A stretch of DNA of 64,000 bases. Origin: Minisyncoccota bacterium. Lineage in GTDB: Bacteria > Patescibacteriota > Minisyncoccia > Phycocordibacterales > SBAW01. The translations under genes were made by a program, and so were the position numbers. The DNA lies in contig DASZWM010000002.1 in the NCBI GenBank assembly GCA_035546615.1, positions 61,661 through 125,660 of the forward strand, written 5' to 3'. Positions within the stretch are counted from its first letter, which is position 1. Every line of letters starts with the position of its first letter. Positions 1 to 64,000 of the stretch are shown here, in pieces. The notes under the pieces were generated by a model. That model had not been told where the DNA came from. It saw nothing but the letters and a program-made list of their open reading frames with translations, and searched no databases.

Positions 1-490
1 GTTGTGCACCGCGTTGTCTGCCGCCGCGTAGGCGGAGAGGAGCGCGCTTGCGGCGCTGGTGCCTGAAATGCCGGCGGAGGCCTGCGCCGCCTCGACGCCG
101 GCCTGCGCCTGGAGCACCGCCGCGCGCTCGGACGCGTTCTCGACTTCCGCTACCACCGCGCCCGCGCCGACGTAGTCGCCGAGCTGGTAGTTGAGCGAGG
201 TAATCTCGCCGGATTTCTCCGCGCGCACGGTAGCCTCGGACTTGGAGCTCACGGTGCCCGCTACCGAAAGCCCGGAGGTCTGGTTGGAAAGGTCGGCGAT
301 GGAGCGCAGCTCAACGCTGCGGGTATTGTTCGGCGCCGCCGCTTCGGAAGCGCCGCCTGAGAACGCCGCGTGGAGGACGATAAGCAGGACGACCAGAACG
401 CCCGCCCCCGCGGCGAGTTTTTTCCAGCCCAGACGCTTGGCTGTACGGGTCAGATACGAAACGAAGTCCTGGAGGCGCGCGAAAATAGAT
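1..490 (-). CDS. efflux transporter periplasmic adaptor (membrane-fusion protein, HlyD/RND MFP family), N-terminal part; gene runs off window edge
   Basis: Reverse-strand ORF starting ATG at 488-490 (MLQSIFARLQDF...), N-terminal TM helix then Ala/Gln-rich coiled-coil-like region typical of MFP adaptors; not in ORF track because truncated by window edge. Confidence 0.5.
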
Positions 491-507
491 TGCAACATAT
501 GAAAATA

Positions 508-759
508 TTATCTGTTCTTCTTAATAATACCCTGAATGACGTTGAGCCGCTTGGACAGGTGGGTGGCGAACTTCTCGACGCCCGATAGCTTCGCGAAGGT
601 CACCATCTCGCCGCCCATGCCGAACACAAGCAGTTTCTGGCCCTTCTTGAGGCCCATCGCCTCGCGGGCGTCCGCGGGAATGACTATCTGGCCCTTTTCG
701 CCCAAGGTCGTGATGCCGTATATCTTCTCCGCGGGGTGGTGAGCATGGTTCTTAAGCAT
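508..759 (-). CDS. AbrB/MazE/SpoVT family DNA-binding protein
   Basis: 83 aa; GQIVIPADAREAMGLKKGQKLLV matches SpoVT-AbrB swapped-hairpin domain; sits directly upstream of the MFP gene on same strand. Confidence 0.7.
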   Translation of the reverse strand: MLKNHAHHPAEKIYGITTLGEKGQIVIPADAREAMGLKKGQKLLVFGMGGEMVTFAKLSGVEKFATHLSKRLNVIQGIIKKNR

Positions 760-830
760 AGTATGAAATGTATTACTTTTCCTACACTGTACCGCAGGAA
801 GGCCGTGCGGTCAATGAAGGCTTACGTGGC

Positions 831-867
831 GTAAAAAATGCCCCGCGCGACTATGAGTCGCGCGGGG
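831..867 (-). terminator. rho-independent terminator (12-bp perfect stem ccccgcgcgact/agtcgcgcgggg, T-run on minus strand)
   Basis: Perfect hairpin 841-867 preceded (plus strand) by A6 = T-run on minus strand, 16 bp after gcrA stop. Confidence 0.6.
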
Positions 868-882
868 TGATGTTGTCTGGGC

Positions 883-1410
883 CTAGTAGGCCCCATACTG
901 CGGATTGACCGGCGTTGCGGCCTGCCGTCCATAATGCGCGTGATAGAGGCAATACTGATTCCTTTTTCCTCCCGTATCCGCGCCGCAGTACAGCGCGGGG
1001 CTCGTTTCCGTCTGGTCGCGCACGATAGTGTGACACATCCCTTCCTCAACCTGCAGGAGCGTCACGTTGATGCTCTTCGGTTGCGGGATTTCCATGACGG
1101 CACGGGGCAGCGCAGCCTGCCGCGCGGCTTCCGGATGCAGCTTGGGCGGCTCGCGCCTTGCTTTTATCCGTAACCGCATGAGCGCGGCATTGTTTGTTGA
1201 GCCTGTTCGCGGTTTGCGCGGCCGGGCCTGGCTGGGTGCGGGCTTCGGCCGTCCGGAAAGGTTGAGACGGTGGATTTTTCCAATGACGGCATTCGCCGTA
1301 ACTCCGCCCAGCTGGGCGGCTATCTGGCTTTTGGAAAATCCCTCGCTCCAGAGCTTTTTGAGCAATTCAATGCGCTCGTCCGTCCAGCCATGATTCTTGG
1401 TAGAACCCAT
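883..1410 (-). CDS. gcrA: GcrA family cell-cycle regulator
   Basis: 175 aa; N-term WTDERIELLKKLWSEGFSKSQIAAQLGGVTANAVIGKIHRL and C-term C..W..GD...YCG...YC..HA match Caulobacter GcrA architecture. Confidence 0.8.
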   Translation of the reverse strand: MGSTKNHGWTDERIELLKKLWSEGFSKSQIAAQLGGVTANAVIGKIHRLNLSGRPKPAPSQARPRKPRTGSTNNAALMRLRIKARREPPKLHPEAARQAALPRAVMEIPQPKSINVTLLQVEEGMCHTIVRDQTETSPALYCGADTGGKRNQYCLYHAHYGRQAATPVNPQYGAY

Positions 1411-1463
1411 AGGCTTTTACTCCTTGTACTGATAGTGGAACAAATGTCCTGTCCTTACTATAA

Positions 1464-2324
1464 CTATGTCCGTACTATCTTGCCAAGACGCTCTTCTACG
1501 AGCCCGCGGATCTGCAGCGATGAAAGCGCGATGTTCGCTTCCTGAGCGGAAAGCCCCGCGCGCTCAATAAGCTCGTCTTTTTCGAGTGCTTCGGCCAATG
1601 CCTCGAGTATTTTCGCTTCGGCAGGCGTCAGATCGGACGGGAAGGAGGCTTCCGCAGCATCTTCGACTTTCAGTCCGAGCGCTTCAAGAATATCTTCGCT
1701 GTTGCGAACGAGCGTTGCGCCTTCGCGAATCAGCCGGTTGACGCCCGCGCCGCTCTCGCGCCCCAGCTCGTGCGGCACGGCGAGCACTTCGCGGTTGTAG
1801 TCAAGCGCGAGCCGCGCGGTAATAAGCGTGCCGGACTTTTCTCCCGCTTCTATTATGAGCGTGGCAAGCGCCATGCCGGCCCCGATGCGGTTTCGCTTGG
1901 CGAAATCGAACAGCTGGGGCCGGTAGGGGCCGGGATTCTCGCTTACGAGCGCGCCGCCCTTCTCAAGTATCCGCTGCGCCAGCCCGCGGTTGCTTGCGGG
2001 ATATATAGAAGAGTCATCGCATGAGGAGGGGAGCACCGCTACGGTTGCCAGCCCGGCATCGAGCGCCGCCTTGTGCGCTTCGGCGTCTATGCCTAAAGCG
2101 AGGCCCGAGACTATCGCGACCGGATACCGCGCTAGCCCCGCGATAAGCGCTTGGCACATACGCCTTCCATATATAGACGTAGCGCGCGAGCCCACGACGC
2201 ACAGGAGCTTGTACTCGGGCGGGGGAAGTTCGCCGCGTAGGTACAGCATTTTCGGCTTGTCCGGAATTTCCCTCAAAAGGTCGGAAAATCCGTCAGGCGG
2301 CAGTTGTCGGATAGGGAAAGCCAT
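1464..2324 (-). CDS. dprA: DNA-processing protein DprA (Smf)
   Basis: 286 aa; Rossmann-like DprA core (VVGSRATSIYG..., GIDAEAHKAAL, SGTLITARLAL) and C-terminal winged helix. Confidence 0.9.
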   Translation of the reverse strand: MAFPIRQLPPDGFSDLLREIPDKPKMLYLRGELPPPEYKLLCVVGSRATSIYGRRMCQALIAGLARYPVAIVSGLALGIDAEAHKAALDAGLATVAVLPSSCDDSSIYPASNRGLAQRILEKGGALVSENPGPYRPQLFDFAKRNRIGAGMALATLIIEAGEKSGTLITARLALDYNREVLAVPHELGRESGAGVNRLIREGATLVRNSEDILEALGLKVEDAAEASFPSDLTPAEAKILEALAEALEKDELIERAGLSAQEANIALSSLQIRGLVEERLGKIVRT

Positions 2325-2349
2325 TGTATTCTATGGATATTCTGAACAT

Positions 2350-3621
2350 ATGTTAGATATCACGTTCATCCGCGAGAATCTAGAGCTCGTGAAGGCCGGC
2401 GCCAAGAAGAAGCATATCGAGGTCGACCTCGACCGGCTCATGTCCGTGGACGAAAAGCGCCGCGCGCTCCTGGTGGAGATAGAGACCATGCGCGCCAAGC
2501 AGAACGAGGTGTCCGACATGGTGGTCAAGGCGAGCCCCGAGGAAAAAGAAAAGGCTATCGGCGAAATGCGGGTGCTCAAGGAGACGCTTCAGGGCAAAGA
2601 GAAGGAAATGGAGGAGGTGATGCATGAATGGCAGCTCCTTATGGTGGCGGTGCCGAACATTCCGGATTTGTCAGTGCCCGACGGCGACTCCGACGCGGAC
2701 AATAAAGAGGTGAAGGTGTGGGGCGGAAAGCCGCAGTTCGCTTTTACCCCGAAGAGCCACGTCGAATTGATGCAGGACCTCGAGATGGCGGACTTCGAGC
2801 GCGGCACCAAGGTCGCCGGATTCCGCGGCTACTTCCTCAAGGGCGACGGGGCGCTCTTATCTTTCGCTATCTGGCGCTACGCGCAGGATTTTTTCCTGAA
2901 AAAGGATTTTACGCCGATGATAGTGCCGAGTTTGGTAAAGCGCGTCGCATTTTTGGGCAGCGGGTACCTGCCCCAGGGCGAGGACGACCTGTATAAGACG
3001 CAGGACGGCGATTTTTTGGCCGGCACCGCGGAAGTGGCGACGATGGGGTACTACATGAACGAAGTATTGCCGAAAGAAAAACTGCCGATGAAATTCCTTT
3101 CCTTCTCGCCGTGCTTCAGGCGCGAGGCGGGCGCGCACGGCAAGGACGTCAAAGGCCTTATCCGGGTACACGAATTCTTCAAATGGGAGCAGGTCATCGT
3201 GTGCGAGGGCACGCATGAGGAGTCGGTCAAATGGCACGAATGGGTGAATCGCAACACGGAAGAGTTCATCGAGTCGCTTGAGATCCCGTACCACACGGTG
3301 CTCAACTGTGGCGGTGACCTCGGGCTGGGCCAGGTAAAAAAGTATGACATCGAGCTGTGGGTGCCGGGCGAGAATACGTATCGCGAGATAAGCTCGGCCT
3401 CGTACTTCCATGACTTCCAGACCCGCCGTCTTAACATCCGCTATCGCGACGAGAACGGAAAGATGCAGTACTCGCATTCGCTTAATTCCACCGCCATTCC
3501 GACTCCGCGTATCCTCGTGTCTTTGATAGAGAATTACCAGCAGGAAGACGGCTCCATCCTCATCCCGAAAGCCCTGCAGCAGTACATGGGCAAGGAAAAA
3601 ATAGAAAAAGCGAAAGCGTAA
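2350..3621 (+). CDS. serS: seryl-tRNA synthetase
   Basis: Track ORF 1990..3621 has an upstream extension overlapping dprA; true start ATG 2350 (MLDITFIRENLELV...); N-terminal coiled coil plus class II aaRS motifs. Confidence 0.9.
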   Translation: MLDITFIRENLELVKAGAKKKHIEVDLDRLMSVDEKRRALLVEIETMRAKQNEVSDMVVKASPEEKEKAIGEMRVLKETLQGKEKEMEEVMHEWQLLMVAVPNIPDLSVPDGDSDADNKEVKVWGGKPQFAFTPKSHVELMQDLEMADFERGTKVAGFRGYFLKGDGALLSFAIWRYAQDFFLKKDFTPMIVPSLVKRVAFLGSGYLPQGEDDLYKTQDGDFLAGTAEVATMGYYMNEVLPKEKLPMKFLSFSPCFRREAGAHGKDVKGLIRVHEFFKWEQVIVCEGTHEESVKWHEWVNRNTEEFIESLEIPYHTVLNCGGDLGLGQVKKYDIELWVPGENTYREISSASYFHDFQTRRLNIRYRDENGKMQYSHSLNSTAIPTPRILVSLIENYQQEDGSILIPKALQQYMGKEKIEKAKA

Positions 3622-3623
3622 GT

Positions 3624-4463
3624 ATGGCACGCGTGCAACTGCCGGTCTCCAAGCTCAAGGCGCGCAAGCGCCGCAGGCGCGTGCTTGCGCTGGTGTTCGC
3701 GCTTGCGGGCGCCCTCGCGCTTGCGGCAGGCGCGATAGCGCTTACATGGGCGCCGTTCCTGCGCATCCAGAAGCTTGAGGTAGCAGGAGTGTCGTCGGTA
3801 AATAAAGAGCTGGTGGAGGAGCAGATCCGCAAAAGCCTCAGCGGCGCGTATTGGGGCGTATTTCCGCGCGACAATATCTTTTTGTATTCCAAAGCCGAGA
3901 TGCGCGCGCGGCTGCTTTCGCAGTTTCCGGTGTTCGCAAGCGCGAGCCTTTCTTCCGAGGGCTTCGACGGCCTGCGCGTAGACCTGGTCGAGCGCAAGCC
4001 GGCGGCGCTTTGGTGCGGCGAGGGGCCGGAGCTTTCAGGCTCATGCCTTACGCTCGACGAAAGCGGCGCGGCGTATACCCTCGCGGCGGATTTCTCCGGC
4101 TCGGTATATGCGCGGTACACCGGAGCGCTTCCGCAAGGGCCTTTGCCGCGGCAGTTCCTGGCGCCCGAGCAGTTCCGCGGCCTTGCAGCCTTCGTGAGCG
4201 AGCTGTCGGGCAAGCTTTCAAGCACGTCGATAAGCGTCGTCGCTGTCGGCGGGGACGGCGACGTGCAGGTGGTGTGCGAGAACGGCTTCAGGCTGGTGTT
4301 CTCGCTGGATGATAACGGCGCCGATGTGCTTGAGCGCTTCGCGCTGGCGCTGACCGCGGGGCCGTTCGCAACCCACAAGCTTTCGGACTTTGAATATCTC
4401 GACCTTCGCTTTGGCGACAAGCTGTACTACAAGCTGAAAGGGGAGGAAAAAGCGGAAGAATAA
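3624..4463 (+). CDS. FtsQ/DivIB-like cell division protein (TM anchor + POTRA-like domain)
   Basis: 279 aa; basic N-term, single TM, then POTRA-like region (LRIQKLEVAGVS...). Confidence 0.55.
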   Translation: MARVQLPVSKLKARKRRRRVLALVFALAGALALAAGAIALTWAPFLRIQKLEVAGVSSVNKELVEEQIRKSLSGAYWGVFPRDNIFLYSKAEMRARLLSQFPVFASASLSSEGFDGLRVDLVERKPAALWCGEGPELSGSCLTLDESGAAYTLAADFSGSVYARYTGALPQGPLPRQFLAPEQFRGLAAFVSELSGKLSSTSISVVAVGGDGDVQVVCENGFRLVFSLDDNGADVLERFALALTAGPFATHKLSDFEYLDLRFGDKLYYKLKGEEKAEE

Positions 4464-4500
4464 AAGAGGGCGCGCCGTACGGCGCGCCCCGCTTCGTTTT
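4464..4500. terminator. bidirectional rho-independent terminator
   Basis: Perfect palindrome gggcgcgccgtacggcgcgccc (4468-4489) followed by cgcttcgtttt; lies between convergent genes. Confidence 0.6.
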
Positions 4501-4745
4501 CATCGCCCGGTGAGATTTCCCCACCAGTCGTCTATTCGCTTCAGCAGCCGCCGGAGTTTGCCCGGCTCCTTCTGCTTTTGCTGCATGGGCTCTTCGGGAT
4601 CCTCGGGTTCAGGCTTCATGACCTCAAGGCAGCTTGCCTCCCAATCATAGTGAATGCCCTGCTTTCCGGGCGGGATTTGCTTTAAAGCCCGTTCTGCCGG
4701 GGAATCACCCGGGTTGATCGGACCCAGTCCTATTCTGGCTGTCAC
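4500..4745 (-). CDS. hypothetical protein
   Basis: 81-aa ORF between convergent ftsQ-like and dus; no recognizable motif. Confidence 0.35.
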   Translation of the reverse strand: MTARIGLGPINPGDSPAERALKQIPPGKQGIHYDWEASCLEVMKPEPEDPEEPMQQKQKEPGKLRRLLKRIDDWWGNLTGR

Positions 4746-4806
4746 GTCGATTGCTCCTCGTACTGGTTCAGTTGACTATTACACCGCCGCTCGGTAGCCT
4801 TGTCAA

Positions 4807-5784
4807 ATGAAGTCAAAAGAAAGCTTCTGGAACGGCCTTCCCAAGCCCTTGTTCGTGCTCGCGCCTTTGGCGAACGTCACCGACGCGGCGTTCCGGCGCA
4901 TAATCGCCAAGTACAGCAAGCCGGCGGGGCCGCACGTGTTCTGGACTGAATTCGTCTCGGCGGACGGGCTTGTCCTCGCCAATGAGGAAGGGAAGGCAAA
5001 GCTCATGCGCGACCTTATATATACGGAAGCGGAGCGGCCCATAGTGGCGCAGTTCTTCACCTCGACTCCGGCGCATATGGAGAAAGCCGCCGCGCTTGCG
5101 GCCGAGCTTGGCTTCGACGGCATCGATATAAACATGGGATGCCCCGACAAAAGCATTGAGAAGCAGGGTGCGGGGGCGAAGCTCATTCAGACCCCTGAAG
5201 TTGCGCAAGAACTCATTGCCGCGGCAAAGCGCGGGGCGCCGAATCTGCCCGTTTCGGTCAAAACGCGGCTCGGCTACAACAAGGATATTCTTGAAGAATG
5301 GCTGCCTAAGCTGCTTGCCGCTGAACCGGCTGCCCTGACCTTGCACGCGCGCACGCGCAAGGAGATGTCGGCCGTGCCCGCGCATTGGGACAGAGTGAAG
5401 CGCGCGGTTGAGATCCGCAACGAGCTCGGAAGCAAAACTCTCATCATCGGCAACGGCGATGCGATGGACCTCGAAGATGCTAAAAAGAAGGCGGAAGAGT
5501 CGGGAGCTGACGGTGTTATGCTCGGCCGCGCCATTTTCGGCAAGCCGTGGCTCTTCAGCGGGGCCGAGGCACCCGCGCTTACGGAGCGGCTGCGCATCGC
5601 GGTGGAGCACAGCAAGCTCTTTGAGGAGCTTTTGGGCGATATCAAGAATTTTGCCATCATGAAAAAGCACTTCAAAGCATATGCCGAAGGGTTTCCGGGC
5701 GCGAAGGAGCTTCGCATGGAGCTGATGGAGACGAAAAGCGCCGCGGAGATAGAAAAGGTGGTTGAATACTTTCTCGCATCCTGA
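4807..5784 (+). CDS. dus: tRNA-dihydrouridine synthase
   Basis: 325 aa; LAPLANVTDAAFRRI, DINMGCP, TIM-barrel Dus motifs. Confidence 0.9.
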   Translation: MKSKESFWNGLPKPLFVLAPLANVTDAAFRRIIAKYSKPAGPHVFWTEFVSADGLVLANEEGKAKLMRDLIYTEAERPIVAQFFTSTPAHMEKAAALAAELGFDGIDINMGCPDKSIEKQGAGAKLIQTPEVAQELIAAAKRGAPNLPVSVKTRLGYNKDILEEWLPKLLAAEPAALTLHARTRKEMSAVPAHWDRVKRAVEIRNELGSKTLIIGNGDAMDLEDAKKKAEESGADGVMLGRAIFGKPWLFSGAEAPALTERLRIAVEHSKLFEELLGDIKNFAIMKKHFKAYAEGFPGAKELRMELMETKSAAEIEKVVEYFLAS

Positions 5785-5819
5785 TATAAAAACTGTAGGC
5801 AGTAGGCAGGGAGGCTTCA

Positions 5820-6134
5820 GTGAAGCAGGGACAGAAAAAGCCAATCACTACGGGTAGTCTGCTCCGGGCTGCCCGGGAGCTAAAGGCGGAGGGCCAAAAG
5901 GTCACGTATTCGAGTTTGGGAAAAAAGACTGGCCAACACGGCCATTCGATCAAACGTTTTTTAGATCGAGTGCCGTGGATAATTGCTGAACTCGAAATAG
6001 TACGGGTAGCAAAGGGATATGCTCCCCAAGAACCTGACCGGCTCAGACGGCTTATCTTGACGTTTCCTGAGGATGGAGCGTTCGGCTGGCTCGCCCAAAG
6101 GATCGGGCCTCGTATCTTTCAGGAAAGCTTGTGA
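5820..6134 (+). CDS. hypothetical protein (GTG start), GC lower than neighbours
   Basis: 104-aa ORF, GTG start; basic N-term; followed by a hairpin terminator. Confidence 0.4.
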   Translation: MKQGQKKPITTGSLLRAARELKAEGQKVTYSSLGKKTGQHGHSIKRFLDRVPWIIAELEIVRVAKGYAPQEPDRLRRLILTFPEDGAFGWLAQRIGPRIFQESL

Positions 6135-6148
6135 GTCCGCCCGCAGCC

Positions 6149-6186
6149 ACGACCGATGGTAGGAATACTATCGGTCGTTTTCGTTC
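6149..6186 (+). terminator. rho-independent terminator (9-bp stem acgaccgat/atcggtcgt + T-run)
   Basis: Hairpin followed by tttcgtt. Confidence 0.55.
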
Positions 6187-6214
6187 CTCTTAATTAGTAG
6201 CGTATACTAAGGCC

Positions 6215-6526
6215 ATGAACGAGCTGGTGCATGCCGATATCTTCTTTTTTATAACGTCCGTTGCTGTCATAGCACTGTCGGCCGCCATGCTCGTCCTCCT
6301 CTTGTATCTTATTCCGGCCGCACGCGATCTGCGGTCGATTACGGCCAAAGTGCGGAAGGCCGGCGACGAGATGGAGAAGGATTTCGAGGACCTTCGCGCG
6401 AATCTGCGGGCGGAAGGTAGCAAGGGAAAGATGCTGGTAGATATCGTGCTCGGCTGGGCGGGCCACGTACTCAAGGCGCCCGCCGCGCGTCGGGCAAAGA
6501 AACAGCCGCCTTCATCCGAAGTTTAG
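6215..6526 (+). CDS. small membrane protein (N-terminal TM, coiled-coil C-term; DUF948-like)
   Basis: 103 aa; hydrophobic segment FFFITSVAVIALSAAMLVLLLYLI. Confidence 0.5.
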   Translation: MNELVHADIFFFITSVAVIALSAAMLVLLLYLIPAARDLRSITAKVRKAGDEMEKDFEDLRANLRAEGSKGKMLVDIVLGWAGHVLKAPAARRAKKQPPSSEV

Positions 6527-6583
6527 GTTAGGGCTGTATTGTGAAGAAGAGCGGAAATATTCATTAACCTAATTACTGTTACT

Positions 6584-6991
6584 ATGGCAAAGAAAAATTC
6601 TGGAATGGGCATGTCAGTGGGCGTCGGGGCGGGGCTCGCTGCGGCTGCTACGGCTGGAGCGGCGGCGTACTGGCTCTACGGCTCCAAGCACTCGGCACAG
6701 CACCGCAAATTGGCCAAGAGCTGGATGCTCAAGGCGCGCGCCGAGGTAATGGAGGCGATAGAGAAGATACAGGACATAGACAAGGAGCAGTACATGGCTG
6801 CGGTCAACGGCGTGCTCAAGAACTACGCGGGCGCAAGCTCAACCGAGATGGCGGCCATGATGCGCGATTTCAAGACCGCATGGACCCACATGCAGGCCGC
6901 GCAGAAGAGCGGCAGCAAGGGCGCAAAGAGCGCCAAGCGCACCGGCAAGAAGATGGTGAAAAGCGCTCGTAAAATGGTCCGCGGAAAGTAA
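6584..6991 (+). CDS. hypothetical protein with Gly/Ala-rich TM N-term and Lys-rich C-term
   Basis: 135 aa ORF, coding-like composition. Confidence 0.5.
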   Translation: MAKKNSGMGMSVGVGAGLAAAATAGAAAYWLYGSKHSAQHRKLAKSWMLKARAEVMEAIEKIQDIDKEQYMAAVNGVLKNYAGASSTEMAAMMRDFKTAWTHMQAAQKSGSKGAKSAKRTGKKMVKSARKMVRGK

Positions 6992-7041
6992 TACTTTAAT
7001 CAGCAAGCAAAAGGTCGTCGAGGAAGGTTCCCGGCGGCCTT

Positions 7042-8118
7042 TTGTTATATACTGGCTTCATGGCAAAGGGCTCCAAGGAAGAAATCGCTGCGCCTATGGC
7101 GCTGTATCGCAAATACCGGCCTTCCGGCTTTGCGGAAGTGCGCGGGCAGGAAGAGGTCGTTTCGGTCCTTGAGGCCGCTATAAAGAAGAACGAAATCGCG
7201 CACGCCTACCTTTTCTCCGGCGGGCGCGGCACCGGCAAGACCTCGATGGCGCGCATTTTGGCCCGCGCGGTCGGGACCAGCGAGCAGGATATCTACGAGA
7301 TGGACGCCGCATCCAACCGCGGTATCGACGAGATACGCGAGCTTCGCGAAGGTGTCTCGACGATGCCGTTCGATTCCAAATACAAGTTCTATATCATCGA
7401 CGAGGCTCACGCGCTCACCAAAGACGCCTGGGGAGCGTTTCTCAAGACCCTTGAGGAGCCGCCGGCGCACGCGATATTCGTGCTTGCGACGACCGAGCTC
7501 GACCGCGTGCCCGAAACCATCCAGTCGCGCTGCCAGGTGTTCCGTTTCAAGAAGCCCAGCCACGAAACGCTTAAGAAGCTCGTCCTCGATGTAGCCAAGA
7601 AAGAAGGCGTCGCGCTTGCGCCCGCAGGTGCGGAGCTTGTCGCTTTGGTAGGGGAAGGCTCGTTCCGCGACACACTCGGCACGCTCCAGAAGGCGCTTAC
7701 GATTTCGGAAGACAAGAAACTGACGGAAGAGGAGATAGCGAAGGTAATTGGTGCGCCATCGGCCGGGCTGGTAAATAATTTTATCTCGGCGCTTGCCCAG
7801 AAAAATATAGACGACGCGCTTGCCGCCTTCTCGGCCGCGGTAAAAAACGGCTCGGAGCCGCAGATATTCATCTTGCTCGCCGTTGCGAAAGTGCGCGGGA
7901 TATTGCTCCTGCGCTTTGCCCCCAAAATGCGCGGAGAGCTTGCCGAGCAGTTCGGCGAGGACGATATGAAGCTGCTTGAGTCGCTCGCAAAGGGCGAGGG
8001 CGCAAGCATTAACTCCCAAACCCTGGCAGAATTCCTGACCGCGCTCATTGAAACTCCGCGCGCTCCGCTTCCGACTATTCCGCTGGAGCTTGCTCTGTAC
8101 CGCCTCTTCCAACAATAG
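7042..8118 (+). CDS. dnaX: DNA polymerase III subunit gamma/tau (short form)
   Basis: 358 aa; YRKYRP, Walker A GGRGTGKTS, DEAH box; start may be the internal Met at 7060. Confidence 0.9.
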   Translation: MLYTGFMAKGSKEEIAAPMALYRKYRPSGFAEVRGQEEVVSVLEAAIKKNEIAHAYLFSGGRGTGKTSMARILARAVGTSEQDIYEMDAASNRGIDEIRELREGVSTMPFDSKYKFYIIDEAHALTKDAWGAFLKTLEEPPAHAIFVLATTELDRVPETIQSRCQVFRFKKPSHETLKKLVLDVAKKEGVALAPAGAELVALVGEGSFRDTLGTLQKALTISEDKKLTEEEIAKVIGAPSAGLVNNFISALAQKNIDDALAAFSAAVKNGSEPQIFILLAVAKVRGILLLRFAPKMRGELAEQFGEDDMKLLESLAKGEGASINSQTLAEFLTALIETPRAPLPTIPLELALYRLFQQ

Positions 8119-8120
8119 AT

Positions 8121-8786
8121 ATGGAATTTATACAGTCATCGAATCCGAGCGAGGGCGCCCAGGCTATGGCGCAGAAGATAGTTGAATCTTTGCGGAAGGG
8201 AAAAGTGCTGTGGCTGATATGCGGCGGCTCGAACGTGCCGCTTTCGGCGGAGGCCATGGATGCCGTACGCGCCGCAGTTTCTGCGGATGAATTGCGGAAC
8301 CTAACGGTCGGCATGACGGATGAGCGGTACGGGCCGCTTGGGCACGCCGACTCCAACTGGAAGCAGCTTGAGGATGTTGGGTTCAATATAGAAGGAGTCA
8401 CGGCTATTCCGGTACTTACGGGAAAGCCGCTTGAAGAGACTGTTTCGGAATATGCTCAGAAGCTCGAAGATGCGCTGCAAGAAGAACCGCTTGTTATCGC
8501 GCAATTCGGCATCGGCGCGGACGGGCATATCGCGGGCATGCTTCCGCACAGCCCCGCGGTCTCAAGCACGGACACTATATACGCATACGAAGCCGCGCCA
8601 TTCACGCGCATTACAATAACCCAGCCGGTATTCAAGAAAATATCCGTCGCGTATGCGATAGTATTCGGCGAGTCCAAAAAAGCCGCCATCGACCGCCTCA
8701 AGAACGAGGACCTTCCGGTTGAGGAAATGCCCTGCCAGTTGCTTAAGCAAATCCCCGAAGCGTATTTTTATACCGACCAGCTTTAA
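8121..8786 (+). CDS. 6-phosphogluconolactonase / glucosamine-6-phosphate isomerase family protein
   Basis: 221 aa; ICGGSNVP and IAQFGIGADGHIAGMLP motifs of the Pgl/NagB fold. Confidence 0.7.
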   Translation: MEFIQSSNPSEGAQAMAQKIVESLRKGKVLWLICGGSNVPLSAEAMDAVRAAVSADELRNLTVGMTDERYGPLGHADSNWKQLEDVGFNIEGVTAIPVLTGKPLEETVSEYAQKLEDALQEEPLVIAQFGIGADGHIAGMLPHSPAVSSTDTIYAYEAAPFTRITITQPVFKKISVAYAIVFGESKKAAIDRLKNEDLPVEEMPCQLLKQIPEAYFYTDQL

Positions 8787-8787
8787 G

Positions 8788-8827
8788 AAAAACATCCTTA
8801 CAAACTTGAGAATGTAAGGATGTTTTT
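8788..8827. terminator. bidirectional terminator hairpin (15-bp stem, A5/T5 flanks)
   Basis: aaaaacatccttaca-aacttgagaa-tgtaaggatgttttt between convergent genes. Confidence 0.6.
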
Positions 8828-9131
8828 AGAGATTCTGGAAGGATTTTAGGAAGCGGACGAATATCTTACCGTAGGGCGAAAGCCGGTGCTCCACGAACTT
8901 GCCGCGATACTTTTTTGCGATAAGGCCGGCCACATAGAGCCGCCTGGTGTGCTCGCCGATGGTCTTCTCGTTCGCATTAAGGGTCGCCGCAATAGTATCG
9001 AGCGTAACGCCCTCGTGCCGGGCGATAAGAAGCAGTATCTCGATGCGGTAATGATTTGCCATGCCCTTGAGATGGCGTTCCATCTGCTTTGCCGTCTTCG
9101 TATTTTTCATGCGGGAGAGTATACATGACAC
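8826..9131 (-). CDS. ArsR/SmtB family transcriptional regulator
   Basis: 101 aa (GTG start; alternative ATG at Met8); winged HTH ANHYRIEILLLIARHEGVTLDTIAATL. Confidence 0.7.
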   Translation of the reverse strand: MSCILSRMKNTKTAKQMERHLKGMANHYRIEILLLIARHEGVTLDTIAATLNANEKTIGEHTRRLYVAGLIAKKYRGKFVEHRLSPYGKIFVRFLKSFQNL

Positions 9132-9137
9132 CCCAAC

Positions 9138-9159
9138 ATTCTCAAGTTTGTAAGGATGT
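9138..9159. promoter_or_regulatory. 22-bp element immediately upstream of the ArsR gene, reverse complement of 8793..8814 (part of the downstream terminator)
   Basis: cattctcaagtttgtaaggatg = reverse complement of catccttacaaacttgagaatg; candidate operator. Confidence 0.4.
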
Positions 9160-9230
9160 GTGGAAAGGGAAGAGGCGGGGCTGGAAGCGTTTTGTGAAGG
9201 AGCCTTAAATTTGCTATCCTCAGATTGTAT

Positions 9231-9303
9231 TGCCCGATCGTCTAATGGTAGGACAGAGGCCTTTGAAGCCTTTAATTGGGGTTCGAATCCCTGTCGGGCA
9301 GCA
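9231..9303 (+). tRNA. tRNA-Gln (anticodon UUG)
   Basis: Cloverleaf by hand: U1:A72 acceptor, anticodon loop cuUUGaa, T-loop UUCGAAU; CCA not encoded. Confidence 0.75.
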
Positions 9304-9525
9304 AATGTAGCGAAGCGTAATTTGCGCCCGAAGGAAGCAATGGGATTGCTTCCGGCAGGGATTCGAAAGCCGGAGCGGGACCCGCATCAGCAGATGCGGG
9401 AGCGAGGCAGGGTCGTGCGGCTAAAGTTGCGACGGCAACTTTAGAACGCCTGACCGAATCCCTAAGAAGTTTCTAGTTTTCTCTGTCTCTAGGCAGAATC
9501 ACTTTTTGATGGTAAATCTGTCCTG

Positions 9526-11199
9526 ATGCCGTATTCGACTGATATGTCAGTGTATTTAGATTTGGGCGGCGCTTTAGCTGCTTTTGGCCTTTTATTTACT
9601 GTTTACCAACTTCGGCGACCAAGGTGGGAGGTAATTTTGCGAATTAGAAATAATTGGCAAAGTGATATTTTCTGGATATTAGGTTTTATAGGTTTGTTTT
9701 ATGCCCTAGTTGGCGTGCTTGTATCTGAACTCCCAATTAATTCTTTCAACTTTCCGTTTAATACCCCATTACTTTACGAGGTGGCAGCGTACCTATCGTT
9801 TGTAGCTTCACCTCTGTCATTAATATATTTTGCGACCAATGACAAAAAGTTATTTAACGCAAAAACTGCAGAAACTTTCTACGAAGTAATCTTGCAAGAA
9901 ATTTCTAAATCTAGTGATGTAAACCTAGATGCGGCATTGGAAATAGTCTTGAGAAACTTTAATGAAATTTGTGATGCAACTCTTCAAAATACAGATAAAG
10001 ATTTGCGCTCATACGCAAGGTCAATTTTAGACGTTGTACTAAGTGACGAGTCTGTAGTAAAAGTGCTCACTACCAAGAGGCTTGATGCTTTGCAATATAT
10101 CTTTTATTTAATAAAGGAAAAGAATATCACTCGTGCTCATTCGGGGATAGGTATACCGAGAATTGTAAATAATCTTTTCTTTGACGAAAATTCCTTCCTC
10201 TATAAACAACTCGATAGAAAAGGGTTGGCACTTTCATCAAATATATACACGAGCATTTTTGAATCTCCAGTTATACTCACCAACTTTGATCTGTTTGGGT
10301 ACCCGACTATCGGTTATGGAATGAGTAGAGATACTGGCAATGCTGGTATAAGAGTATTTATCAAAGCCTTATCTCTAAGCATTGAAACTTACTTTAAAAC
10401 AGGGAGCGTGCCTCCGAGGCACATTAATAATGGGTTGTCTTACTTAAGCAATATATTTGGAGGGTTGTGTGCAAAAATTGCCATCAAAGAAAATAAAGGT
10501 GTTGATACTAAATCTAGTTTAGAAGATGAGTGGTGGGGCTTACATCAAATAGCCTCCTTTTTAGGACATGATTATATTTTTCTTGCCTATGAAGAAAAAC
10601 TAAATCAGCAAGTTCTGGAAAACGAAAAAACTGCCCATGAGGCTCGATTTGGCTCAAATGCAACTATAAATGAGGGTATTGCAGCTGTTATCTATAAAGC
10701 TTTTGAGCAGCTTTCACAAATTAAAAAAACCACAGACATATATCATACAGTTCTGGAGCTCTTGCATGGAATGATGAATGAGCCTACCTACAAGGAAGGT
10801 TATAGACCGCCTTTTGAAAAGAGACTCTGGCAACAAATCGGTGCAAATGTTGCTAAACGTTATTATCCTGCCGTCGTTAGAACGTATTTAACCTTTGTTG
10901 GGTTCTGTCTTGGCGCAGATGCAAACCAACGACAAGGTTGGATTGGCGAACAAGCGGAACGTATGAGACGACTTTTGTATATTGACCTTAAGCCTTTATT
11001 TGATAAGAATGAAAAAATGATAAATAAGGAATTTATGAAAGACGTTTTGCTCCCAGATTCCATGTCCTATAAAGATGGTAAATTTACTTATACCTCTGGA
11101 TTCGGAGAAGGTACAACCACTGAAGTAGCACCACCCCCTGAGGGTGCGACATCAGGTTTGGAAGGAATAGATTTAGAGAGTATGCCTCACTTCGTCTAG
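9526..11199 (+). CDS. hypothetical membrane protein (3 N-terminal TM helices + ~450-aa soluble domain); AT-rich
   Basis: 557 aa ORF, GC far below flanks, no motif recognised. Confidence 0.6.
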   Translation: MPYSTDMSVYLDLGGALAAFGLLFTVYQLRRPRWEVILRIRNNWQSDIFWILGFIGLFYALVGVLVSELPINSFNFPFNTPLLYEVAAYLSFVASPLSLIYFATNDKKLFNAKTAETFYEVILQEISKSSDVNLDAALEIVLRNFNEICDATLQNTDKDLRSYARSILDVVLSDESVVKVLTTKRLDALQYIFYLIKEKNITRAHSGIGIPRIVNNLFFDENSFLYKQLDRKGLALSSNIYTSIFESPVILTNFDLFGYPTIGYGMSRDTGNAGIRVFIKALSLSIETYFKTGSVPPRHINNGLSYLSNIFGGLCAKIAIKENKGVDTKSSLEDEWWGLHQIASFLGHDYIFLAYEEKLNQQVLENEKTAHEARFGSNATINEGIAAVIYKAFEQLSQIKKTTDIYHTVLELLHGMMNEPTYKEGYRPPFEKRLWQQIGANVAKRYYPAVVRTYLTFVGFCLGADANQRQGWIGEQAERMRRLLYIDLKPLFDKNEKMINKEFMKDVLLPDSMSYKDGKFTYTSGFGEGTTTEVAPPPEGATSGLEGIDLESMPHFV

Positions 11200-11201
11200 A
11201 T

Positions 11202-11759
11202 ATGAATCCAAACATTTGGTTTTACACTTTTAGTACAGCAGCCCAAGTAATGGCGGCTTTGGCCGGTTTATTTGCAGTATTTGTTGTATATAAGATTCAA
11301 GATTTTAGTCAGCTTATAAAAGACGCCCGCTCTAGTCTGTCCCGGTTGATTCCATACAATTCAGCGAATACGGGCGGAGATACAATCTCTAAGCAGGAAG
11401 TATTAGATATGACTGATAGAGAATTGGTTACTACGCTTGCCGAGTTGTTAGTACTTGAGACATCTCAGAATGGAGCGTTCTTTAGCGGACATTCAGAAAC
11501 TATAGATGGCACAACGATAGCTGTAAACTCGAATACCTACGACTATTTCGCAGCCCTTGTTGATAAAAAGGAAAGAATACTAAAACGTCTGATTTTTGTC
11601 TTGGGTTTAAGTTTAGGAACTATTTGTGTTTGTCTAGTATCATTGGTGCTAATTGACGTGTTATCAAAGTTTGAGTGGTTTATTTGGATGTGTTTGGCTT
11701 TATTTATATACACCCTTTGGACAATCGGAATGGATATTTACAAGATAACCCTAGAGTAA
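11202..11759 (+). CDS. hypothetical membrane protein (1 N-terminal + 2 C-terminal TM helices)
   Basis: 185 aa; 2-bp gap after the upstream gene; AT-rich. Confidence 0.55.
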   Translation: MNPNIWFYTFSTAAQVMAALAGLFAVFVVYKIQDFSQLIKDARSSLSRLIPYNSANTGGDTISKQEVLDMTDRELVTTLAELLVLETSQNGAFFSGHSETIDGTTIAVNSNTYDYFAALVDKKERILKRLIFVLGLSLGTICVCLVSLVLIDVLSKFEWFIWMCLALFIYTLWTIGMDIYKITLE

Positions 11760-11768
11760 TCTTTCTCT

Positions 11769-12092
11769 ATGAAAGGAATAATTATCGAAAATAGTCTCAA
11801 AGACAAAAGTATTATCACCGAAGCTGAAATTATTCGAACTTGGGAAGATGGAAGTTGGAAGTTGCGGGAGGTAAAAGTTTCAACAGAATGGGCTGAAAAA
11901 TTTGGAGGATACTTAAATGATGGACCCTGGTATGTTCACTTTTGGGAATCCGACAGCGACGATGTACTAGTAGTATTTAAAGACAAAAGCTTCTGGATCA
12001 AACATTCGGACAAGAATACTTGGCAAGATGCTATTGCTCATGGAAAGTCGTTACATATACCCGTGGAGCAATTAGACTTTCCTATTGATTGA
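11769..12092 (+). CDS. hypothetical small acidic cytoplasmic protein
   Basis: 107 aa; 9-bp gap after the upstream gene; AT-rich. Confidence 0.5.
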   Translation: MKGIIIENSLKDKSIITEAEIIRTWEDGSWKLREVKVSTEWAEKFGGYLNDGPWYVHFWESDSDDVLVVFKDKSFWIKHSDKNTWQDAIAHGKSLHIPVEQLDFPID

Positions 12093-12130
12093 GATTTCGA
12101 TTTCTCCCTTTTATATTATATAATCAAGAT

Positions 12131-12514
12131 ATGAAGTATTTGCTAATCACGGCTTTATTTTTGGTTGTCTTTGTGTTTGCTACTCCAGCAAAGGCCGCAC
12201 CATTAACCCAATCCCAAGTAAATGCAATAATTACTATTATGCAGTCTTTCGGTGTAGATAGTGCTACGATTTTAAATATCAAAACAACACTCTCTAATTC
12301 GACTTCCGCTAAGGTAGAATCCGTCGTCAAAACTACTTTTAAAGGAGTTCCTACCTACGCACAAGTGAAAAGAGAGTTAGCAAAATCACGCAATAAGGAG
12401 GTGACTTATATGGAGAATGGATGTGTATACTCAATAAACCATTTAGTGAGTGAACATATTTTCAAAACACGCGATATGAGTATTCGCGATCTTGCATCTG
12501 GAGCAAGTTGTTAG
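12131..12514 (+). CDS. hypothetical secreted protein (signal peptide MKYLLITALFLVVFVFATPAKA)
   Basis: Track ORF starts at TTG 12089 overlapping the previous stop; ATG 12131 gives a classical signal peptide; AT-rich. Confidence 0.5.
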   Translation: MKYLLITALFLVVFVFATPAKAAPLTQSQVNAIITIMQSFGVDSATILNIKTTLSNSTSAKVESVVKTTFKGVPTYAQVKRELAKSRNKEVTYMENGCVYSINHLVSEHIFKTRDMSIRDLASGASC

Positions 12515-12557
12515 TGCTCCTTGGTGTATAAAGTTTAAAAATATAGTTAATCTTCTC

Positions 12558-13040
12558 TTACCCCCGTCGCGCCGCATCAATAGCGGCAACGTCGAGCTTT
12601 TTCATCGTCATCATCGCGTCAAACGCGCGTTTTGCCTCATCGCCGCCCTTGGCAAGTGCTTCGGTCAGCGTGCGCGGCGTTATTTGCCACGATACTCCCC
12701 AGCGGTCCTTGCACCAGCCGCACTCGCTCTCCTGGCCGCCGTTTCCGACGATGGCATTCCAGTAGCGGTCCGTCTCTTCCTGATCGTCCGTCGCTATCTG
12801 GAAGGAAAACGCCTCGCTTTGCTTGAAATACGAGCCGCCGTTAATGCCCATGCAAGGAATCCCGCAGACCGTGAACTCTACCGAGAGCACGTCGCCTTTC
12901 TTGCCCGACGGGAAATCGGCAGGCGCATGGAAGACGCCCGTTACCTTGCTGTCGGGGAACGTAGCGGCATAGAAATTCGCCGCCCCTTCCGCATCCTTAT
13001 CAAACCAGAGGCAAATAGTGTTTTTTGGTATCATATACAT
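12558..13040 (-). CDS. VOC family protein (PhnB-like / 3-demethylubiquinone-9 3-methyltransferase-domain protein)
   Basis: 160 aa; CLWFDKDAEGAANFY...CGWCKDRWGVSWQI matches the PhnB-like family. Confidence 0.75.
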   Translation of the reverse strand: MYMIPKNTICLWFDKDAEGAANFYAATFPDSKVTGVFHAPADFPSGKKGDVLSVEFTVCGIPCMGINGGSYFKQSEAFSFQIATDDQEETDRYWNAIVGNGGQESECGWCKDRWGVSWQITPRTLTEALAKGGDEAKRAFDAMMTMKKLDVAAIDAARRG

Positions 13041-13140
13041 ATATTTTATAGCACCTCAGGATAATCTACAAAATAAGCGGAGGCTCCGGAAAAGGCCCGA
13101 CATCGTCCCAGAGGATCCATCCTTTGCTATACTGGCCACT

Positions 13141-13494
13141 ATGAAGGCTTTGATAAGACGCCTCTCACACCCGTTTCGCGGGCTTAAGTACGCCCTTATG
13201 CACGATTTCGCCGTACGCTTCGAAGTATTTGTCTTCGGGGGAATCGGCCTGCCGGCTGCGTACTTCTTTTTCGGGCCGTTTTCAGCGCGCGAAATGCTGC
13301 TGCTCATATTCTGCTGGTTTTTTGTGGTAGTGGCGGAACTGCAGAATTCGGCTATCGAAGTTGCCCTCGACAAGATTCATCCCGAACGCCATGAGGCGAT
13401 TGGCCGTAGCAAAGACCTGGCTGCAGCGGCCGTGGTGTGGGCGTCGTTTTTCGGCATTATAAGTTTTATTTTTGTAGTGACCGGATTGATCTAA
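13141..13494 (+). CDS. dgkA: diacylglycerol kinase (prokaryotic DgkA family)
   Basis: Internal ATG 13141 (MKALIRRLSHPFRGLKYALMHDFAVRFE...), three TM helices typical of DgkA; track ORF start at 13018 is an upstream extension. Confidence 0.75.
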   Translation: MKALIRRLSHPFRGLKYALMHDFAVRFEVFVFGGIGLPAAYFFFGPFSAREMLLLIFCWFFVVVAELQNSAIEVALDKIHPERHEAIGRSKDLAAAAVVWASFFGIISFIFVVTGLI

Positions 13495-13500
13495 AGGAGT

Positions 13501-13752
13501 ATGACTACCCAAAAAATCGCCGGAGGCGTGGTTCACACCATGCCGGACGACTTGCGAAAGGCGATTGCCTCGGTGCCTGCGGCGCTGGCCGTGTGGGAGG
13601 ACGTCACGCCGCTGGCGCGCAACGAGTGGATCTGCTGGGTCATCTCCGGCAAAAAAACGGAGACGAGAAGCATTCGCATCAAGAAGGCGATATCGAAGAT
13701 GAAGAGCGGCATGCGCAGGCCTTGCTGCTGGGCGGGCTGTCCGCATCGGTAA
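13501..13752 (+). CDS. YdeI/OmpD-associated family protein
   Basis: 83 aa; PDDLRKAIASVPAALAVWEDVTPLARNEWICWV motif. Confidence 0.6.
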   Translation: MTTQKIAGGVVHTMPDDLRKAIASVPAALAVWEDVTPLARNEWICWVISGKKTETRSIRIKKAISKMKSGMRRPCCWAGCPHR

Positions 13753-13853
13753 AATCTGCGCGAGGATATACACGCTCGGAAGGTATCTATAGACATTTTA
13801 TAAATTCCATTGTAGAGTACTCCCTGGATTGAAATACAAGATGGGAGCGAAGG

Positions 13854-14603
13854 ATGTATCTACCGACACAACCGGTTTTGGCTTCTCGCGTGATTAGGGG
13901 AATGGGCGGCGTGGGCAACTACGAGCTCTACCCCAGCAACGGCTCATACCTGCGTACGCCGGAGGGGAAGATGCTCCGCAAGGCGCCTCTCAAAAAGTGG
14001 CTCGCCTATATGTTCGAGACCGACAGCGGAATATACCGCGGAGCGATAACGGATACGATCCTTGTCGAGCGCATCATGGAGTACATGGCGCGCTATCATG
14101 GCAAGCATTTCACGAACTGCTCCGCGCTCGCGCACTTTCTGACCACCGGCGAGTTCGTCGAATGCTCGGAAGATCGAGGCCTGCTGGTTGCCGAACAGGG
14201 CATGCGCCTCTATACAGGCCAGACGGTCGGCGTAGGAGACATGCTGTGCATCTTCTATGCGAATGAGCGCCGCTTACGGTCCCGCAAGGAGCCGTGGCGC
14301 AGGCTCTACTTGAATTCGCAAAAGGGCCGGCATGAAGACGGGCGGTTCAGTCACGGATGCGTGCCGGCGCAGAAAGTCTTCACTGCGCAGGACCTGCACA
14401 AAATCCAAAAGGACTATCGCGTCGACGACTATCACTTTCTCGTGTGCGTCGCGAAGCATAACGGCGAGCCCGTTTGGATCGCGCAGTGGGGCTATTCTCG
14501 CCCTAATGAGGCGCCCGCCTCGCTGGTGCTTACGGTGGGAGAGCATGACGGCTACCATATCCGTACGCCATTCCTAGTGTTCATCAAGAAACGCAGGAAC
14601 TGA
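13854..14603 (+). CDS. hypothetical protein (Cys/His-containing, no recognised domain)
   Basis: 249 aa ORF, protein-like composition. Confidence 0.5.
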   Translation: MYLPTQPVLASRVIRGMGGVGNYELYPSNGSYLRTPEGKMLRKAPLKKWLAYMFETDSGIYRGAITDTILVERIMEYMARYHGKHFTNCSALAHFLTTGEFVECSEDRGLLVAEQGMRLYTGQTVGVGDMLCIFYANERRLRSRKEPWRRLYLNSQKGRHEDGRFSHGCVPAQKVFTAQDLHKIQKDYRVDDYHFLVCVAKHNGEPVWIAQWGYSRPNEAPASLVLTVGEHDGYHIRTPFLVFIKKRRN

Positions 14604-14657
14604 AGATCTTGAAGCGTTGGCGGCCGCGCAAGCGGCTGCCATTTCTTTTTTACGTAC

Positions 14658-15164
14658 TTACTTAGCCAGTTGTTTGTATTCCCGAAAGAGCAGTGTACAC
14701 GCCGCGGCCACGCCCGCAAAAATAGCCGCCGTGCCGGTTGCATACAGCGTGCCGGCTACTTGCGGCGTCCAGTACAAAAAGTTAGTCGTGCTCAGCAGGT
14801 AGTGCCAGTCGTGCATCACGCCATCGCCGCCCAGAAGCGGCAGCTGCATGGCAAGGGCATCGCCGGCGTATATGGAGACGTTCACCAAGCTTTGACCCGC
14901 CCACATGAGGCACACGGCCGCGGAGAGCTTTTGGCCGGTGTAGAAAAAATATCCGGCTAGGAACGCGGGGAGGGCAACCTGAAAACCGGAACCCATCAGG
15001 ACATGGATGAACTGCCCGAAGAATATGAATATAGCGTGGCCGGCCTCGTGGAAGATAAGGTTGGCGCCGTCGATAAAGTGCCATTGCGCGGGCGTTGCGG
15101 CGCAGCGCAGAAAATATATGCTTGCGAGCGCGACTCCGGCCGCCCGGGCGTACCAGGAATTCAT
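14658..15164 (-). CDS. membrane protein with HEXXH motif (putative intramembrane zinc metalloprotease-like)
   Basis: 168 aa, about 5 TM helices, FHEAGHAIF. Confidence 0.5.
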   Translation of the reverse strand: MNSWYARAAGVALASIYFLRCAATPAQWHFIDGANLIFHEAGHAIFIFFGQFIHVLMGSGFQVALPAFLAGYFFYTGQKLSAAVCLMWAGQSLVNVSIYAGDALAMQLPLLGGDGVMHDWHYLLSTTNFLYWTPQVAGTLYATGTAAIFAGVAAACTLLFREYKQLAK

Positions 15165-15196
15165 GCTGGTAGTATACTTCCTCTAAAAAACGTACG

Positions 15197-15235
15197 AAAA
15201 AGCGCCGCTTACTGAGAAGGTGAGCGGCGCTTTTT
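15197..15235. terminator. bidirectional terminator hairpin (A4-stem-T5)
   Basis: aaaaagcgccgctta...tgagcggcgcttttt. Confidence 0.55.
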
Positions 15236-15254
15236 AGCAATTCAGAACAAGTGG

Positions 15255-15719
15255 TCAGGCTACTGCGATGGCGAGCGACTGAGGCATGCGGCCTCCTATG
15301 CGCACATTCTCACCGCCGGCCGATTGCAGTTTCTCCAGGAACGGAAGGTACCAGAGCAGCCACACGACGTCTGCAGGGCTGTCGATGTATCCTTCAAACG
15401 CGTCGGCAACCTGTGCAGGTAACGGGGCAGAAGCCGGCATCGTACGCAAGCCGTCGGTTCCGGTCCTCACAAACGCGCCGAACTGGCCGATAATAGTCAG
15501 TACGAATTCCTCGTCCGGATTCAGGCTGCCACCGGCATACCATACGCTTTTCAGCGTTCCGTCGAGGAATAGGCGAGCTATCGCGGCCCGTTTCTGCGAA
15601 GGCCAGCCGTGCTTTAGGCCAATCCTTATCAGATGCGCATGATACGGCAGCCAAATGGCCAAGAACCAGAAAGCGGCTAAGCCTCCGCAGATCAGCAGGC
15701 AAATTTTCCAAAGAGACAT
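15255..15719 (-). CDS. hypothetical protein with N-terminal TM helix
   Basis: 154-aa ORF. Confidence 0.45.
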   Translation of the reverse strand: MSLWKICLLICGGLAAFWFLAIWLPYHAHLIRIGLKHGWPSQKRAAIARLFLDGTLKSVWYAGGSLNPDEEFVLTIIGQFGAFVRTGTDGLRTMPASAPLPAQVADAFEGYIDSPADVVWLLWYLPFLEKLQSAGGENVRIGGRMPQSLAIAVA

Positions 15720-15822
15720 GTCGCGTCCTCCGTGCTATCCAGGCGCGATTAAACCATACAAATCAGCCTAACAAAAGCAATACCCTCGCTTCTTTCTTTT
15801 GCTACAATAGCCCCACTATCCA

Positions 15823-17088
15823 ATGCCCCAAAAAAATTCATACGATGTCATAGTGGTGGGCGGCGGGGCCTCGGGCCTTATGGCCGCGGGCCGGGCCGCG
15901 GAGCGGGGGTTCAAAGTGCTTTTGTTGGAGAAAAATCGCAAAGTGGGGGAGAAGCTCAGGATAACCGGCGGGGGGCGGTGCAATATCACGAATGCCGAGG
16001 AAGACGCGCAGGCGCTTTTGCGCGCGTACGGCAAGGCGGAGCAGTTTCTGTACTCGCCGTTCTCGCAATTCGGCGTGAAGGATACGTTCGCGTTTTTCGA
16101 ATCGCGGGGATTGCCGCTTGTCGTGCAGGCCCGCAAACGCGCGTTCCCAAAGAGCGAGAAAGCGGCAGATGTCCTCGCGGTGCTCGAGAAATACACGAAA
16201 GATGGCGGGGTAATTTTCAAAACTGGTTCTCCGGTGACGGAAGTGCACGCGGCAGGAGAAGGAATCACGGGTATTTCCTGCGGCAAGGAAACATACGCCG
16301 CTTCCAACTATATTTTCGCGACCGGCAGCGTATCGCACCCGGAGACCGGCTCAAGCGGCGACGGGCTCAAGTGGCTCACTCAGCTTGGGCACACGGTAGA
16401 AGAGCCCACTGCGGCAATCGTGCCGCTTGCGGTGAAAGAAGACTGGAGCAAGGCGCTTGCGGGCACGACTATCTCGGGCATGAAATTGACGTTTTTCGTA
16501 GAAGGTAAAAAGGCGTTTTCTGAAACGGGCGGGCTTTTATTCACTCACTTCGGCCTTTCAGGGCCGCTTGTCCTCAATAGCGCGCATAAAGTCGCGGACT
16601 TGCTTCATGGCGGGGTGGTGACCGCAGCCATAGACCTCTACCCGCAGACCGACTTGGGGGCGCTTGAGAAAAAGATACTCGCGGCGTTCGATGCGAACAA
16701 GAACAAGGCGCTCAAGAATGTCGTGAAGGAATTCGTACCGGAAGGAACGCACAAGGGCGTTGCGATGCTCATCGCCGCGCAAACGGATATCGAGAAAAAA
16801 GTGCATCTCGTGAGCCGCGCTGAGCGCAAGCAGATGGCGAGGCTGCTCAAAGCCCTGCCGCTCACTATCGTGGGGCTCATGGGGTTCGATAGGGCGGTCA
16901 TCGCCGACGGCGGCGTCGTGCTTGAGGAAGTGGACACGCGCACGATGCGCTCCAAAAAAGTGCCGAACTTGTACGTGACCGGCGATTTGCTGCATATCAA
17001 CCGGCCTTCAGGCGGCTACAGCCTCCAGCTGTGCTGGTCCACCGGCTTCGTGGCAGGGGACCATGTCGGGGAGAAAGAGCCTCTCTGA
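15823..17088 (+). CDS. NAD(P)/FAD-dependent oxidoreductase, HI0933/BaiN family flavoprotein
   Basis: 421 aa; DVIVVGGGASGLMAAGRAAERG dinucleotide-binding motif, GGGRCNITN. Confidence 0.85.
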   Translation: MPQKNSYDVIVVGGGASGLMAAGRAAERGFKVLLLEKNRKVGEKLRITGGGRCNITNAEEDAQALLRAYGKAEQFLYSPFSQFGVKDTFAFFESRGLPLVVQARKRAFPKSEKAADVLAVLEKYTKDGGVIFKTGSPVTEVHAAGEGITGISCGKETYAASNYIFATGSVSHPETGSSGDGLKWLTQLGHTVEEPTAAIVPLAVKEDWSKALAGTTISGMKLTFFVEGKKAFSETGGLLFTHFGLSGPLVLNSAHKVADLLHGGVVTAAIDLYPQTDLGALEKKILAAFDANKNKALKNVVKEFVPEGTHKGVAMLIAAQTDIEKKVHLVSRAERKQMARLLKALPLTIVGLMGFDRAVIADGGVVLEEVDTRTMRSKKVPNLYVTGDLLHINRPSGGYSLQLCWSTGFVAGDHVGEKEPL

Positions 17089-17100
17089 TACAATGGATAG

Positions 17101-17976
17101 GTGAAGCATCTTCTTTATATAGGAATATGCGCCGCGGCCTTCTTCGCCTTTTTTCCTCAGGCCTCTTTTGCCGCCGCAGTTACGGCTCCTTCAATACTCG
17201 TTTCTTCAAGCACTCCGCTTCAGGGCGAGCCGGTGCTCGTGACGTTTGAGGGCGTCACCGCCACATCTTCCATACAAAGCATTTCGTATAACGGCGGCAA
17301 GCCGGGCACCTTCTTATACGCGGGCAAGGTCCATGCGCTTTTGGCTGTCGACCTGCATCAGAAGCCGGGGCCGTATGCTGTCTCGGCGCTTCTGGCCACG
17401 GGCAAGAAGCTCGAAAAGATTATTACGGTCATAGAGCGGCCGCAGGTAAAAGCCCCGCTGGGCATTCCGGAAAAGCTCGGCGGAAATACGGCGGCGAGCC
17501 AGGCGACGCTGGTATCCACGCTTGCGAGCGAGAATGCGAGCCTTGCGAACATTTGGACCGGCACGAAGGCGTTCTGGTCGCAGAACTTCCAGTGGCCGCT
17601 TAAAAGTATTACCGTGACCGACCCGTACGGCTACTCGCGGGAAACCGGCGCGTATTCGATCGCCCATAAGGGCACCGACCTTCGCGCGGCGGAAGGCACG
17701 CCCGTTGCGGCGATAAACCGCGGGGTAGTGCGCGTTGTGCACGAGTATCGCGACTACGGAAAGACGATAGTGGTCGACCACGGGCTCGGGCTGATGTCCT
17801 TTTACATGCATCTCTCAAAAATAAATGTCGTCGCGGGCCAGCTGGTGCTCCCGGGGCAGATAATGGGCTTGAGCGGCCATACCGGCTATGCCGACCAGCC
17901 GCACCTTCATCTCACCATCCGAATTAACGGAATCTCCATAGACCCGGTGCTGTTCTTCAAGCTCTTTAATTTATAG
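17101..17976 (+). CDS. M23 family metallopeptidase (LytM-like), secreted
   Basis: GTG start; signal peptide; HKGTDL...DHGLGLMSFYMHL...SGHTGYADQPHLH catalytic motifs. Confidence 0.85.
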   Translation: MKHLLYIGICAAAFFAFFPQASFAAAVTAPSILVSSSTPLQGEPVLVTFEGVTATSSIQSISYNGGKPGTFLYAGKVHALLAVDLHQKPGPYAVSALLATGKKLEKIITVIERPQVKAPLGIPEKLGGNTAASQATLVSTLASENASLANIWTGTKAFWSQNFQWPLKSITVTDPYGYSRETGAYSIAHKGTDLRAAEGTPVAAINRGVVRVVHEYRDYGKTIVVDHGLGLMSFYMHLSKINVVAGQLVLPGQIMGLSGHTGYADQPHLHLTIRINGISIDPVLFFKLFNL

Positions 17977-17991
17977 TGGTACGCTAAGGGT

Positions 17992-18690
17992 ATGAAAAAA
18001 CTAATAGGCCTGCTGTTCGTCGCTGGGGCCGTGGCGGTGAATATTCCGTACGCGCTCCTTATCTCCAATTTCAATTATCCGGATATCCTGCGCGAGCCGG
18101 CGGGGACGGTGCTGACGCAGTTCGCGGCGGGAGGCGATACTCTTATATACACCTGGCTTTTCTTCGCGCTCTCGGGCCTGCCGCTCTTGTTCGCTACGAT
18201 CCTGCTCGGCCGGCTGTGGAACGACGCGTCGAAGGCGCTGGTCGGCCTCGCGACGACCTTCGGGGTTATCGCGCTCACAGCCCAGCTTATCGGCCTGCTT
18301 AGGTGGGTGTTCGTCGTTCCGATGCTGGCGCGAGAGTACGCCGCGGCAGGCTCGTCGGACGCGCTCAAAGAGGCTTCGGTCGTCGCGTTCCAGACGGTGA
18401 ACCAGTTCGGCGGCGTGCTCCTGGGCGAATACGTCGGCCAGCTCTTCAGCATCATCTCGATGCTCCTGTTCAGCATCGTTATCTTCCGGGAGAGGCTTCT
18501 GAGCCGGGCGGTGGCATGGCTCGGATTCGCGGCGTCGGCGGTGTACTTGCTGGCCCAGGGTGAGCTCTTCCATACGGTCGTTCCGGCGTTCCCGGTACTT
18601 GATATAGCCGGCCTTTTGGGCAGCATGCTGTGGATACTCTGGCTTATCGCGCTCGGCGCTTTCCTCATTCTCCGCAAGGACCGTTCCTAA
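17992..18690 (+). CDS. integral membrane protein (DUF4386-like, about 6 TM)
   Basis: 232 aa, hydrophobic throughout. Confidence 0.55.
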   Translation: MKKLIGLLFVAGAVAVNIPYALLISNFNYPDILREPAGTVLTQFAAGGDTLIYTWLFFALSGLPLLFATILLGRLWNDASKALVGLATTFGVIALTAQLIGLLRWVFVVPMLAREYAAAGSSDALKEASVVAFQTVNQFGGVLLGEYVGQLFSIISMLLFSIVIFRERLLSRAVAWLGFAASAVYLLAQGELFHTVVPAFPVLDIAGLLGSMLWILWLIALGAFLILRKDRS

Positions 18691-18793
18691 TAAACGGCTT
18701 AGATACAGGCTTATTCGGGCACTATTGCCCGTACCCCGCCTGTGCTTTAATAGATAGGTTAGAGGGGCACCCGATTAGCCGTAATAATTTTCC

Positions 18794-19699
18794 ATGAAAA
18801 AATCACTCATTGCAGTTATTGTCATTATCCTCGTCATTATTCTCGGCGCCGGGGTCTACTTTTGGATGCAGCAATCCTCCAACACCGCAAACGTAACTCC
18901 GCCTGATACGACCGGCACTACGCCGGACACTACGCAAGCGACCACGACCGCGGAGGGAGCGTCGGTGGTCATCGGCAAGTCGGCCGGAGGCAACGACATC
19001 ACCGCGTACAACTACGGCACCGGCGATACCCGCATCCTCTTCGTCGGGGGCATACACGGCGGCTACGAGTGGAACACCTCGCTCGTCGCGTACCAGCTCA
19101 TGGATTATCTCGAAGCGCATCCGGACGCGATTGCAAAGAACGAAACCGTTACCGTCATCCCCGTGGTCAATCCGGACGGCCTTAAGAAGGTAGTCGGCAC
19201 CGCAGGGCCGTTTACCGCGGCGGACGTTACCGTCTCCTCGGCCGCGACCGTGCCGGGCCGCTTTAACGCCAACACCGTGGATCTTAACCGCAACTTCGAC
19301 TGCGACTGGCAGGCGGAGGGCACGTGGCAGAATACGAAGGTCAGCGGCGGCACTTCCGCCTTCTCCGAGCCGGAATCGCAGGCCATCAAGGCATACGTCG
19401 AGTCGCATGATCCGGCGGCCGTCATAGTCTGGTACTCTTCGGCGGGCGGCGTATATGCCTCGAGCTGCCACAACGGCGTTTCCGCCGCCACGGCCGCGCT
19501 CACAAAGACATTCGCCGACGCCTCCGGCTATCCGGCGCACCAGACCTTCGACTTCTACGAGATAACCGGCGACATGGTCAACTGGCTCGCCAAGAACCAG
19601 ATCCCGGCCATCAGCGTATTGCTCACCAACCACACCGACACCGAGTGGACTAAGAACTGGAAGGGCATCGCGGCGGTCCTCAACGCCTACGCCGAGTAA
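18794..19699 (+). CDS. M14 family zinc carboxypeptidase-like protein, N-terminal TM anchor
   Basis: 301 aa; HGGYEWN and NRNFDC motifs. Confidence 0.7.
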   Translation: MKKSLIAVIVIILVIILGAGVYFWMQQSSNTANVTPPDTTGTTPDTTQATTTAEGASVVIGKSAGGNDITAYNYGTGDTRILFVGGIHGGYEWNTSLVAYQLMDYLEAHPDAIAKNETVTVIPVVNPDGLKKVVGTAGPFTAADVTVSSAATVPGRFNANTVDLNRNFDCDWQAEGTWQNTKVSGGTSAFSEPESQAIKAYVESHDPAAVIVWYSSAGGVYASSCHNGVSAATAALTKTFADASGYPAHQTFDFYEITGDMVNWLAKNQIPAISVLLTNHTDTEWTKNWKGIAAVLNAYAE

Positions 19700-20583
19700 T
19701 GCCGCCTCTCGCTAAGCGCATTCTTATCGCGGTAATCGCCCTCGCCGTCTTGGGCGGGGGGATCGCCGCATGGATGGCGCTAAATAAAAAAGCTCCCGTT
19801 CCGGCCGCTCAGGCGCCGGTTGAGAAGCCCGGTCCTGTAGCCGAAGTCATCGGTTCTTCGGTGGAAGGCCGCAGCATCACTGCCTACACCTACGGCAAGG
19901 GCGCGACAAAGCTCCTATTCGTTGGCGGCATGCACGGCGGCTACGAGTGGAACAGCGTGCTCCTGGCATACCAGTTCATGGATTACCTTGATGCAAATCC
20001 CGCGGCCGTTCCCTCAAATCTCTCTATAACGGTCGTTCCATCCATCAATCCCGATGCGGTGTACGAAGCGGTAGGCAAGGAAGGCCGATTCACTGCAGCC
20101 GACGCGACGACGAGCGCTTCGGCGCTGGCGGCGGCGCGCTTCAACGCCCACAACGTGGACCTCAACCGCAACTTCGATTGCCATTGGGCACCGACGAGCA
20201 TGTGGCAGAACAAGACCGTAAGCGCGGGCACCGCGGCATTCTCCGAGCCGGAAGCGCAGGCGCTCCGCGGCTTCGTCGCCAGGTATCGCCCTGCGGCGGC
20301 GGTGTTCTGGCACAGCGCGGCCGGAAGCGTGTACGCTTCCGAGTGCGATGCGGGCGTCCTGCCGGGCACAATGGATGCGATGAACGCATACGCGAAGGCC
20401 GCCGGCTATCCCGCGGTCGCGTCGTTCGACGCGTATCCGATAACCGGCGACTCGGAAGGCTGGCTCGCCTCGCAGAACATCCCGGCTATAACAGTGGAGC
20501 TCTCAAGCCACACCGCGGTGGAGTGGGACAAGAACCTCGCGGGCATCAAGGCGCTCATCGCGCTCTATGCGTCCGCGCGGTAG
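19699..20583 (+). CDS. M14 family zinc carboxypeptidase-like protein (tandem paralogue), N-terminal TM anchor
   Basis: 294 aa; same motifs; start overlaps the upstream stop (TAATG). Confidence 0.7.
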   Translation: MPPLAKRILIAVIALAVLGGGIAAWMALNKKAPVPAAQAPVEKPGPVAEVIGSSVEGRSITAYTYGKGATKLLFVGGMHGGYEWNSVLLAYQFMDYLDANPAAVPSNLSITVVPSINPDAVYEAVGKEGRFTAADATTSASALAAARFNAHNVDLNRNFDCHWAPTSMWQNKTVSAGTAAFSEPEAQALRGFVARYRPAAAVFWHSAAGSVYASECDAGVLPGTMDAMNAYAKAAGYPAVASFDAYPITGDSEGWLASQNIPAITVELSSHTAVEWDKNLAGIKALIALYASAR

Positions 20584-20648
20584 AGTACTTTACTTAGTAA
20601 AGTATCGGCTGGTATACTGTACGCATATCACTAACTTTCAGTCATCCT

Positions 20649-21263
20649 ATGCGACTCTATTATTCTCCCGGTTCGTGCGCGCTGTCCCCGCATATCGTCG
20701 CGCGCGAAGCGGGGCTCGACGTCGAGATCGAAAAGGTCGTCTTCTCCGCCGACGGCCGCCGCACGCAGGAGCACGACGAGAACTTCTACGACGTGAATCC
20801 GCGCGGCTACGTGCCGGCCCTCAAGCTTGATTCCGGAGACATTCTGACCGAGGGCGTGGCTATCGTCCAATACTTGGCGGACCAGGCGCCCGGCGCCGGC
20901 CTAATGCCCAAGCATCAGAGCGGGGACTATTACAAAGCGCTCAGCTGGCTCACGTTCATCAGCTCGGAAGTGCATAAGGGCTTCAGCCCGTTCTTCCGCT
21001 CCAATCTGCCGGAGGAAGAGAAAAAGATAGCGCTGGACCGGCTGCTCAAGCGCTTTGACTGGATAAACGGCGCGCTTGAGGGAAACGATTATCTGGTGGG
21101 CGGAGCGTTCAGCATTGCGGACGCGTATTGCTACACCATCCTGCGCTGGCACCCGAAGGCCGGCATTGATCTGGGCAAGTATCCGAATATCAAGGAATAC
21201 TACGAGCGCATCGGCTCGCGCCCTGCGGTCAAGACGGCGCTTAAGGAGGAAGGACTCGAATAG
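20649..21263 (+). CDS. glutathione S-transferase
   Basis: 204 aa; MRLYYSPGSCALSPHIVAREAGL N-terminal thioredoxin-like fold, beta-class GST-like. Confidence 0.85.
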   Translation: MRLYYSPGSCALSPHIVAREAGLDVEIEKVVFSADGRRTQEHDENFYDVNPRGYVPALKLDSGDILTEGVAIVQYLADQAPGAGLMPKHQSGDYYKALSWLTFISSEVHKGFSPFFRSNLPEEEKKIALDRLLKRFDWINGALEGNDYLVGGAFSIADAYCYTILRWHPKAGIDLGKYPNIKEYYERIGSRPAVKTALKEEGLE

Positions 21264-21472
21264 CCTCTAGGCCCGATTTAAGAGCCTTCATCCTTTTCAG
21301 GACGAACTGTGGTAGACTGCTTATCTGGTCGCTTCTTACCAGCCGTTCGCTAATCGATATTGACTTTATGACAGACGAAACAACGAAGCCCGCAGCACCG
21401 GTCGAGATTCCTCCGATGGAACAGCCGGCGACTACGACCCCTCCTCAGGCGGACACGACGACCGCCTAAGCG

Positions 21473-21501
21473 AAAAACACCGGCCACGCGCCGGTGTTTT
21501 T
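21473..21501. terminator. terminator hairpin (8-bp stem, A5/T5 flanks)
   Basis: aaaaacaccggc-cacgc-gccggtgttttt. Confidence 0.5.
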
Positions 21502-21533
21502 CGTGCACCCCTTCAGTATTCCTTCATCGATGC

Positions 21534-22949
21534 GTGCTACCCTGTATATACGTGATTACATACCTGTATAAGGGCGCAGTTGGATTTGCGCTATGCTTGG
21601 CCATTATCCTGCCGTTCGGTTTTTTGTACACGCCTGCCCATGCCGCAACCCGGACATACGGGGGGTTCTATACGGCCGACGGCTCCAGCGAATCCTCCGC
21701 CGAGCGCCAGCAGCGCATAAACAGCTACCGCCGGCAATCGAGCGACCTGCAGAAAAAAATAGACGCGCTTGACGACGATGCCGACGAAGACGTTACGATG
21801 CCCGTTCTCTTCGGCGTGACGCTGAATGACATATCGCCGAACTTCGGCGACCCGCGCAGCGGGGGCCGCACCCACGAGGGCGAAGACATTCTAGGGGTCA
21901 AAGGCACGCCCGTCGTCTCGCCGACCGAGGCGGTCGTGCTGCGCGCGGTTACGGGAGCGAGCGAAGGCAATGCGGTATACACCGCCAACCCCGGCGGGGA
22001 AGTATTCGTGTATATGCACCTGGACCGCTTCGGCGAAGGCGTATCGGCCGGCGACGTGCTGGAGCGGGGCTCGCTTATCGGCTACTTGGGAGACACCGGC
22101 AACGCCGCGGGCGGGCCGGCGCACCTGCATTTCGAGATACACGACAAGTCAAACAAGCCTACCGACCCGTTCCCGCGCCTGACCGAGGAATTTTCGCTCA
22201 AGCAGAAGATATCGTATTTGGAAGACATCCTAAAGCAGACAGACGACGAGGACGAGCTGGCGGAATTCCTCGTAACCAATTTTCGCGCCACGTTCAATGC
22301 CGCCCTGGCCGCGGACATCGAACTCCCGGATTCCATGGTGAAGGCGCTTGCTACGGTGCCGGTTAACGCTCCTCGCGCCGCAAGCGCCGGCTCGGCGCTG
22401 CCGTCCGGCGACCTTGATCTCGGCTCATCCGGCGCGGCGGTCATAGCGCTGCAGACATATCTGATACAGGCGGCAAGCGGCCCGGCCGCCGCGAGCCTTG
22501 CCAAGGCGGGCGCCACAGGCACCTTCGGCCCCCTGACAAAAGCGGCGCTCATAGAGCTTCAGATCGGTTTGGCTATTAAGCCGGCAAGCGGCTACTACGG
22601 GCCGGAGACGCGTTCGTATGTAGAAAAGCATCCTAATAAGGGTTCCGCGGTTGTTACAACGCCGGTTGCTTCGCCGACACAAATTCCTGCTGCAGGCACG
22701 GCTTCCTCCGGTGCCGTACGCGACCTTGAACTGGGAATGACCGGCGAGGATGTGCGCGCGCTCCAGATAGTGCTGAATGCGAACGGCTATCCGGTGGCAA
22801 TAACCGGTTCCGGCTCGCTCGGCAATGAAACAACATATTTTGGCCCGGCTACGAAAGCGGCGGTTATAAAATTCCAGACAGAAAACGCCATACGGCCTGC
22901 GGCAGGATACGTAGGCCCGGTCACGCGCGCGGCGCTGGCGTTCTTATAA
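21534..22949 (+). CDS. M23 peptidase with two C-terminal peptidoglycan-binding (PG_binding_1-like) domains
   Basis: 471 aa; HEGEDI...HLHFEIH catalytic motifs; two LGxxGxxVxxLQ...GxxGxxT repeats. Confidence 0.85.
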   Translation: MLPCIYVITYLYKGAVGFALCLAIILPFGFLYTPAHAATRTYGGFYTADGSSESSAERQQRINSYRRQSSDLQKKIDALDDDADEDVTMPVLFGVTLNDISPNFGDPRSGGRTHEGEDILGVKGTPVVSPTEAVVLRAVTGASEGNAVYTANPGGEVFVYMHLDRFGEGVSAGDVLERGSLIGYLGDTGNAAGGPAHLHFEIHDKSNKPTDPFPRLTEEFSLKQKISYLEDILKQTDDEDELAEFLVTNFRATFNAALAADIELPDSMVKALATVPVNAPRAASAGSALPSGDLDLGSSGAAVIALQTYLIQAASGPAAASLAKAGATGTFGPLTKAALIELQIGLAIKPASGYYGPETRSYVEKHPNKGSAVVTTPVASPTQIPAAGTASSGAVRDLELGMTGEDVRALQIVLNANGYPVAITGSGSLGNETTYFGPATKAAVIKFQTENAIRPAAGYVGPVTRAALAFL

Positions 22950-22961
22950 AAAAGCCGCAGC

Positions 22962-23198
22962 CTACGCCATTTCGCTGTTATGGAGCGGAAGCCAATCCAT
23001 TATTTTTTTGCGGTGCTCGTCGAGCGACCAGGACTCGCCGTGCTTGAAAAACGAAGCATGCTCTTCCTTGAATTTCTTCAGGAGCGATTCGGAGGCGTGG
23101 GGAAAGCCCTCCGGAATGTTCTTATTGTACGACCGCAGGAACTCGCCGATGGATATCTGCACTTCGCTCACCGGGGTAGGCTTAGGAGTCATCTTCAC
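22962..23198 (-). CDS. hypothetical protein
   Basis: 78-aa ORF. Confidence 0.4.
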   Translation of the reverse strand: MKMTPKPTPVSEVQISIGEFLRSYNKNIPEGFPHASESLLKKFKEEHASFFKHGESWSLDEHRKKIMDWLPLHNSEMA

Positions 23199-23260
23199 GC
23201 CTTAAGAATACCATAAATAGGAGCGATAATCAACACGCTTTTGCTTGATATACTCATTCC

Positions 23261-23776
23261 ATGACGCTACGGATTCGCACGCTCGACGATTTTTATGAGC
23301 AGTCAAAGAAATATGCGGGGATCTTTGACGCATTCGCCGCTAAGCACGCCCTCGTCGGGGAAGTGAAGGCGGACCATATCTGCTACAAATGCGGCTCTGC
23401 GGAATCTTTCGAGCATATTCGCGCGCTTTTCGAGCAGGGGAGCCGGTACGTCTTCCAATCGATAATTTCCGGGAGGCGGATAGCGTATATCCGTATGAAA
23501 AAGGGTATCGAGACCTCGCTGGGCACCATAGAATTCCTCGAATTGTCCGATCAGAAACCCGACGGGCCTCAAAGGGACGGCTTCGACCATATAGAAGCGT
23601 ATGCGACGGCTTATTCGTATGACGACATGGTGAAAAAGCTCGAGGCGGTCGAAAAGGTAGTAAGGGTAGAGCGCCCGCACCATACCACGCATGATATCGA
23701 GATCGGCGAAGAATTCCTGTTTCGATGCACACGAGGGCCGCTCATCGAAAAGATAACCAAAGAAGAGATGCTATAA
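23261..23776 (+). CDS. YecM-like VOC-superfamily protein
   Basis: 171 aa; DHICYKC and GFDHIEAY resemble E. coli YecM. Confidence 0.55.
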   Translation: MTLRIRTLDDFYEQSKKYAGIFDAFAAKHALVGEVKADHICYKCGSAESFEHIRALFEQGSRYVFQSIISGRRIAYIRMKKGIETSLGTIEFLELSDQKPDGPQRDGFDHIEAYATAYSYDDMVKKLEAVEKVVRVERPHHTTHDIEIGEEFLFRCTRGPLIEKITKEEML

Positions 23777-24112
23777 TCGGGTAGTACCAAGTAAGTTTTA
23801 CATATGGGAAAAGGGAACAACGCGTATCGCAAGGACAAGAAGAAGCCGAAAAAGGGCGGCAAATAATACGCCCGTCTTAACCGAGCCTACATGCATGCTC
23901 GCGTATGCTTGGAGCGAGGTCGAGATTATTGGTCGTAAGAGCAGGAATTCGTATGGCAAACAATGATAGGAGTTCCAGCACGAGCAGCCGCAGCTCTTCA
24001 TCGGGCAGCAACTCGCATCAAGGGGGCAGTTCGCGCGGGGGGCGCTCAAGCGGCAGCGATAGCGACAGATAGCGTACACTAGCGCACAGGGATGCTGGAC
24101 ATCCGCTGTGCG

Positions 24113-24145
24113 GCAAAAGGCAGCCTTACACAGGCTGCCTTTTGC
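24113..24145. terminator. bidirectional terminator (13-bp perfect stem gcaaaaggcagcc/ggctgccttttgc)
   Basis: Perfect hairpin between convergent genes, preceded by a second nested hairpin at 24082-24110. Confidence 0.6.
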
Positions 24146-24195
24146 AGGGCCCCTATCAAAAGTAAAAGGGCGGCGCGCAAGCGCCGCCCCCAACG

Positions 24196-25020
24196 CTACC
24201 TGACCACGGCCCTCTTCTGCCGTATGTTGGCCTCCATGTTCGCTATTTCCGCGTCGAATGCCGGATCGTTCGACCGGCGCAGCTTCACCACGTTCACGCT
24301 ATGGAGAATGGTCTTTGAATCCCGGTCCCCGAAGTAGGAGGACATCTTCGCATAGATCATGCCGGTCATGGACCTCACCAAAAAAATCGCGACGTGACGC
24401 GCGAGCCGGTATCTGCCGACCTTGATATCGGATTCAAGATCGGAAACCGTTACGTCATAGTGCAGGGCAACAGTTTCCTTTATCAGCGTGATGAGGTCTT
24501 CCTCGTCCTCCGTGTTTTTCTGGCTCTCGAGTACCGCCTCAATCCCGTCGAAGCTCTCGAGAACGACAGGCGCTGCTGAGAGCGGCTGTGCAGCCGGCTT
24601 TTCAGAAGATGCGTCTTCAGGAGTATCCTCCCGGGGCGGCGGCTTAGCCTTCGCCTCGGTCTTGGGGTTTTTTGTCGCAGCGGCCTTTTTGGCGGCTTCT
24701 TGCGCAGCCGTGGCCGCTTGATAGATGCGGCCCTTTTGCGTCGCGATGCTGCGCACCGCAACCAGCACCTCCGTCACGCCGTTGCGCTCTGCCTGCCAGG
24801 CGGCAAGCAGGCGCGCGCGATAGATGTCGAGTATCTGTCTGCGCAGGCCCGCTACGGGGACGCTGACACTGACGGTTGCCTGCGTTATTCCTTCAAGTTC
24901 CATTCGCCGGAAGAAGGCACTGAAGGCATCCTCGCCCAGATCCTTTTTCAGGCGTTCCTGCACGCGCGACCACTGCTTTGCCGCGTTCGTGCCTTCCCCC
25001 ACGGGGGTTTGAGCATCCAT
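24196..25020 (-). CDS. DnaA-like protein with DnaA N-terminal (domain I-like) and C-terminal DNA-binding domain IV but no AAA+ ATPase domain
   Basis: C-term ...VSDLESDIKVGRYRLARHVAIFLVRSMTGMIYAKMSSYFGDRDSKTILHSVNVV... matches the DnaA domain IV signature; N-term resembles DnaA_N; Ala/Lys/Pro/Glu-rich linker; start taken at Met24 of the track ORF. Confidence 0.65.
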   Translation of the reverse strand: MDAQTPVGEGTNAAKQWSRVQERLKKDLGEDAFSAFFRRMELEGITQATVSVSVPVAGLRRQILDIYRARLLAAWQAERNGVTEVLVAVRSIATQKGRIYQAATAAQEAAKKAAATKNPKTEAKAKPPPREDTPEDASSEKPAAQPLSAAPVVLESFDGIEAVLESQKNTEDEEDLITLIKETVALHYDVTVSDLESDIKVGRYRLARHVAIFLVRSMTGMIYAKMSSYFGDRDSKTILHSVNVVKLRRSNDPAFDAEIANMEANIRQKRAVVR

Positions 25021-25124
25021 CCCTATACTCCTTTTGCCTCTTAGGCGCCCCAAGGCGCGAAAACAAAATCCAAATACACTTAAACACATCCTCCTGGATT
25101 TTCAAGTGAATGGGGCAGGGCAGA

Positions 25125-25153
25125 TTGACAATATCCGTTCTATTATATATAAT
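25125..25153 (+). promoter_or_regulatory. perfect sigma-70 consensus promoter TTGACA-N17-TATAAT upstream of the DEAD-box helicase
   Basis: ttgaca at 25125-25130, tataat at 25148-25153, 17-bp spacer; helicase ATG at 25183. Confidence 0.5.
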
Positions 25154-25182
25154 CATAAGCGACTGAATCTCTTTTAGTCGTT

Positions 25183-26421
25183 ATGTATCAAGGCAATTCT
25201 TCATCTCGCCGCCCTACTAACCGCTCCGGCGGCCGGCCTCAATTCGGTACCAGGAAGCCCTTTCACAGCGGCGGCCCTTCTAGGCGCTTTGCCCGCCCGG
25301 CTCCGCGCACGAACCATATCGACGTATCGCGCTATATCAACAAGGCGGTCATTACCGAGGAAGTGGAGCGCTTCGTGCCCGAGCACAAGTTCGCCGATTT
25401 CGCGCTTGATGAGCGCCTCAAGGCAAATATCGTAAAGAAAGGCTATGTCGAGCCGACGCCAATACAGGACCGCTCTATTCCGCACATCCTGCGCGGGGAA
25501 GACGTCGTCGGCATCGCCAATACCGGAACGGGCAAGACCGCGGCATTTCTCATACCGCTCATCCATAAAGCTATTACTCAACGCAGTGAGCGCGTGCTTG
25601 TTATGGTGCCCACGCGCGAGCTCGCCCAGCAGATAGCAGCGGAGCTCAAGGAGTTCACGCCGGGACTCCAGATATTCTCGGCAGTAGGCGTAGGCGGCGC
25701 GGGCATCGGCCCGCAGATGGCGGATCTCCGTAAGAAGCCGCAATTCGTTATCGGCACGCCGGGGCGCCTCAAGGACCTGCTCGAGCGCAAAGCGCTTATC
25801 CTCTCCAACTTCCAGACGGCGGTCCTCGACGAAGCCGACCGCATGCTCGACATGGGCTTTATCGCCGATATGCGCCGCATCCTTTCGCTTTTGCCTTCCC
25901 CGCGCCATACCCTTTTCTTTTCCGCGACGCTTTCCCCGGAAATAGAGAAGCTCATCGGCGAGTTCCTCCGCACGCCGGTGCGCGTCTCGGTTAAGACCCG
26001 CGACACCTCCTCGACCATCGACCAGGATGTCGTGCGCGTGGCACCCGGCACCAACAAGCTCGACGTCCTCCACGACATGCTCGTAAAGCCTGAGTTCAAC
26101 AAGGTGCTTATCTTCGGCCGCACCAAGCACGGCGTCGAGCGCCTCTCTAAAACGCTTGTGGAGCGCGGCTTCCGCGCGGAGTCCATTCACGGCAACAAGA
26201 CGCAGGGCAAGCGCCAGAAAGCGCTCGAGCTCTTCAAGCGCGACCATGTGCAGGTGCTCGTTGCGACCGACGTCGCCGCGCGCGGCCTGGACATCAACGG
26301 CGTCTCGCACGTCATCAACTATGACCTTCCTGCGTCGCATGAGGATTACATCCACCGCATCGGCCGCACCGGCCGGGCAGGGAAGAAGGGTCAGGCGCTT
26401 ACCTTTATCGACGGCAAGTAG
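25183..26421 (+). CDS. DEAD-box ATP-dependent RNA helicase (RhlE-like) with Arg/Gly-rich N-terminal tail
   Basis: 412 aa; Q-motif, GTGKT, DEAD, SAT, HRIGRTGR motifs. Confidence 0.9.
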   Translation: MYQGNSSSRRPTNRSGGRPQFGTRKPFHSGGPSRRFARPAPRTNHIDVSRYINKAVITEEVERFVPEHKFADFALDERLKANIVKKGYVEPTPIQDRSIPHILRGEDVVGIANTGTGKTAAFLIPLIHKAITQRSERVLVMVPTRELAQQIAAELKEFTPGLQIFSAVGVGGAGIGPQMADLRKKPQFVIGTPGRLKDLLERKALILSNFQTAVLDEADRMLDMGFIADMRRILSLLPSPRHTLFFSATLSPEIEKLIGEFLRTPVRVSVKTRDTSSTIDQDVVRVAPGTNKLDVLHDMLVKPEFNKVLIFGRTKHGVERLSKTLVERGFRAESIHGNKTQGKRQKALELFKRDHVQVLVATDVAARGLDINGVSHVINYDLPASHEDYIHRIGRTGRAGKKGQALTFIDGK

Positions 26422-26424
26422 GGG

Positions 26425-26610
26425 ATGGCACGAAATTTTATGAAAGAGAAAGAAGTGGAAAAAAAGAAAGCGAACACCTGGGGTCATTGGACCGCAGCTC
26501 CCCGCCGCACCACGACCCTGGTGTGCGAATGCGGCGCACGCTACATCAAGACCCGCCCGGGCCAGACCATGTGCATGGTATGCACCCGCAAGGCGGGGGA
26601 AGCAAAATAA
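26425..26610 (+). CDS. small zinc-ribbon protein (CxC...CxxC)
   Basis: 61 aa; four Cys arranged as CECG...CMVC. Confidence 0.45.
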   Translation: MARNFMKEKEVEKKKANTWGHWTAAPRRTTTLVCECGARYIKTRPGQTMCMVCTRKAGEAK

Positions 26611-26705
26611 GCGCCTCTTAATGTACGCTTCATGTGCCGCCCCTTACTGTGTGTAATGCAGGCGGTTTTTTAGACCCTTATTCATTAAATATCTATACCT
26701 AACTT

Positions 26706-26858
26706 ATGTTGGTAACTGTCGCAGCGCTTCTGGTTATTTTGTGGCTTCTCGGACTCGTGACGTCCTACACGCTGGGCGGCTTCATCCATATCCTTTTGGT
26801 GGTGGCCATCATCGCGGTGCTCATCCGCCTCATTCGCGGCGAGAACCCCATCGCCTAA
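26706..26858 (+). CDS. lmo0937-family small membrane protein (50 aa)
   Basis: MLVTVAALLVILWLLGLVTSYTLGGFIHILLVVAIIAVLIRLIRG matches this conserved small two-TM protein family; too short for the ORF track. Confidence 0.6.
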   Translation: MLVTVAALLVILWLLGLVTSYTLGGFIHILLVVAIIAVLIRLIRGENPIA

Positions 26859-26925
26859 ATTCTGGACTTCGTAAGTCCAGAATGGCACAAGCCCGCGTCA
26901 GGCGGGTTTTTGCTATGATGTATAC

Positions 26926-27453
26926 ATGCAAAAGGAAACTATCGTGCTCGGCGGCGGCTGCTTCTGGTGCACAGAAGCGGTGTTTAACATGTTGAAGGGC
27001 GTGTCGGGCGTCGAGCCCGGCTACGCGGGCGGGCACGTGGATAATCCTACCTATGAGCAAGTCTCGACCGGGGAAACCGGGCATATCGAGGTCATAAAAA
27101 TAGACTACGACCTCGACCAAATAGCGTTCGAGGAAATTCTCCAGGTGTTTTTCGAGACGCACGATCCGACCACCGCGAACCGGCAGGGGAACGACGTGGG
27201 GCCGCAGTATCATTCGGCCATTTTCTACACCACCGACCGGCAGAAGGAAAAAGCCGAGCACTATATAAAAATGATAGCGGGGAAATACACGAAGCCCATC
27301 GTCACGACCGTGGCGCCGCTGAAGACTTTCTACAAGGCCGAGGACTATCATCAGAAATACTACGAGAACCACAAGGACGCCGGCTACTGCCAGGTGATAA
27401 TCGAGCCGAAGGTAGAGAAGGTGCAGGAGAAGTTCAAGAATCTGCTCAAGTGA
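26926..27453 (+). CDS. msrA: peptide methionine sulfoxide reductase MsrA
   Basis: 175 aa; GGGCFWC active site. Confidence 0.9.
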   Translation: MQKETIVLGGGCFWCTEAVFNMLKGVSGVEPGYAGGHVDNPTYEQVSTGETGHIEVIKIDYDLDQIAFEEILQVFFETHDPTTANRQGNDVGPQYHSAIFYTTDRQKEKAEHYIKMIAGKYTKPIVTTVAPLKTFYKAEDYHQKYYENHKDAGYCQVIIEPKVEKVQEKFKNLLK

Positions 27454-27863
27454 CCGCGCAAGAGTTCGAAATACTCGTTGCAGAAGAATTTCCGGGAGCG
27501 GTGCCGGAAAAGTTTCGCGCGCAGATAGAGAACGTCGCGTTTCTTGTGGAGGAACAGCCGTCGGCCGATCTCCGGCGGGAAGAGGGCCTTGGCCCGCACG
27601 AGACACTGCTCGGGCATTACCGCGGCATTCCGCATACCAGCCGCGGCGATTGGTACGGCGTCGGAGGAACCTTGCCGGATACCATCACCCTGTACCGTTT
27701 GCCTATCGAAATGGAGGCGCAGGAGCTTGCACAGCGACTGAACCTCTCCGAAGAGGAGAGCGTGCGCAAGGTCATACGCGAGACCATCTGGCATGAGGTC
27801 GCGCATCACTTCGGCATGGACGAGCGCGAAGTGCGGGAGCGCGAAAGCGAAATGGGGTTTTAG
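27450..27863 (+). CDS. metallopeptidase-family protein (DUF1025-like, HEXXH)
   Basis: GTG start overlapping the msrA stop; WHEVAHHFG motif. Confidence 0.6.
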   Translation: MTAQEFEILVAEEFPGAVPEKFRAQIENVAFLVEEQPSADLRREEGLGPHETLLGHYRGIPHTSRGDWYGVGGTLPDTITLYRLPIEMEAQELAQRLNLSEEESVRKVIRETIWHEVAHHFGMDEREVRERESEMGF

Positions 27864-27885
27864 GCGGACGTGATACCATACGGAT

Positions 27886-28446
27886 ATGGAGCGGAAGATA
27901 CTTATTCTGATAGGAACGCTTGCGGCACTCGTTCTTATCGCCGCGGCGTATGCTGTCCTGCATGGCCCGCAGGGTGCGAACGGTTCCGCGCCGGGCTCTA
28001 AACTCGTTCCATACATTTCGCAGGACCTCGGCATAGCGTTCGCCTATCCCGCGCGATACGAATTGTCGGAAGACGTCACCGCCGGCGGATATGTGCTGAC
28101 GCTGGGCGATAAAGAGGCGCTCGCCGCCGCCCGCGCCAGGGAAGTATCCGAGGGTCCGCCGACCATCGCTATCGCCGCCGTCCAAAATCCCGACAACCTT
28201 TCGCTTGACGAATGGGTCAAGCAGGCGATAGAAGCCAATAGCAGCGCGACGGACCAGGAGCCCGCATCGACAATCCTGGCGGGGGAGCCGGCGCTCAAGT
28301 ACCGCCTTATCGGCCTGTACGACAGCGATGCGACGGCGCTGATCCATAACGGGAGGATATATGTCTTCAGCGTCGCATGGCTTACGCCCGCGGATTCCAT
28401 GGTCAAAGACTTTGAGCAAATCATAAAGAGCGTTACATTTATCTGA
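27886..28446 (+). CDS. hypothetical membrane-anchored or secreted protein
   Basis: 186 aa; N-terminal TM or signal anchor. Confidence 0.5.
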   Translation: MERKILILIGTLAALVLIAAAYAVLHGPQGANGSAPGSKLVPYISQDLGIAFAYPARYELSEDVTAGGYVLTLGDKEALAAARAREVSEGPPTIAIAAVQNPDNLSLDEWVKQAIEANSSATDQEPASTILAGEPALKYRLIGLYDSDATALIHNGRIYVFSVAWLTPADSMVKDFEQIIKSVTFI

Positions 28447-28877
28447 TGGAAAAGCCCCTCCTTGCCCCGTTCTATCTTATCGCCGCGACATTCATCGGCT
28501 TGGCGGACACCCTCTACCTTTCGTACTTCGCGTTTATGAACGCCGTGCCCGGGTGCGCCATCGGCGGCTGCGAGGCCGTGCTCACCAGCGCTTACTCGAA
28601 GTTCTTCGGCGTACCCTTGGCGTATATCGGCCTCGTCTTCTATATATACATGCTGGCGCTTGCCGTTCTTCTTGCAATGGAGCCGCGCTCGCGGACGCTG
28701 AGCCTGGCGACGCTCGGCTATACCCTCGTCGGCTTGGGGCTCTCGCTCGTGTTCGAGTTCTACATTCAGGGCATGCTCATCGGCGAGTACTGCATGTACT
28801 GCGCCATCTCAGCGGTAACGACCCTGGCGCTGTTCGGAACCGCGGTGTGGCATTTCCGGAGCACTCGCGTACAATAA
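28446..28877 (+). CDS. vitamin K epoxide reductase (VKOR) family protein
   Basis: 143 aa; 4 TM; loop cysteines PGCAIGGC and active-site CMYC. Confidence 0.75.
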   Translation: MEKPLLAPFYLIAATFIGLADTLYLSYFAFMNAVPGCAIGGCEAVLTSAYSKFFGVPLAYIGLVFYIYMLALAVLLAMEPRSRTLSLATLGYTLVGLGLSLVFEFYIQGMLIGEYCMYCAISAVTTLALFGTAVWHFRSTRVQ

Positions 28878-28888
28878 AGAAAAGATAT

Positions 28889-29635
28889 ATGACCGACATC
28901 CAGGGACAGAAATTTCTCGACAAGCCGTTCGTGCTTCCGGCGATACTGCTGGGCATCGGGCTTTTCCTGAGCGCCGTTGCGGTTTCCTACACTCTGTATG
29001 CGATACGCGGCCTGGATAACACGCTCTCCGTGACCGGCTCCGCCAAGCAGGACGTGAAGGCCGACAGCGCCAAGTGGACCGTGCAGGTGTTCCGCAGCGT
29101 GTCTGAGGAGGGCGTTTCCGCCGCGTACGGGCAGGTTGGCCGCGATGCCGACGCGGTCAAGGCGTACTTCGCGCAGGCGGGGATTCCGGCGGAAAGCATT
29201 ACCGTTACGACCGTCGTTGCCGACCAGGACTGGAGCTATAACCAGAACGGCGGCCCCAAGCACTACAACGTGCACGAGGACATCACGATACAGTCCGGCG
29301 ATGTTGAAAAGATACAGGGCCTTTCGCAGAACATAACCGCGCTCGTTGCCAAGGGCGTTTCCATAATGCCGCAGCAGCCGCAGTATTTCGTAAGCACCCT
29401 GCCCGATCTTCGCATACAGCTTCTGGGCCAGGCGATAGCCGACGCGAAGGCCCGCGCGCAATCGATAGCAGGGACCGCGGGTGCAGGCGTCGGCCGGCTC
29501 AAGAGCGCATCAAGCGGCGTGGTTCAGGTATTGGCTCCGAACGCGACCAACGTGGAGGATTACGGCTCGTACGACACCTCGACCATCGACAAGGAAGTGA
29601 TGGTCACCGCCCGCGCGACCTTCTTGGTGAGATAA
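28889..29635 (+). CDS. SIMPL domain-containing protein (DUF541/BP26-like)
   Basis: Internal ATG (MTDIQGQKFLDKPF...), N-terminal TM, SIMPL-like beta-rich domain; the track ORF 28553.. is an out-of-context extension overlapping the VKOR gene. Confidence 0.7.
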   Translation: MTDIQGQKFLDKPFVLPAILLGIGLFLSAVAVSYTLYAIRGLDNTLSVTGSAKQDVKADSAKWTVQVFRSVSEEGVSAAYGQVGRDADAVKAYFAQAGIPAESITVTTVVADQDWSYNQNGGPKHYNVHEDITIQSGDVEKIQGLSQNITALVAKGVSIMPQQPQYFVSTLPDLRIQLLGQAIADAKARAQSIAGTAGAGVGRLKSASSGVVQVLAPNATNVEDYGSYDTSTIDKEVMVTARATFLVR

Positions 29636-29638
29636 TTT

Positions 29639-30424
29639 TTAGTACGCGTAGCTCGGCCTGCGGAAGCGCTTATACGTGCGCCACAGGACGAAGAAAAACA
29701 GTATCGCAAGGAGCGGGTAGAAGATGCCCGCGCTTCCGACGAGGAACCGCAAGATAGTGAAGAGATATAGGCTTATCGTCGCCAGAAAGAACCAGAGCGT
29801 GCCCATGATGCCGCTTGGGCTCGGGTCGGCGGTAGAGGCGCCGAGCACTTCGCCGGGCTTCTTGCCGCCTGTCGTATCTTTTGCCCACTCGATGCCGCTG
29901 TCCAGCGCATCCGCCGCTTTGGAGCGCGCGGAATCTATTGCGTTGAAGACCGGCGCGGCGGCATTGGCCGCCGCGGGGGAATATTTTTCTATCCCGTCCT
30001 GAATATCCTGGGACGATTCGACAGCCGCGGCGGAAGAGCGCGTATTCGATGACGCCGGCTTCGGCTTTGCGTCAACCTTGAACGTCGCGGATTCCTTTTC
30101 TACGACCGCGCCGGCGGGATCGGTAAGCTCCGCGGTGACCGGATGAGAGCCGGGACCCGGCTTCCAGGAAATAGAAGTCGCCGCGGCGCCCCCGGGGGAA
30201 ATGGTCACGGCGACCGAGCCGATAGTGACGCCCTCGTCCGCGAATTTGACGCTTCCCGTGAATTTGTCGGCGCCCTCGTTCGCCACGACGGCGTGGATAA
30301 GCACGGTTTCGCCTTCCGTAACAGGGGTCTTTGACAGGAACAGGGATTCCTTTGCAAAACCCGCAGCCGAGGCGGGGAGAGGGAGCATTGCCAACAGGAG
30401 AAGCGCCCACGCCGTGATTCGCAT
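29639..30424 (-). CDS. secreted Ig-like (CARDB-like) domain protein with C-terminal TM helices
   Basis: 261 aa; signal peptide; C-terminal hydrophobic region. Confidence 0.55.
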   Translation of the reverse strand: MRITAWALLLLAMLPLPASAAGFAKESLFLSKTPVTEGETVLIHAVVANEGADKFTGSVKFADEGVTIGSVAVTISPGGAAATSISWKPGPGSHPVTAELTDPAGAVVEKESATFKVDAKPKPASSNTRSSAAAVESSQDIQDGIEKYSPAAANAAAPVFNAIDSARSKAADALDSGIEWAKDTTGGKKPGEVLGASTADPSPSGIMGTLWFFLATISLYLFTILRFLVGSAGIFYPLLAILFFFVLWRTYKRFRRPSYAY

Positions 30425-30447
30425 GATAGTATTGTACTACACAGCCT

Positions 30448-31593
30448 ATGAAGCCCGTGAAGGATTTTTTCAGGAAGGTTAAGGACCACTTCATTCCCTC
30501 CGCGCGCAATGTCTACCGTCCGCACGTGCTGCGCCGGCCGTTCCTCGTCTTTTTCCTGGCCGTCATACTCACCGCGGAAGGCGTGTTCGTATTCGACCTC
30601 GTAGCGCGCCAATACGCCTTCAATTTCCTTGCTTCGGTGCTTCCGGGCGAGGTCATCGCGCTTACCAATACCGAGCGCGTGGACAATAATGTCGGCCGGC
30701 TCAGCGAGAACGCGCTTTTGGACGCCGCCGCGCAGGCCAAGGCCGACGACATGGCGGCGAAGGGATATTTTTCGCACGTGGGGCCGGACGGCAAGGAGCC
30801 GTGGGCCTGGATAACGGGCGCAGGCTACGGCTACAACTCCGCCGGCGAGAACCTTGCCGTGCGCTTCTCCGACTCGACCGACGTGGTGAACGCATGGATG
30901 GCGTCGCCCACGCATCGCGCCAACATCGTGAAGCCGGTGTATCAGGAAATTGGCGTCGGCGTGGCACAGGGCACCTTCCAGGGTCAGCCGGCGACCTTCG
31001 TGGTGCAGTATTTCGGTACGCCGTTATCGACCGGACTTGCAGCCGCTCCTGAACAGCGTCTGGCAGTAGCTTCCGCGCCTGCGGCTCCGGAAGAAGCAGC
31101 TTCGCCCGCTTCGGCTCCGGCGGGCGCGGCCGCCTCCGCCGACGTGCAGGGCGCGGAAACGCAAGAGGCGGCCGCTGAAGGCACGCCGCCCGTCGAGGAG
31201 CAGCCCCAAGCTGCTACCGCTCCCGAGCCCGTCACCGCATCCGCGCCTGTTGAAGCGGCGTCTCAGCACAGCCAGACTCCCTGGAGCTCGTTCGCCCGCG
31301 AGCTGGTGCGCGGCGACGTGCAGCCGGGCGGCGCTATCTTGTGGGTGCTCGGGGGCACGGCAACGCTTCTCATAATCGCGCTTGCGCTCGCTTTCTTCGT
31401 CCACATACAGGTGCAGGCGACCGACATGCTGGTGGGCGGCGCGGTAGTGGCCGTGGTCGCCATTTCCTTCCTCGCGCTTAACGTAAAGACGCCCTACTCG
31501 GAACACGCGAACTATCAATCGGCGGCGGTGTTCGGGGCGATGCCGCACAGCGGCGGTTTCATAGATTCGGTAGCCGCCAGCACCCAGCAGTAA
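30448..31593 (+). CDS. CAP (SCP/PR1-like) domain protein with N- and C-terminal TM helices
   Basis: 381 aa; GYFSHVGPDG and GENL CAP motifs; Ala/Pro/Glu-rich linker. Confidence 0.7.
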   Translation: MKPVKDFFRKVKDHFIPSARNVYRPHVLRRPFLVFFLAVILTAEGVFVFDLVARQYAFNFLASVLPGEVIALTNTERVDNNVGRLSENALLDAAAQAKADDMAAKGYFSHVGPDGKEPWAWITGAGYGYNSAGENLAVRFSDSTDVVNAWMASPTHRANIVKPVYQEIGVGVAQGTFQGQPATFVVQYFGTPLSTGLAAAPEQRLAVASAPAAPEEAASPASAPAGAAASADVQGAETQEAAAEGTPPVEEQPQAATAPEPVTASAPVEAASQHSQTPWSSFARELVRGDVQPGGAILWVLGGTATLLIIALALAFFVHIQVQATDMLVGGAVVAVVAISFLALNVKTPYSEHANYQSAAVFGAMPHSGGFIDSVAASTQQ

Positions 31594-31600
31594 TCAGCGT

Positions 31601-32053
31601 CTACTTGGCCGATACAAAAGCGGCCCAGCGCTCGGACTTCGTAAAAAGCGGATCTTTCCAGCGTCGCTCAAATTCTTCGAGCACTAAGGAAGTCGTGCCG
31701 GTCCGAGAATCGGGATCGATAAGCGTTATTGCCCCCTTCTCTATCTTTTCAACGATAGCGTAGTGACCCCACTCAAGCACGGGCTCCGTATAGCATACGA
31801 CGCAGACTTTTTCTTCCGATACCGCAGCCGCTAAGTCGTCGATAGTCCGTTTTTCAGCCGCGTCCACTGACAGTCCCAGTCCTTTTAATGCGCCGACTAA
31901 TCCTTCTATAGGCGTTCCGACCTCTTCGTTTGTCTGGGCAAGGACGGCCGCTTCTTGCTGTGTTATCGTGCGTCCAAACGCGCCGAGCGTCATGGCGATA
32001 ATGGCCGGACCGCAAAAGTAATCGTTTTCCTGCAATACGTGAGGAATATTCAT
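31601..32053 (-). CDS. peptidase C39-like (papain-fold) domain protein
   Basis: QENDYFCGPAIIAMTLGAFG motif; start taken at the internal Met (MNIPHVLQEND...). Confidence 0.55.
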   Translation of the reverse strand: MNIPHVLQENDYFCGPAIIAMTLGAFGRTITQQEAAVLAQTNEEVGTPIEGLVGALKGLGLSVDAAEKRTIDDLAAAVSEEKVCVVCYTEPVLEWGHYAIVEKIEKGAITLIDPDSRTGTTSLVLEEFERRWKDPLFTKSERWAAFVSAK

Positions 32054-32127
32054 GCTTGGATAGTAATACATAATGCGCGGGGATAACAGGAGTTGCTTGG
32101 GCCCCTGCGGGGGAGTACCGTATACGT

Positions 32128-32598
32128 ATGACAACACAAACACTTATCCGGGGCATCGCGGTCACGGTCGCGCTGGCCGTCGTCCTCGTATTCTTCATCC
32201 TGTTCGGCAATCCGCTGGGCGGCGACATCCTATCCGGCTCGGTAGATCAGATGAGCGGGGGACAGCCGACCCAGCTTATCGCGCAGGACGAGGTTGTCGG
32301 CACGGGCGCGGAGGCGCGCGTGGGCGATACGCTTTCGGTCAATTACACGGGCAAGCTCGAAGACGGTACGGTATTCGACACGTCGGTCGGCCGCGGCCCG
32401 TACCCGTTCGTGCTTGGCGCCGGCGAAGTCATTCCGGGCTGGGACCAGGGGCTTGCCGGCATGAAGGTGGGCGGCAAGCGCCTCCTTATCATTCCGGCTT
32501 CGCTCGCCTACGGCTCGCAGGGCAGGGGCCCCATTCCGCCTAACGCGACGCTCATATTCGAGGTCCAGCTTGTTGGCATAACGCCGCAGGGACAGTAG
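32128..32598 (+). CDS. FKBP-type peptidyl-prolyl cis-trans isomerase, N-terminal TM anchor
   Basis: 156 aa; [16 protein letters not shown]...[27 protein letters not shown]. Confidence 0.9.
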
Positions 32599-32608
32599 AC
32601 TGCTTCCC

Positions 32609-33826
32609 GTGCGCCCTATTTCCTTCACTATCGAGAAAGAACTTCCCGGCTCCCTTGCGAGGGCCGGGATTTTGAAGACCGCGCACGGGGAATTGAAGAC
32701 CCCCGCCTTTATTGCCGTGGCGACCAAGGCGACGGTCAAAGGCATATCCTCGCAGAGCTTCCGGGAACTGGGCGTGCAGGGCGTTATCGCCAACACATAC
32801 CATCTATACCTAAACCCGGGGGAGAAAACGGTGGAGAAGGCCGGCGGCGTGAACAAGTTTATGCAGTGGAATGGCCCGAGTATGACCGATTCGGGCGGCT
32901 TCCAGGTGTTTTCCCTGGGCGTCGGATTCGGCAAGAAGCTCTCGAAGTTCCTTCCGGAGCAGGCCTCGCCGGAAGAGGGCGTTGCGGTGTTCGACGAGGA
33001 GCTCGCGACCTCCCACGGCAAGCTCGCGGTCATCGATGAGGACGGCGTGTCCTTTACCTCGCATTTGGACGGCTCTCTCCACCGCTTCACGCCGGAGCGC
33101 TCTATCGAGATACAGCACGCGCTCGGCGCCGATATCATCTACGCGTTCGACGAATGCACGGCGCCGAGCGCCGATTGGGACTACCAGAAGGAAGCGATGG
33201 ACCGCACGCACCGCTGGGCCCGCCGGAGTCTCGCCGCGCACCGGGGCAATGTCGCCAAGAACGCCGCGCAGGGCATCTACGGCATCGTCCAGGGCGGCCG
33301 CTACGCGGACCTGCGCATCGAGAGCGCCCGCGAGATAGCGTCGATGGATTTCGACGGCATCGGCATCGGCGGCTCCTTCAGCAAGCACGACCTGCTCGGC
33401 ATCCTCGACAAGGTGAATGCGGAACTCCCCAAGGAAAAGCCGCGGTACCTATTGGGCATCGGCGAGCCGGAGGATATCTTCATCGGCGTTGCCGCGGGCA
33501 TCGACACCTTCGACTGTGTGCTCCCGACGCGCACGGGCCGCACCGGCGGGCTCTATACTAGAGGCGGCAAGATACAGATCCCGAACGCACAGTACAAAGA
33601 GGACTTCACGCCGATAGACGACAAGTGCGGCTGCCCGGTCTGCACAACGTTCACTAAAAGCTATATCCACCACCTGTTCCGCAGCGGCGAAATGCTGGGG
33701 CCCATGCTCGCGAGCGAGCACAATCTCTATTTCCTGGCCAATCTCACCGCGCGGATACGCGAATCGCTTATTGACGGGAGCTTCGATAAGTTCCGCGATG
33801 CGTTTTTAGGGGGTTATCACCGTTGA
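32609..33826 (+). CDS. tgt: queuine tRNA-ribosyltransferase (tRNA-guanine transglycosylase)
   Basis: 405 aa; TIM barrel; zinc site CGCPVCTTF...H. Confidence 0.9.
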   Translation: MRPISFTIEKELPGSLARAGILKTAHGELKTPAFIAVATKATVKGISSQSFRELGVQGVIANTYHLYLNPGEKTVEKAGGVNKFMQWNGPSMTDSGGFQVFSLGVGFGKKLSKFLPEQASPEEGVAVFDEELATSHGKLAVIDEDGVSFTSHLDGSLHRFTPERSIEIQHALGADIIYAFDECTAPSADWDYQKEAMDRTHRWARRSLAAHRGNVAKNAAQGIYGIVQGGRYADLRIESAREIASMDFDGIGIGGSFSKHDLLGILDKVNAELPKEKPRYLLGIGEPEDIFIGVAAGIDTFDCVLPTRTGRTGGLYTRGGKIQIPNAQYKEDFTPIDDKCGCPVCTTFTKSYIHHLFRSGEMLGPMLASEHNLYFLANLTARIRESLIDGSFDKFRDAFLGGYHR

Positions 33827-33913
33827 CGCTGAACCGAGTGAACGTATAGTGAAAAAGTCGACGCTTTGTCCGGCACTTCCTCCCTCCGGACTCCCTGGGC
33901 GACGACCACCTTC

Positions 33914-33953
33914 GGACCGCCTCGCCCTCCGCGAGCGGTCCTTTTTCTTTTTT
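33914..33953 (+). terminator. rho-independent terminator downstream of tgt
   Basis: ggaccgc...gcggtcc stem followed by tttttctttttt. Confidence 0.55.
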
Positions 33954-34000
33954 CGGCAAAATATATAAAAATACGCTGCAATATGTTAAAATGCTTGTAA

Positions 34001-36049
34001 ATGGCCAATTTCAAGCTCAAATCCGAATACGCTCCGGCCGGCGACCAACCCAAGGCTATCGAGGCGCTGGTAAAGGGTATCAAGGCGGGGGAGCGGCACC
34101 AGACGCTTCTTGGCGTTACAGGCTCCGGCAAGACATTCACCGCGGCGAACGTCATCGCGCAAATAGACAAGCCGACGCTCGTTATCGCGCACAACAAGAC
34201 GCTCGCGGCCCAGCTGGCGCAGGAGTATCGCGAGTTCTTCCCCGACGCGTCGGTGCAGTACTTCGTGTCCTACTACGACTATTACCAGCCGGAGGCGTAC
34301 ATCCCGCACAGCGACACCTATATAGAAAAGGAGGCGCAGATAAATGAAGAGATCGACCGTCTGCGCCACGCCTCGACCCAGGCGCTTCTTTCGCGCAAGG
34401 ACGTCATCATCGTCGCCTCCGTCTCCTGCATCTACGCGCTCGGCAGCCCCGAGGAATACCGCAAAGTGCACCTGGAGATAACGCCGGGGCGCAAAGTGAA
34501 CCGCGCGGAGCTTATCCGCGAGCTCATTTCTGTGTACTTCAGCCGCACGCCCGCCGACATCACGCCGGGCACGTTCCGCGCGCTCGGCAACTCCATCGAG
34601 ATAATGCCCACCGGCGAGCGCGTGCTCTACCGCGTCGAGTTCGAGGGCGAAACGATATCGCGCGTGCGCGTGATAGACGCGATAACCCGCGCGGAAGAGG
34701 CGCCGAAGACTTCGCTCTTCCTTTTTCCCGCAAAGCATTACGTAACGCCGGAGGATGAGCGCGTGCGGGCTATCGAGGACATCAAGCATGAGCTGAAGGA
34801 ACAGCTCGCCGAGTTCGAGCGCAAGGGCAAGGTGCTCGAGGCGGAGCGCCTCAAGCGCCGGACCAACCACGACCTCGCGATGATACGCGAGATAGGCTAT
34901 TGCAACGGCATCGAGAACTACTCGCGCCACTTCGACGGCCGGAGTCCCGGCCAGCCGCCGTTCTCGCTTCTTGAATACTTCCCGCACAAGAAGGACGGCA
35001 CGCCCGACTTCCTCACCATCATCGACGAAAGCCACGTAACCGTGCCGCAGATAGGCGGCATGTACGCCGGCGACCGCGCACGCAAGGAGAATCTCGTCGA
35101 GTACGGCTTCCGCCTGCCCAGCGCCATCGACAACCGGCCGCTGAAGTTCGAGGAGTTCGAGGAGCGCGTCGGGCAGGTCATCTACACGTCCGCTACCCCG
35201 GGCCCGTACGAAAAAGAGCACTCCGGAGCAAATGTTGTGGAGCAGATAATCCGCCCGACCGGGCTGGTTGATCCGGAAATCATAGTGCGCCCCGTAACGG
35301 GCGACCGCGACGCCGATCGCCGCGGCCAGGTGGAGGACTTCCTGGAGGAGGCCGACAAGGTCATCGAGCACGGCGGCCGCATCATGGTAACGACGCTCAC
35401 CAAGAAGATGGCCGAGGACCTCGCGGAGTTTTTGAAGGACCGCAAAATAAAAGCGGCGTATCTGCATAGCGACGTCGAGACCCTCGACCGCATCACGACG
35501 CTCACTGAACTCCGCCGCGGCATGTACGACGTGCTTGTGGGCGTGAACCTGCTTCGCGAGGGGCTGGACCTGCCGGAAGTCGAGCTTGTGGCTATCTTGG
35601 ACGCCGACAAATCGGGCTTCCTGCGCTCGGAGACCTCGCTTATCCAGACCATCGGCCGCGCGGCGCGCAATATCTTCGGCCGGGTCATCCTGTATGCCGA
35701 TGAAATGACGCCGCAGCTCACGAATGCCATAAACGAGACCAACCGCCGCCGCGCGATACAGGTTGCCTACAATACCGAGCACGGCATCACCCCGCAGACC
35801 ATCATAAAGAAGATAAAGGACATCACCGACGAGCTTAGAAGCGAGCACGGCAAGGCGGTGCACGAGATGCTCGAGATAGAGCAGAACGAATACAAGAAGA
35901 ATCCGCGCAAGTTCATCACGGCTAAGCGCGCCGAGATGGCCGAGGCGGTGAAGAACCTGGACTTCGAGACAGCGGCGCTTATCCGCGACGAGATATACGC
36001 CATAAGCGGGGAAGGAAGCGAAGGCAAGCCGAAAAAGGCGAAAAAATAA
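34001..36049 (+). CDS. uvrB: excinuclease ABC subunit B
   Basis: 682 aa; GVTGSGKTF, beta-hairpin region, helicase motifs, C-terminal UvrB-UvrC interaction motif. Confidence 0.95.
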   Translation: MANFKLKSEYAPAGDQPKAIEALVKGIKAGERHQTLLGVTGSGKTFTAANVIAQIDKPTLVIAHNKTLAAQLAQEYREFFPDASVQYFVSYYDYYQPEAYIPHSDTYIEKEAQINEEIDRLRHASTQALLSRKDVIIVASVSCIYALGSPEEYRKVHLEITPGRKVNRAELIRELISVYFSRTPADITPGTFRALGNSIEIMPTGERVLYRVEFEGETISRVRVIDAITRAEEAPKTSLFLFPAKHYVTPEDERVRAIEDIKHELKEQLAEFERKGKVLEAERLKRRTNHDLAMIREIGYCNGIENYSRHFDGRSPGQPPFSLLEYFPHKKDGTPDFLTIIDESHVTVPQIGGMYAGDRARKENLVEYGFRLPSAIDNRPLKFEEFEERVGQVIYTSATPGPYEKEHSGANVVEQIIRPTGLVDPEIIVRPVTGDRDADRRGQVEDFLEEADKVIEHGGRIMVTTLTKKMAEDLAEFLKDRKIKAAYLHSDVETLDRITTLTELRRGMYDVLVGVNLLREGLDLPEVELVAILDADKSGFLRSETSLIQTIGRAARNIFGRVILYADEMTPQLTNAINETNRRRAIQVAYNTEHGITPQTIIKKIKDITDELRSEHGKAVHEMLEIEQNEYKKNPRKFITAKRAEMAEAVKNLDFETAALIRDEIYAISGEGSEGKPKKAKK

Positions 36050-36553
36050 GGGCGTTTATATTGCCAAATCTAGAACTTATTGTGTAATATAAAGAGTACT
36101 TGCATGCCCGCGGCATTTGCTTACAATGGTCAATCTAACTCCTGGGCTGAAGTTTCTACGGTGCCGAGCAATCGGACGACTGGGAAATGGAAACCGGGGT
36201 TGAGGATCGAAAGGGATATAGGGCCGCAAGGTCCGGTATTCCGAGGAAAAGGCAGGGAGCAATCTTTGCCAGGAACTGCTAAGTTGGAAGCAGGCGCAAG
36301 CCCGCGGAAGACCCGAAGCGTTCTCAAGAGCTAGCAGTGAGGCATGAAGGCGCGAGTCGGCATGTTTACACAGAAGGATAGGCGAACCGAAAGGAACGCC
36401 AGTCCGGATAGCCTCCTCCCAAGCGCTGCTTACGTCGTGAAAACGAAGTCGGCTGACCAAGTTTCTGATCCGAGAAGGGTTCTGGCGCGCAAGTGCCAGG
36501 ACCCTTTTTCTTTTCATAACCCGGGACTATTTCTGCAAGCGCCCATAGGGCGC

Positions 36554-36582
36554 TTGACAAATACTTTAAATAGGTATATAAT
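36554..36582 (+). promoter_or_regulatory. perfect sigma-70 consensus promoter TTGACA-N17-TATAAT inside the uvrB-uvrA intergenic gap
   Basis: ttgaca 36554-36559, tataat 36577-36582, 17-bp spacer. Confidence 0.5.
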
Positions 36583-37054
36583 AGAGAGTAGAAGGCCGGG
36601 TCACTGCTGCGGAGGTACACCGCAGTTCGGCTGTTCGTAGGAGTTTTTCTTCCCGTGTCTCCGAAGCGTTTTTTTCGCGACGGCGCCATGACAACGAATG
36701 TGATGAGTAAACGGTATCGTGAGTAGATGGTCCACCATTCGCCCTTTTTCAAGGCGAGCGGTGGACCATCATTGTTTGTGGCATATGAGCACTCGCTTTG
36801 CTCGTCTCATATAACCGTCGCTCGCTCGGAAATACGCGCTGCGCGCTACCTGTCCCATATCTGTCCTAAAAAATAAGCAAGCTTCCTTTTTAGTCCATAT
36901 AATAGGGACAGCCGCAAGCTTTATTTCTCTCACTCGCTAGGTTATAATACTTGTGTATGTGTACCCCTTGGAGCGCTCCAAGGGCATATATGCGTGGACG
37001 ACGAACTTGTGTACGATTGGCGGCTCAATATCAAGGTCGAACCTTGCTGAAACT

Positions 37055-39709
37055 ATGGAAGACAAAATAACGATCAAAGGGGCGAAGACCCACAACCTCA
37101 AGAATGTCTCGCTGAGCATTCCGCGCAATAAGATGGTGATTTTCACGGGCCTCTCCGGTTCCGGGAAGTCGTCATTGGCATTCGATACTATTTTTGCCGA
37201 AGGCCAGCGCCGCTATGTTGAGTCCCTCTCCGCTTACGCGCGGCAATTCCTGCGCCAGATGCAGAAGCCCGACGTGGAGGAGATAACCGGACTCTCGCCG
37301 GCCATTTCCATCGACCAGAAATCGCGCTCCAACAATCCGCGCTCGACAGTGGCGACTATCACCGAGATCTACGACTATATGCGTATTTTGTTCGCGCGCG
37401 TCGGGAAGCCGCACTGCCTCGTATGCGGCCGCGAGATTAAGAAGCTTTCGAACGAAGAGATAATCCAGAGCATTGTCGACAGCGTCGGCAAATCCGCGCC
37501 GAAAAAGACCCGGAAGGTGATGGGCGTCGACATCCACGAGGACACGGTGAAGATATTCTCGCCGCTTGTGGTAGGTCGCAAGGGCGAGTACTACCAGCTC
37601 TTATACGACCTCCTCGGCAAGGGGTTTGAGAAGGCCAAGATTGACGGCACGGTTCGGAACCTGCGAGAACAAGTCATCCTTTCCAAATACCAGAAGCACA
37701 GCATCGACGCGCTCGTGGACGAGATACTGGTGACCGACTTTGCGCTTGCGCAAAAAGATTCAAAGCGCCGCGAAGCGGCGCTCGAGCGCCTTTCTGAAGC
37801 GGTGGAGCGCGCGCTCACCGAAAGCGACGGCCTGGTGAAGATAGAGGACGCGCACGGGGAGCGGCTCATTTCGGCCAAATTCATGTGCCCGTACGACGGG
37901 TTCTCGTTCCCGGAAGTGGAGCCGCGCCTGTTCTCGTTCAACTCGCCGTACGGCGCGTGTCCGGCCTGCAACGGGCTGGGCACCAAGCACTTCATGGGCG
38001 AGGAGCCGTGCGAAGTCTGCCACGGCGCGCGCCTGCGTCCCGAAGCGCTCAATGTATTTTTAGAGAAGGAGCAGAAGGATGCGGGCGAGCCTATGCCGGA
38101 GGCGTCTGTTCGCCGCAAGGAAGGGCGCTTCAATATCGTCGAGATAACCGATCTCTCGATACAGGACGCGCACGAGTACTTCATGGCGCTCAACCTTTCC
38201 AAAAAAGACCAGGAGATATCGAAAACCGTCATCAAGGAGATATGCGCGCGGCTGAAGTTCATGCTCGACGTGGGGCTCGACTACCTGACCCTCGACCGCC
38301 GCGCCAATACGCTCTCCGGCGGCGAAGCCCAGCGCATCCGTTTGGCTTCACAGCTGGGCTCCGGCCTCGTAGGCGCTTTGTACGTGCTCGATGAGCCGAC
38401 CATTGGCCTCCACCAGCGCGATAACGAGCGGCTTATAAAGACCCTCGTGAACCTGCGCGACCTGGGCAACACCATCATCGTAGTCGAGCACGACGAAGAC
38501 ACCATTTATTCCGGCGACTACCTCGTGGACATCGGCCCGGGCGCGGGCGTGCACGGCGGCCATGTGGTCGTGGCCGGCGACCTCGATAAATTGCTTACCG
38601 CTAAGAAGAACGACAGCGGCTCGGTAACGCTCGCGTATCTGCGCGGCGAGAAGGCGGTGCCTGTGCCGGACTATCGCCGCGACAAGGAGAAGGGGTGGAT
38701 AAAAATAAAAGGCGGCGAGGCGTTCAACATACATAATCTTTCCGTCGATATTCCGCTTGGGCGGCTCGTGGCGGTCACCGGCGTCTCGGGCTCGGGCAAA
38801 TCGACGTTCCTCTACGAGGTCTTGTACGAGAACCTGCGCGCGCGCTTCGACAAGCGCTACCGCACCAGCAAGGTGTTCAACGCCGCGAGCGTCGAAGGCA
38901 TGGAAAATTTGAGCCGAGCGATACTCATCGACCAATCGCCGATAGGCCGCACGCCTAGAAGCAACCCCGCAACCTACACCGGCGCATTTACCTTCGTGCG
39001 CGACCTGTTCGCCGAGACTAACGAGGCGCGCGCGCGCGGCTGGAAGTCCAGCAGGTTCTCCTTCAATGTGCCGCAGTCGCGCGGCGGCGGCCGCTGCGAG
39101 GCGTGCGAGGGCAACGGCACCATCGCGGTGGAGATGGCGTTCTTGCCGACCGTGTATGTCACCTGCGACGTATGCAACGGCAAGCGCTTTATGAAGGAAA
39201 CGCTCGAGGTCAAATACAAGAAGAAGAACGTATACGAGGTGCTCGACATGTCCGTGGAGGAGGCGCTCGCGTTCTTCAACGACATTCCGGCTATCTACGA
39301 CCGCTTGAAGACGCTTGAGGAGGTGGGACTCGGCTATCTGAAGCTGGGGCAGTCCGCCACGACGCTCTCCGGCGGCGAAGCGCAGCGCGTGAAAATATCC
39401 GCCGAGCTCTATAAGCCGCATCTGCAGAAGACCATCTACCTGCTGGACGAGCCGACGGTCGGCCTCCACTACGAGGACGTGCAGAAGCTCATTGATATAT
39501 TGAACCGGCTGGTAAACGCGGGGAACTCGGTCGTGCTTATCGAGCATAATATGGACATCATCAAGAACGCCGACTGGCTGCTCGATTTCGGGCCGGAAGG
39601 GGGAGTGGGCGGCGGGAAGCTGGTGGCAAAAGGCACGCCGGAGGACGTGGCCAACAGCAAACATTCCCATACCGGCAGATACCTGCAGAAAATATTGAAA
39701 GGAAAATAG
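37055..39709 (+). CDS. uvrA: excinuclease ABC subunit A
   Basis: About 884 aa from ATG 37055; two ABC ATPase modules ([22 protein letters not shown]), zinc fingers. Confidence 0.95.
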
Positions 39710-39711
39710 AA

Positions 39712-39745
39712 AAGGGCCGGCTATGCGCCGGCCCTTCTTCTTGTT
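39712..39745. terminator. bidirectional terminator hairpin (gggccggc-tatg-cgccggccc)
   Basis: Perfect GC-rich hairpin between the uvrA stop and a convergent small ORF. Confidence 0.6.
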
Positions 39746-39750
39746 CAGCC

Positions 39751-40086
39751 TTATCCGCTCAAAAGCAGGGCGGTTGCCGCGTCAGCGTCGCTCATCGACG
39801 CGAAATACATCCGGGTCACCGCATATTTAGGCGCCAGCGGCGTTATACATCCCGTATGCCCGTCCCGCTTGCGGGTTACCCAGCAGCGCGCTTCGTAGGC
39901 TTTGAGCGCCCGTTTGATCTCATCCAAAGAAGGGATGATGACCGCCGGCTTCCCGCATTCCGTCGCCTTAACGCTTGCGGCGGCGCGCATCCGTTCGAGC
40001 CGGAGCTCCGCGATCGAGTACTGCAGTTCCGCAGCCGTCTGCTGAGGCTGTATCAGCAGGGCCGTAAAGAGGTCGTCGTGCCGCAC
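39751..40086 (-). CDS. hypothetical protein
   Basis: 111-aa ORF, more protein-like than the overlapping plus-strand frame. Confidence 0.4.
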   Translation of the reverse strand: MRHDDLFTALLIQPQQTAAELQYSIAELRLERMRAAASVKATECGKPAVIIPSLDEIKRALKAYEARCWVTRKRDGHTGCITPLAPKYAVTRMYFASMSDADAATALLLSG

Positions 40087-40144
40087 CGCTTGTCTCCCCG
40101 TATATGAGTGAGTCCGAGGAGATTAATATCATGGATATGGTATA

Positions 40145-41437
40145 ATGTCAAAGATGCTGCTTGAAGACTACAACAACCTGAAAAAAGAGATGCCCGACAG
40201 CCCCGGCGTGTACTACTTCCTGGGCCCCCGCAAGGAAGTGCTCTACATCGGCAAGGCGACCAGCCTGAAGAGCCGCGTGCGCAGCTACTTCGCGCCCGAC
40301 CTCATTGAGACCAGGGGGCCTCTGCTGGTGGAGATGCTCGCGCTTGCTAAGAATGTGGAGTGGAAGCAGGCCGACTCGGTGCTGGAAGCCCTGATACTGG
40401 AGGCGAACCTCATCCGCTCGCACCAGCCGCCCTACAATACGCTGCTGAAGGACGACAAGAGCTTCAACTACGTCGTCATCACGAAGGAGGATTTTCCGCG
40501 CGTGCTCGTGGTGCGCGGCAAGAATCTGGAGGACGAGTTTCCTGAGAAAAAGCGCAAATACGTGTTCGGTCCGTTCCCGCACGGGCTCCAGCTGCGCGAA
40601 GCGATGAAGCTGGTGCGCAAGATATTCCCGTATCGCGACACCTGCACGCCCGCGGCGGATCTTATGGCGCAGGGCAAGAAACCGCGGCCCTGCTTCAATG
40701 CTCACATCGGGCTGTGTCCCGGCGTGTGCTCGGGCGCGATTTCAAAAGAGGAATACGCGCGTATCATCCGCCACATCGCACTGCTGTTCGAAGGCAAAAA
40801 GAAGCAGCTTTTAAAGACCCTTGAGCGCGAGATGAAGGCGGCGGCGAAGGCGGAGCGGTTCGAGGAAGCGGCGCGCATGCGCGGCCAGGTCTTCGCCCTC
40901 ACGCACATTCAGGACGTGTCGCTTATAAAGGAAGAGTACCGAAAGCCGAAAATCACGCTCGGCGTCACGCGCATCGAGGCGTACGACATGGCGCACCTGC
41001 GCGGCTCGGCCAACGTGGGCGTCATGACCGTGGTGGAGGATGGTGTCGCGCAAAGGAGCGACTATCGCAAATTCCGCATCCGCGCCGCCAGCCCCGGCGA
41101 CGACGTGGGCGCGCTTCGCGAAGTGCTTACGCGCCGGCTGGGACATGAGGAGTGGCCCCTGCCGCGGCTCATCGCGGTTGACGGCGCGGCGGCGCAGATG
41201 AACGCCGCACAAAAGGTGCTCGACGAATTCGGCATGACCATTCCGATCGTCGGCGTCGTAAAGGACGAGAAGCACCGCCCGCGCGACATCCGCGGTGACC
41301 GGGAGCTCATCCAAGGCCGCGAACGCGATATTTTGCTCGCCAATGCCGAGGCGCATCGGTTTGCCATCAATTATCACCGCAAGACCAGCCGCAAAGGGCT
41401 AACTGAAATTGGATGGTCGGAAAGAACCATCCGATAA
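40145..41437 (+). CDS. uvrC: excinuclease ABC subunit C, short form lacking the C-terminal (HhH)2 domain
   Basis: 430 aa; GIY-YIG (GVYYFLG...LYIGKA), UvrBC-binding region, RNase H-like endonuclease domain; ends without helix-hairpin-helix. Confidence 0.8.
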   Translation: MSKMLLEDYNNLKKEMPDSPGVYYFLGPRKEVLYIGKATSLKSRVRSYFAPDLIETRGPLLVEMLALAKNVEWKQADSVLEALILEANLIRSHQPPYNTLLKDDKSFNYVVITKEDFPRVLVVRGKNLEDEFPEKKRKYVFGPFPHGLQLREAMKLVRKIFPYRDTCTPAADLMAQGKKPRPCFNAHIGLCPGVCSGAISKEEYARIIRHIALLFEGKKKQLLKTLEREMKAAAKAERFEEAARMRGQVFALTHIQDVSLIKEEYRKPKITLGVTRIEAYDMAHLRGSANVGVMTVVEDGVAQRSDYRKFRIRAASPGDDVGALREVLTRRLGHEEWPLPRLIAVDGAAAQMNAAQKVLDEFGMTIPIVGVVKDEKHRPRDIRGDRELIQGRERDILLANAEAHRFAINYHRKTSRKGLTEIGWSERTIR

Positions 41438-41461
41438 ATAAAAGCGTTATATACTTCAAGT

Positions 41462-42466
41462 ATGAGAACGGTGGTGGGAGTGTTGCGCGGCGGGCCGTCG
41501 AGCGAATACGAGGTATCGCTTAAAAGCGGCGCGTCGATATTGCAGTCGCTCGACCGCGAAAAATACGAGCCGCGCGACCTGTTCATAGACCGCTCGGGGC
41601 AGTGGCACGCCGCCGGCGCCCCGGTCACTCCGGAACGGGCGCTACGGGGCGTCGACGTCGCATTTAACGTCATCCACGGCGAGTACGGCGAGGACGGCCG
41701 CCTGCATGACGTGCTCGATTCGCTCGGCGTGCCGTACACCGGAGCCAATGCGGAAGCCTCGATGCTTGCGTTCGACAAGGCGCGCACCAAGCAGGCGCTC
41801 AAGAAGCTCGGCATCAGGACGCCGCGAGTCCTGCTCGTAACCCAGGACGACGCGCAAGGCGGGTACGAGAAGCTCGCGCTCGACATATTCCGCTCGTTCC
41901 CGCACCCGGCCATCGTAAAGCCCGCCATCGGCGGCTCCTCGGTCGGCATAACCGTCGTCAATACTTTCCATACGCTCGCCTTCGCCCTTGAGAAGGCGTT
42001 CGCGGTCTCGCCGCGGGTGCTGATAGAGGAATATATAAAGGGGCGGGAGGCGACGGTGGGCGTTATCGACGATTTTCGCGGCGAAAAGACGTACGCGCTC
42101 ATGCCTATCGAGATAATCCCGCCGCCCTCGAGGCCGTTCTTCGATTACGACGCGAAATACGGCGGAGAGACCGTCGAGCGCGTGCCCGGCAACTTTACCG
42201 CTGGGGAAAAGGAGGAGCTGGCGGCGATAGCGCGCGCGGCGCACGAGGCGCTGGGGCAGGCGCATTACTCGCGCTCCGATTTCGTCGTTTCCCGCCGCGG
42301 GATCTTCTTCCTGGAGACCAACAGCGCGTCGGCCGTCGGCATGACCCGGGAATCGCTCTTCCCGAAGGCGCTTTCCGCCATTGGAGCAAGCCTGGGCCAT
42401 TTTACGGACCATGTGGTGACCCTTGCGCAGGGCGGCAGAAGGGTGGTACATACACGCCATGGCTAG
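41462..42466 (+). CDS. ddl: D-alanine--D-alanine ligase
   Basis: 334 aa; ATP-grasp motifs. Confidence 0.9.
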   Translation: MRTVVGVLRGGPSSEYEVSLKSGASILQSLDREKYEPRDLFIDRSGQWHAAGAPVTPERALRGVDVAFNVIHGEYGEDGRLHDVLDSLGVPYTGANAEASMLAFDKARTKQALKKLGIRTPRVLLVTQDDAQGGYEKLALDIFRSFPHPAIVKPAIGGSSVGITVVNTFHTLAFALEKAFAVSPRVLIEEYIKGREATVGVIDDFRGEKTYALMPIEIIPPPSRPFFDYDAKYGGETVERVPGNFTAGEKEELAAIARAAHEALGQAHYSRSDFVVSRRGIFFLETNSASAVGMTRESLFPKALSAIGASLGHFTDHVVTLAQGGRRVVHTRHG

Positions 42467-42797
42467 CAAACTCGCGAAAAAGAAGTGCGTGCCCTGCGAG
42501 GGGGGAGTAAAGCCCCTCACCGAAGAGGCTGCGCAGGACCTTATGAAGGAGCTCGACCCGGAATGGGCGCTCATAGATGAAGCCCACATACTGGCCCGGG
42601 GCTTTCACTTCAAGGATTTCAAAAAGACGATGGTATTCGTCAATAAGGTTGCCGCCATTGCCGAGGAAGAGCAGCACCACCCGGACCTGACCATTTCCTA
42701 CGGCGATGTGGGGGTGGAACTGACCACCCACGCTATCCACGGCCTGTCCGAGAACGACTTTATTTTGGCCGCGAAGATTGATATGCTGGGGGCATGA
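42459..42797 (+). CDS. 4a-hydroxytetrahydrobiopterin dehydratase (pterin-4a-carbinolamine dehydratase)
   Basis: Internal ATG (MASKLAKKKCVPCEG...); EEEQHHPD motif. Confidence 0.8.
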   Translation: MASKLAKKKCVPCEGGVKPLTEEAAQDLMKELDPEWALIDEAHILARGFHFKDFKKTMVFVNKVAAIAEEEQHHPDLTISYGDVGVELTTHAIHGLSENDFILAAKIDMLGA

Positions 42798-45013
42798 AGC
42801 ATTTTAATCTTGGGCTGGCCGCTTTCGCTTTACTTATTATTCCGGGCGTCGTTTCCGCAACGGGGTACTCCTCTGACAGGACCCCTCCAGTTATTTCTTC
42901 GCACTCCAACGTTACCGTAACCGCAACGACGAATGCGGGCGCCAAGGTCACGTATACGCTTCCGACCGCAAAAGACGCGAAGGACGGCACCGTTTCCGTC
43001 TCCTGTACTCCTTCATCTGGCAGCCAGTTTCCCATAGGGAACACCACGGTCACCTGCAGCGCCAAGGACAGATCCGGCAACGAGGCGCGAAGCTCTTTTA
43101 AAGTGACGGTCAATCCGTTGCCTCCGGACAGGACGCCCCCGACGATAGCGTCGCATCCTAAGATAGTCGTAGACGCCACTTCAAGCGCCGGCGCGTTCAT
43201 CGATTACGCGCTTCCGACCGCCAACGACGCGCGCGACGGCGTCGTACCCGTATCTTGCTCGCCTCTTTCCGGCACGACGTTTTCGATAGGCGTCACGACG
43301 GTCCGCTGCTCCGCGCACGACGCCGCGGGCAATACCTCCTCAAGCTCCTTCACCGTTACGGTCAAGCCGGTGCCCCCTCCTCCGCCCGACAGGACGGCGC
43401 CGAAGCCTCTCTCTATCCATATCCAGAGCAATAACACCAATCCGTCGCAGGCCAAGGCGGGCGACACGGTGACGATAAGCTTTACCGCCAGCGAAAAGGT
43501 CAACCCCGTTGTCCTTGTGGAGAGCCGCGTGCTCTTCGCGAAGTCGGTCAACACCGGCGGCAATTCCTGGGACGCTTCCTATGTCGTGACTTCCAAGGAC
43601 AGGACCGGCAACAAAGTAGACTATCTTCTTACGCTCAGGGATACGGCGGGCAATATATATGCCTGCTCCTCCGCCCGCCTGCCGCTTGTCGGCTACTGCC
43701 CGACGACCGACGGCTCTTCGGTCACTATTTACAAGCAGACGACGCCTCCGGCCGACACGACCGCGCCGGTCATCGCCGCGCACGCGGACGTTACGGTTAC
43801 CGCCACCGACTCGTCGGGCGCAACGGTAACCTATTCGCTTCCGACCGCCAACGACGCCAAGGACGGCGCGGTGCCGGTTTTGTGCGCTCCTGCATCCGGA
43901 ACCCTGTTCGCGATAGGGAATACCACGGTCACCTGCACCGCGGCGGACATCGCCGGCAATGCCGCCTCGACGACCTTCAGCGTGATAGTCAACCCCCTTC
44001 CTCCGGACACGACGCCGCCCGTTATCAACTCATCCACTAATATCGCAGTTGATGCCGATGACGAGAACGGCGCTTCGGTTGCATACGTCGTCCCGAACGC
44101 GACCGACGCCCGCGACGGCGCGGTAGCCGTATCCTGCACGCCCCCTACAGGCAGTGTATTCGCGATAGGCACCACGCCGGTTAACTGCTCCGCTACCGAC
44201 GCCGCCGGAAACACCTCGTCGAGCTCGTTCACTGTTACCGTCAATCCGCTTCCGGATAGAATGGCGCCGACTCTGGAGTCGCATGATGACATAACCGTCG
44301 AGACTTCCGACGGCGCCGGGGCTTCCGTTACCTACACCGCACCCTCCGCGACAGACAATATCGACCCGAATCCGACGGTTGAATGCGCCCCGGCTTCTGG
44401 TACCCTATTCGAACTCGGCGATACCGAGGTAGAGTGCGTCGCCGAAGACGCGACCGGCAATACCTCCTCCACCACGTCCTTCAAGGTAACAGTTGTCTTC
44501 GTTCCGCAGCCGTATACCATGGCCTCGCAGGAGGACGAGTCCAATTTCTGCAATCCGGATTGGCGCGAGTGCTATACCGGAGGAACTCCGGAGAGCGTAA
44601 TTAACTTGGGACAGGGGTCCAACTTTGGCAACGGCTCTCTCTTGAGCCTTACCATCGCTCGTGACGATAGCTATGGGCCGGTTTTGGAGGATTATCCATG
44701 GACGATAGAGATCCGTTGTTACACTAATTCGGCGTACACTTCTGCTTGTCCTGACTGGACAGCGCCTAACGCATGGAATGGAGACCGAGCCTACTTCGTG
44801 AGAGAAGCGGCGACCTCCACACAGGACCTCAAATACTGGACGGCATACTTTACCGACCCGAGTCACGAGACTAACTTTGATGGTTCCGCGCCAGTCGTAT
44901 TTAATCCCGCATATTACTACCGTCTCTCGATCAACGATAATAATATAATTATTGGTGCCTACGGTTCTGCTACCGAACCCTATTGGGTAATGACAGGAAT
45001 GACACGACCGTAG
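42794..45013 (+). CDS. large secreted cell-surface protein with about five HYR (hyalin repeat)/Ig-like domains
   Basis: 739 aa; signal peptide; repeated about 80-aa units ...TPPVISSHSNVTVTAT...AKDGTVSVSCTP..G..F.IGNTTVTCSA.D..GN...F.VTVNP. Confidence 0.8.
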   Translation: MKHFNLGLAAFALLIIPGVVSATGYSSDRTPPVISSHSNVTVTATTNAGAKVTYTLPTAKDAKDGTVSVSCTPSSGSQFPIGNTTVTCSAKDRSGNEARSSFKVTVNPLPPDRTPPTIASHPKIVVDATSSAGAFIDYALPTANDARDGVVPVSCSPLSGTTFSIGVTTVRCSAHDAAGNTSSSSFTVTVKPVPPPPPDRTAPKPLSIHIQSNNTNPSQAKAGDTVTISFTASEKVNPVVLVESRVLFAKSVNTGGNSWDASYVVTSKDRTGNKVDYLLTLRDTAGNIYACSSARLPLVGYCPTTDGSSVTIYKQTTPPADTTAPVIAAHADVTVTATDSSGATVTYSLPTANDAKDGAVPVLCAPASGTLFAIGNTTVTCTAADIAGNAASTTFSVIVNPLPPDTTPPVINSSTNIAVDADDENGASVAYVVPNATDARDGAVAVSCTPPTGSVFAIGTTPVNCSATDAAGNTSSSSFTVTVNPLPDRMAPTLESHDDITVETSDGAGASVTYTAPSATDNIDPNPTVECAPASGTLFELGDTEVECVAEDATGNTSSTTSFKVTVVFVPQPYTMASQEDESNFCNPDWRECYTGGTPESVINLGQGSNFGNGSLLSLTIARDDSYGPVLEDYPWTIEIRCYTNSAYTSACPDWTAPNAWNGDRAYFVREAATSTQDLKYWTAYFTDPSHETNFDGSAPVVFNPAYYYRLSINDNNIIIGAYGSATEPYWVMTGMTRP
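42890..44480 (+). repeat. tandem about 250-bp intragenic repeats encoding HYR domains
   Basis: Repeat units begin near 42890, 43130, 43750, 43995 and 44240; an unrelated domain is inserted 43385-43740. Confidence 0.6.
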
Positions 45014-45025
45014 GTATAACTGTGC

Positions 45026-45484
45026 ATGCAACATAAAGTCCTACGCGGCTTCACATTGATAGAGCTTCTGGTCGTTATAGCTATAATAGGGATACTTTCT
45101 AGTATTGTATTAGCGGCACTCGGGAAGGCTAGGGACGGCGCACGCGATGCGCGACGTGTCAGCGAGCTGCGAAGCATAGTACAAACTCTATTCCAATTGG
45201 ATATAAACAATCCAAATCAATCGCTCGATTGTGATGGCAGCGGTTTTACAACTGGTTGTAATTACATCAGCCAGTATAAAGATCCTACCGGTACGCTGTC
45301 GTGCGTTGTATTCCCTCCTAGTTCTGCCCGTGTGTGTCAATACACTATTACAAGCCCTTCCGGAGGCACTATCACCAGTTCTAACTTCAAGGTATGTACC
45401 TATTTAGAGGTAGGTTCAGGGGGTTTGCCGAAAGGAAATATAAATATAAATAGCAGTACTTACACCCTTACCGCCGGCTGCTAG
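45026..45484 (+). CDS. type IV pilin / pseudopilin (prepilin-type N-terminal cleavage/methylation domain)
   Basis: 152 aa; GFTLIELLVVIAIIGILSSIVLAAL. Confidence 0.8.
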   Translation: MQHKVLRGFTLIELLVVIAIIGILSSIVLAALGKARDGARDARRVSELRSIVQTLFQLDINNPNQSLDCDGSGFTTGCNYISQYKDPTGTLSCVVFPPSSARVCQYTITSPSGGTITSSNFKVCTYLEVGSGGLPKGNININSSTYTLTAGC

Positions 45485-45492
45485 AATGGTAG

Positions 45493-45563
45493 TGGACCTG
45501 GCGAGAATCGGACTCGCGACTCGGCAATGCGAATGCCGCGTAATACCACTTTACTACAGGCCC
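45493..45563 (-). tRNA. tRNA-Ala (anticodon CGC), T-loop UCCGAUU
   Basis: Hand-folded cloverleaf GGGCCUG/CAGGUCC acceptor with G3:U70 Ala identity pair, anticodon loop UUCGCAU; C instead of U at position 55. Confidence 0.7.
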
Positions 45564-45655
45564 GCTGAGATTTTCTTAGCGTTCTGCGCCTTAGAAAATC
45601 CAAGTGCACTTGGTGCTACCAAGGTGCCTTTTATCAAAATGCGTGCAACCCAGTG

Positions 45656-45720
45656 TCGGGATGCCGAGAATCGGACTCGGGAGTCGGTTCTACGCACCGA
45701 CTCAATTCAAGAAATGCGCA
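45656..45720 (-). pseudogene. tRNA 3' fragment: anticodon stem with a 20-nt loop, T-arm (UCCGAUU) and acceptor 3' strand CAUCCCG+A
   Basis: Shares anticodon-stem and T-arm sequence with the tRNA-Pro 70 bp away; no adjacent 5' half. Confidence 0.4.
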
Positions 45721-45745
45721 CCCTTCTCAATTTTCAGAGGCTCTG

Positions 45746-45816
45746 TCGGAGTGCCGAGAATCGGACTCGGGTCTTACGCACCCGAAGCGCATGTAATACC
45801 ACTATACCACACTCCG
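45746..45816 (-). tRNA. tRNA-Pro (anticodon CGG), T-loop UCCGAUU, with a 16-bp extended acceptor helix (45739..45824)
   Basis: C1:G72 and A73 (Pro identity), anticodon loop UUCGGGU with G37; leader GGCUCUGU pairs with trailer ACAGAGCC. Confidence 0.7.
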
Positions 45817-45824
45817 ACAGAGCC

Positions 45825-45861
45825 TCCGATGGCCTACGTAATACCATTATACCACATCCCG
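45825..45861 (-). pseudogene. tRNA 5' fragment (acceptor CGGGAUG + D-arm GUAU-AAUGGUA-UUAC)
   Basis: Acceptor 5' strand is the exact complement of the 3' strand of the fragment at 45656..45720. Confidence 0.35.
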
Positions 45862-46018
45862 ACACTGGATTTCACAGGACTTTTTTGTGGTCACAAATCG
45901 AATTTTCTCGACAGAAAATTCGTTCGCGACCCCAGCTCGCGGTTTTGCAAGTGCAAAACATCGCTACGCTTTGCCCCCAGGCGTCCACTCTGCCGCAGGG
46001 CAAAGTGGACGTCCTGTG

Positions 46019-46092
46019 TGCACCCTGAGAGGCTCGAACTCCCGACCTCGCCCGTGTGAAGGGCGCGCTCTAGCCAACTGAGCTAAGGGTGC
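46019..46092 (-). tRNA. tRNA-Val (anticodon CAC)
   Basis: Canonical cloverleaf GCACCCU...UUCGAGC...AGGGUGC-A, anticodon loop UUCACAC. Confidence 0.8.
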
Positions 46093-46191
46093 GGTAGGAA
46101 CATCATAGCGGAAAAAGCGTATGCAGACTAGCGCGGAATTTTTTGGGACATAGACGGAAAGGAGAAAAAATGTTTGAATGGGGCATACAGC

Positions 46192-46264
46192 GGGCCCTTA
46201 GCTCATCTGGTAGAGCGCCTCATTTGCAATGAGGAGGTGACCGGTTCGATCCCGGTAGGGTCCA
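46192..46264 (+). tRNA. tRNA-Ala (anticodon UGC)
   Basis: GGGCCCUUAGCUCAUCUGGUAGAGC..UUUGCAA..UUCGAUC..AGGGUCC-A; G3:U70. Confidence 0.85.
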
Positions 46265-46279
46265 CAAAAGACAGAAATA

Positions 46280-46307
46280 CCTCCCCTGCGGGAGGTTTTC
46301 TGCTTTT
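46280..46307 (+). terminator. rho-independent terminator after tRNA-Ala(UGC)
   Basis: cctccc-ctgc-gggagg followed by ttttctgctttt. Confidence 0.6.
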
Positions 46308-46429
46308 GTGGAGGCTGCAGCCATGTCCTGCAAGTGCAGGACGGCGAGGCGGGGTCGAGAGGCGTTTTCGCGACGGCGAAAACGAATTCGTGACCATACA
46401 AGCATAAGTCTTAAAATTAAGATGCTAAA

Positions 46430-47254
46430 ATGAAGCCAATGGACTGGCTCAGCGGATTTTCCGTCCTTAACCCGCAGGGCGCGGTGGGGCTTGCCGAGCG
46501 CGGGCTCATGATCCACGCGGTCGAGTTCATGCTCATTGTCGCCATTCCGGTCTATATTCTTCTGTTCTTTTTTGCCTGGCACTACAGGGCGGGCAATAAG
46601 GAGGCGAAATACACGCCTGACTGGGAACACGCGAAGATAGACGAGCTTATCTGGTGGGCGATACCGTTTGAGATAGTCCTGGTGCTGGGCGCGCTCACCT
46701 GGACCAGCACGCACCAGCTCGCGCCTACTAAACCGCTTGAAGGAGGCCCGCCGCTTGTGGTCGAGGTAGTGGCGCTCGACTGGAAGTGGCTTTTCATTTA
46801 CCCGGAGCAGGATATCGCCACAGTCAATTACCTGCAGCTGCCGGTCGGCCGCCCCGTGCGGTTCGATGTCACCGCCGATGCGCCTATGAATTCGTTCTGG
46901 ATTCCGCAGCTGGGCGGGCAGATATACGCGATGACCGGCATGGTGAATTCTCTCAACCTGGTGGCCGACAGTCCGGGGACGTTCAAAGGGGGCTCCTCTA
47001 ATTACAGCGGCGAGGGCTTCGCGCAGATGAAGTTTTCCGTCGATGCGGTGCCGCCCGAGGATTTTGATGCGTGGGTCAGGGTGACGCAGGCCCGACCCGC
47101 CGCCTTAACGCTCGATACGTACCATACGCTTGAAGCCCAGAGTACCGTTAAAGACCCCGTGTACTATGGAGATGTGGACGAAGGCCTATACGATGCTGTT
47201 GTGGGCCAATTCATGGGCCACGGCGATTCGGGAGAAGAGGAACACAACCACTAA
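46430..47254 (+). CDS. cyoA: cytochrome o (bo3) ubiquinol oxidase subunit II
   Basis: 274 aa; signal/TM region and cupredoxin-like domain lacking the CuA ligands, typical of quinol oxidases. Confidence 0.9.
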   Translation: MKPMDWLSGFSVLNPQGAVGLAERGLMIHAVEFMLIVAIPVYILLFFFAWHYRAGNKEAKYTPDWEHAKIDELIWWAIPFEIVLVLGALTWTSTHQLAPTKPLEGGPPLVVEVVALDWKWLFIYPEQDIATVNYLQLPVGRPVRFDVTADAPMNSFWIPQLGGQIYAMTGMVNSLNLVADSPGTFKGGSSNYSGEGFAQMKFSVDAVPPEDFDAWVRVTQARPAALTLDTYHTLEAQSTVKDPVYYGDVDEGLYDAVVGQFMGHGDSGEEEHNH

Positions 47255-47257
47255 TCT

Positions 47258-49210
47258 ATGTTCGGCAAACTCACGTTAGATGCGTTCATCCATGGCCCCG
47301 TCGAGACCGGCGGGCAATTGGGTGTTGTCCTCGGCGCGCTCGCGGTAATCGGGCTCCTGTTCTATTTCAAGCGCTGGAAGTGGTTCTACCGCGAGTGGCT
47401 CACGAGCGTGGACCACAAGAAAATAGCGGTCATGTATATCGTGCTTTCCTTCGCGATGCTTGCGCGCGGCGCCGCGGACGCGTTCATGATGCGCGCGCAG
47501 CAGGCGGTCGCGGTGGGCGACAGCGCGGGGTACCTGTCGGGCGACCACTTTTCGCAGATATTCACCGCGCACGGCGTCATCATGATATTTTTCGTTGCGA
47601 TGCCGTTCATGTTCGGGCTCATCAATCTTATTATCCCGCTCCAGATAGGGTCCCGCGACGTCGCATACCCCTTCCTTAACTCGCTTTCCTTCTGGCTAAC
47701 CGCTACGGGCGCGGTGCTTATAAATCTATCGCTCGTCGTAGGCGAGTTCGCCGCCACCGGCTGGCTCGCGTACCCGCCGCTGTCGGAACTCCAGTACAGC
47801 CCCGGGGTAGGGGTGGACTACTACATTTGGGCGCTCCAGATAGCGGGCGTCGGCACGCTGCTGTCGGGCATAAATTTCCTCGTGACCATCGTCAAGATGC
47901 GCGCGCCGGGCATGAATTTCATGCGGATGCCGATATTCTCATGGACTACGCTAGGCTCCATGGCGCTGGTCATATTCGCGTTCCCTATACTTACCGTAAC
48001 CCTGGCGCTTCTCGGGCTCGACCGTACGCTCGGCATGCACTTTTTTACGACTGACCTGGGCGGCAACGCGATGATGTACGTGAATCTCATCTGGGCGTGG
48101 GGGCATCCGGAGGTGTACATACTCATCCTGCCCGCCTTCGGCATATTCTCCGAGGTCGTGCCGGTATTCTCGCAGAAAAAGCTCTTCGGATACACGTCGA
48201 TGGTCGTGGCAACGCTCGTCATCGTGGTGCTGTCCTTCCTGGTGTGGGTGCACCATTTCTTCACCATGGGCGCGGGCGCCGACGTGAACGCCTTCTTCGG
48301 CATCATGACGATGGCCATCGCGATCCCGACCGGCGTGAAGGTGTTCAACTGGCTCTTCACCATGTTCCGCGGGCGCATCCTCTTTACCACTCCCATGCTG
48401 TGGTTCATGGGATTTCTCACGACGTTCGTGCTGGGCGGCATGACGGGGGTGCTCATGGCGGTGCCGGGAGCGGACTTCCAATTGCATAACAGCCTGTTCC
48501 TCGTGGCGCACTTCCATAACATGATAATCGGCGGCGTGCTCTTCGGGTTCTTTGCCGGGTTCGTCTACTGGTTCCCGAAAGCCTTCGGCTTCACGCTTAA
48601 CGAACGGCTGGGGCGCTACGCGTTCTGGAGCTGGATCATCGGGTTCGTACTCGCGTTCATACCGCTGTATCTCCTCGGGCTCATGGGCATGACGCGCAGG
48701 CTTTCTCAAGTTGACCCGGCATGGCACGGACTCCTCATTGTTGCCGCCATAGGCGCGGGCATCATCGCGCTGGGCATATTCTTCCAGGTGCTCCAGATGG
48801 TCGTGAGCATTTGGCAGAGGAACCGGAATCGCGATACGACGGGCGACCCGTGGAACGGCCGCACGCTCGAATGGTCCGTTTCTTCGCCGCCGCCGTTCTA
48901 TAACTTCGCGCTCATTCCGCGCGTGCACGGTCGCGACGCGTGGTGGATGATAAAACAGGGCCACGCTCCCGCGCATTCCCGCCTGTACGAGGACATCGAG
49001 ATCCCGTGCAATACCTTTGTCGGGGTGCTGGTGGCCGGAGGCGCGTTCCTCTTCGGATTCGGCATGGTCTGGCACATCTGGTGGCTCGCTGTCCTGGGAA
49101 TACTCGCCGCCGCCGCGCTGCTTATCGCCCGTTCGTTCAACGAGGATATCGAATACGTGCTTCCTGCGGCCGAAGTGGCGCGGATAGAGGCCGCGCGCAA
49201 AACTACATGA
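47258..49210 (+). CDS. cyoB: cytochrome o ubiquinol oxidase subunit I
   Basis: 650 aa; heme-copper oxidase subunit I helices with conserved His ligands. Confidence 0.95.
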
Positions 49211-49794
49211 CGAACAACACTTCACACTCGCATGCGCAGGACAGGGTAGCGTTCGGCTTCTGGGTCTATCTCATGAGCGACTGCGTGCTCTTCGCCGCGC
49301 TGTTCGCAACCTATGCGGTGCTCCAGCATGCGACAGTAGGGGCGCTGGAAATGTCCGACATAGTCAGCTTACCCTTCGTACTCGTGGAAACCCTGCTCCT
49401 CCTGACCTCCAGCTTCACGATCGGCCTCGCGATGCTCGCGGCGCATGCAGAGAAAAAGCTCCTTACGATTATCGCGCTTGCCGCCACGCTTTTGCTGGGC
49501 GTTTCGTTCCTCGGGATGGAAGTGAGCGAGTTCTCGAAGCTCATTGCCGAAGGCCGCGGGCCCGACCAGAGCGCGTTCCTCTCATCCTTCTTTACGCTGG
49601 TGGGCACGCACGGGCTTCATGTGGCGCTCGGGTCGCTCTGGATGCTCGTTCTTATCGGGCACGTGTTCCTGAAAGGCCTCACGGCGGGGAGCGTGCGCAA
49701 GCTTCTGTGCCTGAGCCTCTTCTGGCACTTCCTTGATATCATCTGGATATTCATATTCACCCTCGTATATCTTTTCGGAGCGCTTGCCTTATGA
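49207..49794 (+). CDS. cyoC: cytochrome o ubiquinol oxidase subunit III
   Basis: Internal ATG 49207 ([25 protein letters not shown]...); the track ORF 48940.. is an upstream extension into cyoB. Confidence 0.9.
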
Positions 49795-50156
49795 CATTGC
49801 TGAAAACATACATACTCGGGTTCGTCCTTTCGATAGTGCTTACCGTCGTTGCATTCTGGCTCGTATGGCGGCATGTCGCGTCCGGCCACGAGTTTCCTTC
49901 GCACGAAACCCTGGTGCCGCTGCTCGTACTGCTGGCGCTGGGGCAGCTCGCGGTGCAGCTCATCTGTTTCCTCCATGTGGCTCGGGAAAAGCGCCCCCGC
50001 TGGAACCTTGCCGCGCTCGGTTTTGCCGTACTCATCGTCGCGATTCTTGTCGGCGGCACCCTTTGGATAATGCGCAACCTTGAGCATATGCAGGGGATGC
50101 AGAAGACGATACCGTTCGAAGAAGGGGCGATCACTCCGCAGACCGAAAATGATTAA
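49791..50156 (+). CDS. cyoD: cytochrome o ubiquinol oxidase subunit IV
   Basis: 121 aa, 3 TM; overlaps the cyoC stop. Confidence 0.8.
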   Translation: MTLLKTYILGFVLSIVLTVVAFWLVWRHVASGHEFPSHETLVPLLVLLALGQLAVQLICFLHVAREKRPRWNLAALGFAVLIVAILVGGTLWIMRNLEHMQGMQKTIPFEEGAITPQTEND

Positions 50157-50838
50157 GTCGTACTACCGGCTCGCGAAGCCCGGCATCATATACGGCAACG
50201 CGCTCGCGGCGGCGGCGGGCTTTTTGTTCGCCGCGGCCGGCGCCGTCGATTGGGCCCTGTTCCTTGCGATGCTTCTTGGACTTTCGCTCATTATCGGGAG
50301 CGGCTGCGTGCTCAACAACATATATGACCGCGATATGGACGCGCGGATGGAGCGCACCAAAAACCGTGCGATGGCAACCGGTGCCATACCGCGCAAGCAT
50401 GCGCTTATATACGCCCTTGTCCTAGGCGTTATGGGAGGACTGCTGCTGGTTTTGTATACGACGCCGCTGGCGTTTGCCTTCGCGCTCGGCGGGTTCTTCG
50501 TATACGTGCTTCTGTATACGCCGCTAAAGTCAAAGAGCGCGTTCGCGCTGTTCGTGGGCGCTGTTGCGGGCGCGGTGCCGCCCGTTGTTGGCTACGCCGC
50601 GGCAGCCAATACGTTCGACGCGTACGCTTTCTGGCTGTTCGCGGCGCTCTATGTCTGGCAGCTGCCGCATTTCCTCGCCATAGCGACCTACCGATATTCC
50701 GAATATCGCGCGGCGGGGGTGCCTCTGCTCATTGCGCGCGAGCCTTCGGCCCGGGCAAAGCGATGGGGAAGAACGGTGTTCTACGCCTCGCTCGCGGTCC
50801 TTCTTTTGGCGTGCGGCGCCTTGATGCTCCACAGGTGA
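50149..50838 (+). CDS. cyoE: protoheme IX farnesyltransferase (heme O synthase)
   Basis: Start at the internal Met (MIKSYYRLAKPGIIYGNALAAAAGF...); UbiA-family motif NNIYDRDMDARMERTKNR. Confidence 0.85.
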   Translation: MIKSYYRLAKPGIIYGNALAAAAGFLFAAAGAVDWALFLAMLLGLSLIIGSGCVLNNIYDRDMDARMERTKNRAMATGAIPRKHALIYALVLGVMGGLLLVLYTTPLAFAFALGGFFVYVLLYTPLKSKSAFALFVGAVAGAVPPVVGYAAAANTFDAYAFWLFAALYVWQLPHFLAIATYRYSEYRAAGVPLLIAREPSARAKRWGRTVFYASLAVLLLACGALMLHR

Positions 50839-51347
50839 AGCAGGTAGGGGGCGATAGTGCCCAGCAGGAAGGCTCCAACGACGCTCGTGGCTATGGCAAG
50901 CGGTTCCACCTCGCGATATAGCACCGTACTGAAACCCACCAGGTTTATAAGCAGGAGCGCGCCCATAACAGAATAGAAGTTTATGACGCTCCACCAGGTA
51001 AATTTTTTGAAGTCGGTCGGATGTATGTGCGCGAAATGCTGTACGTAATGCGTCAGTCCCTGCGCTTGCAGCTTGGCCTGCTCCGTGCGCACCCCGAGCA
51101 GATAGCCGATAAGCGCGCCTAAAAGCCATGCCGGAATAGTGAAGGGAAGCGTGTCCAGGGTGTACTTCCAGAAGGAAATGGTTATCGTGGCGACGATAAA
51201 AAGGAAGAAGAGCGTCATGATGAGGCGCGTGCGGGTAAATTCGTCCTCAATGGCGTATTTGAGCGCCGTGATTATTGAAAGGAACACGGTCAGCGCGGCA
51301 ACAGTGATGGTTATGGAGTTCGGCAGCTGTTCCATAGGTATATGCAA
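50781..51347 (-). CDS. hypothetical integral membrane protein (4-5 TM)
   Basis: 188-aa ORF; its 3' end overlaps the cyoE 3' end by about 58 bp, so the start or extent is uncertain. Confidence 0.45.
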   Translation of the reverse strand: MHIPMEQLPNSITITVAALTVFLSIITALKYAIEDEFTRTRLIMTLFFLFIVATITISFWKYTLDTLPFTIPAWLLGALIGYLLGVRTEQAKLQAQGLTHYVQHFAHIHPTDFKKFTWWSVINFYSVMGALLLINLVGFSTVLYREVEPLAIATSVVGAFLLGTIAPYLLHLWSIKAPHAKRRTASEA

Positions 51348-51402
51348 ATATTAGCATGGAGAGACAATAGCGCCGCCTCTCACGAGGCGGCGCGGAGCCG
51401 GG

Positions 51403-51933
51403 TTAATGCATCCCGGGATAGGTCGGACACTGGGCGGAAAACGCAAATCGGACGAGGTCTGCCTTCCATCCAAGCCCGGTCAAATCGACGTACCTGCCCT
51501 GCACTTCGTACGCCTGGTGCTCGGTCTGGTTCAGGCACTGGAATTTGGTGCTGTACGCGACAAGCTTGCCGTCGATGTCGATGTCCCCATGCTCGAACTG
51601 CAGCACGTGCACGAGCTCGTGGACCACGATGTAGTCATCCCGGGGAGACTGATAGTCGTCCCGGACCGTGATATGCGTGCCGACCGTGTAGGCTTCAATA
51701 TCCTTCTGGCCGGCATATGCTTGTCCATAGTAGCGCTTATTGATGTCGTCGATCTTATCGAAGCTGACCGTGGGCTGGACGTACGCGACCGAGTAGCCGG
51801 TCTGATTTCCGACCCACGGAAGCAGCGTAGCCACGCGGTCGTCGACCGAACTCGCGTGTGCACACGCCGCACTTAGGAAGCCGGAGCAGAACGCGATCAC
51901 TAATCTTGTGATTAGGCGCATTGTCGTCACCAC
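51403..51933 (-). CDS. lipoprotein with HEXXH zinc-metalloprotease-like motif
   Basis: 176 aa; lipobox LSAAC; HELVHVLQFEHG. Confidence 0.55.
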   Translation of the reverse strand: MVTTMRLITRLVIAFCSGFLSAACAHASSVDDRVATLLPWVGNQTGYSVAYVQPTVSFDKIDDINKRYYGQAYAGQKDIEAYTVGTHITVRDDYQSPRDDYIVVHELVHVLQFEHGDIDIDGKLVAYSTKFQCLNQTEHQAYEVQGRYVDLTGLGWKADLVRFAFSAQCPTYPGMH

Positions 51934-52083
51934 CTTTCTTACAAGGAGCGAGTGAGGTGATGCCCTGCATTTCCTCCTATTGTACTAAATGAACTATGCG
52001 CTTAAGAAATAGCATGTCAAGAAATAGGGAAGTGGATAATGAAAAGCTCCCGTACGGGAGCTTTTCATTATGAGAGCTCTTTT

Positions 52084-52485
52084 CTAGAAGTTAAAGTTGA
52101 GCCCGCCGTTTACATCCGCCTTAAGCGAAGCGTTCGTATCGAGGCTGCTTTGCGAACCCGACGTCTGGGCATCCGACTGCGCATGTGCGCGTACGGAAGC
52201 ATCGGCGTCCGTGTCCGCGTTCAAGCGGCTTTCGCCGGTATTGTCGGCTTCAGCATCCGCGTTTGTATCGGAATCCGCATCGGCGTTGAGATGAAGAACG
52301 GCCTTGACGGAAGAGCCGACCGACGTGAATTCGTGCGCGGTCGCTACGGCGCCGGCGCGAACATTGTCATTTACATGCACTTTGTACTGGTAGAGCGGTT
52401 CGCTGGGCTTTGCATGGTCCGCTGCAAGCGAAACACCGCCGCCCAAGAATACTGCCGCTGCAAGAGCTATAGCGATAAAAGGCAT
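52084..52485 (-). CDS. secreted Asp/Ala-rich repetitive protein
   Basis: 133 aa; signal peptide; low-complexity DADA/NAD repeats. Confidence 0.45.
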   Translation of the reverse strand: MPFIAIALAAAVFLGGGVSLAADHAKPSEPLYQYKVHVNDNVRAGAVATAHEFTSVGSSVKAVLHLNADADSDTNADAEADNTGESRLNADTDADASVRAHAQSDAQTSGSQSSLDTNASLKADVNGGLNFNF

Positions 52486-52601
52486 AGGTAGTGTAGTTAC
52501 CTGCTAATCTTCTCGCACAAACATGAAGACGTCATACTCGATGGGTTATTACAGACCCACGTATATCAAAAAGCCGTTTTTGTGTTATAGTGTAACGAAC
52601 T

Positions 52602-53369
52602 ATGGAGTCAGGCCTGCACATCACGCTCGCTTCGGAGCGCCTGTTCAACTTTTTCGGGCTGCCTATAACCAATACTCTCATAACCACCTGGCTAGTCATG
52701 GGCTTGCTTCTCACTATCGCATTCTTCGTCGGCCGCGGCCTTAAGCTGACCCCTGGCCGGTTCCAGAGCGCGGTCGAGATGGGGCTTGAATATGTCTACG
52801 CCTATGTCGCGGAGACCCTGGGCGACGAAAAGCTCGCGCGCCGCTATTTTCCGCTTATCGCGACCATTTTCATCTTTATCCTTACGGCAAACATGTTCGA
52901 TTTCCTGCCGGTCTTCGGCTCATTCGGCCTGCACCATGGCGAGGAATTCGTGCCGCTCCTGCACCCGGTGAATGCCGACCTCAACACCACGCTGGCGCTC
53001 GCCATCATTGTATTTTTCGTCATCGAATTGTCCGGAATCCTCACTCTTGGCGTGTTGAAATACGGCTCCAAATTTGTTAATGTAACCAATGGCGCGATGA
53101 ATTTCGCCGTGGGGCTGCTTGAGCTTATCGGCAACTTGGCGCGTCTCATCTCGTTCTCCTTCAGGCTCTTCGGGGCGATCTTCGCCGGAGAGGTCCTGCT
53201 TATGGTCATCGGCTCATTCGTCCCTGTCCTGCTTCCGGTGCCGCTTATGGCATTCGAGGCGTTCATCGGGCTCCTGCAGGCGGCGATATTCGCCATCCTT
53301 ACGCTTGCATTCATCAAGATCGCCATCGCGGAGCCGCACGGGCACGCGGAGGCGCACGCAACGCATTAA
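52602..53369 (+). CDS. atpB: F0F1 ATP synthase subunit a
   Basis: 255 aa; conserved Arg-containing helix region. Confidence 0.9.
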   Translation: MESGLHITLASERLFNFFGLPITNTLITTWLVMGLLLTIAFFVGRGLKLTPGRFQSAVEMGLEYVYAYVAETLGDEKLARRYFPLIATIFIFILTANMFDFLPVFGSFGLHHGEEFVPLLHPVNADLNTTLALAIIVFFVIELSGILTLGVLKYGSKFVNVTNGAMNFAVGLLELIGNLARLISFSFRLFGAIFAGEVLLMVIGSFVPVLLPVPLMAFEAFIGLLQAAIFAILTLAFIKIAIAEPHGHAEAHATH

Positions 53370-53389
53370 TTATCCGTTTTTATTCATAG

Positions 53390-53626
<237 letters not shown>

Positions 53627-53647
53627 TAAATTTTATTCCTTTAGGTA

Positions 53648-54097
53648 ATGGAAGCGATACTCACAACCTTCGGCATTGATTGGCGGCTTCTGCTCATAAA
53701 CGCCATCAACTTCGGCCTGCTCCTGTTCGGGTTGTGGTACTTCCTGTACGGCCCGGTCATGCGGATGCTCGATGAGCGTCGCACAAAGGTCGCGCAGGGA
53801 GTAGCCGACGCGCAGAAGGCGGCTGACGAGCTCCGCGGCATCGAGGATTCCCGCGCAGCAGCGCTCGCCCAAGCCGGAAAGGAGGCGGACAACCTCGTAT
53901 CGCAGGCGCGCGCTTCGGCCGCGCAGAAGGAGCGCGAGATAGTCGCGCAGGGCGAGGCCGCCGCCGCCCGCATCGTAAAGGAAGCGGAGGCCCAGGCGCA
54001 GGAAGCGAAGGCGCAAGCCATCGCGGAGAGCAAAGAAGAGGTCGCCCGCATGATAGTGCTTGGCATGGAAAAGACGCTAACCGGCAAAAGCGCATGA
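53648..54097 (+). CDS. atpF: F0F1 ATP synthase subunit b
   Basis: 149 aa; N-terminal TM plus long Ala/Glu/Lys-rich coiled coil. Confidence 0.85.
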   Translation: MEAILTTFGIDWRLLLINAINFGLLLFGLWYFLYGPVMRMLDERRTKVAQGVADAQKAADELRGIEDSRAAALAQAGKEADNLVSQARASAAQKEREIVAQGEAAAARIVKEAEAQAQEAKAQAIAESKEEVARMIVLGMEKTLTGKSA

Positions 54098-54345
54098 AAT
54101 TAGAGGAAATGTACGCGCATGCGCTGCGCGAGTCGGATATAGGCGACGCGAAGAAGGTTCTCGATTCGTTAAAGGCCTCGCTTAAGCGCCGCGGACACGA
54201 AAAGCTCCTGCCGAGGATCTTCGCTGAGTATCAGAAGCTCGGGCTTCGCGAGAAGCGGATGGAGGCCCATAAGGCGGTAACTCCGGAAAGCGAGCGCACA
54301 AGGATATTGCTGCAGCTCTACAGGAAACTAGTCGCAAGCCGCTAG
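54094..54345 (+). CDS. atpH: F0F1 ATP synthase subunit delta, unusually short (83 aa)
   Basis: Position between atpF and atpA; overlaps the atpF stop; less than half the usual delta length. Confidence 0.55.
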   Translation: MKLEEMYAHALRESDIGDAKKVLDSLKASLKRRGHEKLLPRIFAEYQKLGLREKRMEAHKAVTPESERTRILLQLYRKLVASR

Positions 54346-54367
54346 TGACCAGCCAATCAAAAAGTAT

Positions 54368-55933
54368 ATGCAAAACTTCATCGAACAATTTAAAAAGGAA
54401 ATAGAAGGCTTCACGCCGGAAAAGCGCTCTGCAGGCGCCGGCGTCGTTCTGCGCGTCTCGGACGGCGTTGCCGAGATCGAGGGCCTTTCAAACGCGGTGA
54501 TGTCGGAAATGATCCGCTTCGATACCTCCCACGGCAAGAGCCTCAAGGACGCGGTCGCCTCGAGCCAGGAAGTCTACGGCGTTATTTTGAACCTGGAGGA
54601 AGAGTCTGTGCGCGCAATCATTTTGGGCGACTCGGCAGCGGTGCGGGAAGGCATGCAGGTGGAGGCGACCGGCGAGGTGCTTTCCATTCCGGTGGGCGAC
54701 GCGCTCATCGGCCGCGTGGTTTCTCCCTTGGGTGTGCCGCTGGACGGCCAGGGCGCTATCGCTGCCACGAAGAAAAACCCTATCGAGCGCGAGGCCTACG
54801 GCGTTATGGACCGCCAGTCGGTCAACCAGCCGCTCCACACCGGCATCAAGGCTATCGACTCGATGATCCCCATAGGCCGCGGACAGCGCGAACTCATCAT
54901 CGGCGACCGCTACACCGGCAAGACCACCATCGCGATGGACACCATCCTCAACCAGAAGAGCGAGCCGGCCGACACGCGCCCCATCTGCATTTATGTTTCT
55001 ATCGGCCAGAAGGAGAGCAAGACCGCGCGCCTCGTGCAGCAGCTTCGCGAGCGCGGAGCGCTCGAATACTCGATAGTGGTGGACGCGGGCGCATCGGCCC
55101 CGGCCGCCATCCAGTACCTGGCGCCGTTCGCGGGCGCCGCTATCGGCGAGTTCTTCATGGACTCCGGCCGCGACGCGCTCGTCATCTACGACGATCTTTC
55201 CAAGCACGCCGTCGCATACCGCCAGCTCTCGCTCCTTCTTCGTCGCCCGCCGGGCCGCGAGGCATATCCGGGCGACGTCTTCTACCTCCACTCGCGCCTG
55301 CTTGAACGCGCGGCAAAGCTTTCCAAGGAAAAGGGCGGCGGCTCTTTGACCGCGCTTCCGGTCATCGAGACGCAGGAGAACGACGTGTCAGGCTACATTC
55401 CGACCAACGTCATTTCCATTACCGACGGTCAGATATTCCTCGAGACAGACCTCTTCAACAAGGGCATTCGCCCGGCAATTAACGCGGGCGTGTCGGTGTC
55501 CCGCGTGGGTTCGGCCGCGCAGACCAAGGCGATGAAGAAGGTCTCCGGTAAGATAAAGCTCGAGCTCGCTCAGTTTCGCGAGCTTGAAGCGTTCATGCAG
55601 TTCTCGCAGGACCTCGACGCCGACACCAAGCGCCGCATCGAGTCCGGCCAGCGCATGATGGCTACGCTCAAGCAGCGCAACGGCAATCCGATGGGCTTCG
55701 AATATCAGGCCATCTCCATTTACGCGTCGGTAAACGGCTACCTCAAGGGTGTTGCAGTGGACCGCGTGCCGGAATACGAGGAAAAGCTGCTCGCCTACAT
55801 CGAGGCGGAAACTCCCGAGATACTCAAATCTATCCGCGAATCCCGGATCATAGCCGAGCAGACCGAGGAGCACCTGAAGGCCGCGCTCGCGAGCTTCGCA
55901 GAAACGCATCCGGACCTGGTTAGTAGGGTATAG
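54368..55933 (+). CDS. atpA: F0F1 ATP synthase subunit alpha
   Basis: 521 aa; GDRYTGKT Walker A. Confidence 0.95.
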   Translation: MQNFIEQFKKEIEGFTPEKRSAGAGVVLRVSDGVAEIEGLSNAVMSEMIRFDTSHGKSLKDAVASSQEVYGVILNLEEESVRAIILGDSAAVREGMQVEATGEVLSIPVGDALIGRVVSPLGVPLDGQGAIAATKKNPIEREAYGVMDRQSVNQPLHTGIKAIDSMIPIGRGQRELIIGDRYTGKTTIAMDTILNQKSEPADTRPICIYVSIGQKESKTARLVQQLRERGALEYSIVVDAGASAPAAIQYLAPFAGAAIGEFFMDSGRDALVIYDDLSKHAVAYRQLSLLLRRPPGREAYPGDVFYLHSRLLERAAKLSKEKGGGSLTALPVIETQENDVSGYIPTNVISITDGQIFLETDLFNKGIRPAINAGVSVSRVGSAAQTKAMKKVSGKIKLELAQFRELEAFMQFSQDLDADTKRRIESGQRMMATLKQRNGNPMGFEYQAISIYASVNGYLKGVAVDRVPEYEEKLLAYIEAETPEILKSIRESRIIAEQTEEHLKAALASFAETHPDLVSRV

Positions 55934-56028
55934 CCAATAGCGACTAGCCACTAGTAAAAACCAATACTATGAAAACTACTGAAAATATCCTCCCTAAACC
56001 CTATTGGCTAGTGGCTAATTCCTAATAT

Positions 56029-58333
<2,305 letters not shown>

Positions 58334-58385
58334 AACCAGCGAGGTCCGACCTTGATATCAAGGTCCGACCTCGCTGAAAACAAGT

Positions 58386-58619
58386 ATGAAAGTCGTAATC
58401 GCAAAAGTTGATGAAGTATATTTCGACGGCGAGGCGCAGTCGCTGACCGCGCCCGGCGTGGAAGGGGAGATGACCATCCTCGGCGAGCACATGCCGATGG
58501 TAACGACGCTCAAGGCGGGCGAACTTATCGTACGCGTCAAAGGCGAGGCGGATAAAAAGTTCCCGGTCGAAGGCGGTGTCCTCGAGATCCGCCACGACGG
58601 CGCTACTGTTATCCTATAA
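58386..58619 (+). CDS. atpC: F0F1 ATP synthase subunit epsilon (beta-sandwich domain only)
   Basis: 77 aa; lacks the C-terminal helical hairpin. Confidence 0.8.
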   Translation: MKVVIAKVDEVYFDGEAQSLTAPGVEGEMTILGEHMPMVTTLKAGELIVRVKGEADKKFPVEGGVLEIRHDGATVIL

Positions 58620-58675
58620 GGGGTGATTTTCTCTAAAAAGCTCTATTGTATTTATAGTGCGCCGCAGCTATGCGC

Positions 58676-58720
58676 ATACACCACCTCGCTCCTATAGGAG
58701 CGAGGTGGTGTATGTGGTTT
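58676..58720 (+). terminator. strong rho-independent terminator of the atp operon (17-bp perfect stem, tata loop)
   Basis: atacaccacctcgctcc-tata-ggagcgaggtggtgtat then gtggttttg. Confidence 0.7.
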
Positions 58721-58724
58721 TGAA

Positions 58725-58752
58725 AAGCAAAAACCCATCGACGCAATGGGTT
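58725..58752 (-). terminator. minus-strand terminator (aacccat-cgacgca-atgggtt + T-run)
   Basis: Hairpin followed on the minus strand by tttttgc, 20 bp after the stop of the small minus-strand ORF. Confidence 0.5.
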
Positions 58753-58774
58753 AGTGCCATGCGTGATGGGCGGT

Positions 58775-59005
58775 CTATTCGGGCTTGATGCCCAGTAGCG
58801 TCACCAAGAATTGCTCTCTGCTGCGGTCGAGGGGGGTAAGAGTGTGGGAAATGGTATTCGGCAGAACCCCTTCGCTCAGGAGATGCCGGGTTTCCTGAAT
58901 CAGTATTCCGCTCAGGCGTTCTTCGTATTCCCGGTTCGACAATCTCCCGGGCGTGAGTCCCGACATACCGAAGGTGATAACTCTGCAAACCGGCTTTCCG
59001 CTCAT
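58775..59005 (-). CDS. hypothetical small protein
   Basis: 76-aa ORF in an AT-rich stretch, followed by its own terminator. Confidence 0.35.
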   Translation of the reverse strand: MSGKPVCRVITFGMSGLTPGRLSNREYEERLSGILIQETRHLLSEGVLPNTISHTLTPLDRSREQFLVTLLGIKPE

Positions 59006-59070
59006 GGTCTCATTCCTCTGTTCAGAGTGGCAGGTAACTTTCTATATAATTATACACCCAACTAAAGTAT

Positions 59071-59098
59071 TTGTCAAGTTTTAGAAATCGTGTAAAAT
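59071..59098 (+). promoter_or_regulatory. near-consensus sigma-70 promoter (TTGTCA-N16-TAAAAT) upstream of tRNA-Ala(GGC)
   Basis: ttgtca 59071-59076, taaaat 59093-59098. Confidence 0.4.
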
Positions 59099-59176
59099 TA
59101 AAAATCTCGGCGGCAGCTTGCGCGATGCGGCTGCACTTGGATTTTCTAAGACGTAGGACGTTAAGAAAATCTCGGC

Positions 59177-59249
59177 GGGCCCGTAGCTCACTTGGTAGAG
59201 CGCTTCCATGGCATGGAAGAGGCAAGGGGTTCGATCCCCCTCGGGTCCA
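59177..59249 (+). tRNA. tRNA-Ala (anticodon GGC)
   Basis: GGGCCCGUAGCUCACUUGGUAGAGC..AUGGCAU..UUCGAUC..CGGGUCC-A; G3:U70. Confidence 0.85.
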
Positions 59250-59276
59250 CAAAAATTCCCGTGCTAACATTAAGCC

Positions 59277-60344
59277 ATGTCCTTTCCGGTTGATATCGTC
59301 AACCTTATCTTGTATTGCGTGCAGCAATTGGGGGTTATGCTCGGCGTGGGTGCCGAGACGGTCATCCTTATCGTCTATTTCCTCTCCCTGCGCGACGGGC
59401 GGATAGAGCCCAAAGAAGAGCAGTTCGGCCGCGCGGTGCACAAGGTGCTCAAGTGGGGCCTTTTGCTCGTTATCGCCTCCGGCTTTCTTATCACCGCTAT
59501 ACATCTGTTCTTCGGCCAGCTCGCTATAATCCTCCAGCCCGCATTCCTTTTGAAATGGCTGCTTATCGGCGCGGTGTGGGGGATGGAAGTGGCGCGCCGC
59601 AGGCAGGTGTTCGCCAACTACCTATGGGAGGGGATTTCAGGCATGAACTGGTACGCGCTGTTCGCGCTCCACATTCTCGCGCCGATCGCCACCTGGGGCG
59701 ACCTGTTGGTGCTGTATGCGATATGGGCCGCGGGGTTCATGGCGTGCTACGTGTCATTCGTGCATGGCATCGGCATACCGGTGCCCGGGTACGCCCGCCC
59801 GCATCCGCGTCCGGACGCAACCGCACCCGCGCAGAAAAAATTCGTCCCGCCTCCTGCGCCCAAGCCCGTATTCAAACCGCAGCCTAAGCCTGTTCCAAAG
59901 CCGGTCATAAAATTCGCTCCGCCGCCTCATATTTCCAAACCCACCCCGCCGCCGGCGCCCAAACCGGCTCCCCTGCCGCCGCCTATGGCTCAGCCGAAAC
60001 CCGCGCCGCCGCCGCTTCCCGAACGCAAGCCTCAGCTGGACCTTCCGGCGCCCGGGCCAATGCCGCCTCCGCCCATGGTTATTCACGCGGAAGCCGTCTT
60101 GCCCGCGACGGTAGCGAAAGCGCCGGTAAAGCCTCCGATGCCGATACCGCAAAAGCCTAAAATGGCCGTCCCGCCCATGCCGCACAAGCCGCAGAATCAG
60201 ATCCCGATTCCGAAAAAGCCGGACGCAAGCGGCGCCCCGCATCACTTCGGCCTGCCCGCTATACGCGTCATGCCGAAGTCGCAGGAGGATGTGGACAATC
60301 AGAACCGCGCGACTGCCGTACAATTAAGCGAGGTCAAGATATAA
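59277..60344 (+). CDS. membrane protein (4 TM) with long Pro/Lys-rich PxxP-repeat C-terminal region
   Basis: 355 aa; KPVPKP / PPAPKP repeats. Confidence 0.6.
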   Translation: MSFPVDIVNLILYCVQQLGVMLGVGAETVILIVYFLSLRDGRIEPKEEQFGRAVHKVLKWGLLLVIASGFLITAIHLFFGQLAIILQPAFLLKWLLIGAVWGMEVARRRQVFANYLWEGISGMNWYALFALHILAPIATWGDLLVLYAIWAAGFMACYVSFVHGIGIPVPGYARPHPRPDATAPAQKKFVPPPAPKPVFKPQPKPVPKPVIKFAPPPHISKPTPPPAPKPAPLPPPMAQPKPAPPPLPERKPQLDLPAPGPMPPPPMVIHAEAVLPATVAKAPVKPPMPIPQKPKMAVPPMPHKPQNQIPIPKKPDASGAPHHFGLPAIRVMPKSQEDVDNQNRATAVQLSEVKI

Positions 60345-60347
60345 CCC

Positions 60348-60965
60348 ATGTCTTTTTTCCACGACAGCACCCAGCGTAAAAAAATAGTCGTTCTCATCGG
60401 CCATCCCGATTCGGACTCGACCATCACGAGCCAGCTCGCGCTTTTGTATGAAGAGTCGGCAAAGAAGGCGGGCCACGAGGTGAAGCGCTTCCACTTGGCC
60501 GAAATGCGCTTCGACCCCATCCTCCACAAGGGGTACAAGGTCATACAGGCGTACGAGCCGGATCTGGTAAAGCTCCAGGAGGCGATAAAATGGTGCGACC
60601 ACTTCGTTATCTTCTACCCCAACTGGTGGTGCACGATGCCCGCGCTCCTGAAGGGCCTCTTTGACCGCATGTGGATGCCCGGATTTGCCTTCAATATGCG
60701 CAAGACAAAGCAGGGGACCCCGGCGCTCGGCTGGTACAAGCGGCTTAAGGGCAAGACCGCGCGGGTGTTCATACTCTCGGGCACGCATCCGCTCCTTATA
60801 TGGTTCTTCTTCGGCGACTACACCAACGAGATAAAGCGGGGGATACTCTGGTTCGCGGGCTTCCGCGTGAGGAGCACCCTGATGGGCCCGTCCGAAACCG
60901 CGCCGGAATGGAAGCGCAACGAATGGCGCCGCAAGGTTACCCACCTCGGCAAGCTCGCGAAGTGA
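60348..60965 (+). CDS. NAD(P)H-dependent oxidoreductase (flavodoxin-like, NAD(P)H:quinone oxidoreductase/azoreductase family)
   Basis: 205 aa; [13 protein letters not shown]...[10 protein letters not shown] motifs. Confidence 0.8.
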
Positions 60966-61046
60966 TCCGCTATCACTATATTCATATCTTTACGGGACCT
61001 TTCGCACGAAAGGGCGTGTAATAATTTTGGTATACAGAAGGAGGAA

Positions 61047-61313
61047 TTAAAGAAGTGAGATCGTCAGACGCGCTATGGGAGGAAGCGGGTAGGACAGCCG
61101 GAAAAACGTGAATCCGGAACGGGACTCCTTTTCCAATACTTCTGCCGCTACGAGCTGGCTCAGATGCTTGGAAGTCGACTTATAGGAAAGTCTGAGATGC
61201 TCGGCAATGTCGCCCAGGTTCGCGTCCTTTTCTCCGTTTAAATACCGCACGATGGCAATCCGCCGCCGGTTAGCTAAGGCTTTATGGATCTTCTCCAGTT
61301 CTTTATCGGTCAT
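61047..61313 (-). CDS. ArsR/SmtB family transcriptional regulator
   Basis: 88 aa; HKALANRRRIAIVRYL...ANLGDIAEHLRLSYKSTSKHLSQL winged HTH. Confidence 0.8.
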   Translation of the reverse strand: MTDKELEKIHKALANRRRIAIVRYLNGEKDANLGDIAEHLRLSYKSTSKHLSQLVAAEVLEKESRSGFTFFRLSYPLPPIARLTISLL

Positions 61314-61350
61314 TTTTTCAGCCCTAGCAAATACGGCAAGGATTATAGGG

Positions 61351-61365
61351 CCTTTCGTGCGAAAG
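61351..61365. promoter_or_regulatory. palindrome cctttcgtgcgaaag upstream of the ArsR gene; reverse-complement copy at 60998..61013 downstream of it
   Basis: Same palindromic core on both flanks of the regulator gene; candidate operator and terminator. Confidence 0.4.
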
Positions 61366-61459
61366 AGTCAATAGGGCAATATAGGATCAATACCGGGACT
61401 GGAAAAGAAAAAGGGAACCCCGTCCGGGTTCCCTTTCAATTATGGTGCCGCTCAGGCCT

Positions 61460-62227
61460 TCATGTCGTCTCGTAGCGGCGGAACTGGTTATGCGCGGCGA
61501 AGAGATATTTTTGCGCCGCGTAGACGTCAAGGTCGTCGTGCAGGTCGCGCAGCCGGCCTTCGGCGTCGATGCTGAAGGCGCCGAATTGACGCACAAGTGG
61601 ACGCAATTGCTCGAGGTTGTTCGCCGCAAGTCCGCCCGCGATGCCAAAGCCGACATGTTCGATCTTCTCAAGTTCTGCAAAGCACCGCTTTGCGAACTCG
61701 TAATCGAATCTCTTGCCCTTGCCGGCACTGCCGTCGATGAGCACGTAATCGATGCTGTCGCCGTAGCTGCGTACGCGCTGGGCGATCTTCTTCGCGGAGC
61801 CTTCGCAGGCCTCGATGGCCGTCGGTCCGCACTGAAGTACGATAGTCTTGCGCGTGAAGAAGGATGTCTTCTTGTAGCTTTCCAATATCTTCTTTTCCGG
61901 CCACGGCACGTTTATCTGGAAGCCATGGCAGTGTGGTCCGGCTTCGTCCTGGGCGCGAAACATGTCGCCTACCAGCTTTTCCTGTTCATCTGTTGCGAAG
62001 TGCAGCAGATTGAGCACATTGTGACGATCGAAGAAGATGTCGCTGATGCGGTCCGATTTCGGATACCGGCGCGGATATTTATTGGGCATGCCGCGCAGCG
62101 TCTTGCCGCTGACCAGCACGCCCACCATCACAAGCTGTTGGGCGCCCAGCGGAAGTGCCGCGAGCACCGGATGTATTTCTTCCCGGTTCATAAAACCGGT
62201 CACTCCAATGTACGATGCGGGGCGCAT
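61460..62227 (-). CDS. TIM-barrel protein of the phosphoribosylanthranilate isomerase (TrpF)-like family
   Basis: DGSAGKGKRFDYE and GFGIAGGLAANNL resemble TrpF signature segments; start taken at the internal Met. Confidence 0.45.
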   Translation of the reverse strand: MRPASYIGVTGFMNREEIHPVLAALPLGAQQLVMVGVLVSGKTLRGMPNKYPRRYPKSDRISDIFFDRHNVLNLLHFATDEQEKLVGDMFRAQDEAGPHCHGFQINVPWPEKKILESYKKTSFFTRKTIVLQCGPTAIEACEGSAKKIAQRVRSYGDSIDYVLIDGSAGKGKRFDYEFAKRCFAELEKIEHVGFGIAGGLAANNLEQLRPLVRQFGAFSIDAEGRLRDLHDDLDVYAAQKYLFAAHNQFRRYETT

Positions 62228-62337
62228 GTATACCTCCCGTTGTTGAGCCAGCGATGATAGTACTGCAAAAACTCCCAAAAAGAAAAGCCGCCCGACAAAA
62301 CGAGGTCGCCGGAGGGCTTTTCGTTAGTGAGGCGGGA

Positions 62338-62625
62338 TCAGGGCAAGGGAAACAGATACATACCGTTATGTCCAACCATGAAGTGAGTTATCTGGCGGCC
62401 GTCGCGGTAGAAATAAACATACGCGCATTCCTTTTTGCCACCCCATTCGTCCATGTCGATGAGCATTCGATCGCCGACTTGGAGATGTCTGCACTGGTCC
62501 CATGCTGCGGGCGGGAATTCGACCTTCGTGCCCTCGTGGAGAACGATATTTACTCGTTCATCCACCGTCCGTACTTCAGCAAATACGTGCTTGATAGATG
62601 CGCCGGCGCTACGAACCTCTGTCAT
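62338..62625 (-). CDS. hypothetical protein
   Basis: About 95 aa; protein-like composition; divergent from ychF. Confidence 0.4.
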   Translation of the reverse strand: MTEVRSAGASIKHVFAEVRTVDERVNIVLHEGTKVEFPPAAWDQCRHLQVGDRMLIDMDEWGGKKECAYVYFYRDGRQITHFMVGHNGMYLFPLP

Positions 62626-62691
62626 GACACTCTCCGTTGTGTACTTAATCAGAAGAGACAATACCATGAAAATATTGTATATTCTAGTCTC

Positions 62692-63642
62692 ATGGCTTTA
62701 AGCATCGGCATTGTCGGGCTCCCTAACGTAGGGAAGTCCACTCTTTTTAACGCCCTCACGCGCAAAAGCGTGTTGGTGGCGAATTACCCGTTCGCTACCA
62801 TTGACCCGTCGGTCGGCGTCGTGGCAGTGCCCGACGAGCGCCGCGAGAAGCTCGCGAAGTTCTCGGAATCGGCCAAGGACATTCCGGCAGCTGTCGAATT
62901 CGTTGATATCGCGGGGCTGGTGAAGGGCGCGTCGGAAGGGGAAGGGCTGGGCAACCAATTCCTCTCGCATATCCGCGAGGTGGATGCTATCGCGCACGTG
63001 GTGCGCATCTTCGACAACCCGAACATCGCGCAGGTGGAGGACACGATAGACCCGGTGCACGATATCGAGCTTATCAATACCGAGCTTGCGCTCGCCGATA
63101 TCGAAACGAAAGATAAGACGCGCCTGCTCGCCTCAAAGCCGATGCTCTACGTGCTCAACAAAGAGTCCGGCGGGCATAACCTCGACGAGAACCCCGGCGA
63201 CGAGCGCTGGGTGCGCCTCATGGAGTTTTTTGAAAAGAATAACGCCAAGTATGTCATCGTGGACGCGAATGTCGAATCCGACTTGCGCGAGCTCGATACC
63301 GGCGACAAGACCTCGTTCCGCCGCGAGTACGGGATATTCGAGGACGGGCTCGACGCGCTTATCCGCGCGGGCTACGACTTGCTCGGCCTTATGAGCTTCT
63401 TCACGACCGGCAAGGACGAGACGCGCGCGTGGACCATTGTCCGGGGCTCAACGGCCCCAACTGCAGCTGCGGCAATCCACACTGACTTTAGAGACAAGTT
63501 CATTCGTGCCGAAGTCATCGGCTGGGACAAATTAATCGAGGCGGGAAGCTGGACAAAAGCGCGCGAGCTTGGTGCCATACGCACGGAAGGGAAGGAATAT
63601 ATCGTACAAGACGGCGATGTTATGGAGTTCCTCCACGGCTAA
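62692..63642 (+). CDS. ychF: redox-regulated ATPase YchF (Obg-family GTPase) with C-terminal TGS domain
   Basis: Internal ATG (MALSIGIVGLPNVGKSTLFNALT); the track ORF 62215.. is an upstream extension. Confidence 0.9.
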   Translation: MALSIGIVGLPNVGKSTLFNALTRKSVLVANYPFATIDPSVGVVAVPDERREKLAKFSESAKDIPAAVEFVDIAGLVKGASEGEGLGNQFLSHIREVDAIAHVVRIFDNPNIAQVEDTIDPVHDIELINTELALADIETKDKTRLLASKPMLYVLNKESGGHNLDENPGDERWVRLMEFFEKNNAKYVIVDANVESDLRELDTGDKTSFRREYGIFEDGLDALIRAGYDLLGLMSFFTTGKDETRAWTIVRGSTAPTAAAAIHTDFRDKFIRAEVIGWDKLIEAGSWTKARELGAIRTEGKEYIVQDGDVMEFLHG

Positions 63643-63674
63643 TTAAGAAGCGGAGTTTTTGCACGGGTAAGTAT

Positions 63675-63714
63675 AAAAACTAAGATCCGGCGCGTCTTAC
63701 AAGACGCGCCGGAT
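63675..63714. terminator. 12-bp perfect hairpin (tccggcgcgtct-tacaa-gacgcgccgga) with A-run, so T-run on the minus strand
   Basis: Between convergent ychF and the minus-strand small ORF. Confidence 0.55.
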
Positions 63715-63730
63715 GCCTGCTGCCCGCAGC

Positions 63731-63961
63731 CTACCTGCGGACTACGCCGAACAGGGTCTGCACGCCCAATCCGGACTTCTGCCGGTACGGGTACGCAAGA
63801 ATATCGTACACCGCGACCAGGGTGAGAATGAGGGCGATGAAGGCCCAAAGCATGACCGTCATGATCCCATATCCCATCCGCGTCATCCGAGACGGCGGCG
63901 GGTTTTCGTGCACGCGGCGCGGAACGCTTCCCGGGCCGGCGTCAATCGTGTTGTTGAACAA
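63731..63961 (-). CDS. hypothetical small membrane protein
   Basis: 76-aa ORF with one TM helix. Confidence 0.35.
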   Translation of the reverse strand: MFNNTIDAGPGSVPRRVHENPPPSRMTRMGYGIMTVMLWAFIALILTLVAVYDILAYPYRQKSGLGVQTLFGVVRR

Positions 63962-64000
63962 GATCTCCTCCTCGTTTTTGAACGCCTCTTACTCTAACAC

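Follow-up and report, generated by a model that had tools for sequence, protein, structure and literature searches.

Why should a complete tRNA-Pro gene lie between the two halves of another one? The question is raised by a tRNA cluster in the window, the whole 64,000-nt stretch of DNA analysed here. The cluster is native to its genome, that of a Patescibacteria (CPR) bacterium. Its flanking genes are housekeeping genes in conserved order, and the homologues of its CyoA are named Parcubacteria, Paceibacterota and Adlerbacteria. Within the cluster, an intact tRNA-Pro(CGG) and its own closing helix are enclosed by a tRNA-Pro 5' half and a tRNA-Pro 3' part, and these outer pieces pair with one another in a 21-bp helix. 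Genes nested in this way are found again in independent CPR contigs, mostly for tRNA-Pro. A full-text search of the literature at hand found no description of nested or 'Russian doll' tRNA genes, and the arrangement does not seem to have been described before. We ask what the pieces are, where else they occur, and how such a nest could have arisen and be tolerated.

Anatomy of the cluster

On the minus strand, the cluster runs from tRNA-Val(CAC) through a structured trailing element and the nested tRNA-Pro(CGG) unit to tRNA-Ala(CGC). The features are given in this order, followed by the two on the plus strand.

46018..46092, minus: tRNA-Val(CAC), first gene of the cluster (ARAGORN; Rfam 61.9 bits)
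45867..46019, minus: the 'hairpin array', element copy A, ~150 nt (fold; alignment A3; nhmmer E = 2.5e-36)
45862..45875, minus: leader-side strand of the outer helix (GTGAAATCCAGTGT), with its pairing partner at 45643-45656 (inverted repeat I2)
45832..45861, minus: outer tRNA-Pro 5' half, with CGGGATG, U8, D-arm GGTATAATGGTATTAC, G26 and stem TAGGC (sequence; D-arm repeat D3)
45846..45854, minus: TGgTATAAT, extended -10 promoter-like site in the outer D-arm (consensus scan, 10/12 with TG)
45817..45827, minus: inner-gene leader, 5' strand of the closing helix (GGAGGCTCTGT; inverted repeat I3)
45746..45816, minus: tRNA-Pro(CGG), inner and intact (ARAGORN; Rfam 55.6 bits)
45731..45745, minus: inner-gene trailer, with CAGAGCCTCT as 3' strand of the closing helix, and GAAAA (I3)
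45715..45723, minus: GGGTGCGCA, first partial anticodon-loop 3' end with stem 3' strand (sequence; junction alignment A2)
45681..45703, minus: extra 8-bp hairpin GAGTCGGT-GCGTAGA-ACCGACTC in the outer 3' part (fold; repeat D6; comparison with L163)
45656..45680, minus: outer T-arm CCGAG-TCCGATT-CTCGG, acceptor strand CATCCCG and A73 (repeats D1/D2; 7/7 with 45855-45861)
45643..45655, minus: trailer strand of the outer helix (CACTGGGTTGCAC), with UUUU 3 nt further on (I2; sequence)
45569..45613, minus: spacer between the outer 3' part and tRNA-Ala(CGC), with the terminator-like palindrome CCAAGTGCACTTGG, then ATTTTCT
45493..45563, minus: tRNA-Ala(CGC), with G3:U70 and T-loop TCCGATT (C55) (ARAGORN; Rfam 61.6 bits)
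46192-46265, plus: tRNA-Ala(UGC), upstream neighbour of element copy B
46264..46406, plus: element copy B, directly after tRNA-Ala(UGC) and before cyoA (nhmmer E = 1.3e-39; alignment A3)

The three intact genes recognized by eye in the first-pass annotation, Val(CAC), Pro(CGG) and Ala(CGC), are all called on the minus strand by both ARAGORN and the Rfam tRNA model (RF00005), with Rfam scores of 55.6-61.9 bits (threshold 29); the predictors thus miss neither Ala(CGC) nor Pro(CGG). The identity elements assigned to these two genes are likewise seen in the sequence (G3:U70 in Ala; C1:G72 and A73 in Pro), as are G35 and G36 of Pro, and they fit the predicted amino acids.

Inner gene: The inner tRNA-Pro(CGG) has the acceptor CGGAGTG/CACTCCG, A73 and the T-loop TCCGATT (C55). 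Its closing helix is formed by arms at 45734-45753 and 45810-45829, 20 nt long and 95% complementary (I3). The extended acceptor helix noted before is present, at a length of 18 bp by our reading and not 16, made of 7 acceptor pairs and 11 further ones. Pairing of this kind between leader and trailer is a peculiarity of tRNA-Pro genes (mean duplex energy of -12.5 kcal/mol vs -8.3 for shuffled leaders), and in the window's tRNA-Pro it reaches -22.6 vs -9.9 kcal/mol. The inner leader is homologous to the leaders of L149, L069, L163 and L117 (compared loci carry L numbers), and the inner trailer, ACAGAGyyTCTGAAAA, has homologues in L069, L149 and L163. With a leader and trailer homologous to those of un-nested relatives, the inner gene is the orthologue.

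Outer pieces: Neither ARAGORN nor Rfam calls the outer pieces in the window. The orphan 5' half and the complementary 3' part reported around tRNA-Pro are nevertheless the remnants of a tRNA-Pro gene: CGGGATG is its acceptor strand, TAGGC the 5' strand of its anticodon stem, and the acceptor strands pair 7/7 with each other but 6/7 with those of the inner gene. The flanks contribute 14 more positions, 13 of them kept as pairs (12 Watson-Crick and one G-U) and one mismatched, so that the arms of I2 (45643-45663 and 45855-45875, 21 nt) are 90% complementary. Two inverted repeats of at least 19/21 occur in the real region, against a maximum of 16/21 in 100 dinucleotide shuffles, and the composite at 45640-45880 (minus) folds at -121.5 kcal/mol (z = -8.3). 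Aligned locally with the inner gene, the outer 5' and 3' half-copies score 16 and 24, where shuffles reach no more than 12 and 15; in the half-copy scan of tRNAs they score 18 and 23. The D-arm and T-arm are 94-100% identical between outer and inner copies in the window, whereas the outer leader and trailer are unlike the inner ones (CATCGGAGGCTCTGT; ACAGAGCCTCTGAAAA).

The proposal that a Pro-type tRNA gene is split by a segment with the intact tRNA-Pro(CGG) is therefore supported, with the segment lengthened from 86 nt to about 100-110 nt (tRNA, leader and trailer). After the outer 5' half comes a loop remnant, CATCGGA (45825-45831), which overlaps the next helix strand. What had been taken for a 20-nt anticodon loop in the 3' part is better described as two partial anticodon-3' copies and an 8-bp hairpin. 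The first copy, GGGTGCGCA, corresponds to the 'GGT + stem' junction of other nested loci; the second, TCGGTGCGTA (45691-45700), matches the anticodon-to-stem region of the intact gene of L163 and lies inside the extra hairpin, which also holds a 5-nt insertion, CGACT. The outer 5' half lacks a proper U33-containing loop, the anticodon stem has a G-G mismatch, and the 3' part is duplicated and expanded; from its sequence, the outer copy is predicted to be unable to decode.

Promoter-like site: The TGgTATAAT of the outer D-arm lies 29 nt upstream of the inner tRNA-Pro, and the equivalent relic site of L163 is likewise flagged (TATATT with TG). The D-arm of intact genes of the same family also matches the -10-like consensus. 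Going by the consensus match, the relic D-arm is perhaps reused as a promoter of the inner gene.

Trailing element: The run of hairpins behind tRNA-Val(CAC), noticed in the first-pass annotation, is no debris: it belongs to a conserved type of structured element found downstream of tRNA genes. Two long hairpins, H1 and H3, the latter closed by GGUCG...UGACC, lie on either side of a small three-way region that includes H2. At 45862-46020 (minus), 159 nt fold at -79.8 kcal/mol (z = -7.9). Copies A and B are related as inverted repeat I1, and cyoA starts at 46430, after copy B. Copy A matches, in sequence and structure, the element that follows tRNA-Ala(UGC) in relatives; its alignment with four other copies (A3) has 72% column identity and compensatory changes in 32 of 54 pairs. 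No Rfam family matched the element. A coding role was rejected, as the apparent short ORF is in differing frames among the copies of A3. The spacer at 45569..45613 forms a 9-11 bp hairpin (GATTTTCTTAG...CTAAGAAAATC), and its overall structure is weak (z = -1.8). The window also has a low-GC stretch of ORFs of unknown function adjoining a tRNA-Gln gene.

Relatives of the locus and recurrence of nesting

The window shares its gene order with L069, L148, L149 and L163, and the closest contig with HYR-pilin-cyo synteny, P0002, has 72% identity. Among CPR genomes, Ala(CGC) is 100% identical to its counterpart in L069 and Pro(CGG) 96% identical to that in L070; tRNA-Val(CAC) is, by eye, identical in L148 and L149. 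The fragments are not identical at all homologous loci, and relatives vary in both their presence and their state: tRNA halves are absent from L148, L149 and L069, and a degraded 5' half is found in L163 at an unchanged offset (score 14, with shuffles reaching at most 12). The leaders of L069, L149 and L117 gave no significant match to such a half (p = 0.31, 0.37 and 0.85), leaving L163 as the only significant case. As shown by the degraded 5' half that the syntenic L163 keeps at the same position, the nest is old and predates the split from L163.

The T-loop TCCGATT, with C55, occurs in Ala(CGC), Pro(CGG) and the orphan 3' part, and the window's other four tRNAs have TTCGA-- (in tRNA-Val(CAC), the canonical TTCGAGC with U55), as previously described. 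This is a lineage trait of CPR tRNAs and not a defect: C55 is found in 12 of 69 unselected CPR tRNAs (17%) vs fewer than 1% in beta-proteobacteria, and position 55 alternates between U and C among orthologues.

A scan of metagenome contigs for two CPR-type D-arms 20-45 nt apart returned 18 contigs. Although this selection used the 5' side alone, a matching downstream 3' part is present for 13 of the 22 tRNAs on those contigs; both half-copies occur in none of 206 beta-proteobacterial tRNAs. Nesting is also seen in loci that had not been selected for it, namely Pro in L050, L052 and L081, Ala in L009, Arg in L039 and Leu in L099, with Ala, Arg and Leu represented by a single case each. The nesting is strict and sided, 5' halves lying upstream only and 3' parts downstream only. 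L129 has three layers, each with its own Watson-Crick signature (CGGGGTA/TACCCCG, CGGGGTG/CACCCCG and CGGGATG/CATCCCG), and L143 has three layers too.

Several comparisons bear on how the layers relate to one another. Outer leaders and trailers differ from inner ones in L132 as they do in the window; the D-arm of the inner Ala(CGC) of L009 is wholly different from the outer one; and the same two acceptor types occupy opposite layers in L140 and L141. Loci with different tRNA bodies share their junctions, GCA(C)TTG-CCCCG... on the 5' side and ...CGGGG-T-R-R-A-GGT-stem on the 3' side. Of these features the window has 'GGT + stem' only; its helix differs in sequence and lacks the CCCCG/CGGGG clamp of the larger group, so its nest may be of different origin. 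Between the orthologous nests L137 and L145, and between L132 or L140 and L141, the closing helix, the outer T-stem and stems within the outer 3' part have changed by compensatory double substitutions. The differences that set the outer acceptor, leader and trailer apart from their inner counterparts are fully compensated. In several nests, the T-loop, D-loop or variable region of outer layers contains GC-rich hairpins, and these extra hairpins carry UNCG or GNRA loops.

Plain tandem partial duplications are also seen, at Gly(CCC) of L130, at Pro(CGG) of L085 and as a repeated 49-nt 5'-half unit in L137, and they indicate that slippage acts at such genes too; between L134 and L135, recombination between direct repeats has removed pieces. 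The helix arms were considered as dispersed repeats and rejected as such, CCCCGCAC and GTGCGGGG being found almost only at tRNA loci; for GCACTTGC, the window's 4 matches against 2.4 expected show no enrichment. ARAGORN in intron mode proved unusable as evidence of splicing. Across 22 loci its calls are inconsistent: some join an outer 5' part to an inner 3' part, others span the whole nest and give it an odd anticodon (such as Pyl, SeC or Leu(UAA)), and on the window's nest it returns a chimera only.

Origin of the nest

We consider it somewhat probable that a helix-flanked gene copy of the same isoacceptor inserted into the anticodon arm of a resident tRNA-Pro, that the inner gene works and that the outer one is a paired relic. 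A copy of a tRNA gene with self-pairing leader and trailer would enter the anticodon region of the resident gene, sometimes its D region. Since the insert would supply the same tRNA, the event would be tolerated even in genomes with single tRNA gene copies, and its repetition would build two or three layers. The inner tRNA would then be excised from the precursor by RNase P and 3' processing, and the outer strands would stay paired in their 21-bp helix either because unpaired relics would mispair with the working tRNA or because the strands are reused. That the enclosed unit was an insert rather than a local copy is suggested by the differing leaders and trailers, the differing D-arms of L009 and the swapped layers of L140 and L141. 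Against simple decay of the outer copy stand the compensated outer stems of orthologous nests and the retained outer pairs of the window; these observations agree equally well with an outer RNA that has a function and with selection for keeping the relic strands sequestered. The genes flanking the window's nest include no transposase, integrase or reverse transcriptase, and we know of no enzyme or mechanism for such an insertion of a tRNA.

We regard as speculative, although a real possibility, the stronger claim that the nests represent either a self-propagating cassette consisting only of a tRNA, or a new form of maturation in which a tRNA serves as the intervening sequence of a tRNA. Such a cassette would insert into the resident gene of the same tRNA, take over its function and recreate its own target, which would account for the Russian-doll layers and the shared CCCCG...CGGGG ends.

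Other explanations differ in what they ask of the outer layer. It is rather unlikely, in our judgement, that the composite is one functional precursor whose outer layer matures into a second tRNA or tRNA-like RNA while the intervening tRNA is released by RNase P and 3' processing, which would make it a new type of bacterial tRNA intervening sequence. Several observations speak for it, beginning with the covariation, between orthologous nests, of the outer 3' stems, T-stem and closing helix, the placing of UNCG and GNRA hairpins in loops of the outer cloverleaf (variable region, T-loop and D-loop), and the complete outer helix that the window retains though its nest is old. In layer 2 of L129, in L132 and in L140, moreover, the remnants ATGG and GGT would exactly rebuild a loop ATGGGGT, with a junction at 35/36, which is the site reported for group I introns in Patescibacteria tRNAs (PMC13011429). 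Yet the window's outer 5' half has no U33 loop and its anticodon stem is mismatched; a 7-nt loop with U33 could not be made from many of the junctions (ACTTG, CCCG), of which several form a continuous helix; the outer anticodon stems are decayed in L009 and L132; and T-loops carry insertions in L140, L142 and L138. ARAGORN in intron mode gives no clean, complete outer tRNA-Pro, no group I intron matches the window locus at E up to 10, and inspection finds no bulge-helix-bulge geometry. Cuts by RNase P and RNase Z would also leave leader and trailer on the outer pieces, and we know of no bacterial pathway that trims and joins such pieces.

Two independent local duplications by slippage or unequal crossing-over, one of the leader with the 5' part and one of the 3' part with the trailer, would need no insertion at all. 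They would account for 5' copies upstream and 3' copies downstream, and the plain duplications of L130, L085 and L137, like the deletion of pieces seen between L134 and L135, show that such events happen at these genes. Tandem duplication should nevertheless have copied the flanks too, and these differ in the window, where the D- and T-arms stay 94-100% identical, and again in L132; inner and outer genes are of different types in L009, the differences between outer and inner acceptor, leader and trailer are fully compensated, and junction motifs common to unrelated loci would not be expected. We hold this explanation to be improbable. We give still less credence to the first-pass proposal that the fragments are att remnants of repeated integrase-mediated integration and loss at a tRNA hotspot. 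tRNA genes are classic integration sites, and the window does have its low-GC stretch of unknown-function ORFs beside tRNA-Gln. Neither integrase nor element DNA lies between the pieces, however, and the insert is only ~100 nt; integration leaves a direct repeat of one tRNA end at the element's far border and not an upstream 5' half complementary to a downstream 3' part; the nesting is strict and the flanking housekeeping genes are in conserved order; and no integrase-bearing element between halves was seen in L069, L117, L148, L149 or L163.

Foreign ancestry of the C55-bearing Ala and Pro tRNAs, from a phage or other element, or an assembly artefact produced by repeated tRNA segments, is hardly credible. 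The two tRNAs do share D- and T-arms that the window's other tRNAs lack, which had suggested a phage-like family, and in the same organism the short-read unitigs stop at the cluster's two edges. But diverged CPR relatives have the same genes in the same order, and C55 is widespread in CPR tRNAs. In a viral collection, the nested D-arm pattern gave 0 matches, the junction motif 12, all due to chance in high-GC coding DNA with no tRNA nearby, and the T-arm pattern 8, of which five lie in a tRNA (two Gln(UUG), two Ala(UGC), one Gly(UCC)); the half-copy scan found no nested unit. As to assembly, nesting recurs in independent assemblies from several pipelines, with differing sequences and compensated helices, the junctions lie away from repeat borders, and L163 has its relic at the same site.

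Known interrupted tRNA genes and the meaning of the nests

Archaea and some algae have disrupted tRNA genes (intron-containing, split, tri-split and permuted) that are matured by a splicing endonuclease recognizing a bulge-helix-bulge. The nests resemble them in being broken mostly in the anticodon loop, in their complementary acceptor strands and in the flank helix by the junction; they differ in having a bacterial host, in being interrupted by a complete gene of the same tRNA, in allowing several layers and, in the window, in an outer copy that gives no valid anticodon loop. On inspection, the junctions of the window, L129 and L132 have no bulge-helix-bulge: they lack a pair of 3-nt bulges 4 bp apart and form an internal loop or a continuous helix. 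Both the bulge-helix-bulge and the kink-turn reading of the junction were rejected on inspection, and a permuted gene, whose 3' half is encoded upstream of its 5' half, is ruled out by the upstream 5' half and downstream 3' part.

Bacterial Y RNAs (YrlA) carry a tRNA-like module on a long stem. The nest has a similar tRNA-shaped domain on a long helix of 5' and 3' flanks, but the inner molecule is an ordinary tRNA-Pro that lacks nothing, having both its identity elements and its anticodon arm; the Rfam search of the locus gave no YrlA match, and there is no Ro-type (Rsr) gene among the scanned genes flanking the nest. Small palindromic inserts tolerated in genes, such as Rickettsia palindromic elements and the GC clusters of yeast mitochondria, are dispersed over the genome and have no gene cargo. 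The likeness, by analogy, would lie in GC-rich hairpins within RNA genes of an AT-rich genome; the nests differ in that their helix arms occur almost only at tRNA loci and their cargo is a whole tRNA gene. tRNA fragments at the borders of genomic islands and prophages also lie beside an intact copy, but they are direct repeats of one end that bound a kb-scale integrase element, whereas the nest has no element and holds both tRNA ends, complementary and nested.

Closer in lineage are the group I introns reported to interrupt Patescibacteria tRNA genes (Asn, Asp), including at an unusual 35/36 site (PMC13011429). The phylum is the same, the interruption is again in the anticodon loop, standard annotation again misses the gene, and three nested loci could be read as having a 35/36 junction. 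Unlike these introns, the window's nest has no ribozyme core, and the insert is ~100 nt, 71 nt of it tRNA; a term search of PMC13011429 gave no mention of tRNA-Pro, 'nested' or 'pseudogene'. At 45200-46500, Rfam at E up to 10 matched no Intron_gpI and no other intron, ribozyme, Y RNA or riboswitch, and weak matches to tmRNA_permuted, RNAI and c-di-GMP are far below threshold.

Genes for tRNAs that enclose a full copy of themselves, with as many as three layers, fall outside the known repertoire of introns, split and permuted genes, and if either the cassette or the maturation reading is true, they would form a new class of interrupted tRNA gene in bacteria. They also matter for annotation, as predictors and gene callers mishandle nested loci: ARAGORN in intron mode builds chimeras, on the window's plus strand, the cluster is overlapped by mechanical ORFs of 151-180 aa, and the equivalent interval of a relative contains a called gene of 176 aa, lying on the strand where the window has its cluster. 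Behind tRNA genes, a conserved structured RNA motif with no Rfam family has been newly uncovered. U55 becomes pseudouridine, a change described as the most universally conserved tRNA modification (PMC7912444); a C in place of U55, tolerated in many CPR tRNAs, removes the site of this modification and raises the question of T-loop/D-loop architecture and of TruB in the phylum. Despite their very small size, CPR genomes retain and rebuild the nests and maintain some of their stems by covariation. This suggests either that an active process directs insertions into tRNA genes or that the nests have a role at the RNA level, such as in precursor folding, processing or promoter supply.

The nested tRNA-Pro gene and its relatives

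The three intact minus-strand tRNAs described by the first-pass annotation were recovered both by ARAGORN and by the Rfam tRNA model, and a fourth gene of the region lies on the plus strand.

tRNA genes of the cluster
45492-45563, minus strand: tRNA-Ala(CGC); ARAGORN; Rfam tRNA model, 61.6 bits (threshold 29)
45745-45816, minus strand: tRNA-Pro(CGG), the inner gene; ARAGORN; Rfam tRNA model, 55.6 bits (threshold 29)
46018-46092, minus strand: tRNA-Val(CAC); ARAGORN; Rfam tRNA model, 61.9 bits (threshold 29)
46192-46265, plus strand: tRNA-Ala(UGC), the fourth gene

The sequence shows the identity elements noted at first pass (G3:U70 for Ala; C1:G72 plus A73 for Pro). The neighbours of the cluster are housekeeping genes (uvrA-like, uvrC-like, ddl, HYR-repeat protein, prepilin-type protein, cyoABCD and cyoE), and homologues of CyoA are labelled Parcubacteria, Paceibacterota and Adlerbacteria. 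Two mechanical ORFs of 180 and 151 aa cross the cluster on the plus strand (45486-46059). On P0002, a contig of a 72%-identical syntenic relative (JGI 3300056388), a 176-aa gene without a Pfam match was called at 1607-2137 between the prepilin gene and cyoA, where the cluster is found in the window; unlike these two genes it is encoded on the other strand, the one that corresponds to the cluster strand of the window, and it is probably a false call over a similar tRNA cluster. Farther away, positions 9231-13100 have a GC content of 0.38 (genome, ~0.58) just downstream of tRNA-Gln(UUG) (9231-9302); the five ORFs of this stretch (9526-13064) matched no Pfam family, and it looks like an acquired island adjoining a tRNA gene.

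The inner tRNA-Pro(CGG) gene is enclosed by the 5' half of an outer tRNA-Pro upstream and its 3' part downstream, an arrangement that we call a nest, built on two concentric inverted repeats. The inner repeat (arms 45734-45753 and 45810-45829; 20 nt, 95% complementary) comprises the inner acceptor stem with leader GGAGGCTCTGT and trailer ACAGAGCCTC, and the outer repeat (arms 45643-45663 and 45855-45875; 21 nt, 90% complementary) joins the orphan halves' acceptor strands to the flanks of these halves. The real region holds two inverted repeats of at least 19/21, against a best of 16/21 in 100 dinucleotide shuffles, and the predicted fold of the composite (45640-45880) has an energy of -121.5 kcal/mol (z = -8.3). 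Together with the tRNA calls, these results uphold the extended tRNA-Pro helix and the split Pro-like halves proposed at first pass, apart from details of the 3' part. The outer pieces resemble the intact gene of two relatives, L163 and L117 (acceptor CGGGATG). Parsed with the L163 gene as reference, the outer 5' half includes the anticodon-stem strand TAGGC and, after it, a loop remnant, and the outer 3' part begins TCGG-TGCGTA, from the anticodon onwards, and has a 5-nt insertion that makes an 8-bp hairpin; a second short copy, GGGTGCGCA, precedes it. The outer helix has kept 7/7 acceptor pairs and 13/14 extension pairs despite the age of the nest. The outer copy cannot decode: its 5' half lacks a proper loop, its anticodon stem contains a G-G mismatch and its 3' part is rearranged; neither half was called by ARAGORN or the Rfam tRNA model, and the intron mode of ARAGORN returned only a chimera over the nest. 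In an independent short-read assembly of the same organism (Logan, SRR12170516), unitigs L147 and L150 end inside Ala(CGC) and Ala(UGC), which are precisely the two borders of the cluster, an outcome to be expected from an assembly graph broken by internal repeats; the order inside the cluster thus rests on the given assembly and on comparative evidence.

Comparison of the fragments across related loci, a check suggested at first pass, found the complete nest in the window alone, a degraded 5' half in L163 and no halves in L149 and L069. The leader ATCGGAAGCTCTGC and trailer ACAGGGTTTCTGAAAA of L149 and L069 are homologous to the flanks of the inner gene, and those of L163 and L117 are of this family too; the inner gene and its flanks are therefore orthologous to the ordinary tRNA-Pro(CGG) gene. 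In L163, a degraded 5' half, TATTGTTATATTACAGTACGCCGTTCGG, immediately precedes the leader, at an offset equal to that in the window; its score is 14, whereas 300 shuffles reached no more than 12, and the same test gave no significant relic 5' half in L069, L149 or L117. The nest is therefore older than the divergence between the lineages of the window and of L163, whose CyoA proteins are 68% identical.

Recurrence of nesting in CPR tRNA genes

The diagnostic feature of the nest is the presence of two D-arms only ~37 nt apart. An exact-pattern scan of metagenomes for two CPR-type (Patescibacteria) D-arms 20-45 nt apart, in which the 3' side was not searched, matched 18 contigs with a GC content of 0.33-0.58; the same pattern matched nothing in a viral collection. 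Most of the 18 contigs have the full arrangement, in which an intact tRNA lies between two helix strands and these in turn are flanked by the 5' half upstream and the 3' part downstream. Three complete, strictly nested layers are found in L129 (identical in sequence to L131 and L139) and in L143, each layer with its own Watson-Crick signature. Nesting also became apparent, on wider context, in loci not chosen for it, comprising Pro (L050, L052, L081), Ala(CGC) (L009), Leu(CAA) (L099) and Arg(CCU) with the break in the D-arm (L039); the Gly(CCC) cases L130 and L133 have the 5' half only.

A scan for half copies around all tRNAs of the collected loci revealed a sidedness: 5' halves lie only upstream and 3' parts only downstream, with no 5' half on the wrong side and no more than 1 such 3' part in any group. 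Both halves accompany 0/206 beta-proteobacterial tRNAs and 2/80 tRNAs of an unbiased CPR set, in which several more have one side; these prevalence figures are rough and skewed to tRNAs with this D-arm and T-arm, since they derive from one genome scan and one metagenome scan with exact patterns. The leader/trailer duplex of tRNA-Pro has a mean of -12.5 kcal/mol, compared with -8.3 kcal/mol for shuffled leaders, and this pairing is specific to tRNA-Pro in the data set, other isotypes showing no difference from shuffled sequences. Many nests share junction motifs, 5' GCA(C)TTG-CCCCG(C/T) and 3' CGGGG-T-R-R-A-GGT-stem, which are kept with different tRNA bodies, including the Ala and Leu cases, and occur essentially only at tRNA loci, not as dispersed repeats. 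The helix of the window has no CCCCG clamp, so its membership in this larger cassette group is not certain.

The outer layers of several loci have extra GC-rich hairpins exactly at cloverleaf loop positions (T-loop, D-loop or variable region), some with UNCG or GNRA tetraloops and one forming a perfect palindrome, CCCTGCCTGCCGGCAGGCAGGG.

Loci with extra hairpins in the outer layer
L140, ~12230-12255
L142, minus-strand view, 580-650
L138, minus-strand view, 265-305
L099, D-loop of the outer Leu

Downstream of the nested tRNA-Pro in three orthologous loci (L134, 1250-1405; L135, 4990-5120; L146, 1020-1150), a well-conserved stretch contains TTTGCTCGCTCGCCCCGCCTTCGGCGGG, TATTTCGGAATTAAATCG, GGACAAATTCAAATTCAG and a hairpin capped by UUCG; the stretch may represent a further small RNA.

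The C55 T-loop and the tRNA-trailing element

As the first-pass annotation had pointed out, Ala(CGC) and Pro(CGG) share the T-loop TCCGATT, with C at position 55, where U (converted to pseudouridine) is usual; the other four tRNAs of the window read TTCGA--. A scan for the T-arm (one genome per species, exact pattern) matched at least 120 loci. Among the matches listed, 71 are tRNA-Thr(GGU) of Gallionellaceae and other beta-proteobacteria, and 33 further matches in the genome loci are tRNA-Ala(CGC), tRNA-Pro or tRNA-Gly, most of them in MAGs of Patescibacteria and a few in DPANN archaea. The T-loop of Thr(GGU) is likewise UCCGAUU, and the sequence of this tRNA is nearly invariant (e.g., L004, Ferrigenium straubiae; L062, Ampullimonas aquatilis). 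The remaining tRNAs of the beta-proteobacterial loci, again among the matches listed, have U55 in 167/168 cases and C55 in 1/168, compared with C55 in 12/69 CPR-like tRNAs that the search pattern had not picked, over several isotypes. The window Ala(CGC) is identical to the L069 gene and Pro(CGG) is 96% identical to that of L070; L069, L148, L149 and L163 have the gene order of the window and the same Val, Pro(CGG), Ala(CGC) cluster. Position 55 varies among these orthologues (C in Pro and U in Ala in L148; U in Pro and C in Ala in L069 and L117). These flips and the two frequencies mark C55 as a trait of the lineage, and with orthologues in syntenic CPR relatives the first-pass suggestion of foreign or phage-like tRNAs is not supported. 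C55 is still notable, given that the tRNA modification said to be conserved most universally is pseudouridine 55 (PMC7912444).

The spacer between tRNA-Val and the outer 5' half, seen at first pass as a run of perfect hairpins, folds at -79.8 kcal/mol (z = -7.9). It is copy A of an element of ~150 nt that lies directly 3' of Ala(UGC), Ala(GGC), Val(CAC) and Pro(CGG) genes in this CPR clade, and it aligns with the sequence after tRNA-Ala(UGC) in the window (copy B), L163, L108 and L148. For these five copies, RNAalifold predicted 54 pairs, 32 of which are kept through changes on both sides; no Rfam family matches.

Copies of the tRNA-trailing element
Window 45867-46019, minus strand: copy A, between Val(CAC) and Pro(CGG)
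Window 46264-46406, plus strand: copy B, after tRNA-Ala(UGC) and before cyoA; inverted relative to copy A
L163 3628-3783: after tRNA-Ala(UGC)
L108 3392-3540: after tRNA-Ala(UGC)
L148 1590-1743: after tRNA-Ala(UGC)
L071 820-968 and 2696-2775: full or partial (nhmmer); one after Ala(GGC), one between Val(CAC) and Pro(CGG) as in the window
L082 809-870: full or partial (nhmmer); after Pro(CGG)
L167 1186-1392: two tandem partial copies (nhmmer)

The genes downstream of the element vary by locus (cyoA, a short-chain dehydrogenase, a small ORF), which indicates that it goes with the tRNA. The element is thus a conserved, structured one trailing tRNA genes. A coding role was rejected because the apparent short ORF lies in different frames in different copies. 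The first hairpin of copy B, ACCTCCC-CTGC-GGGAGGT (46279-46296, both strands), sits between an A-run and a T-run and looks like a bidirectional terminator.

Origin and working of the nest

Two routes to a nest can be weighed: local tandem duplication by slippage, and insertion of a helix-flanked gene of the same isoacceptor into a resident gene, with fast turnover. Slippage would copy flanks along with gene parts, and plain tandem partial copies do exist (L130, L085, L137). However, in both the window and L132 the outer flanks are unlike the inner ones, while the D-arms and T-arms are nearly identical; the inner Ala(CGC) of L009 has a D-arm of a type unlike the outer one; L140 and L141 hold the same two acceptor types in opposite layers around the same closing helix; and the orthologous loci L134, L135 and L146 are in three different states. 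Insertion with fast turnover would account for these observations better and is favoured over slippage. The genes adjoining the nest of the window encode nothing suggestive of an insertion enzyme or process. The first-pass reading of leftovers from site-specific integration at a tRNA hotspot is not supported, as no integrase or element DNA lies between the halves.

Disrupted tRNA genes are known in archaea. The nest is close to these in one aspect but has no bulge-helix-bulge; it likewise shares one aspect with att-site tRNA fragments, without an integrase or element, and with small palindromic insertion elements, without the dispersal of its sequences. Group I introns have been reported in tRNAs of Patescibacteria (PMC13011429), again close in one aspect, but the nest has no ribozyme. 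A full-text literature search, whose incomplete coverage makes it no proof, turned up no account of one tRNA gene nested within another. We rate the nest as a further form of disrupted tRNA gene or tRNA relic, otherwise undescribed in the literature searched; it is less likely, though with a real probability, that it represents a new class, either a self-replacing tRNA cassette or a tRNA-bearing intervening sequence.

Most likely, the working gene is the inner one, and both outer halves are relics. The outer D-arm, TGgTATAAT (45846-45854, minus strand), lies 29 nt before the inner gene and matches the sigma-70 consensus at 10/12 positions, including an extended -10, and a promoter scan flagged the L163 relic at the equivalent place (4473-4481, plus strand). 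It also flagged the D-arm of the intact L117 gene (7671-7679, minus strand); the D-arm of this tRNA family (TG-G-TATAGT or TATAAT) itself resembles an extended -10, and intact D-arms match as well. From the consensus match, supplying a promoter for the inner gene is a candidate function of the relic D-arm. Compensatory double substitutions distinguish L137 from L145 in the closing helix, the outer 3'-part hairpin and the outer T-stem, and L132 and L140 from L141 in the variable-region hairpin. Together with the outer-helix pairs kept in the window, they argue that the outer relics are not inert. Pairing between the outer 3' acceptor strand and the inner 5' strand is possible at 6/7 positions, and relic strands may need to remain paired so as not to compete with the working tRNA; alternatively, the outer layer may have a function of its own.

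Follow-up and report, generated by a model that had tools for sequence, protein, structure and literature searches.

The oxidase operon described here is best explained as an intact operon of ancient transfer that has long been inherited at a fixed site, with the hairpins in front of it lying in a tRNA trailer; we give this reading a probability of about 80%. In the window, the whole stretch of 64,000 nucleotides that was analysed, cyoABCDE spans positions 46430-50838 as five co-oriented, intact open reading frames on the plus strand. These are cyoA (subunit II, 46430-47254; TIGR01433, 276.7 bits vs. a cut-off of 266.2), cyoB (subunit I, 47258-49210; TIGR02843, 1062 vs. 1020 bits), cyoC (subunit III, 49207-49794; TIGR02842, 240.8 vs. 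223.75 bits), cyoD (subunit IV, 49791-50156; TIGR02847, 96.2 vs. 81.45 bits) and cyoE (50149-50838), which encodes a short haem O synthase of 229 residues. The subunits were assigned by the NCBIfam equivalog cut-offs, which CyoA, CyoB, CyoC and CyoD all pass, and the order cyoA-B-C-D with all four models above cut-off is that of a bo3-type oxidase. CyoE scores just under its cut-off (TIGR01473, 209.2 vs. 210.3) because ~54 internal residues are missing. The preliminary description of a tight five-gene operon with overlaps between successive frames is largely correct: ATGA overlaps join cyoB to cyoC and cyoC to cyoD, and an 8-nt overlap joins cyoD to cyoE, but cyoA and cyoB are separated by a 3-nt spacer. 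A convergent gene for a 188-residue orphan membrane protein (50781-51347, minus strand) shares 58 nt with the 3' end of cyoE; it has only 14 representative homologues, and its position is kept in relatives. The F-type ATP synthase operon, atpB through atpD (52602-58333, plus strand), is a conserved downstream neighbour; it was called from Pfam ATP-synt_A and from tblastn partners in the relative L081 that carry ATP synthase Pfam families.

All 16 key residues of CyoB (haem, CuB, proton-channel and quinol-site positions) are conserved, both here and in relatives. The metal ligands H106, H284, H333, H334, H419 and H421 are kept, as are the cross-linked tyrosine Y288, the D- and K-channel residues E286, D135 and K362, and the high-affinity quinol site formed by R71, D75, H98 and Q101. 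In an alignment with E. coli CyoA the CuA cysteines are absent from the window protein, whose cysteine-free segment SSNYSGEGFAQMKF corresponds to SASYSGPGFSGMKF in E. coli; the window CyoA has neither a signal peptide nor a lipobox cysteine. A quinol site in subunit I and a subunit II without CuA identify a quinol oxidase rather than a cytochrome c oxidase. Judged from its sequence, CyoABCD is a seemingly functional quinol oxidase of the bo3 type (A1 haem-copper), accompanied by the haem O synthase CyoE, in a Candidatus Paceibacterota genome (Parcubacteria, Patescibacteria). Electrons from quinol would enter CyoB at the four quinol-site residues and reach the haem o3-CuB centre by way of haem b; there O2 would be reduced to water with proton pumping, while CyoE would convert haem b to haem O by farnesylation. 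The proton gradient could drive the F1Fo ATPase encoded next door; alternatively, the enzyme may mainly remove O2. Quinone synthesis has been reported in the literature to be absent from such Patescibacteria genomes.

Could the operon be a decaying relic, resident but inactive, with a CyoE short of two helices in a cell without quinone and haem? The operon had been called complete with its haem O synthase, and all five genes are indeed present, but CyoE has 229 residues and not ~290. A full-length haem O synthase has ~280-300 residues and nine helices and scores above the equivalog cut-off; the window protein falls below this on each count, through an in-frame internal loss that takes out the counterpart of helices 7-8 in E. 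coli CyoE (residues ~204-258) and leaves the last helix in place. To our knowledge, the missing helices are present in every characterised haem O synthase. Besides the shortened CyoE with its score just under one cut-off, the lost signal peptide and lipobox of CyoA fit a relic, as does the nearest GTDB representative (L001), in which only cyoBCD is present, so that cyoA and cyoE can be lost and decay does occur in the clade of the window. A full respiratory chain in these organisms has also been doubted (PMC9938205). On the other hand, the five reading frames are intact, dN/dS is at most 0.2, and CyoB keeps its complete set of functional residues. The short CyoE is moreover recurrent. Among the 120 best clusters at 90% identity, more than 100 have lengths of 227-246 residues while sharing just 53-71% identity with the window protein; a pseudogene is therefore unlikely, as its frame would have closed over such divergence. 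According to the alignment with E. coli, both catalytic loops are present (NNxxDxxxD...R-T-xx-R after helix 2 and WQxPHF...Y after helix 6), and N56, N57, D60, D64, M67, R69, T70, R73, W170, Q171, H174 and F175 are invariant among 49 aligned short-form sequences. The predicted structure is a confident UbiA fold (pLDDT 96.9) with fewer helices. Thus a relic appears improbable to us, and CyoE looks like a clade-wide, apparently new seven-helix variant that arose by in-frame loss of two helices.

The supposition that the host is a small-genome, Patescibacteria-like bacterium is confirmed. UvrB and CyoE of the window match database entries named Candidatus Paceibacterota bacterium at 100% identity, and the named entries among the best 120 CyoB matches are all Parcubacteria, Adlerbacteria, Paceibacterota, Patescibacteria or plain “bacterium”. 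These 120 matches, at 70-87% identity, all rank above every proteobacterial sequence, which argues against an assembly or binning artefact that joined a proteobacterial cyo piece to a Patescibacteria contig. An identity of 62-66% between CyoB and its proteobacterial counterparts would fit such an artefact, and respiratory genes are unexpected in Patescibacteria. However, the operon is embedded in a continuous window with Paceibacterota housekeeping genes of the same composition on either side, and at least three other projects independently recovered the arrangement in their assemblies; we regard an artefact as extremely unlikely.

In a neighbour-joining CyoB tree (62 sequences) rooted with CtaD and QoxB, all 27 Patescibacteria CyoB fall into one clan (86.5% bootstrap) with a gammaproteobacterial group as its sister (77.5%), inside a CyoB sample that is otherwise mainly proteobacterial. 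The window CyoB lies within an all-Patescibacteria subclade (100%); support at the shallow nodes is poor (9-69%). The sequence comparison thus bears out the foreign ancestry suspected for the oxidase, but at depth and not as a recent acquisition at this locus. The conclusion that the oxidase is foreign to the phylum only at depth, with a presumably proteobacterium-like donor, holds and agrees with published work (PMC7507113, PMC8407418). Operons of this type are known from Saccharibacteria, Doudnabacteria and a few Parcubacteria, and were probably acquired from other bacteria (PMC8407418, PMC7507113, PMC12577380). We propose that the oxidase lineage entered Patescibacteria long ago from such a donor, and that in this family cyo was afterwards inherited at a fixed position, with the ddl-PCD block on one side and the ATP synthase operon on the other.

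The backbone ddl-PCD...cyoABCDE-convergent membrane gene...atp operon is kept at the same site in three relatives, namely a 310,990-bp contig carrying P0001, L081 and L082 (CyoB 77-87% identical), so that the variable presence expected of a genomic island is not seen among them. In L087, the closest relative by UvrB, the start of the backbone is conserved as far as IMPDH, and tRNA-Ala(UGC) directly follows PCD. Amino-acid identities to L081 are alike for cyo (54-80%) and the flanking housekeeping genes (64-85%), and dS is saturated in cyo and in atp/ddl alike; dN in cyo (0.13-0.39) likewise matches that in atp and ddl (0.12-0.27). The two relatives rank differently by gene: L082 is closer than L081 in UvrB (91 vs. 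82%), Ddl (78 vs. 67%) and AtpB (69 vs. 64%), while L081 is closer in CyoB (80 vs. 76%) and CyoC (72 vs. 60%), where the matching of UvrB to CyoB sequences of one relative is an inferred pairing. Related lineages may therefore have exchanged cyo alleles to some extent.

It had been suggested that the module may have been acquired at this site, a tRNA hotspot. On this reading an integrative element carrying cyoABCDE would have inserted next to or into tRNA-Ala(UGC), either in this genome or in its direct ancestor. The operon does adjoin that intact gene (46192-46265, plus strand), with a gap to the cyoA ATG that we measure as 164 nt and not 166, and tRNA-derived fragments lie close by. The “tRNA-fragment cluster” of the preliminary description consists, as far as fragments are concerned, of one split tRNA-Pro pseudogene; the remainder are three intact tRNAs on the minus strand, tRNA-Ala(CGC) (45492-45563; ARAGORN, Rfam tRNA 61.6 bits), tRNA-Pro(CGG) (45745-45816) and tRNA-Val(CAC) (46018-46092), the latter two found, like tRNA-Ala(UGC), by both ARAGORN and Rfam. 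The pseudogene, also on the minus strand, is in two halves with the intact tRNA-Pro(CGG) nested between them. Its 3' half (45643-45700) holds the T arm and the acceptor strand with an extended flank, belongs to repeat families D2 and I2, and differs at 2 of 22 nt from the tRNA-Pro 3' end; its 5' half (45838-45875) holds the acceptor and D arm and was recognised from repeat families D3 and I2 and by comparison with L081. The 3' half identifies the disrupted gene as the orthologue of tRNA-Pro(CGG) of L081, with the same flanks. The acceptor stem of the intact tRNA-Pro(CGG) is extended by 13 bp through its flanks (inverted repeat I3, 20 nt, 95% complementary). The halves lie ~600 nt from the proposed site, on the opposite strand, and enclose only ~140 nt.

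Further evidence weighs against such an insertion. Synonymous codon usage of cyo is indistinguishable from that of resident genes (z of -1.1 to +0.65), whereas a low-GC island at 9526-12514 in the same window, our positive control, gives z = 5.3-7.0; the codon-usage deviation anticipated for foreign cyo genes is thus missing. Pooled codon-usage distances are 0.055 for cyo, 0.069 for uvr and 0.080 for atp, and GC3 is the same in cyo and resident genes. No word of 12 nt or more is shared between 45400-46430 and 50780-52650, that is, there is no att-like direct repeat beyond cyoE, and further copies of the tRNA ends are confined to other tRNA genes and the tRNA-Pro halves. The ORFs scanned across the window, both operon flanks included, yielded no integrase or recombinase Pfam domain. 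The foreign origin of the oxidase at depth and the variability of the region upstream of cyoA among relatives would both suit an insertion, but synteny contradicts a recent acquisition at tRNA-Ala(UGC), as do the dS values, and we judge it very improbable.

The direct contact of tRNA and cyoA is better read as the outcome of local inversion and deletion than as an insertion scar, because the tRNAs are rearranged in relatives that share the backbone. In the DNA of L081 and L082 the same tRNA species stand upstream of cyo in other orders and orientations; the operon and its backbone are at a common site in three relatives, while the tRNA-cyo arrangement in these two is shuffled and not identical. 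The relatives keep IMPDH, an HD-domain gene and a 122-126-residue membrane ORF between the tRNA cluster and cyoA, all of which are lost from this locus. For the inherited operon, the tRNA cluster would be an old neighbour that was inverted in this genome and came to abut cyoA through loss of these three genes.

Two perfect hairpins, gtcctgc-aagt-gcaggac (46325-46342) and cgttttcgc-gacg-gcgaaaacg (46363-46384), had been placed in a cyo 5' UTR. They are present, and the region upstream of cyoA folds far better than shuffled sequences (z = -7.0), but about 24 other sites in the window carry perfect hairpins with stems of at least 8 bp, and the two are part of a repeated post-tRNA element. Directly after tRNA-Ala(UGC) come a terminator-like hairpin, acctccc-ctgc-gggaggt, and behind it a T-rich stretch (46279-46304, plus strand), and then the element itself at 46306-46402 (plus strand; model R1, 100.4 bits), which holds both hairpins. 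A second copy follows tRNA-Val (45882-45978, minus strand; 98.5 bits) and aligns to the first with few gaps and compensatory changes in the stems; a third (9361-9458, plus strand; 67.7 bits) follows tRNA-Gln(UUG) at 9231-9302. In metagenomes the ~97-nt element follows tRNA genes at a distance of ~40 nt, and these genes cover at least 24 anticodon types for 18 amino acids. It has one two-domain fold with strong covariation and extensive compensatory change, the conserved blocks GCGAG, GGGTCG, GCGACGGC and TGACC, and no family match in Rfam 15; it looks widespread and apparently new. Both hairpins thus belong to the trailer of tRNA-Ala(UGC) and not to a cyo-specific leader. A putative sigma-70-like promoter, GTGACC-16-TAAAAT, a consensus match (46390-46417, plus strand; 13 nt before the cyoA ATG), lies downstream of both, and therefore the hairpins may be outside the cyo mRNA.

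The closest characterised counterpart is the cytochrome bo3 ubiquinol oxidase of E. coli, which shares the five genes in identical order, 63% identity in CyoB with the same haem and CuB ligands, Y288, E286, D135, K362 and quinol site, and a CyoA in which the CuA cysteines are also missing. The window operon differs in its CyoE (229 vs. 296 residues, with helices 7-8 lost), in a CyoA without signal peptide and lipobox cysteine, in the packing of its genes by ATGA overlaps, and in its host, an ultra-small Patescibacteria lineage reported in the literature to lack quinone synthesis.

An intact bo3 operon in a tiny-genome Patescibacteria member is of a kind already described. The operon, its gene order and its phylogenetic clan nested among Proteobacteria are shared with the published Patescibacteria cases, both the cyo operons of Nicolas et al. 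2021 (PMC8407418: Saccharibacteria, e.g. 'Ca. Teamsevenus rhizospherense', Doudnabacteria and one Parcubacteria sequence) and the haem-copper oxidase cluster that Beam et al. 2020 described (PMC7507113); the question of quinone supply is common to all these operons. In contrast, the window copy falls within a large Paceibacterota/Adlerbacteria-type subclade (100% bootstrap) whose fixed cyo-atp linkage, seven-helix CyoE and orphan convergent membrane gene are not mentioned in the cited Patescibacteria papers.

With tRNA-targeted genomic islands and integrative elements the locus shares a single feature, a module adjoining tRNA genes; here there is no integrase among the scanned ORFs, no duplicated tRNA end at the distal border and no compositional contrast, and the module is present in the relatives examined.

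Functional tRNA 3' external transcribed spacers, such as the 3'ETS-leuZ sponge of E. coli, and extragenic palindromes of the REP/BIME type are hairpin-rich, non-coding and repeated. The trailer element resembles them as a hairpin-rich repeat in tRNA trailers or between genes, but differs in having a single two-domain fold at a constant distance (~40 nt) from preceding tRNAs of at least 24 anticodon types, and in combining conserved sequence blocks and compensatory change outside any Rfam 15 family.

The five co-oriented reading frames of cyoABCDE span positions 46430-50838 and constitute the operon that the preliminary description had reported, an observation that is real but was partly misdescribed. 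CyoA, CyoB, CyoC and CyoD score above the NCBIfam equivalog cut-offs for subunits II, I, III and IV of cytochrome o ubiquinol oxidase, respectively, and their Pfam families are consistent with this assignment. Successive frames had been said to overlap throughout; this holds for B/C and C/D (ATGA overlaps) and for D/E (8 nt), while cyoA and cyoB are separated by a 3-nt spacer. The start of cyoA lies 164 nt past the end of tRNA-Ala(UGC) at position 46265. When CyoB was aligned to its E. coli counterpart, 16 out of 16 checked residues were found to be kept, namely the six histidines that bind haem b, haem o3 and CuB, the residues Y288, E286, D135, K362, R481 and R482, and the quinol-site residues R71, D75, H98 and Q101, and the same 16 positions are also conserved in four relatives. 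CyoA can be aligned to E. coli CyoA end to end, compared with which it has lost both the signal peptide and the lipobox cysteine. It does not contain the CuA cysteines, as expected for subunit II of a quinol oxidase.

It had been suggested that the operon was acquired at this site, with the tRNA genes as an integration hotspot. Composition, the lack of integration scars, synteny and an age equal to that of the neighboring genes all speak against this mechanism, which is not supported. The GC3 of the cyo genes (0.70-0.81) is the same as that of UvrA, UvrB, AtpA and AtpD, and every one of them falls within the synonymous-codon distribution of the resident genes (z = -1.1 to +0.65), from which they are thus indistinguishable; the pooled synonymous-codon distance is 0.055 for cyo, 0.069 for uvr and 0.080 for atp. 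The foreign codon usage that a recent arrival might display is therefore not seen, and the method does detect real anomalies, as it assigns z = 5.3-7.0 to four ORFs at 9526-12514 and z = 4.6 to a pilin gene at 45026-45484. In a search for att-like repeats, the tRNA-flanking side of the operon shared no word of 12 nt or longer with its distal side, and tRNA ends recur at other tRNA genes only. No integrase domain was found among the scanned neighboring ORFs, and the three ORFs downstream of cyoE have no match in PHROGs.

The GTDB representative loci share almost no flanks with the window outside the operon, and synteny was therefore drawn from closer metagenome relatives. A contig of 310,990 bp whose CyoB is 87% identical (P0001) carries uvrA-uvrC-ddl-PCD-HYR-pilin, followed by cyoABCDE with a CyoE of 231 residues, a convergent gene of 184 codons and the atp operon. 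Two further relatives, L081 (CyoB 80% identical) and L082 (77%), share this backbone, with differing inserts on both sides of cyo, and the same tRNA species upstream of it in changed orders and orientations. The operon thus occupies the same site in all three, contrary to the expectation that it would be variably present. In L087, the closest relative by UvrB (93%), ddl-PCD is followed by a minus-strand tRNA-Ala(UGC); two more ORFs and then IMPDH come next, and the tRNA and IMPDH are oriented as in L081. The arrangement in the window can be derived by inversion of the block combined with loss of IMPDH, of an HD-domain gene and of the small membrane ORF that precedes cyoA elsewhere. In more distant Patescibacteria loci the cyo operon occurs with no tRNA nearby.

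Compared with L081, the cyo proteins are 54-80% identical and the flanking housekeeping proteins 64-85%, with dN values of 0.13-0.39 and 0.12-0.27, respectively. The dN/dS ratio is at most 0.2 and is usable as an upper bound only, because dS is saturated for cyo and flanking genes alike. L082 is closer to the window than L081 in UvrB (91 vs. 82%), Ddl and AtpB, while L081 is the closer one in CyoB (80 vs. 76%) and CyoC (72 vs. 60%). Because cyo and housekeeping genes rank the two relatives differently, cyo alleles may possibly have been exchanged among relatives within the family. Adjacency to tRNA genes is here no evidence of recent integration, and it would be wrong to score the operon as newly transferred.

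Several neighboring features deserve mention in their own right. A minus-strand gene at 50781-51347, which overlaps the 3' end of cyoE by 58 nt, encodes a multi-pass membrane protein of 188 residues; its position is kept in the P0001 contig and in L081, L082, L002 and L005, and the protein belongs to no family and has only 14 representative homologues among 1.84 billion proteins. In the nearest GTDB representative (L001, positions 7000-15500; CyoB 78% identical) only cyoB-C-D are found, with no space for cyoA and with cyoE absent. A P-type ATPase gene lies downstream, two cysteine-containing ORFs upstream are DsbA- and DsbB-like by eye, and a large downstream ORF resembles, again by eye, a serine recombinase; the cyo operon is apparently decaying or being remodelled in this genome.

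The candidate for recent acquisition beside a tRNA in this window is a different island. The four ORFs at 9526-12514 (557, 185, 107 and 141 residues), which immediately follow tRNA-Gln with its trailer element, show a GC3 of 0.31-0.37, compared with about 0.75 for the genome, and have no match in Pfam, PHROGs or PADLOC. The type IV pilin-like gene at 45026-45484, next to the tRNA cluster on its upstream side, has an N_methyl motif and atypical codon usage, with a GC3 of 0.42. Elsewhere in the window, a GstA-type glutathione transferase (20649-21263, above its equivalog cut-off), a GcrA-like protein (883-1410, minus strand) and a Flavodoxin_2-type NAD(P)H oxidoreductase-like gene (60348-60965) are unusual for Patescibacteria. 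The minus-strand gene at 24196-25089 encodes a protein of 297 residues with the N-terminal and the C-terminal DNA-binding domains of DnaA, between which no AAA+ ATPase domain was detected.

What had been called a tRNA-fragment cluster consists of three complete minus-strand genes, for tRNA-Ala(CGC), tRNA-Pro(CGG) and tRNA-Val(CAC), alongside which two pieces matching the ends of tRNA-Pro do occur. These pieces form a split tRNA-Pro at 45643-45875 on the minus strand, which is orthologous to the tRNA-Pro(CGG) of L081 and has the same flanks. It is broken near the anticodon arm by an insert of about 140 nt, which holds another tRNA-Pro(CGG), intact and with an extended acceptor stem of 13 bp; the result is a tRNA inside a tRNA. 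A group I intron, an idea prompted by a recent preprint (bioRxiv 10.1101/2025.07.03.662931), was considered and rejected, as the insert is too short for one and is largely the second tRNA-Pro.

The two perfect hairpins described upstream of cyoA are both present, yet they are not a leader specific to cyo. Because a promoter-like site is located between them and the cyoA start, we assign them to the trailer of tRNA-Ala(UGC). The 135 nt past this tRNA can be aligned with the 133 nt past the oppositely oriented tRNA-Val at the cost of only one 1-nt gap, and both trailers contain the same three hairpins in the same order, with compensatory changes in the stems. A third copy follows tRNA-Gln in the region 9303-9460. 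The core of the element, about 97 nt long, comprises an interrupted hairpin, a GCGAG-N3-GGGTCG block and a second hairpin with the apex GCGACGGC closed by GGTC/GACC; GCGAG, GGGTCG, GCGACGGC and TGACC are the conserved blocks. In the window it occupies 46306-46402 and 9361-9458 on the plus strand and 45882-45978 on the minus strand.

A covariance model built from six copies finds a further copy after tRNA-Ala(UGC) in L081, where the element lies at 6216-6312 and 4751-4855, and a third tandem unit in L082, where the element lies at 3973-4241; it finds none in L087 or in more distant Patescibacteria loci. When metagenome contigs were scanned for the pattern and then searched with the model, 42 of 80 loci (L088-L167) proved to carry the element, with 50 copies in total; the contigs that bear it have 34-64% GC, and one of them encodes a SerS 70% identical to that of the window. 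The association with tRNA genes is close: 37 of the 50 copies lie within 400 nt downstream of a tRNA gene on the same strand, 35 of these at 20-90 nt, with 39-41 nt as the commonest offset. The tRNAs concerned represent at least 24 anticodon types (18 amino acids), and at least four of the 13 exceptions do not have enough upstream sequence to tell. Covariation is strong: in the model-fitted alignment 94.4% of alignment cells pair, compared with 69% in shuffles and 28-39% with partners slid, and in 22 of 27 pairs both partners have changed. These figures are inflated by the fitting of the alignment to the model itself and by the seed pattern, which had set some of the columns beforehand.

No Rfam 15 family was matched by the leader at gathering or E-value thresholds, and no published description of the element was found in the literature. 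A match to RNAI on the opposite strand (25 bits, compared with a gathering threshold of 47) was set aside as a coincidental similarity of three hairpins. The element could be a dedicated tRNA 3'-trailer module acting in termination, in 3' processing or as the source of a trailer-derived small RNA. Found behind tRNAs of many kinds, it points to a so far unstudied step in the transcription or processing of tRNAs in Patescibacteria, a phylum known for its unusual RNA biology.

The last gene of the operon, cyoE (50149-50838), encodes a haem O synthase of only 229 residues. A C-terminal truncation had been considered, on the basis that profiles cover only positions 1-218 and that other frames hold no continuation. 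The alignment with full-length proteins shows instead an internal deletion: an in-frame gap of about 54 residues removes what are helices 7 and 8 in E. coli CyoE, and the last helix is still present, so the truncation was rejected. More than 100 of the 120 best CyoE clusters at 90% identity (P0241-P0360) are 227-246 residues long with only 53-71% identity to the CyoE of the window, and both catalytic motifs are invariant in 49 of 49 aligned short-form sequences. An AlphaFold model based on this 49-sequence alignment is very confident (pLDDT 96.9) and resembles solved prenyltransferases of the UbiA family. Because of these clade-wide clusters, the invariant motifs and the confident UbiA-like model, the short form is not peculiar to this genome; judging from sequence, a seven-helix CyoE is the rule in the Paceibacterota clade of the window. 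At other Patescibacteria loci CyoE has 279-289 residues. As it keeps the catalytic loops, the short enzyme would be a natural minimal UbiA-type enzyme and offers a direct test of haem O production in these cells.

How might the oxidase work in cells that keep its gene set and conserved residues under purifying selection and in stable linkage to atp? Quinol would be oxidised at the conserved site in subunit I, and oxygen reduced at the haem o3-CuB centre with pumping of protons, the short CyoE presumably converting haem b to haem O. The proton gradient could feed the adjacent ATP synthase, or the enzyme may chiefly keep oxygen low. The Flavodoxin_2-type gene at 60348-60965, a possible quinone reductase, is a candidate for electron input. 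A further and more novel reading is a joint one, to which we give a probability of about 0.45, slightly below even odds: a structured element of RNA (or DNA), some 97 nt long and not described before, stands at a fixed offset of about 40 nt behind tRNAs in this Paceibacterota group and in many metagenome contigs, and the oxidase clade relies on a minimal seven-helix haem O synthase. If this is true, then together with the fixed cyo-atp linkage and the oxidoreductase-like gene 2 kb beyond atp it would outline a module for aerobic energy conservation in a family of Parcubacteria. The operon itself may matter less than the shortened CyoE and the element behind the tRNAs.

The premise of a small-genome, Patescibacteria-like host was correct, because the database entries 100% identical to UvrB and CyoE of the window are named Candidatus Paceibacterota bacterium, and among its best 120 CyoB relatives (70-87% identity) the named ones are Parcubacteria, Adlerbacteria, Paceibacterota, Patescibacteria or plain "bacterium". 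A foreign ancestry of the oxidase had also been proposed, and it is right at depth only. We computed a neighbor-joining tree of 62 subunit I sequences with 200 bootstrap replicates, in which two CtaD and one QoxB from plasmids served as the root. All 27 Patescibacteria CyoB fall into one clan with three sequences from Chlamydiae and one further MAG (86.5% bootstrap); this clan is sister to a gammaproteobacterial group (77.5%) within an otherwise mainly proteobacterial CyoB sample, and the CyoB of the window lies in an all-Patescibacteria subclade with 100% support. The sequences from Parachlamydiaceae and Waddlia (L015, L066 and L075) are nested in a Saccharibacteria-type branch of the clan, a placement that hints at CyoB transfer between Patescibacteria and Chlamydiae.

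Haem-copper oxidases of Patescibacteria have been reported to cluster together, nested among Proteobacteria (Beam et al. 2020, PMC7507113), and cyoABCDE operons have been described in Saccharibacteria, Doudnabacteria and a Parcubacteria sequence (Nicolas et al. 2021, PMC8407418). Later surveys found cyo operons in a few Parcubacteria MAGs, with respiration versus detoxification under debate. Because our tree repeats these published results, the notable part, a foreign quinol oxidase in Patescibacteria, was already known; beside the operons of proteobacterial ancestry described before, that of the window is an ordinary, vertically kept member.
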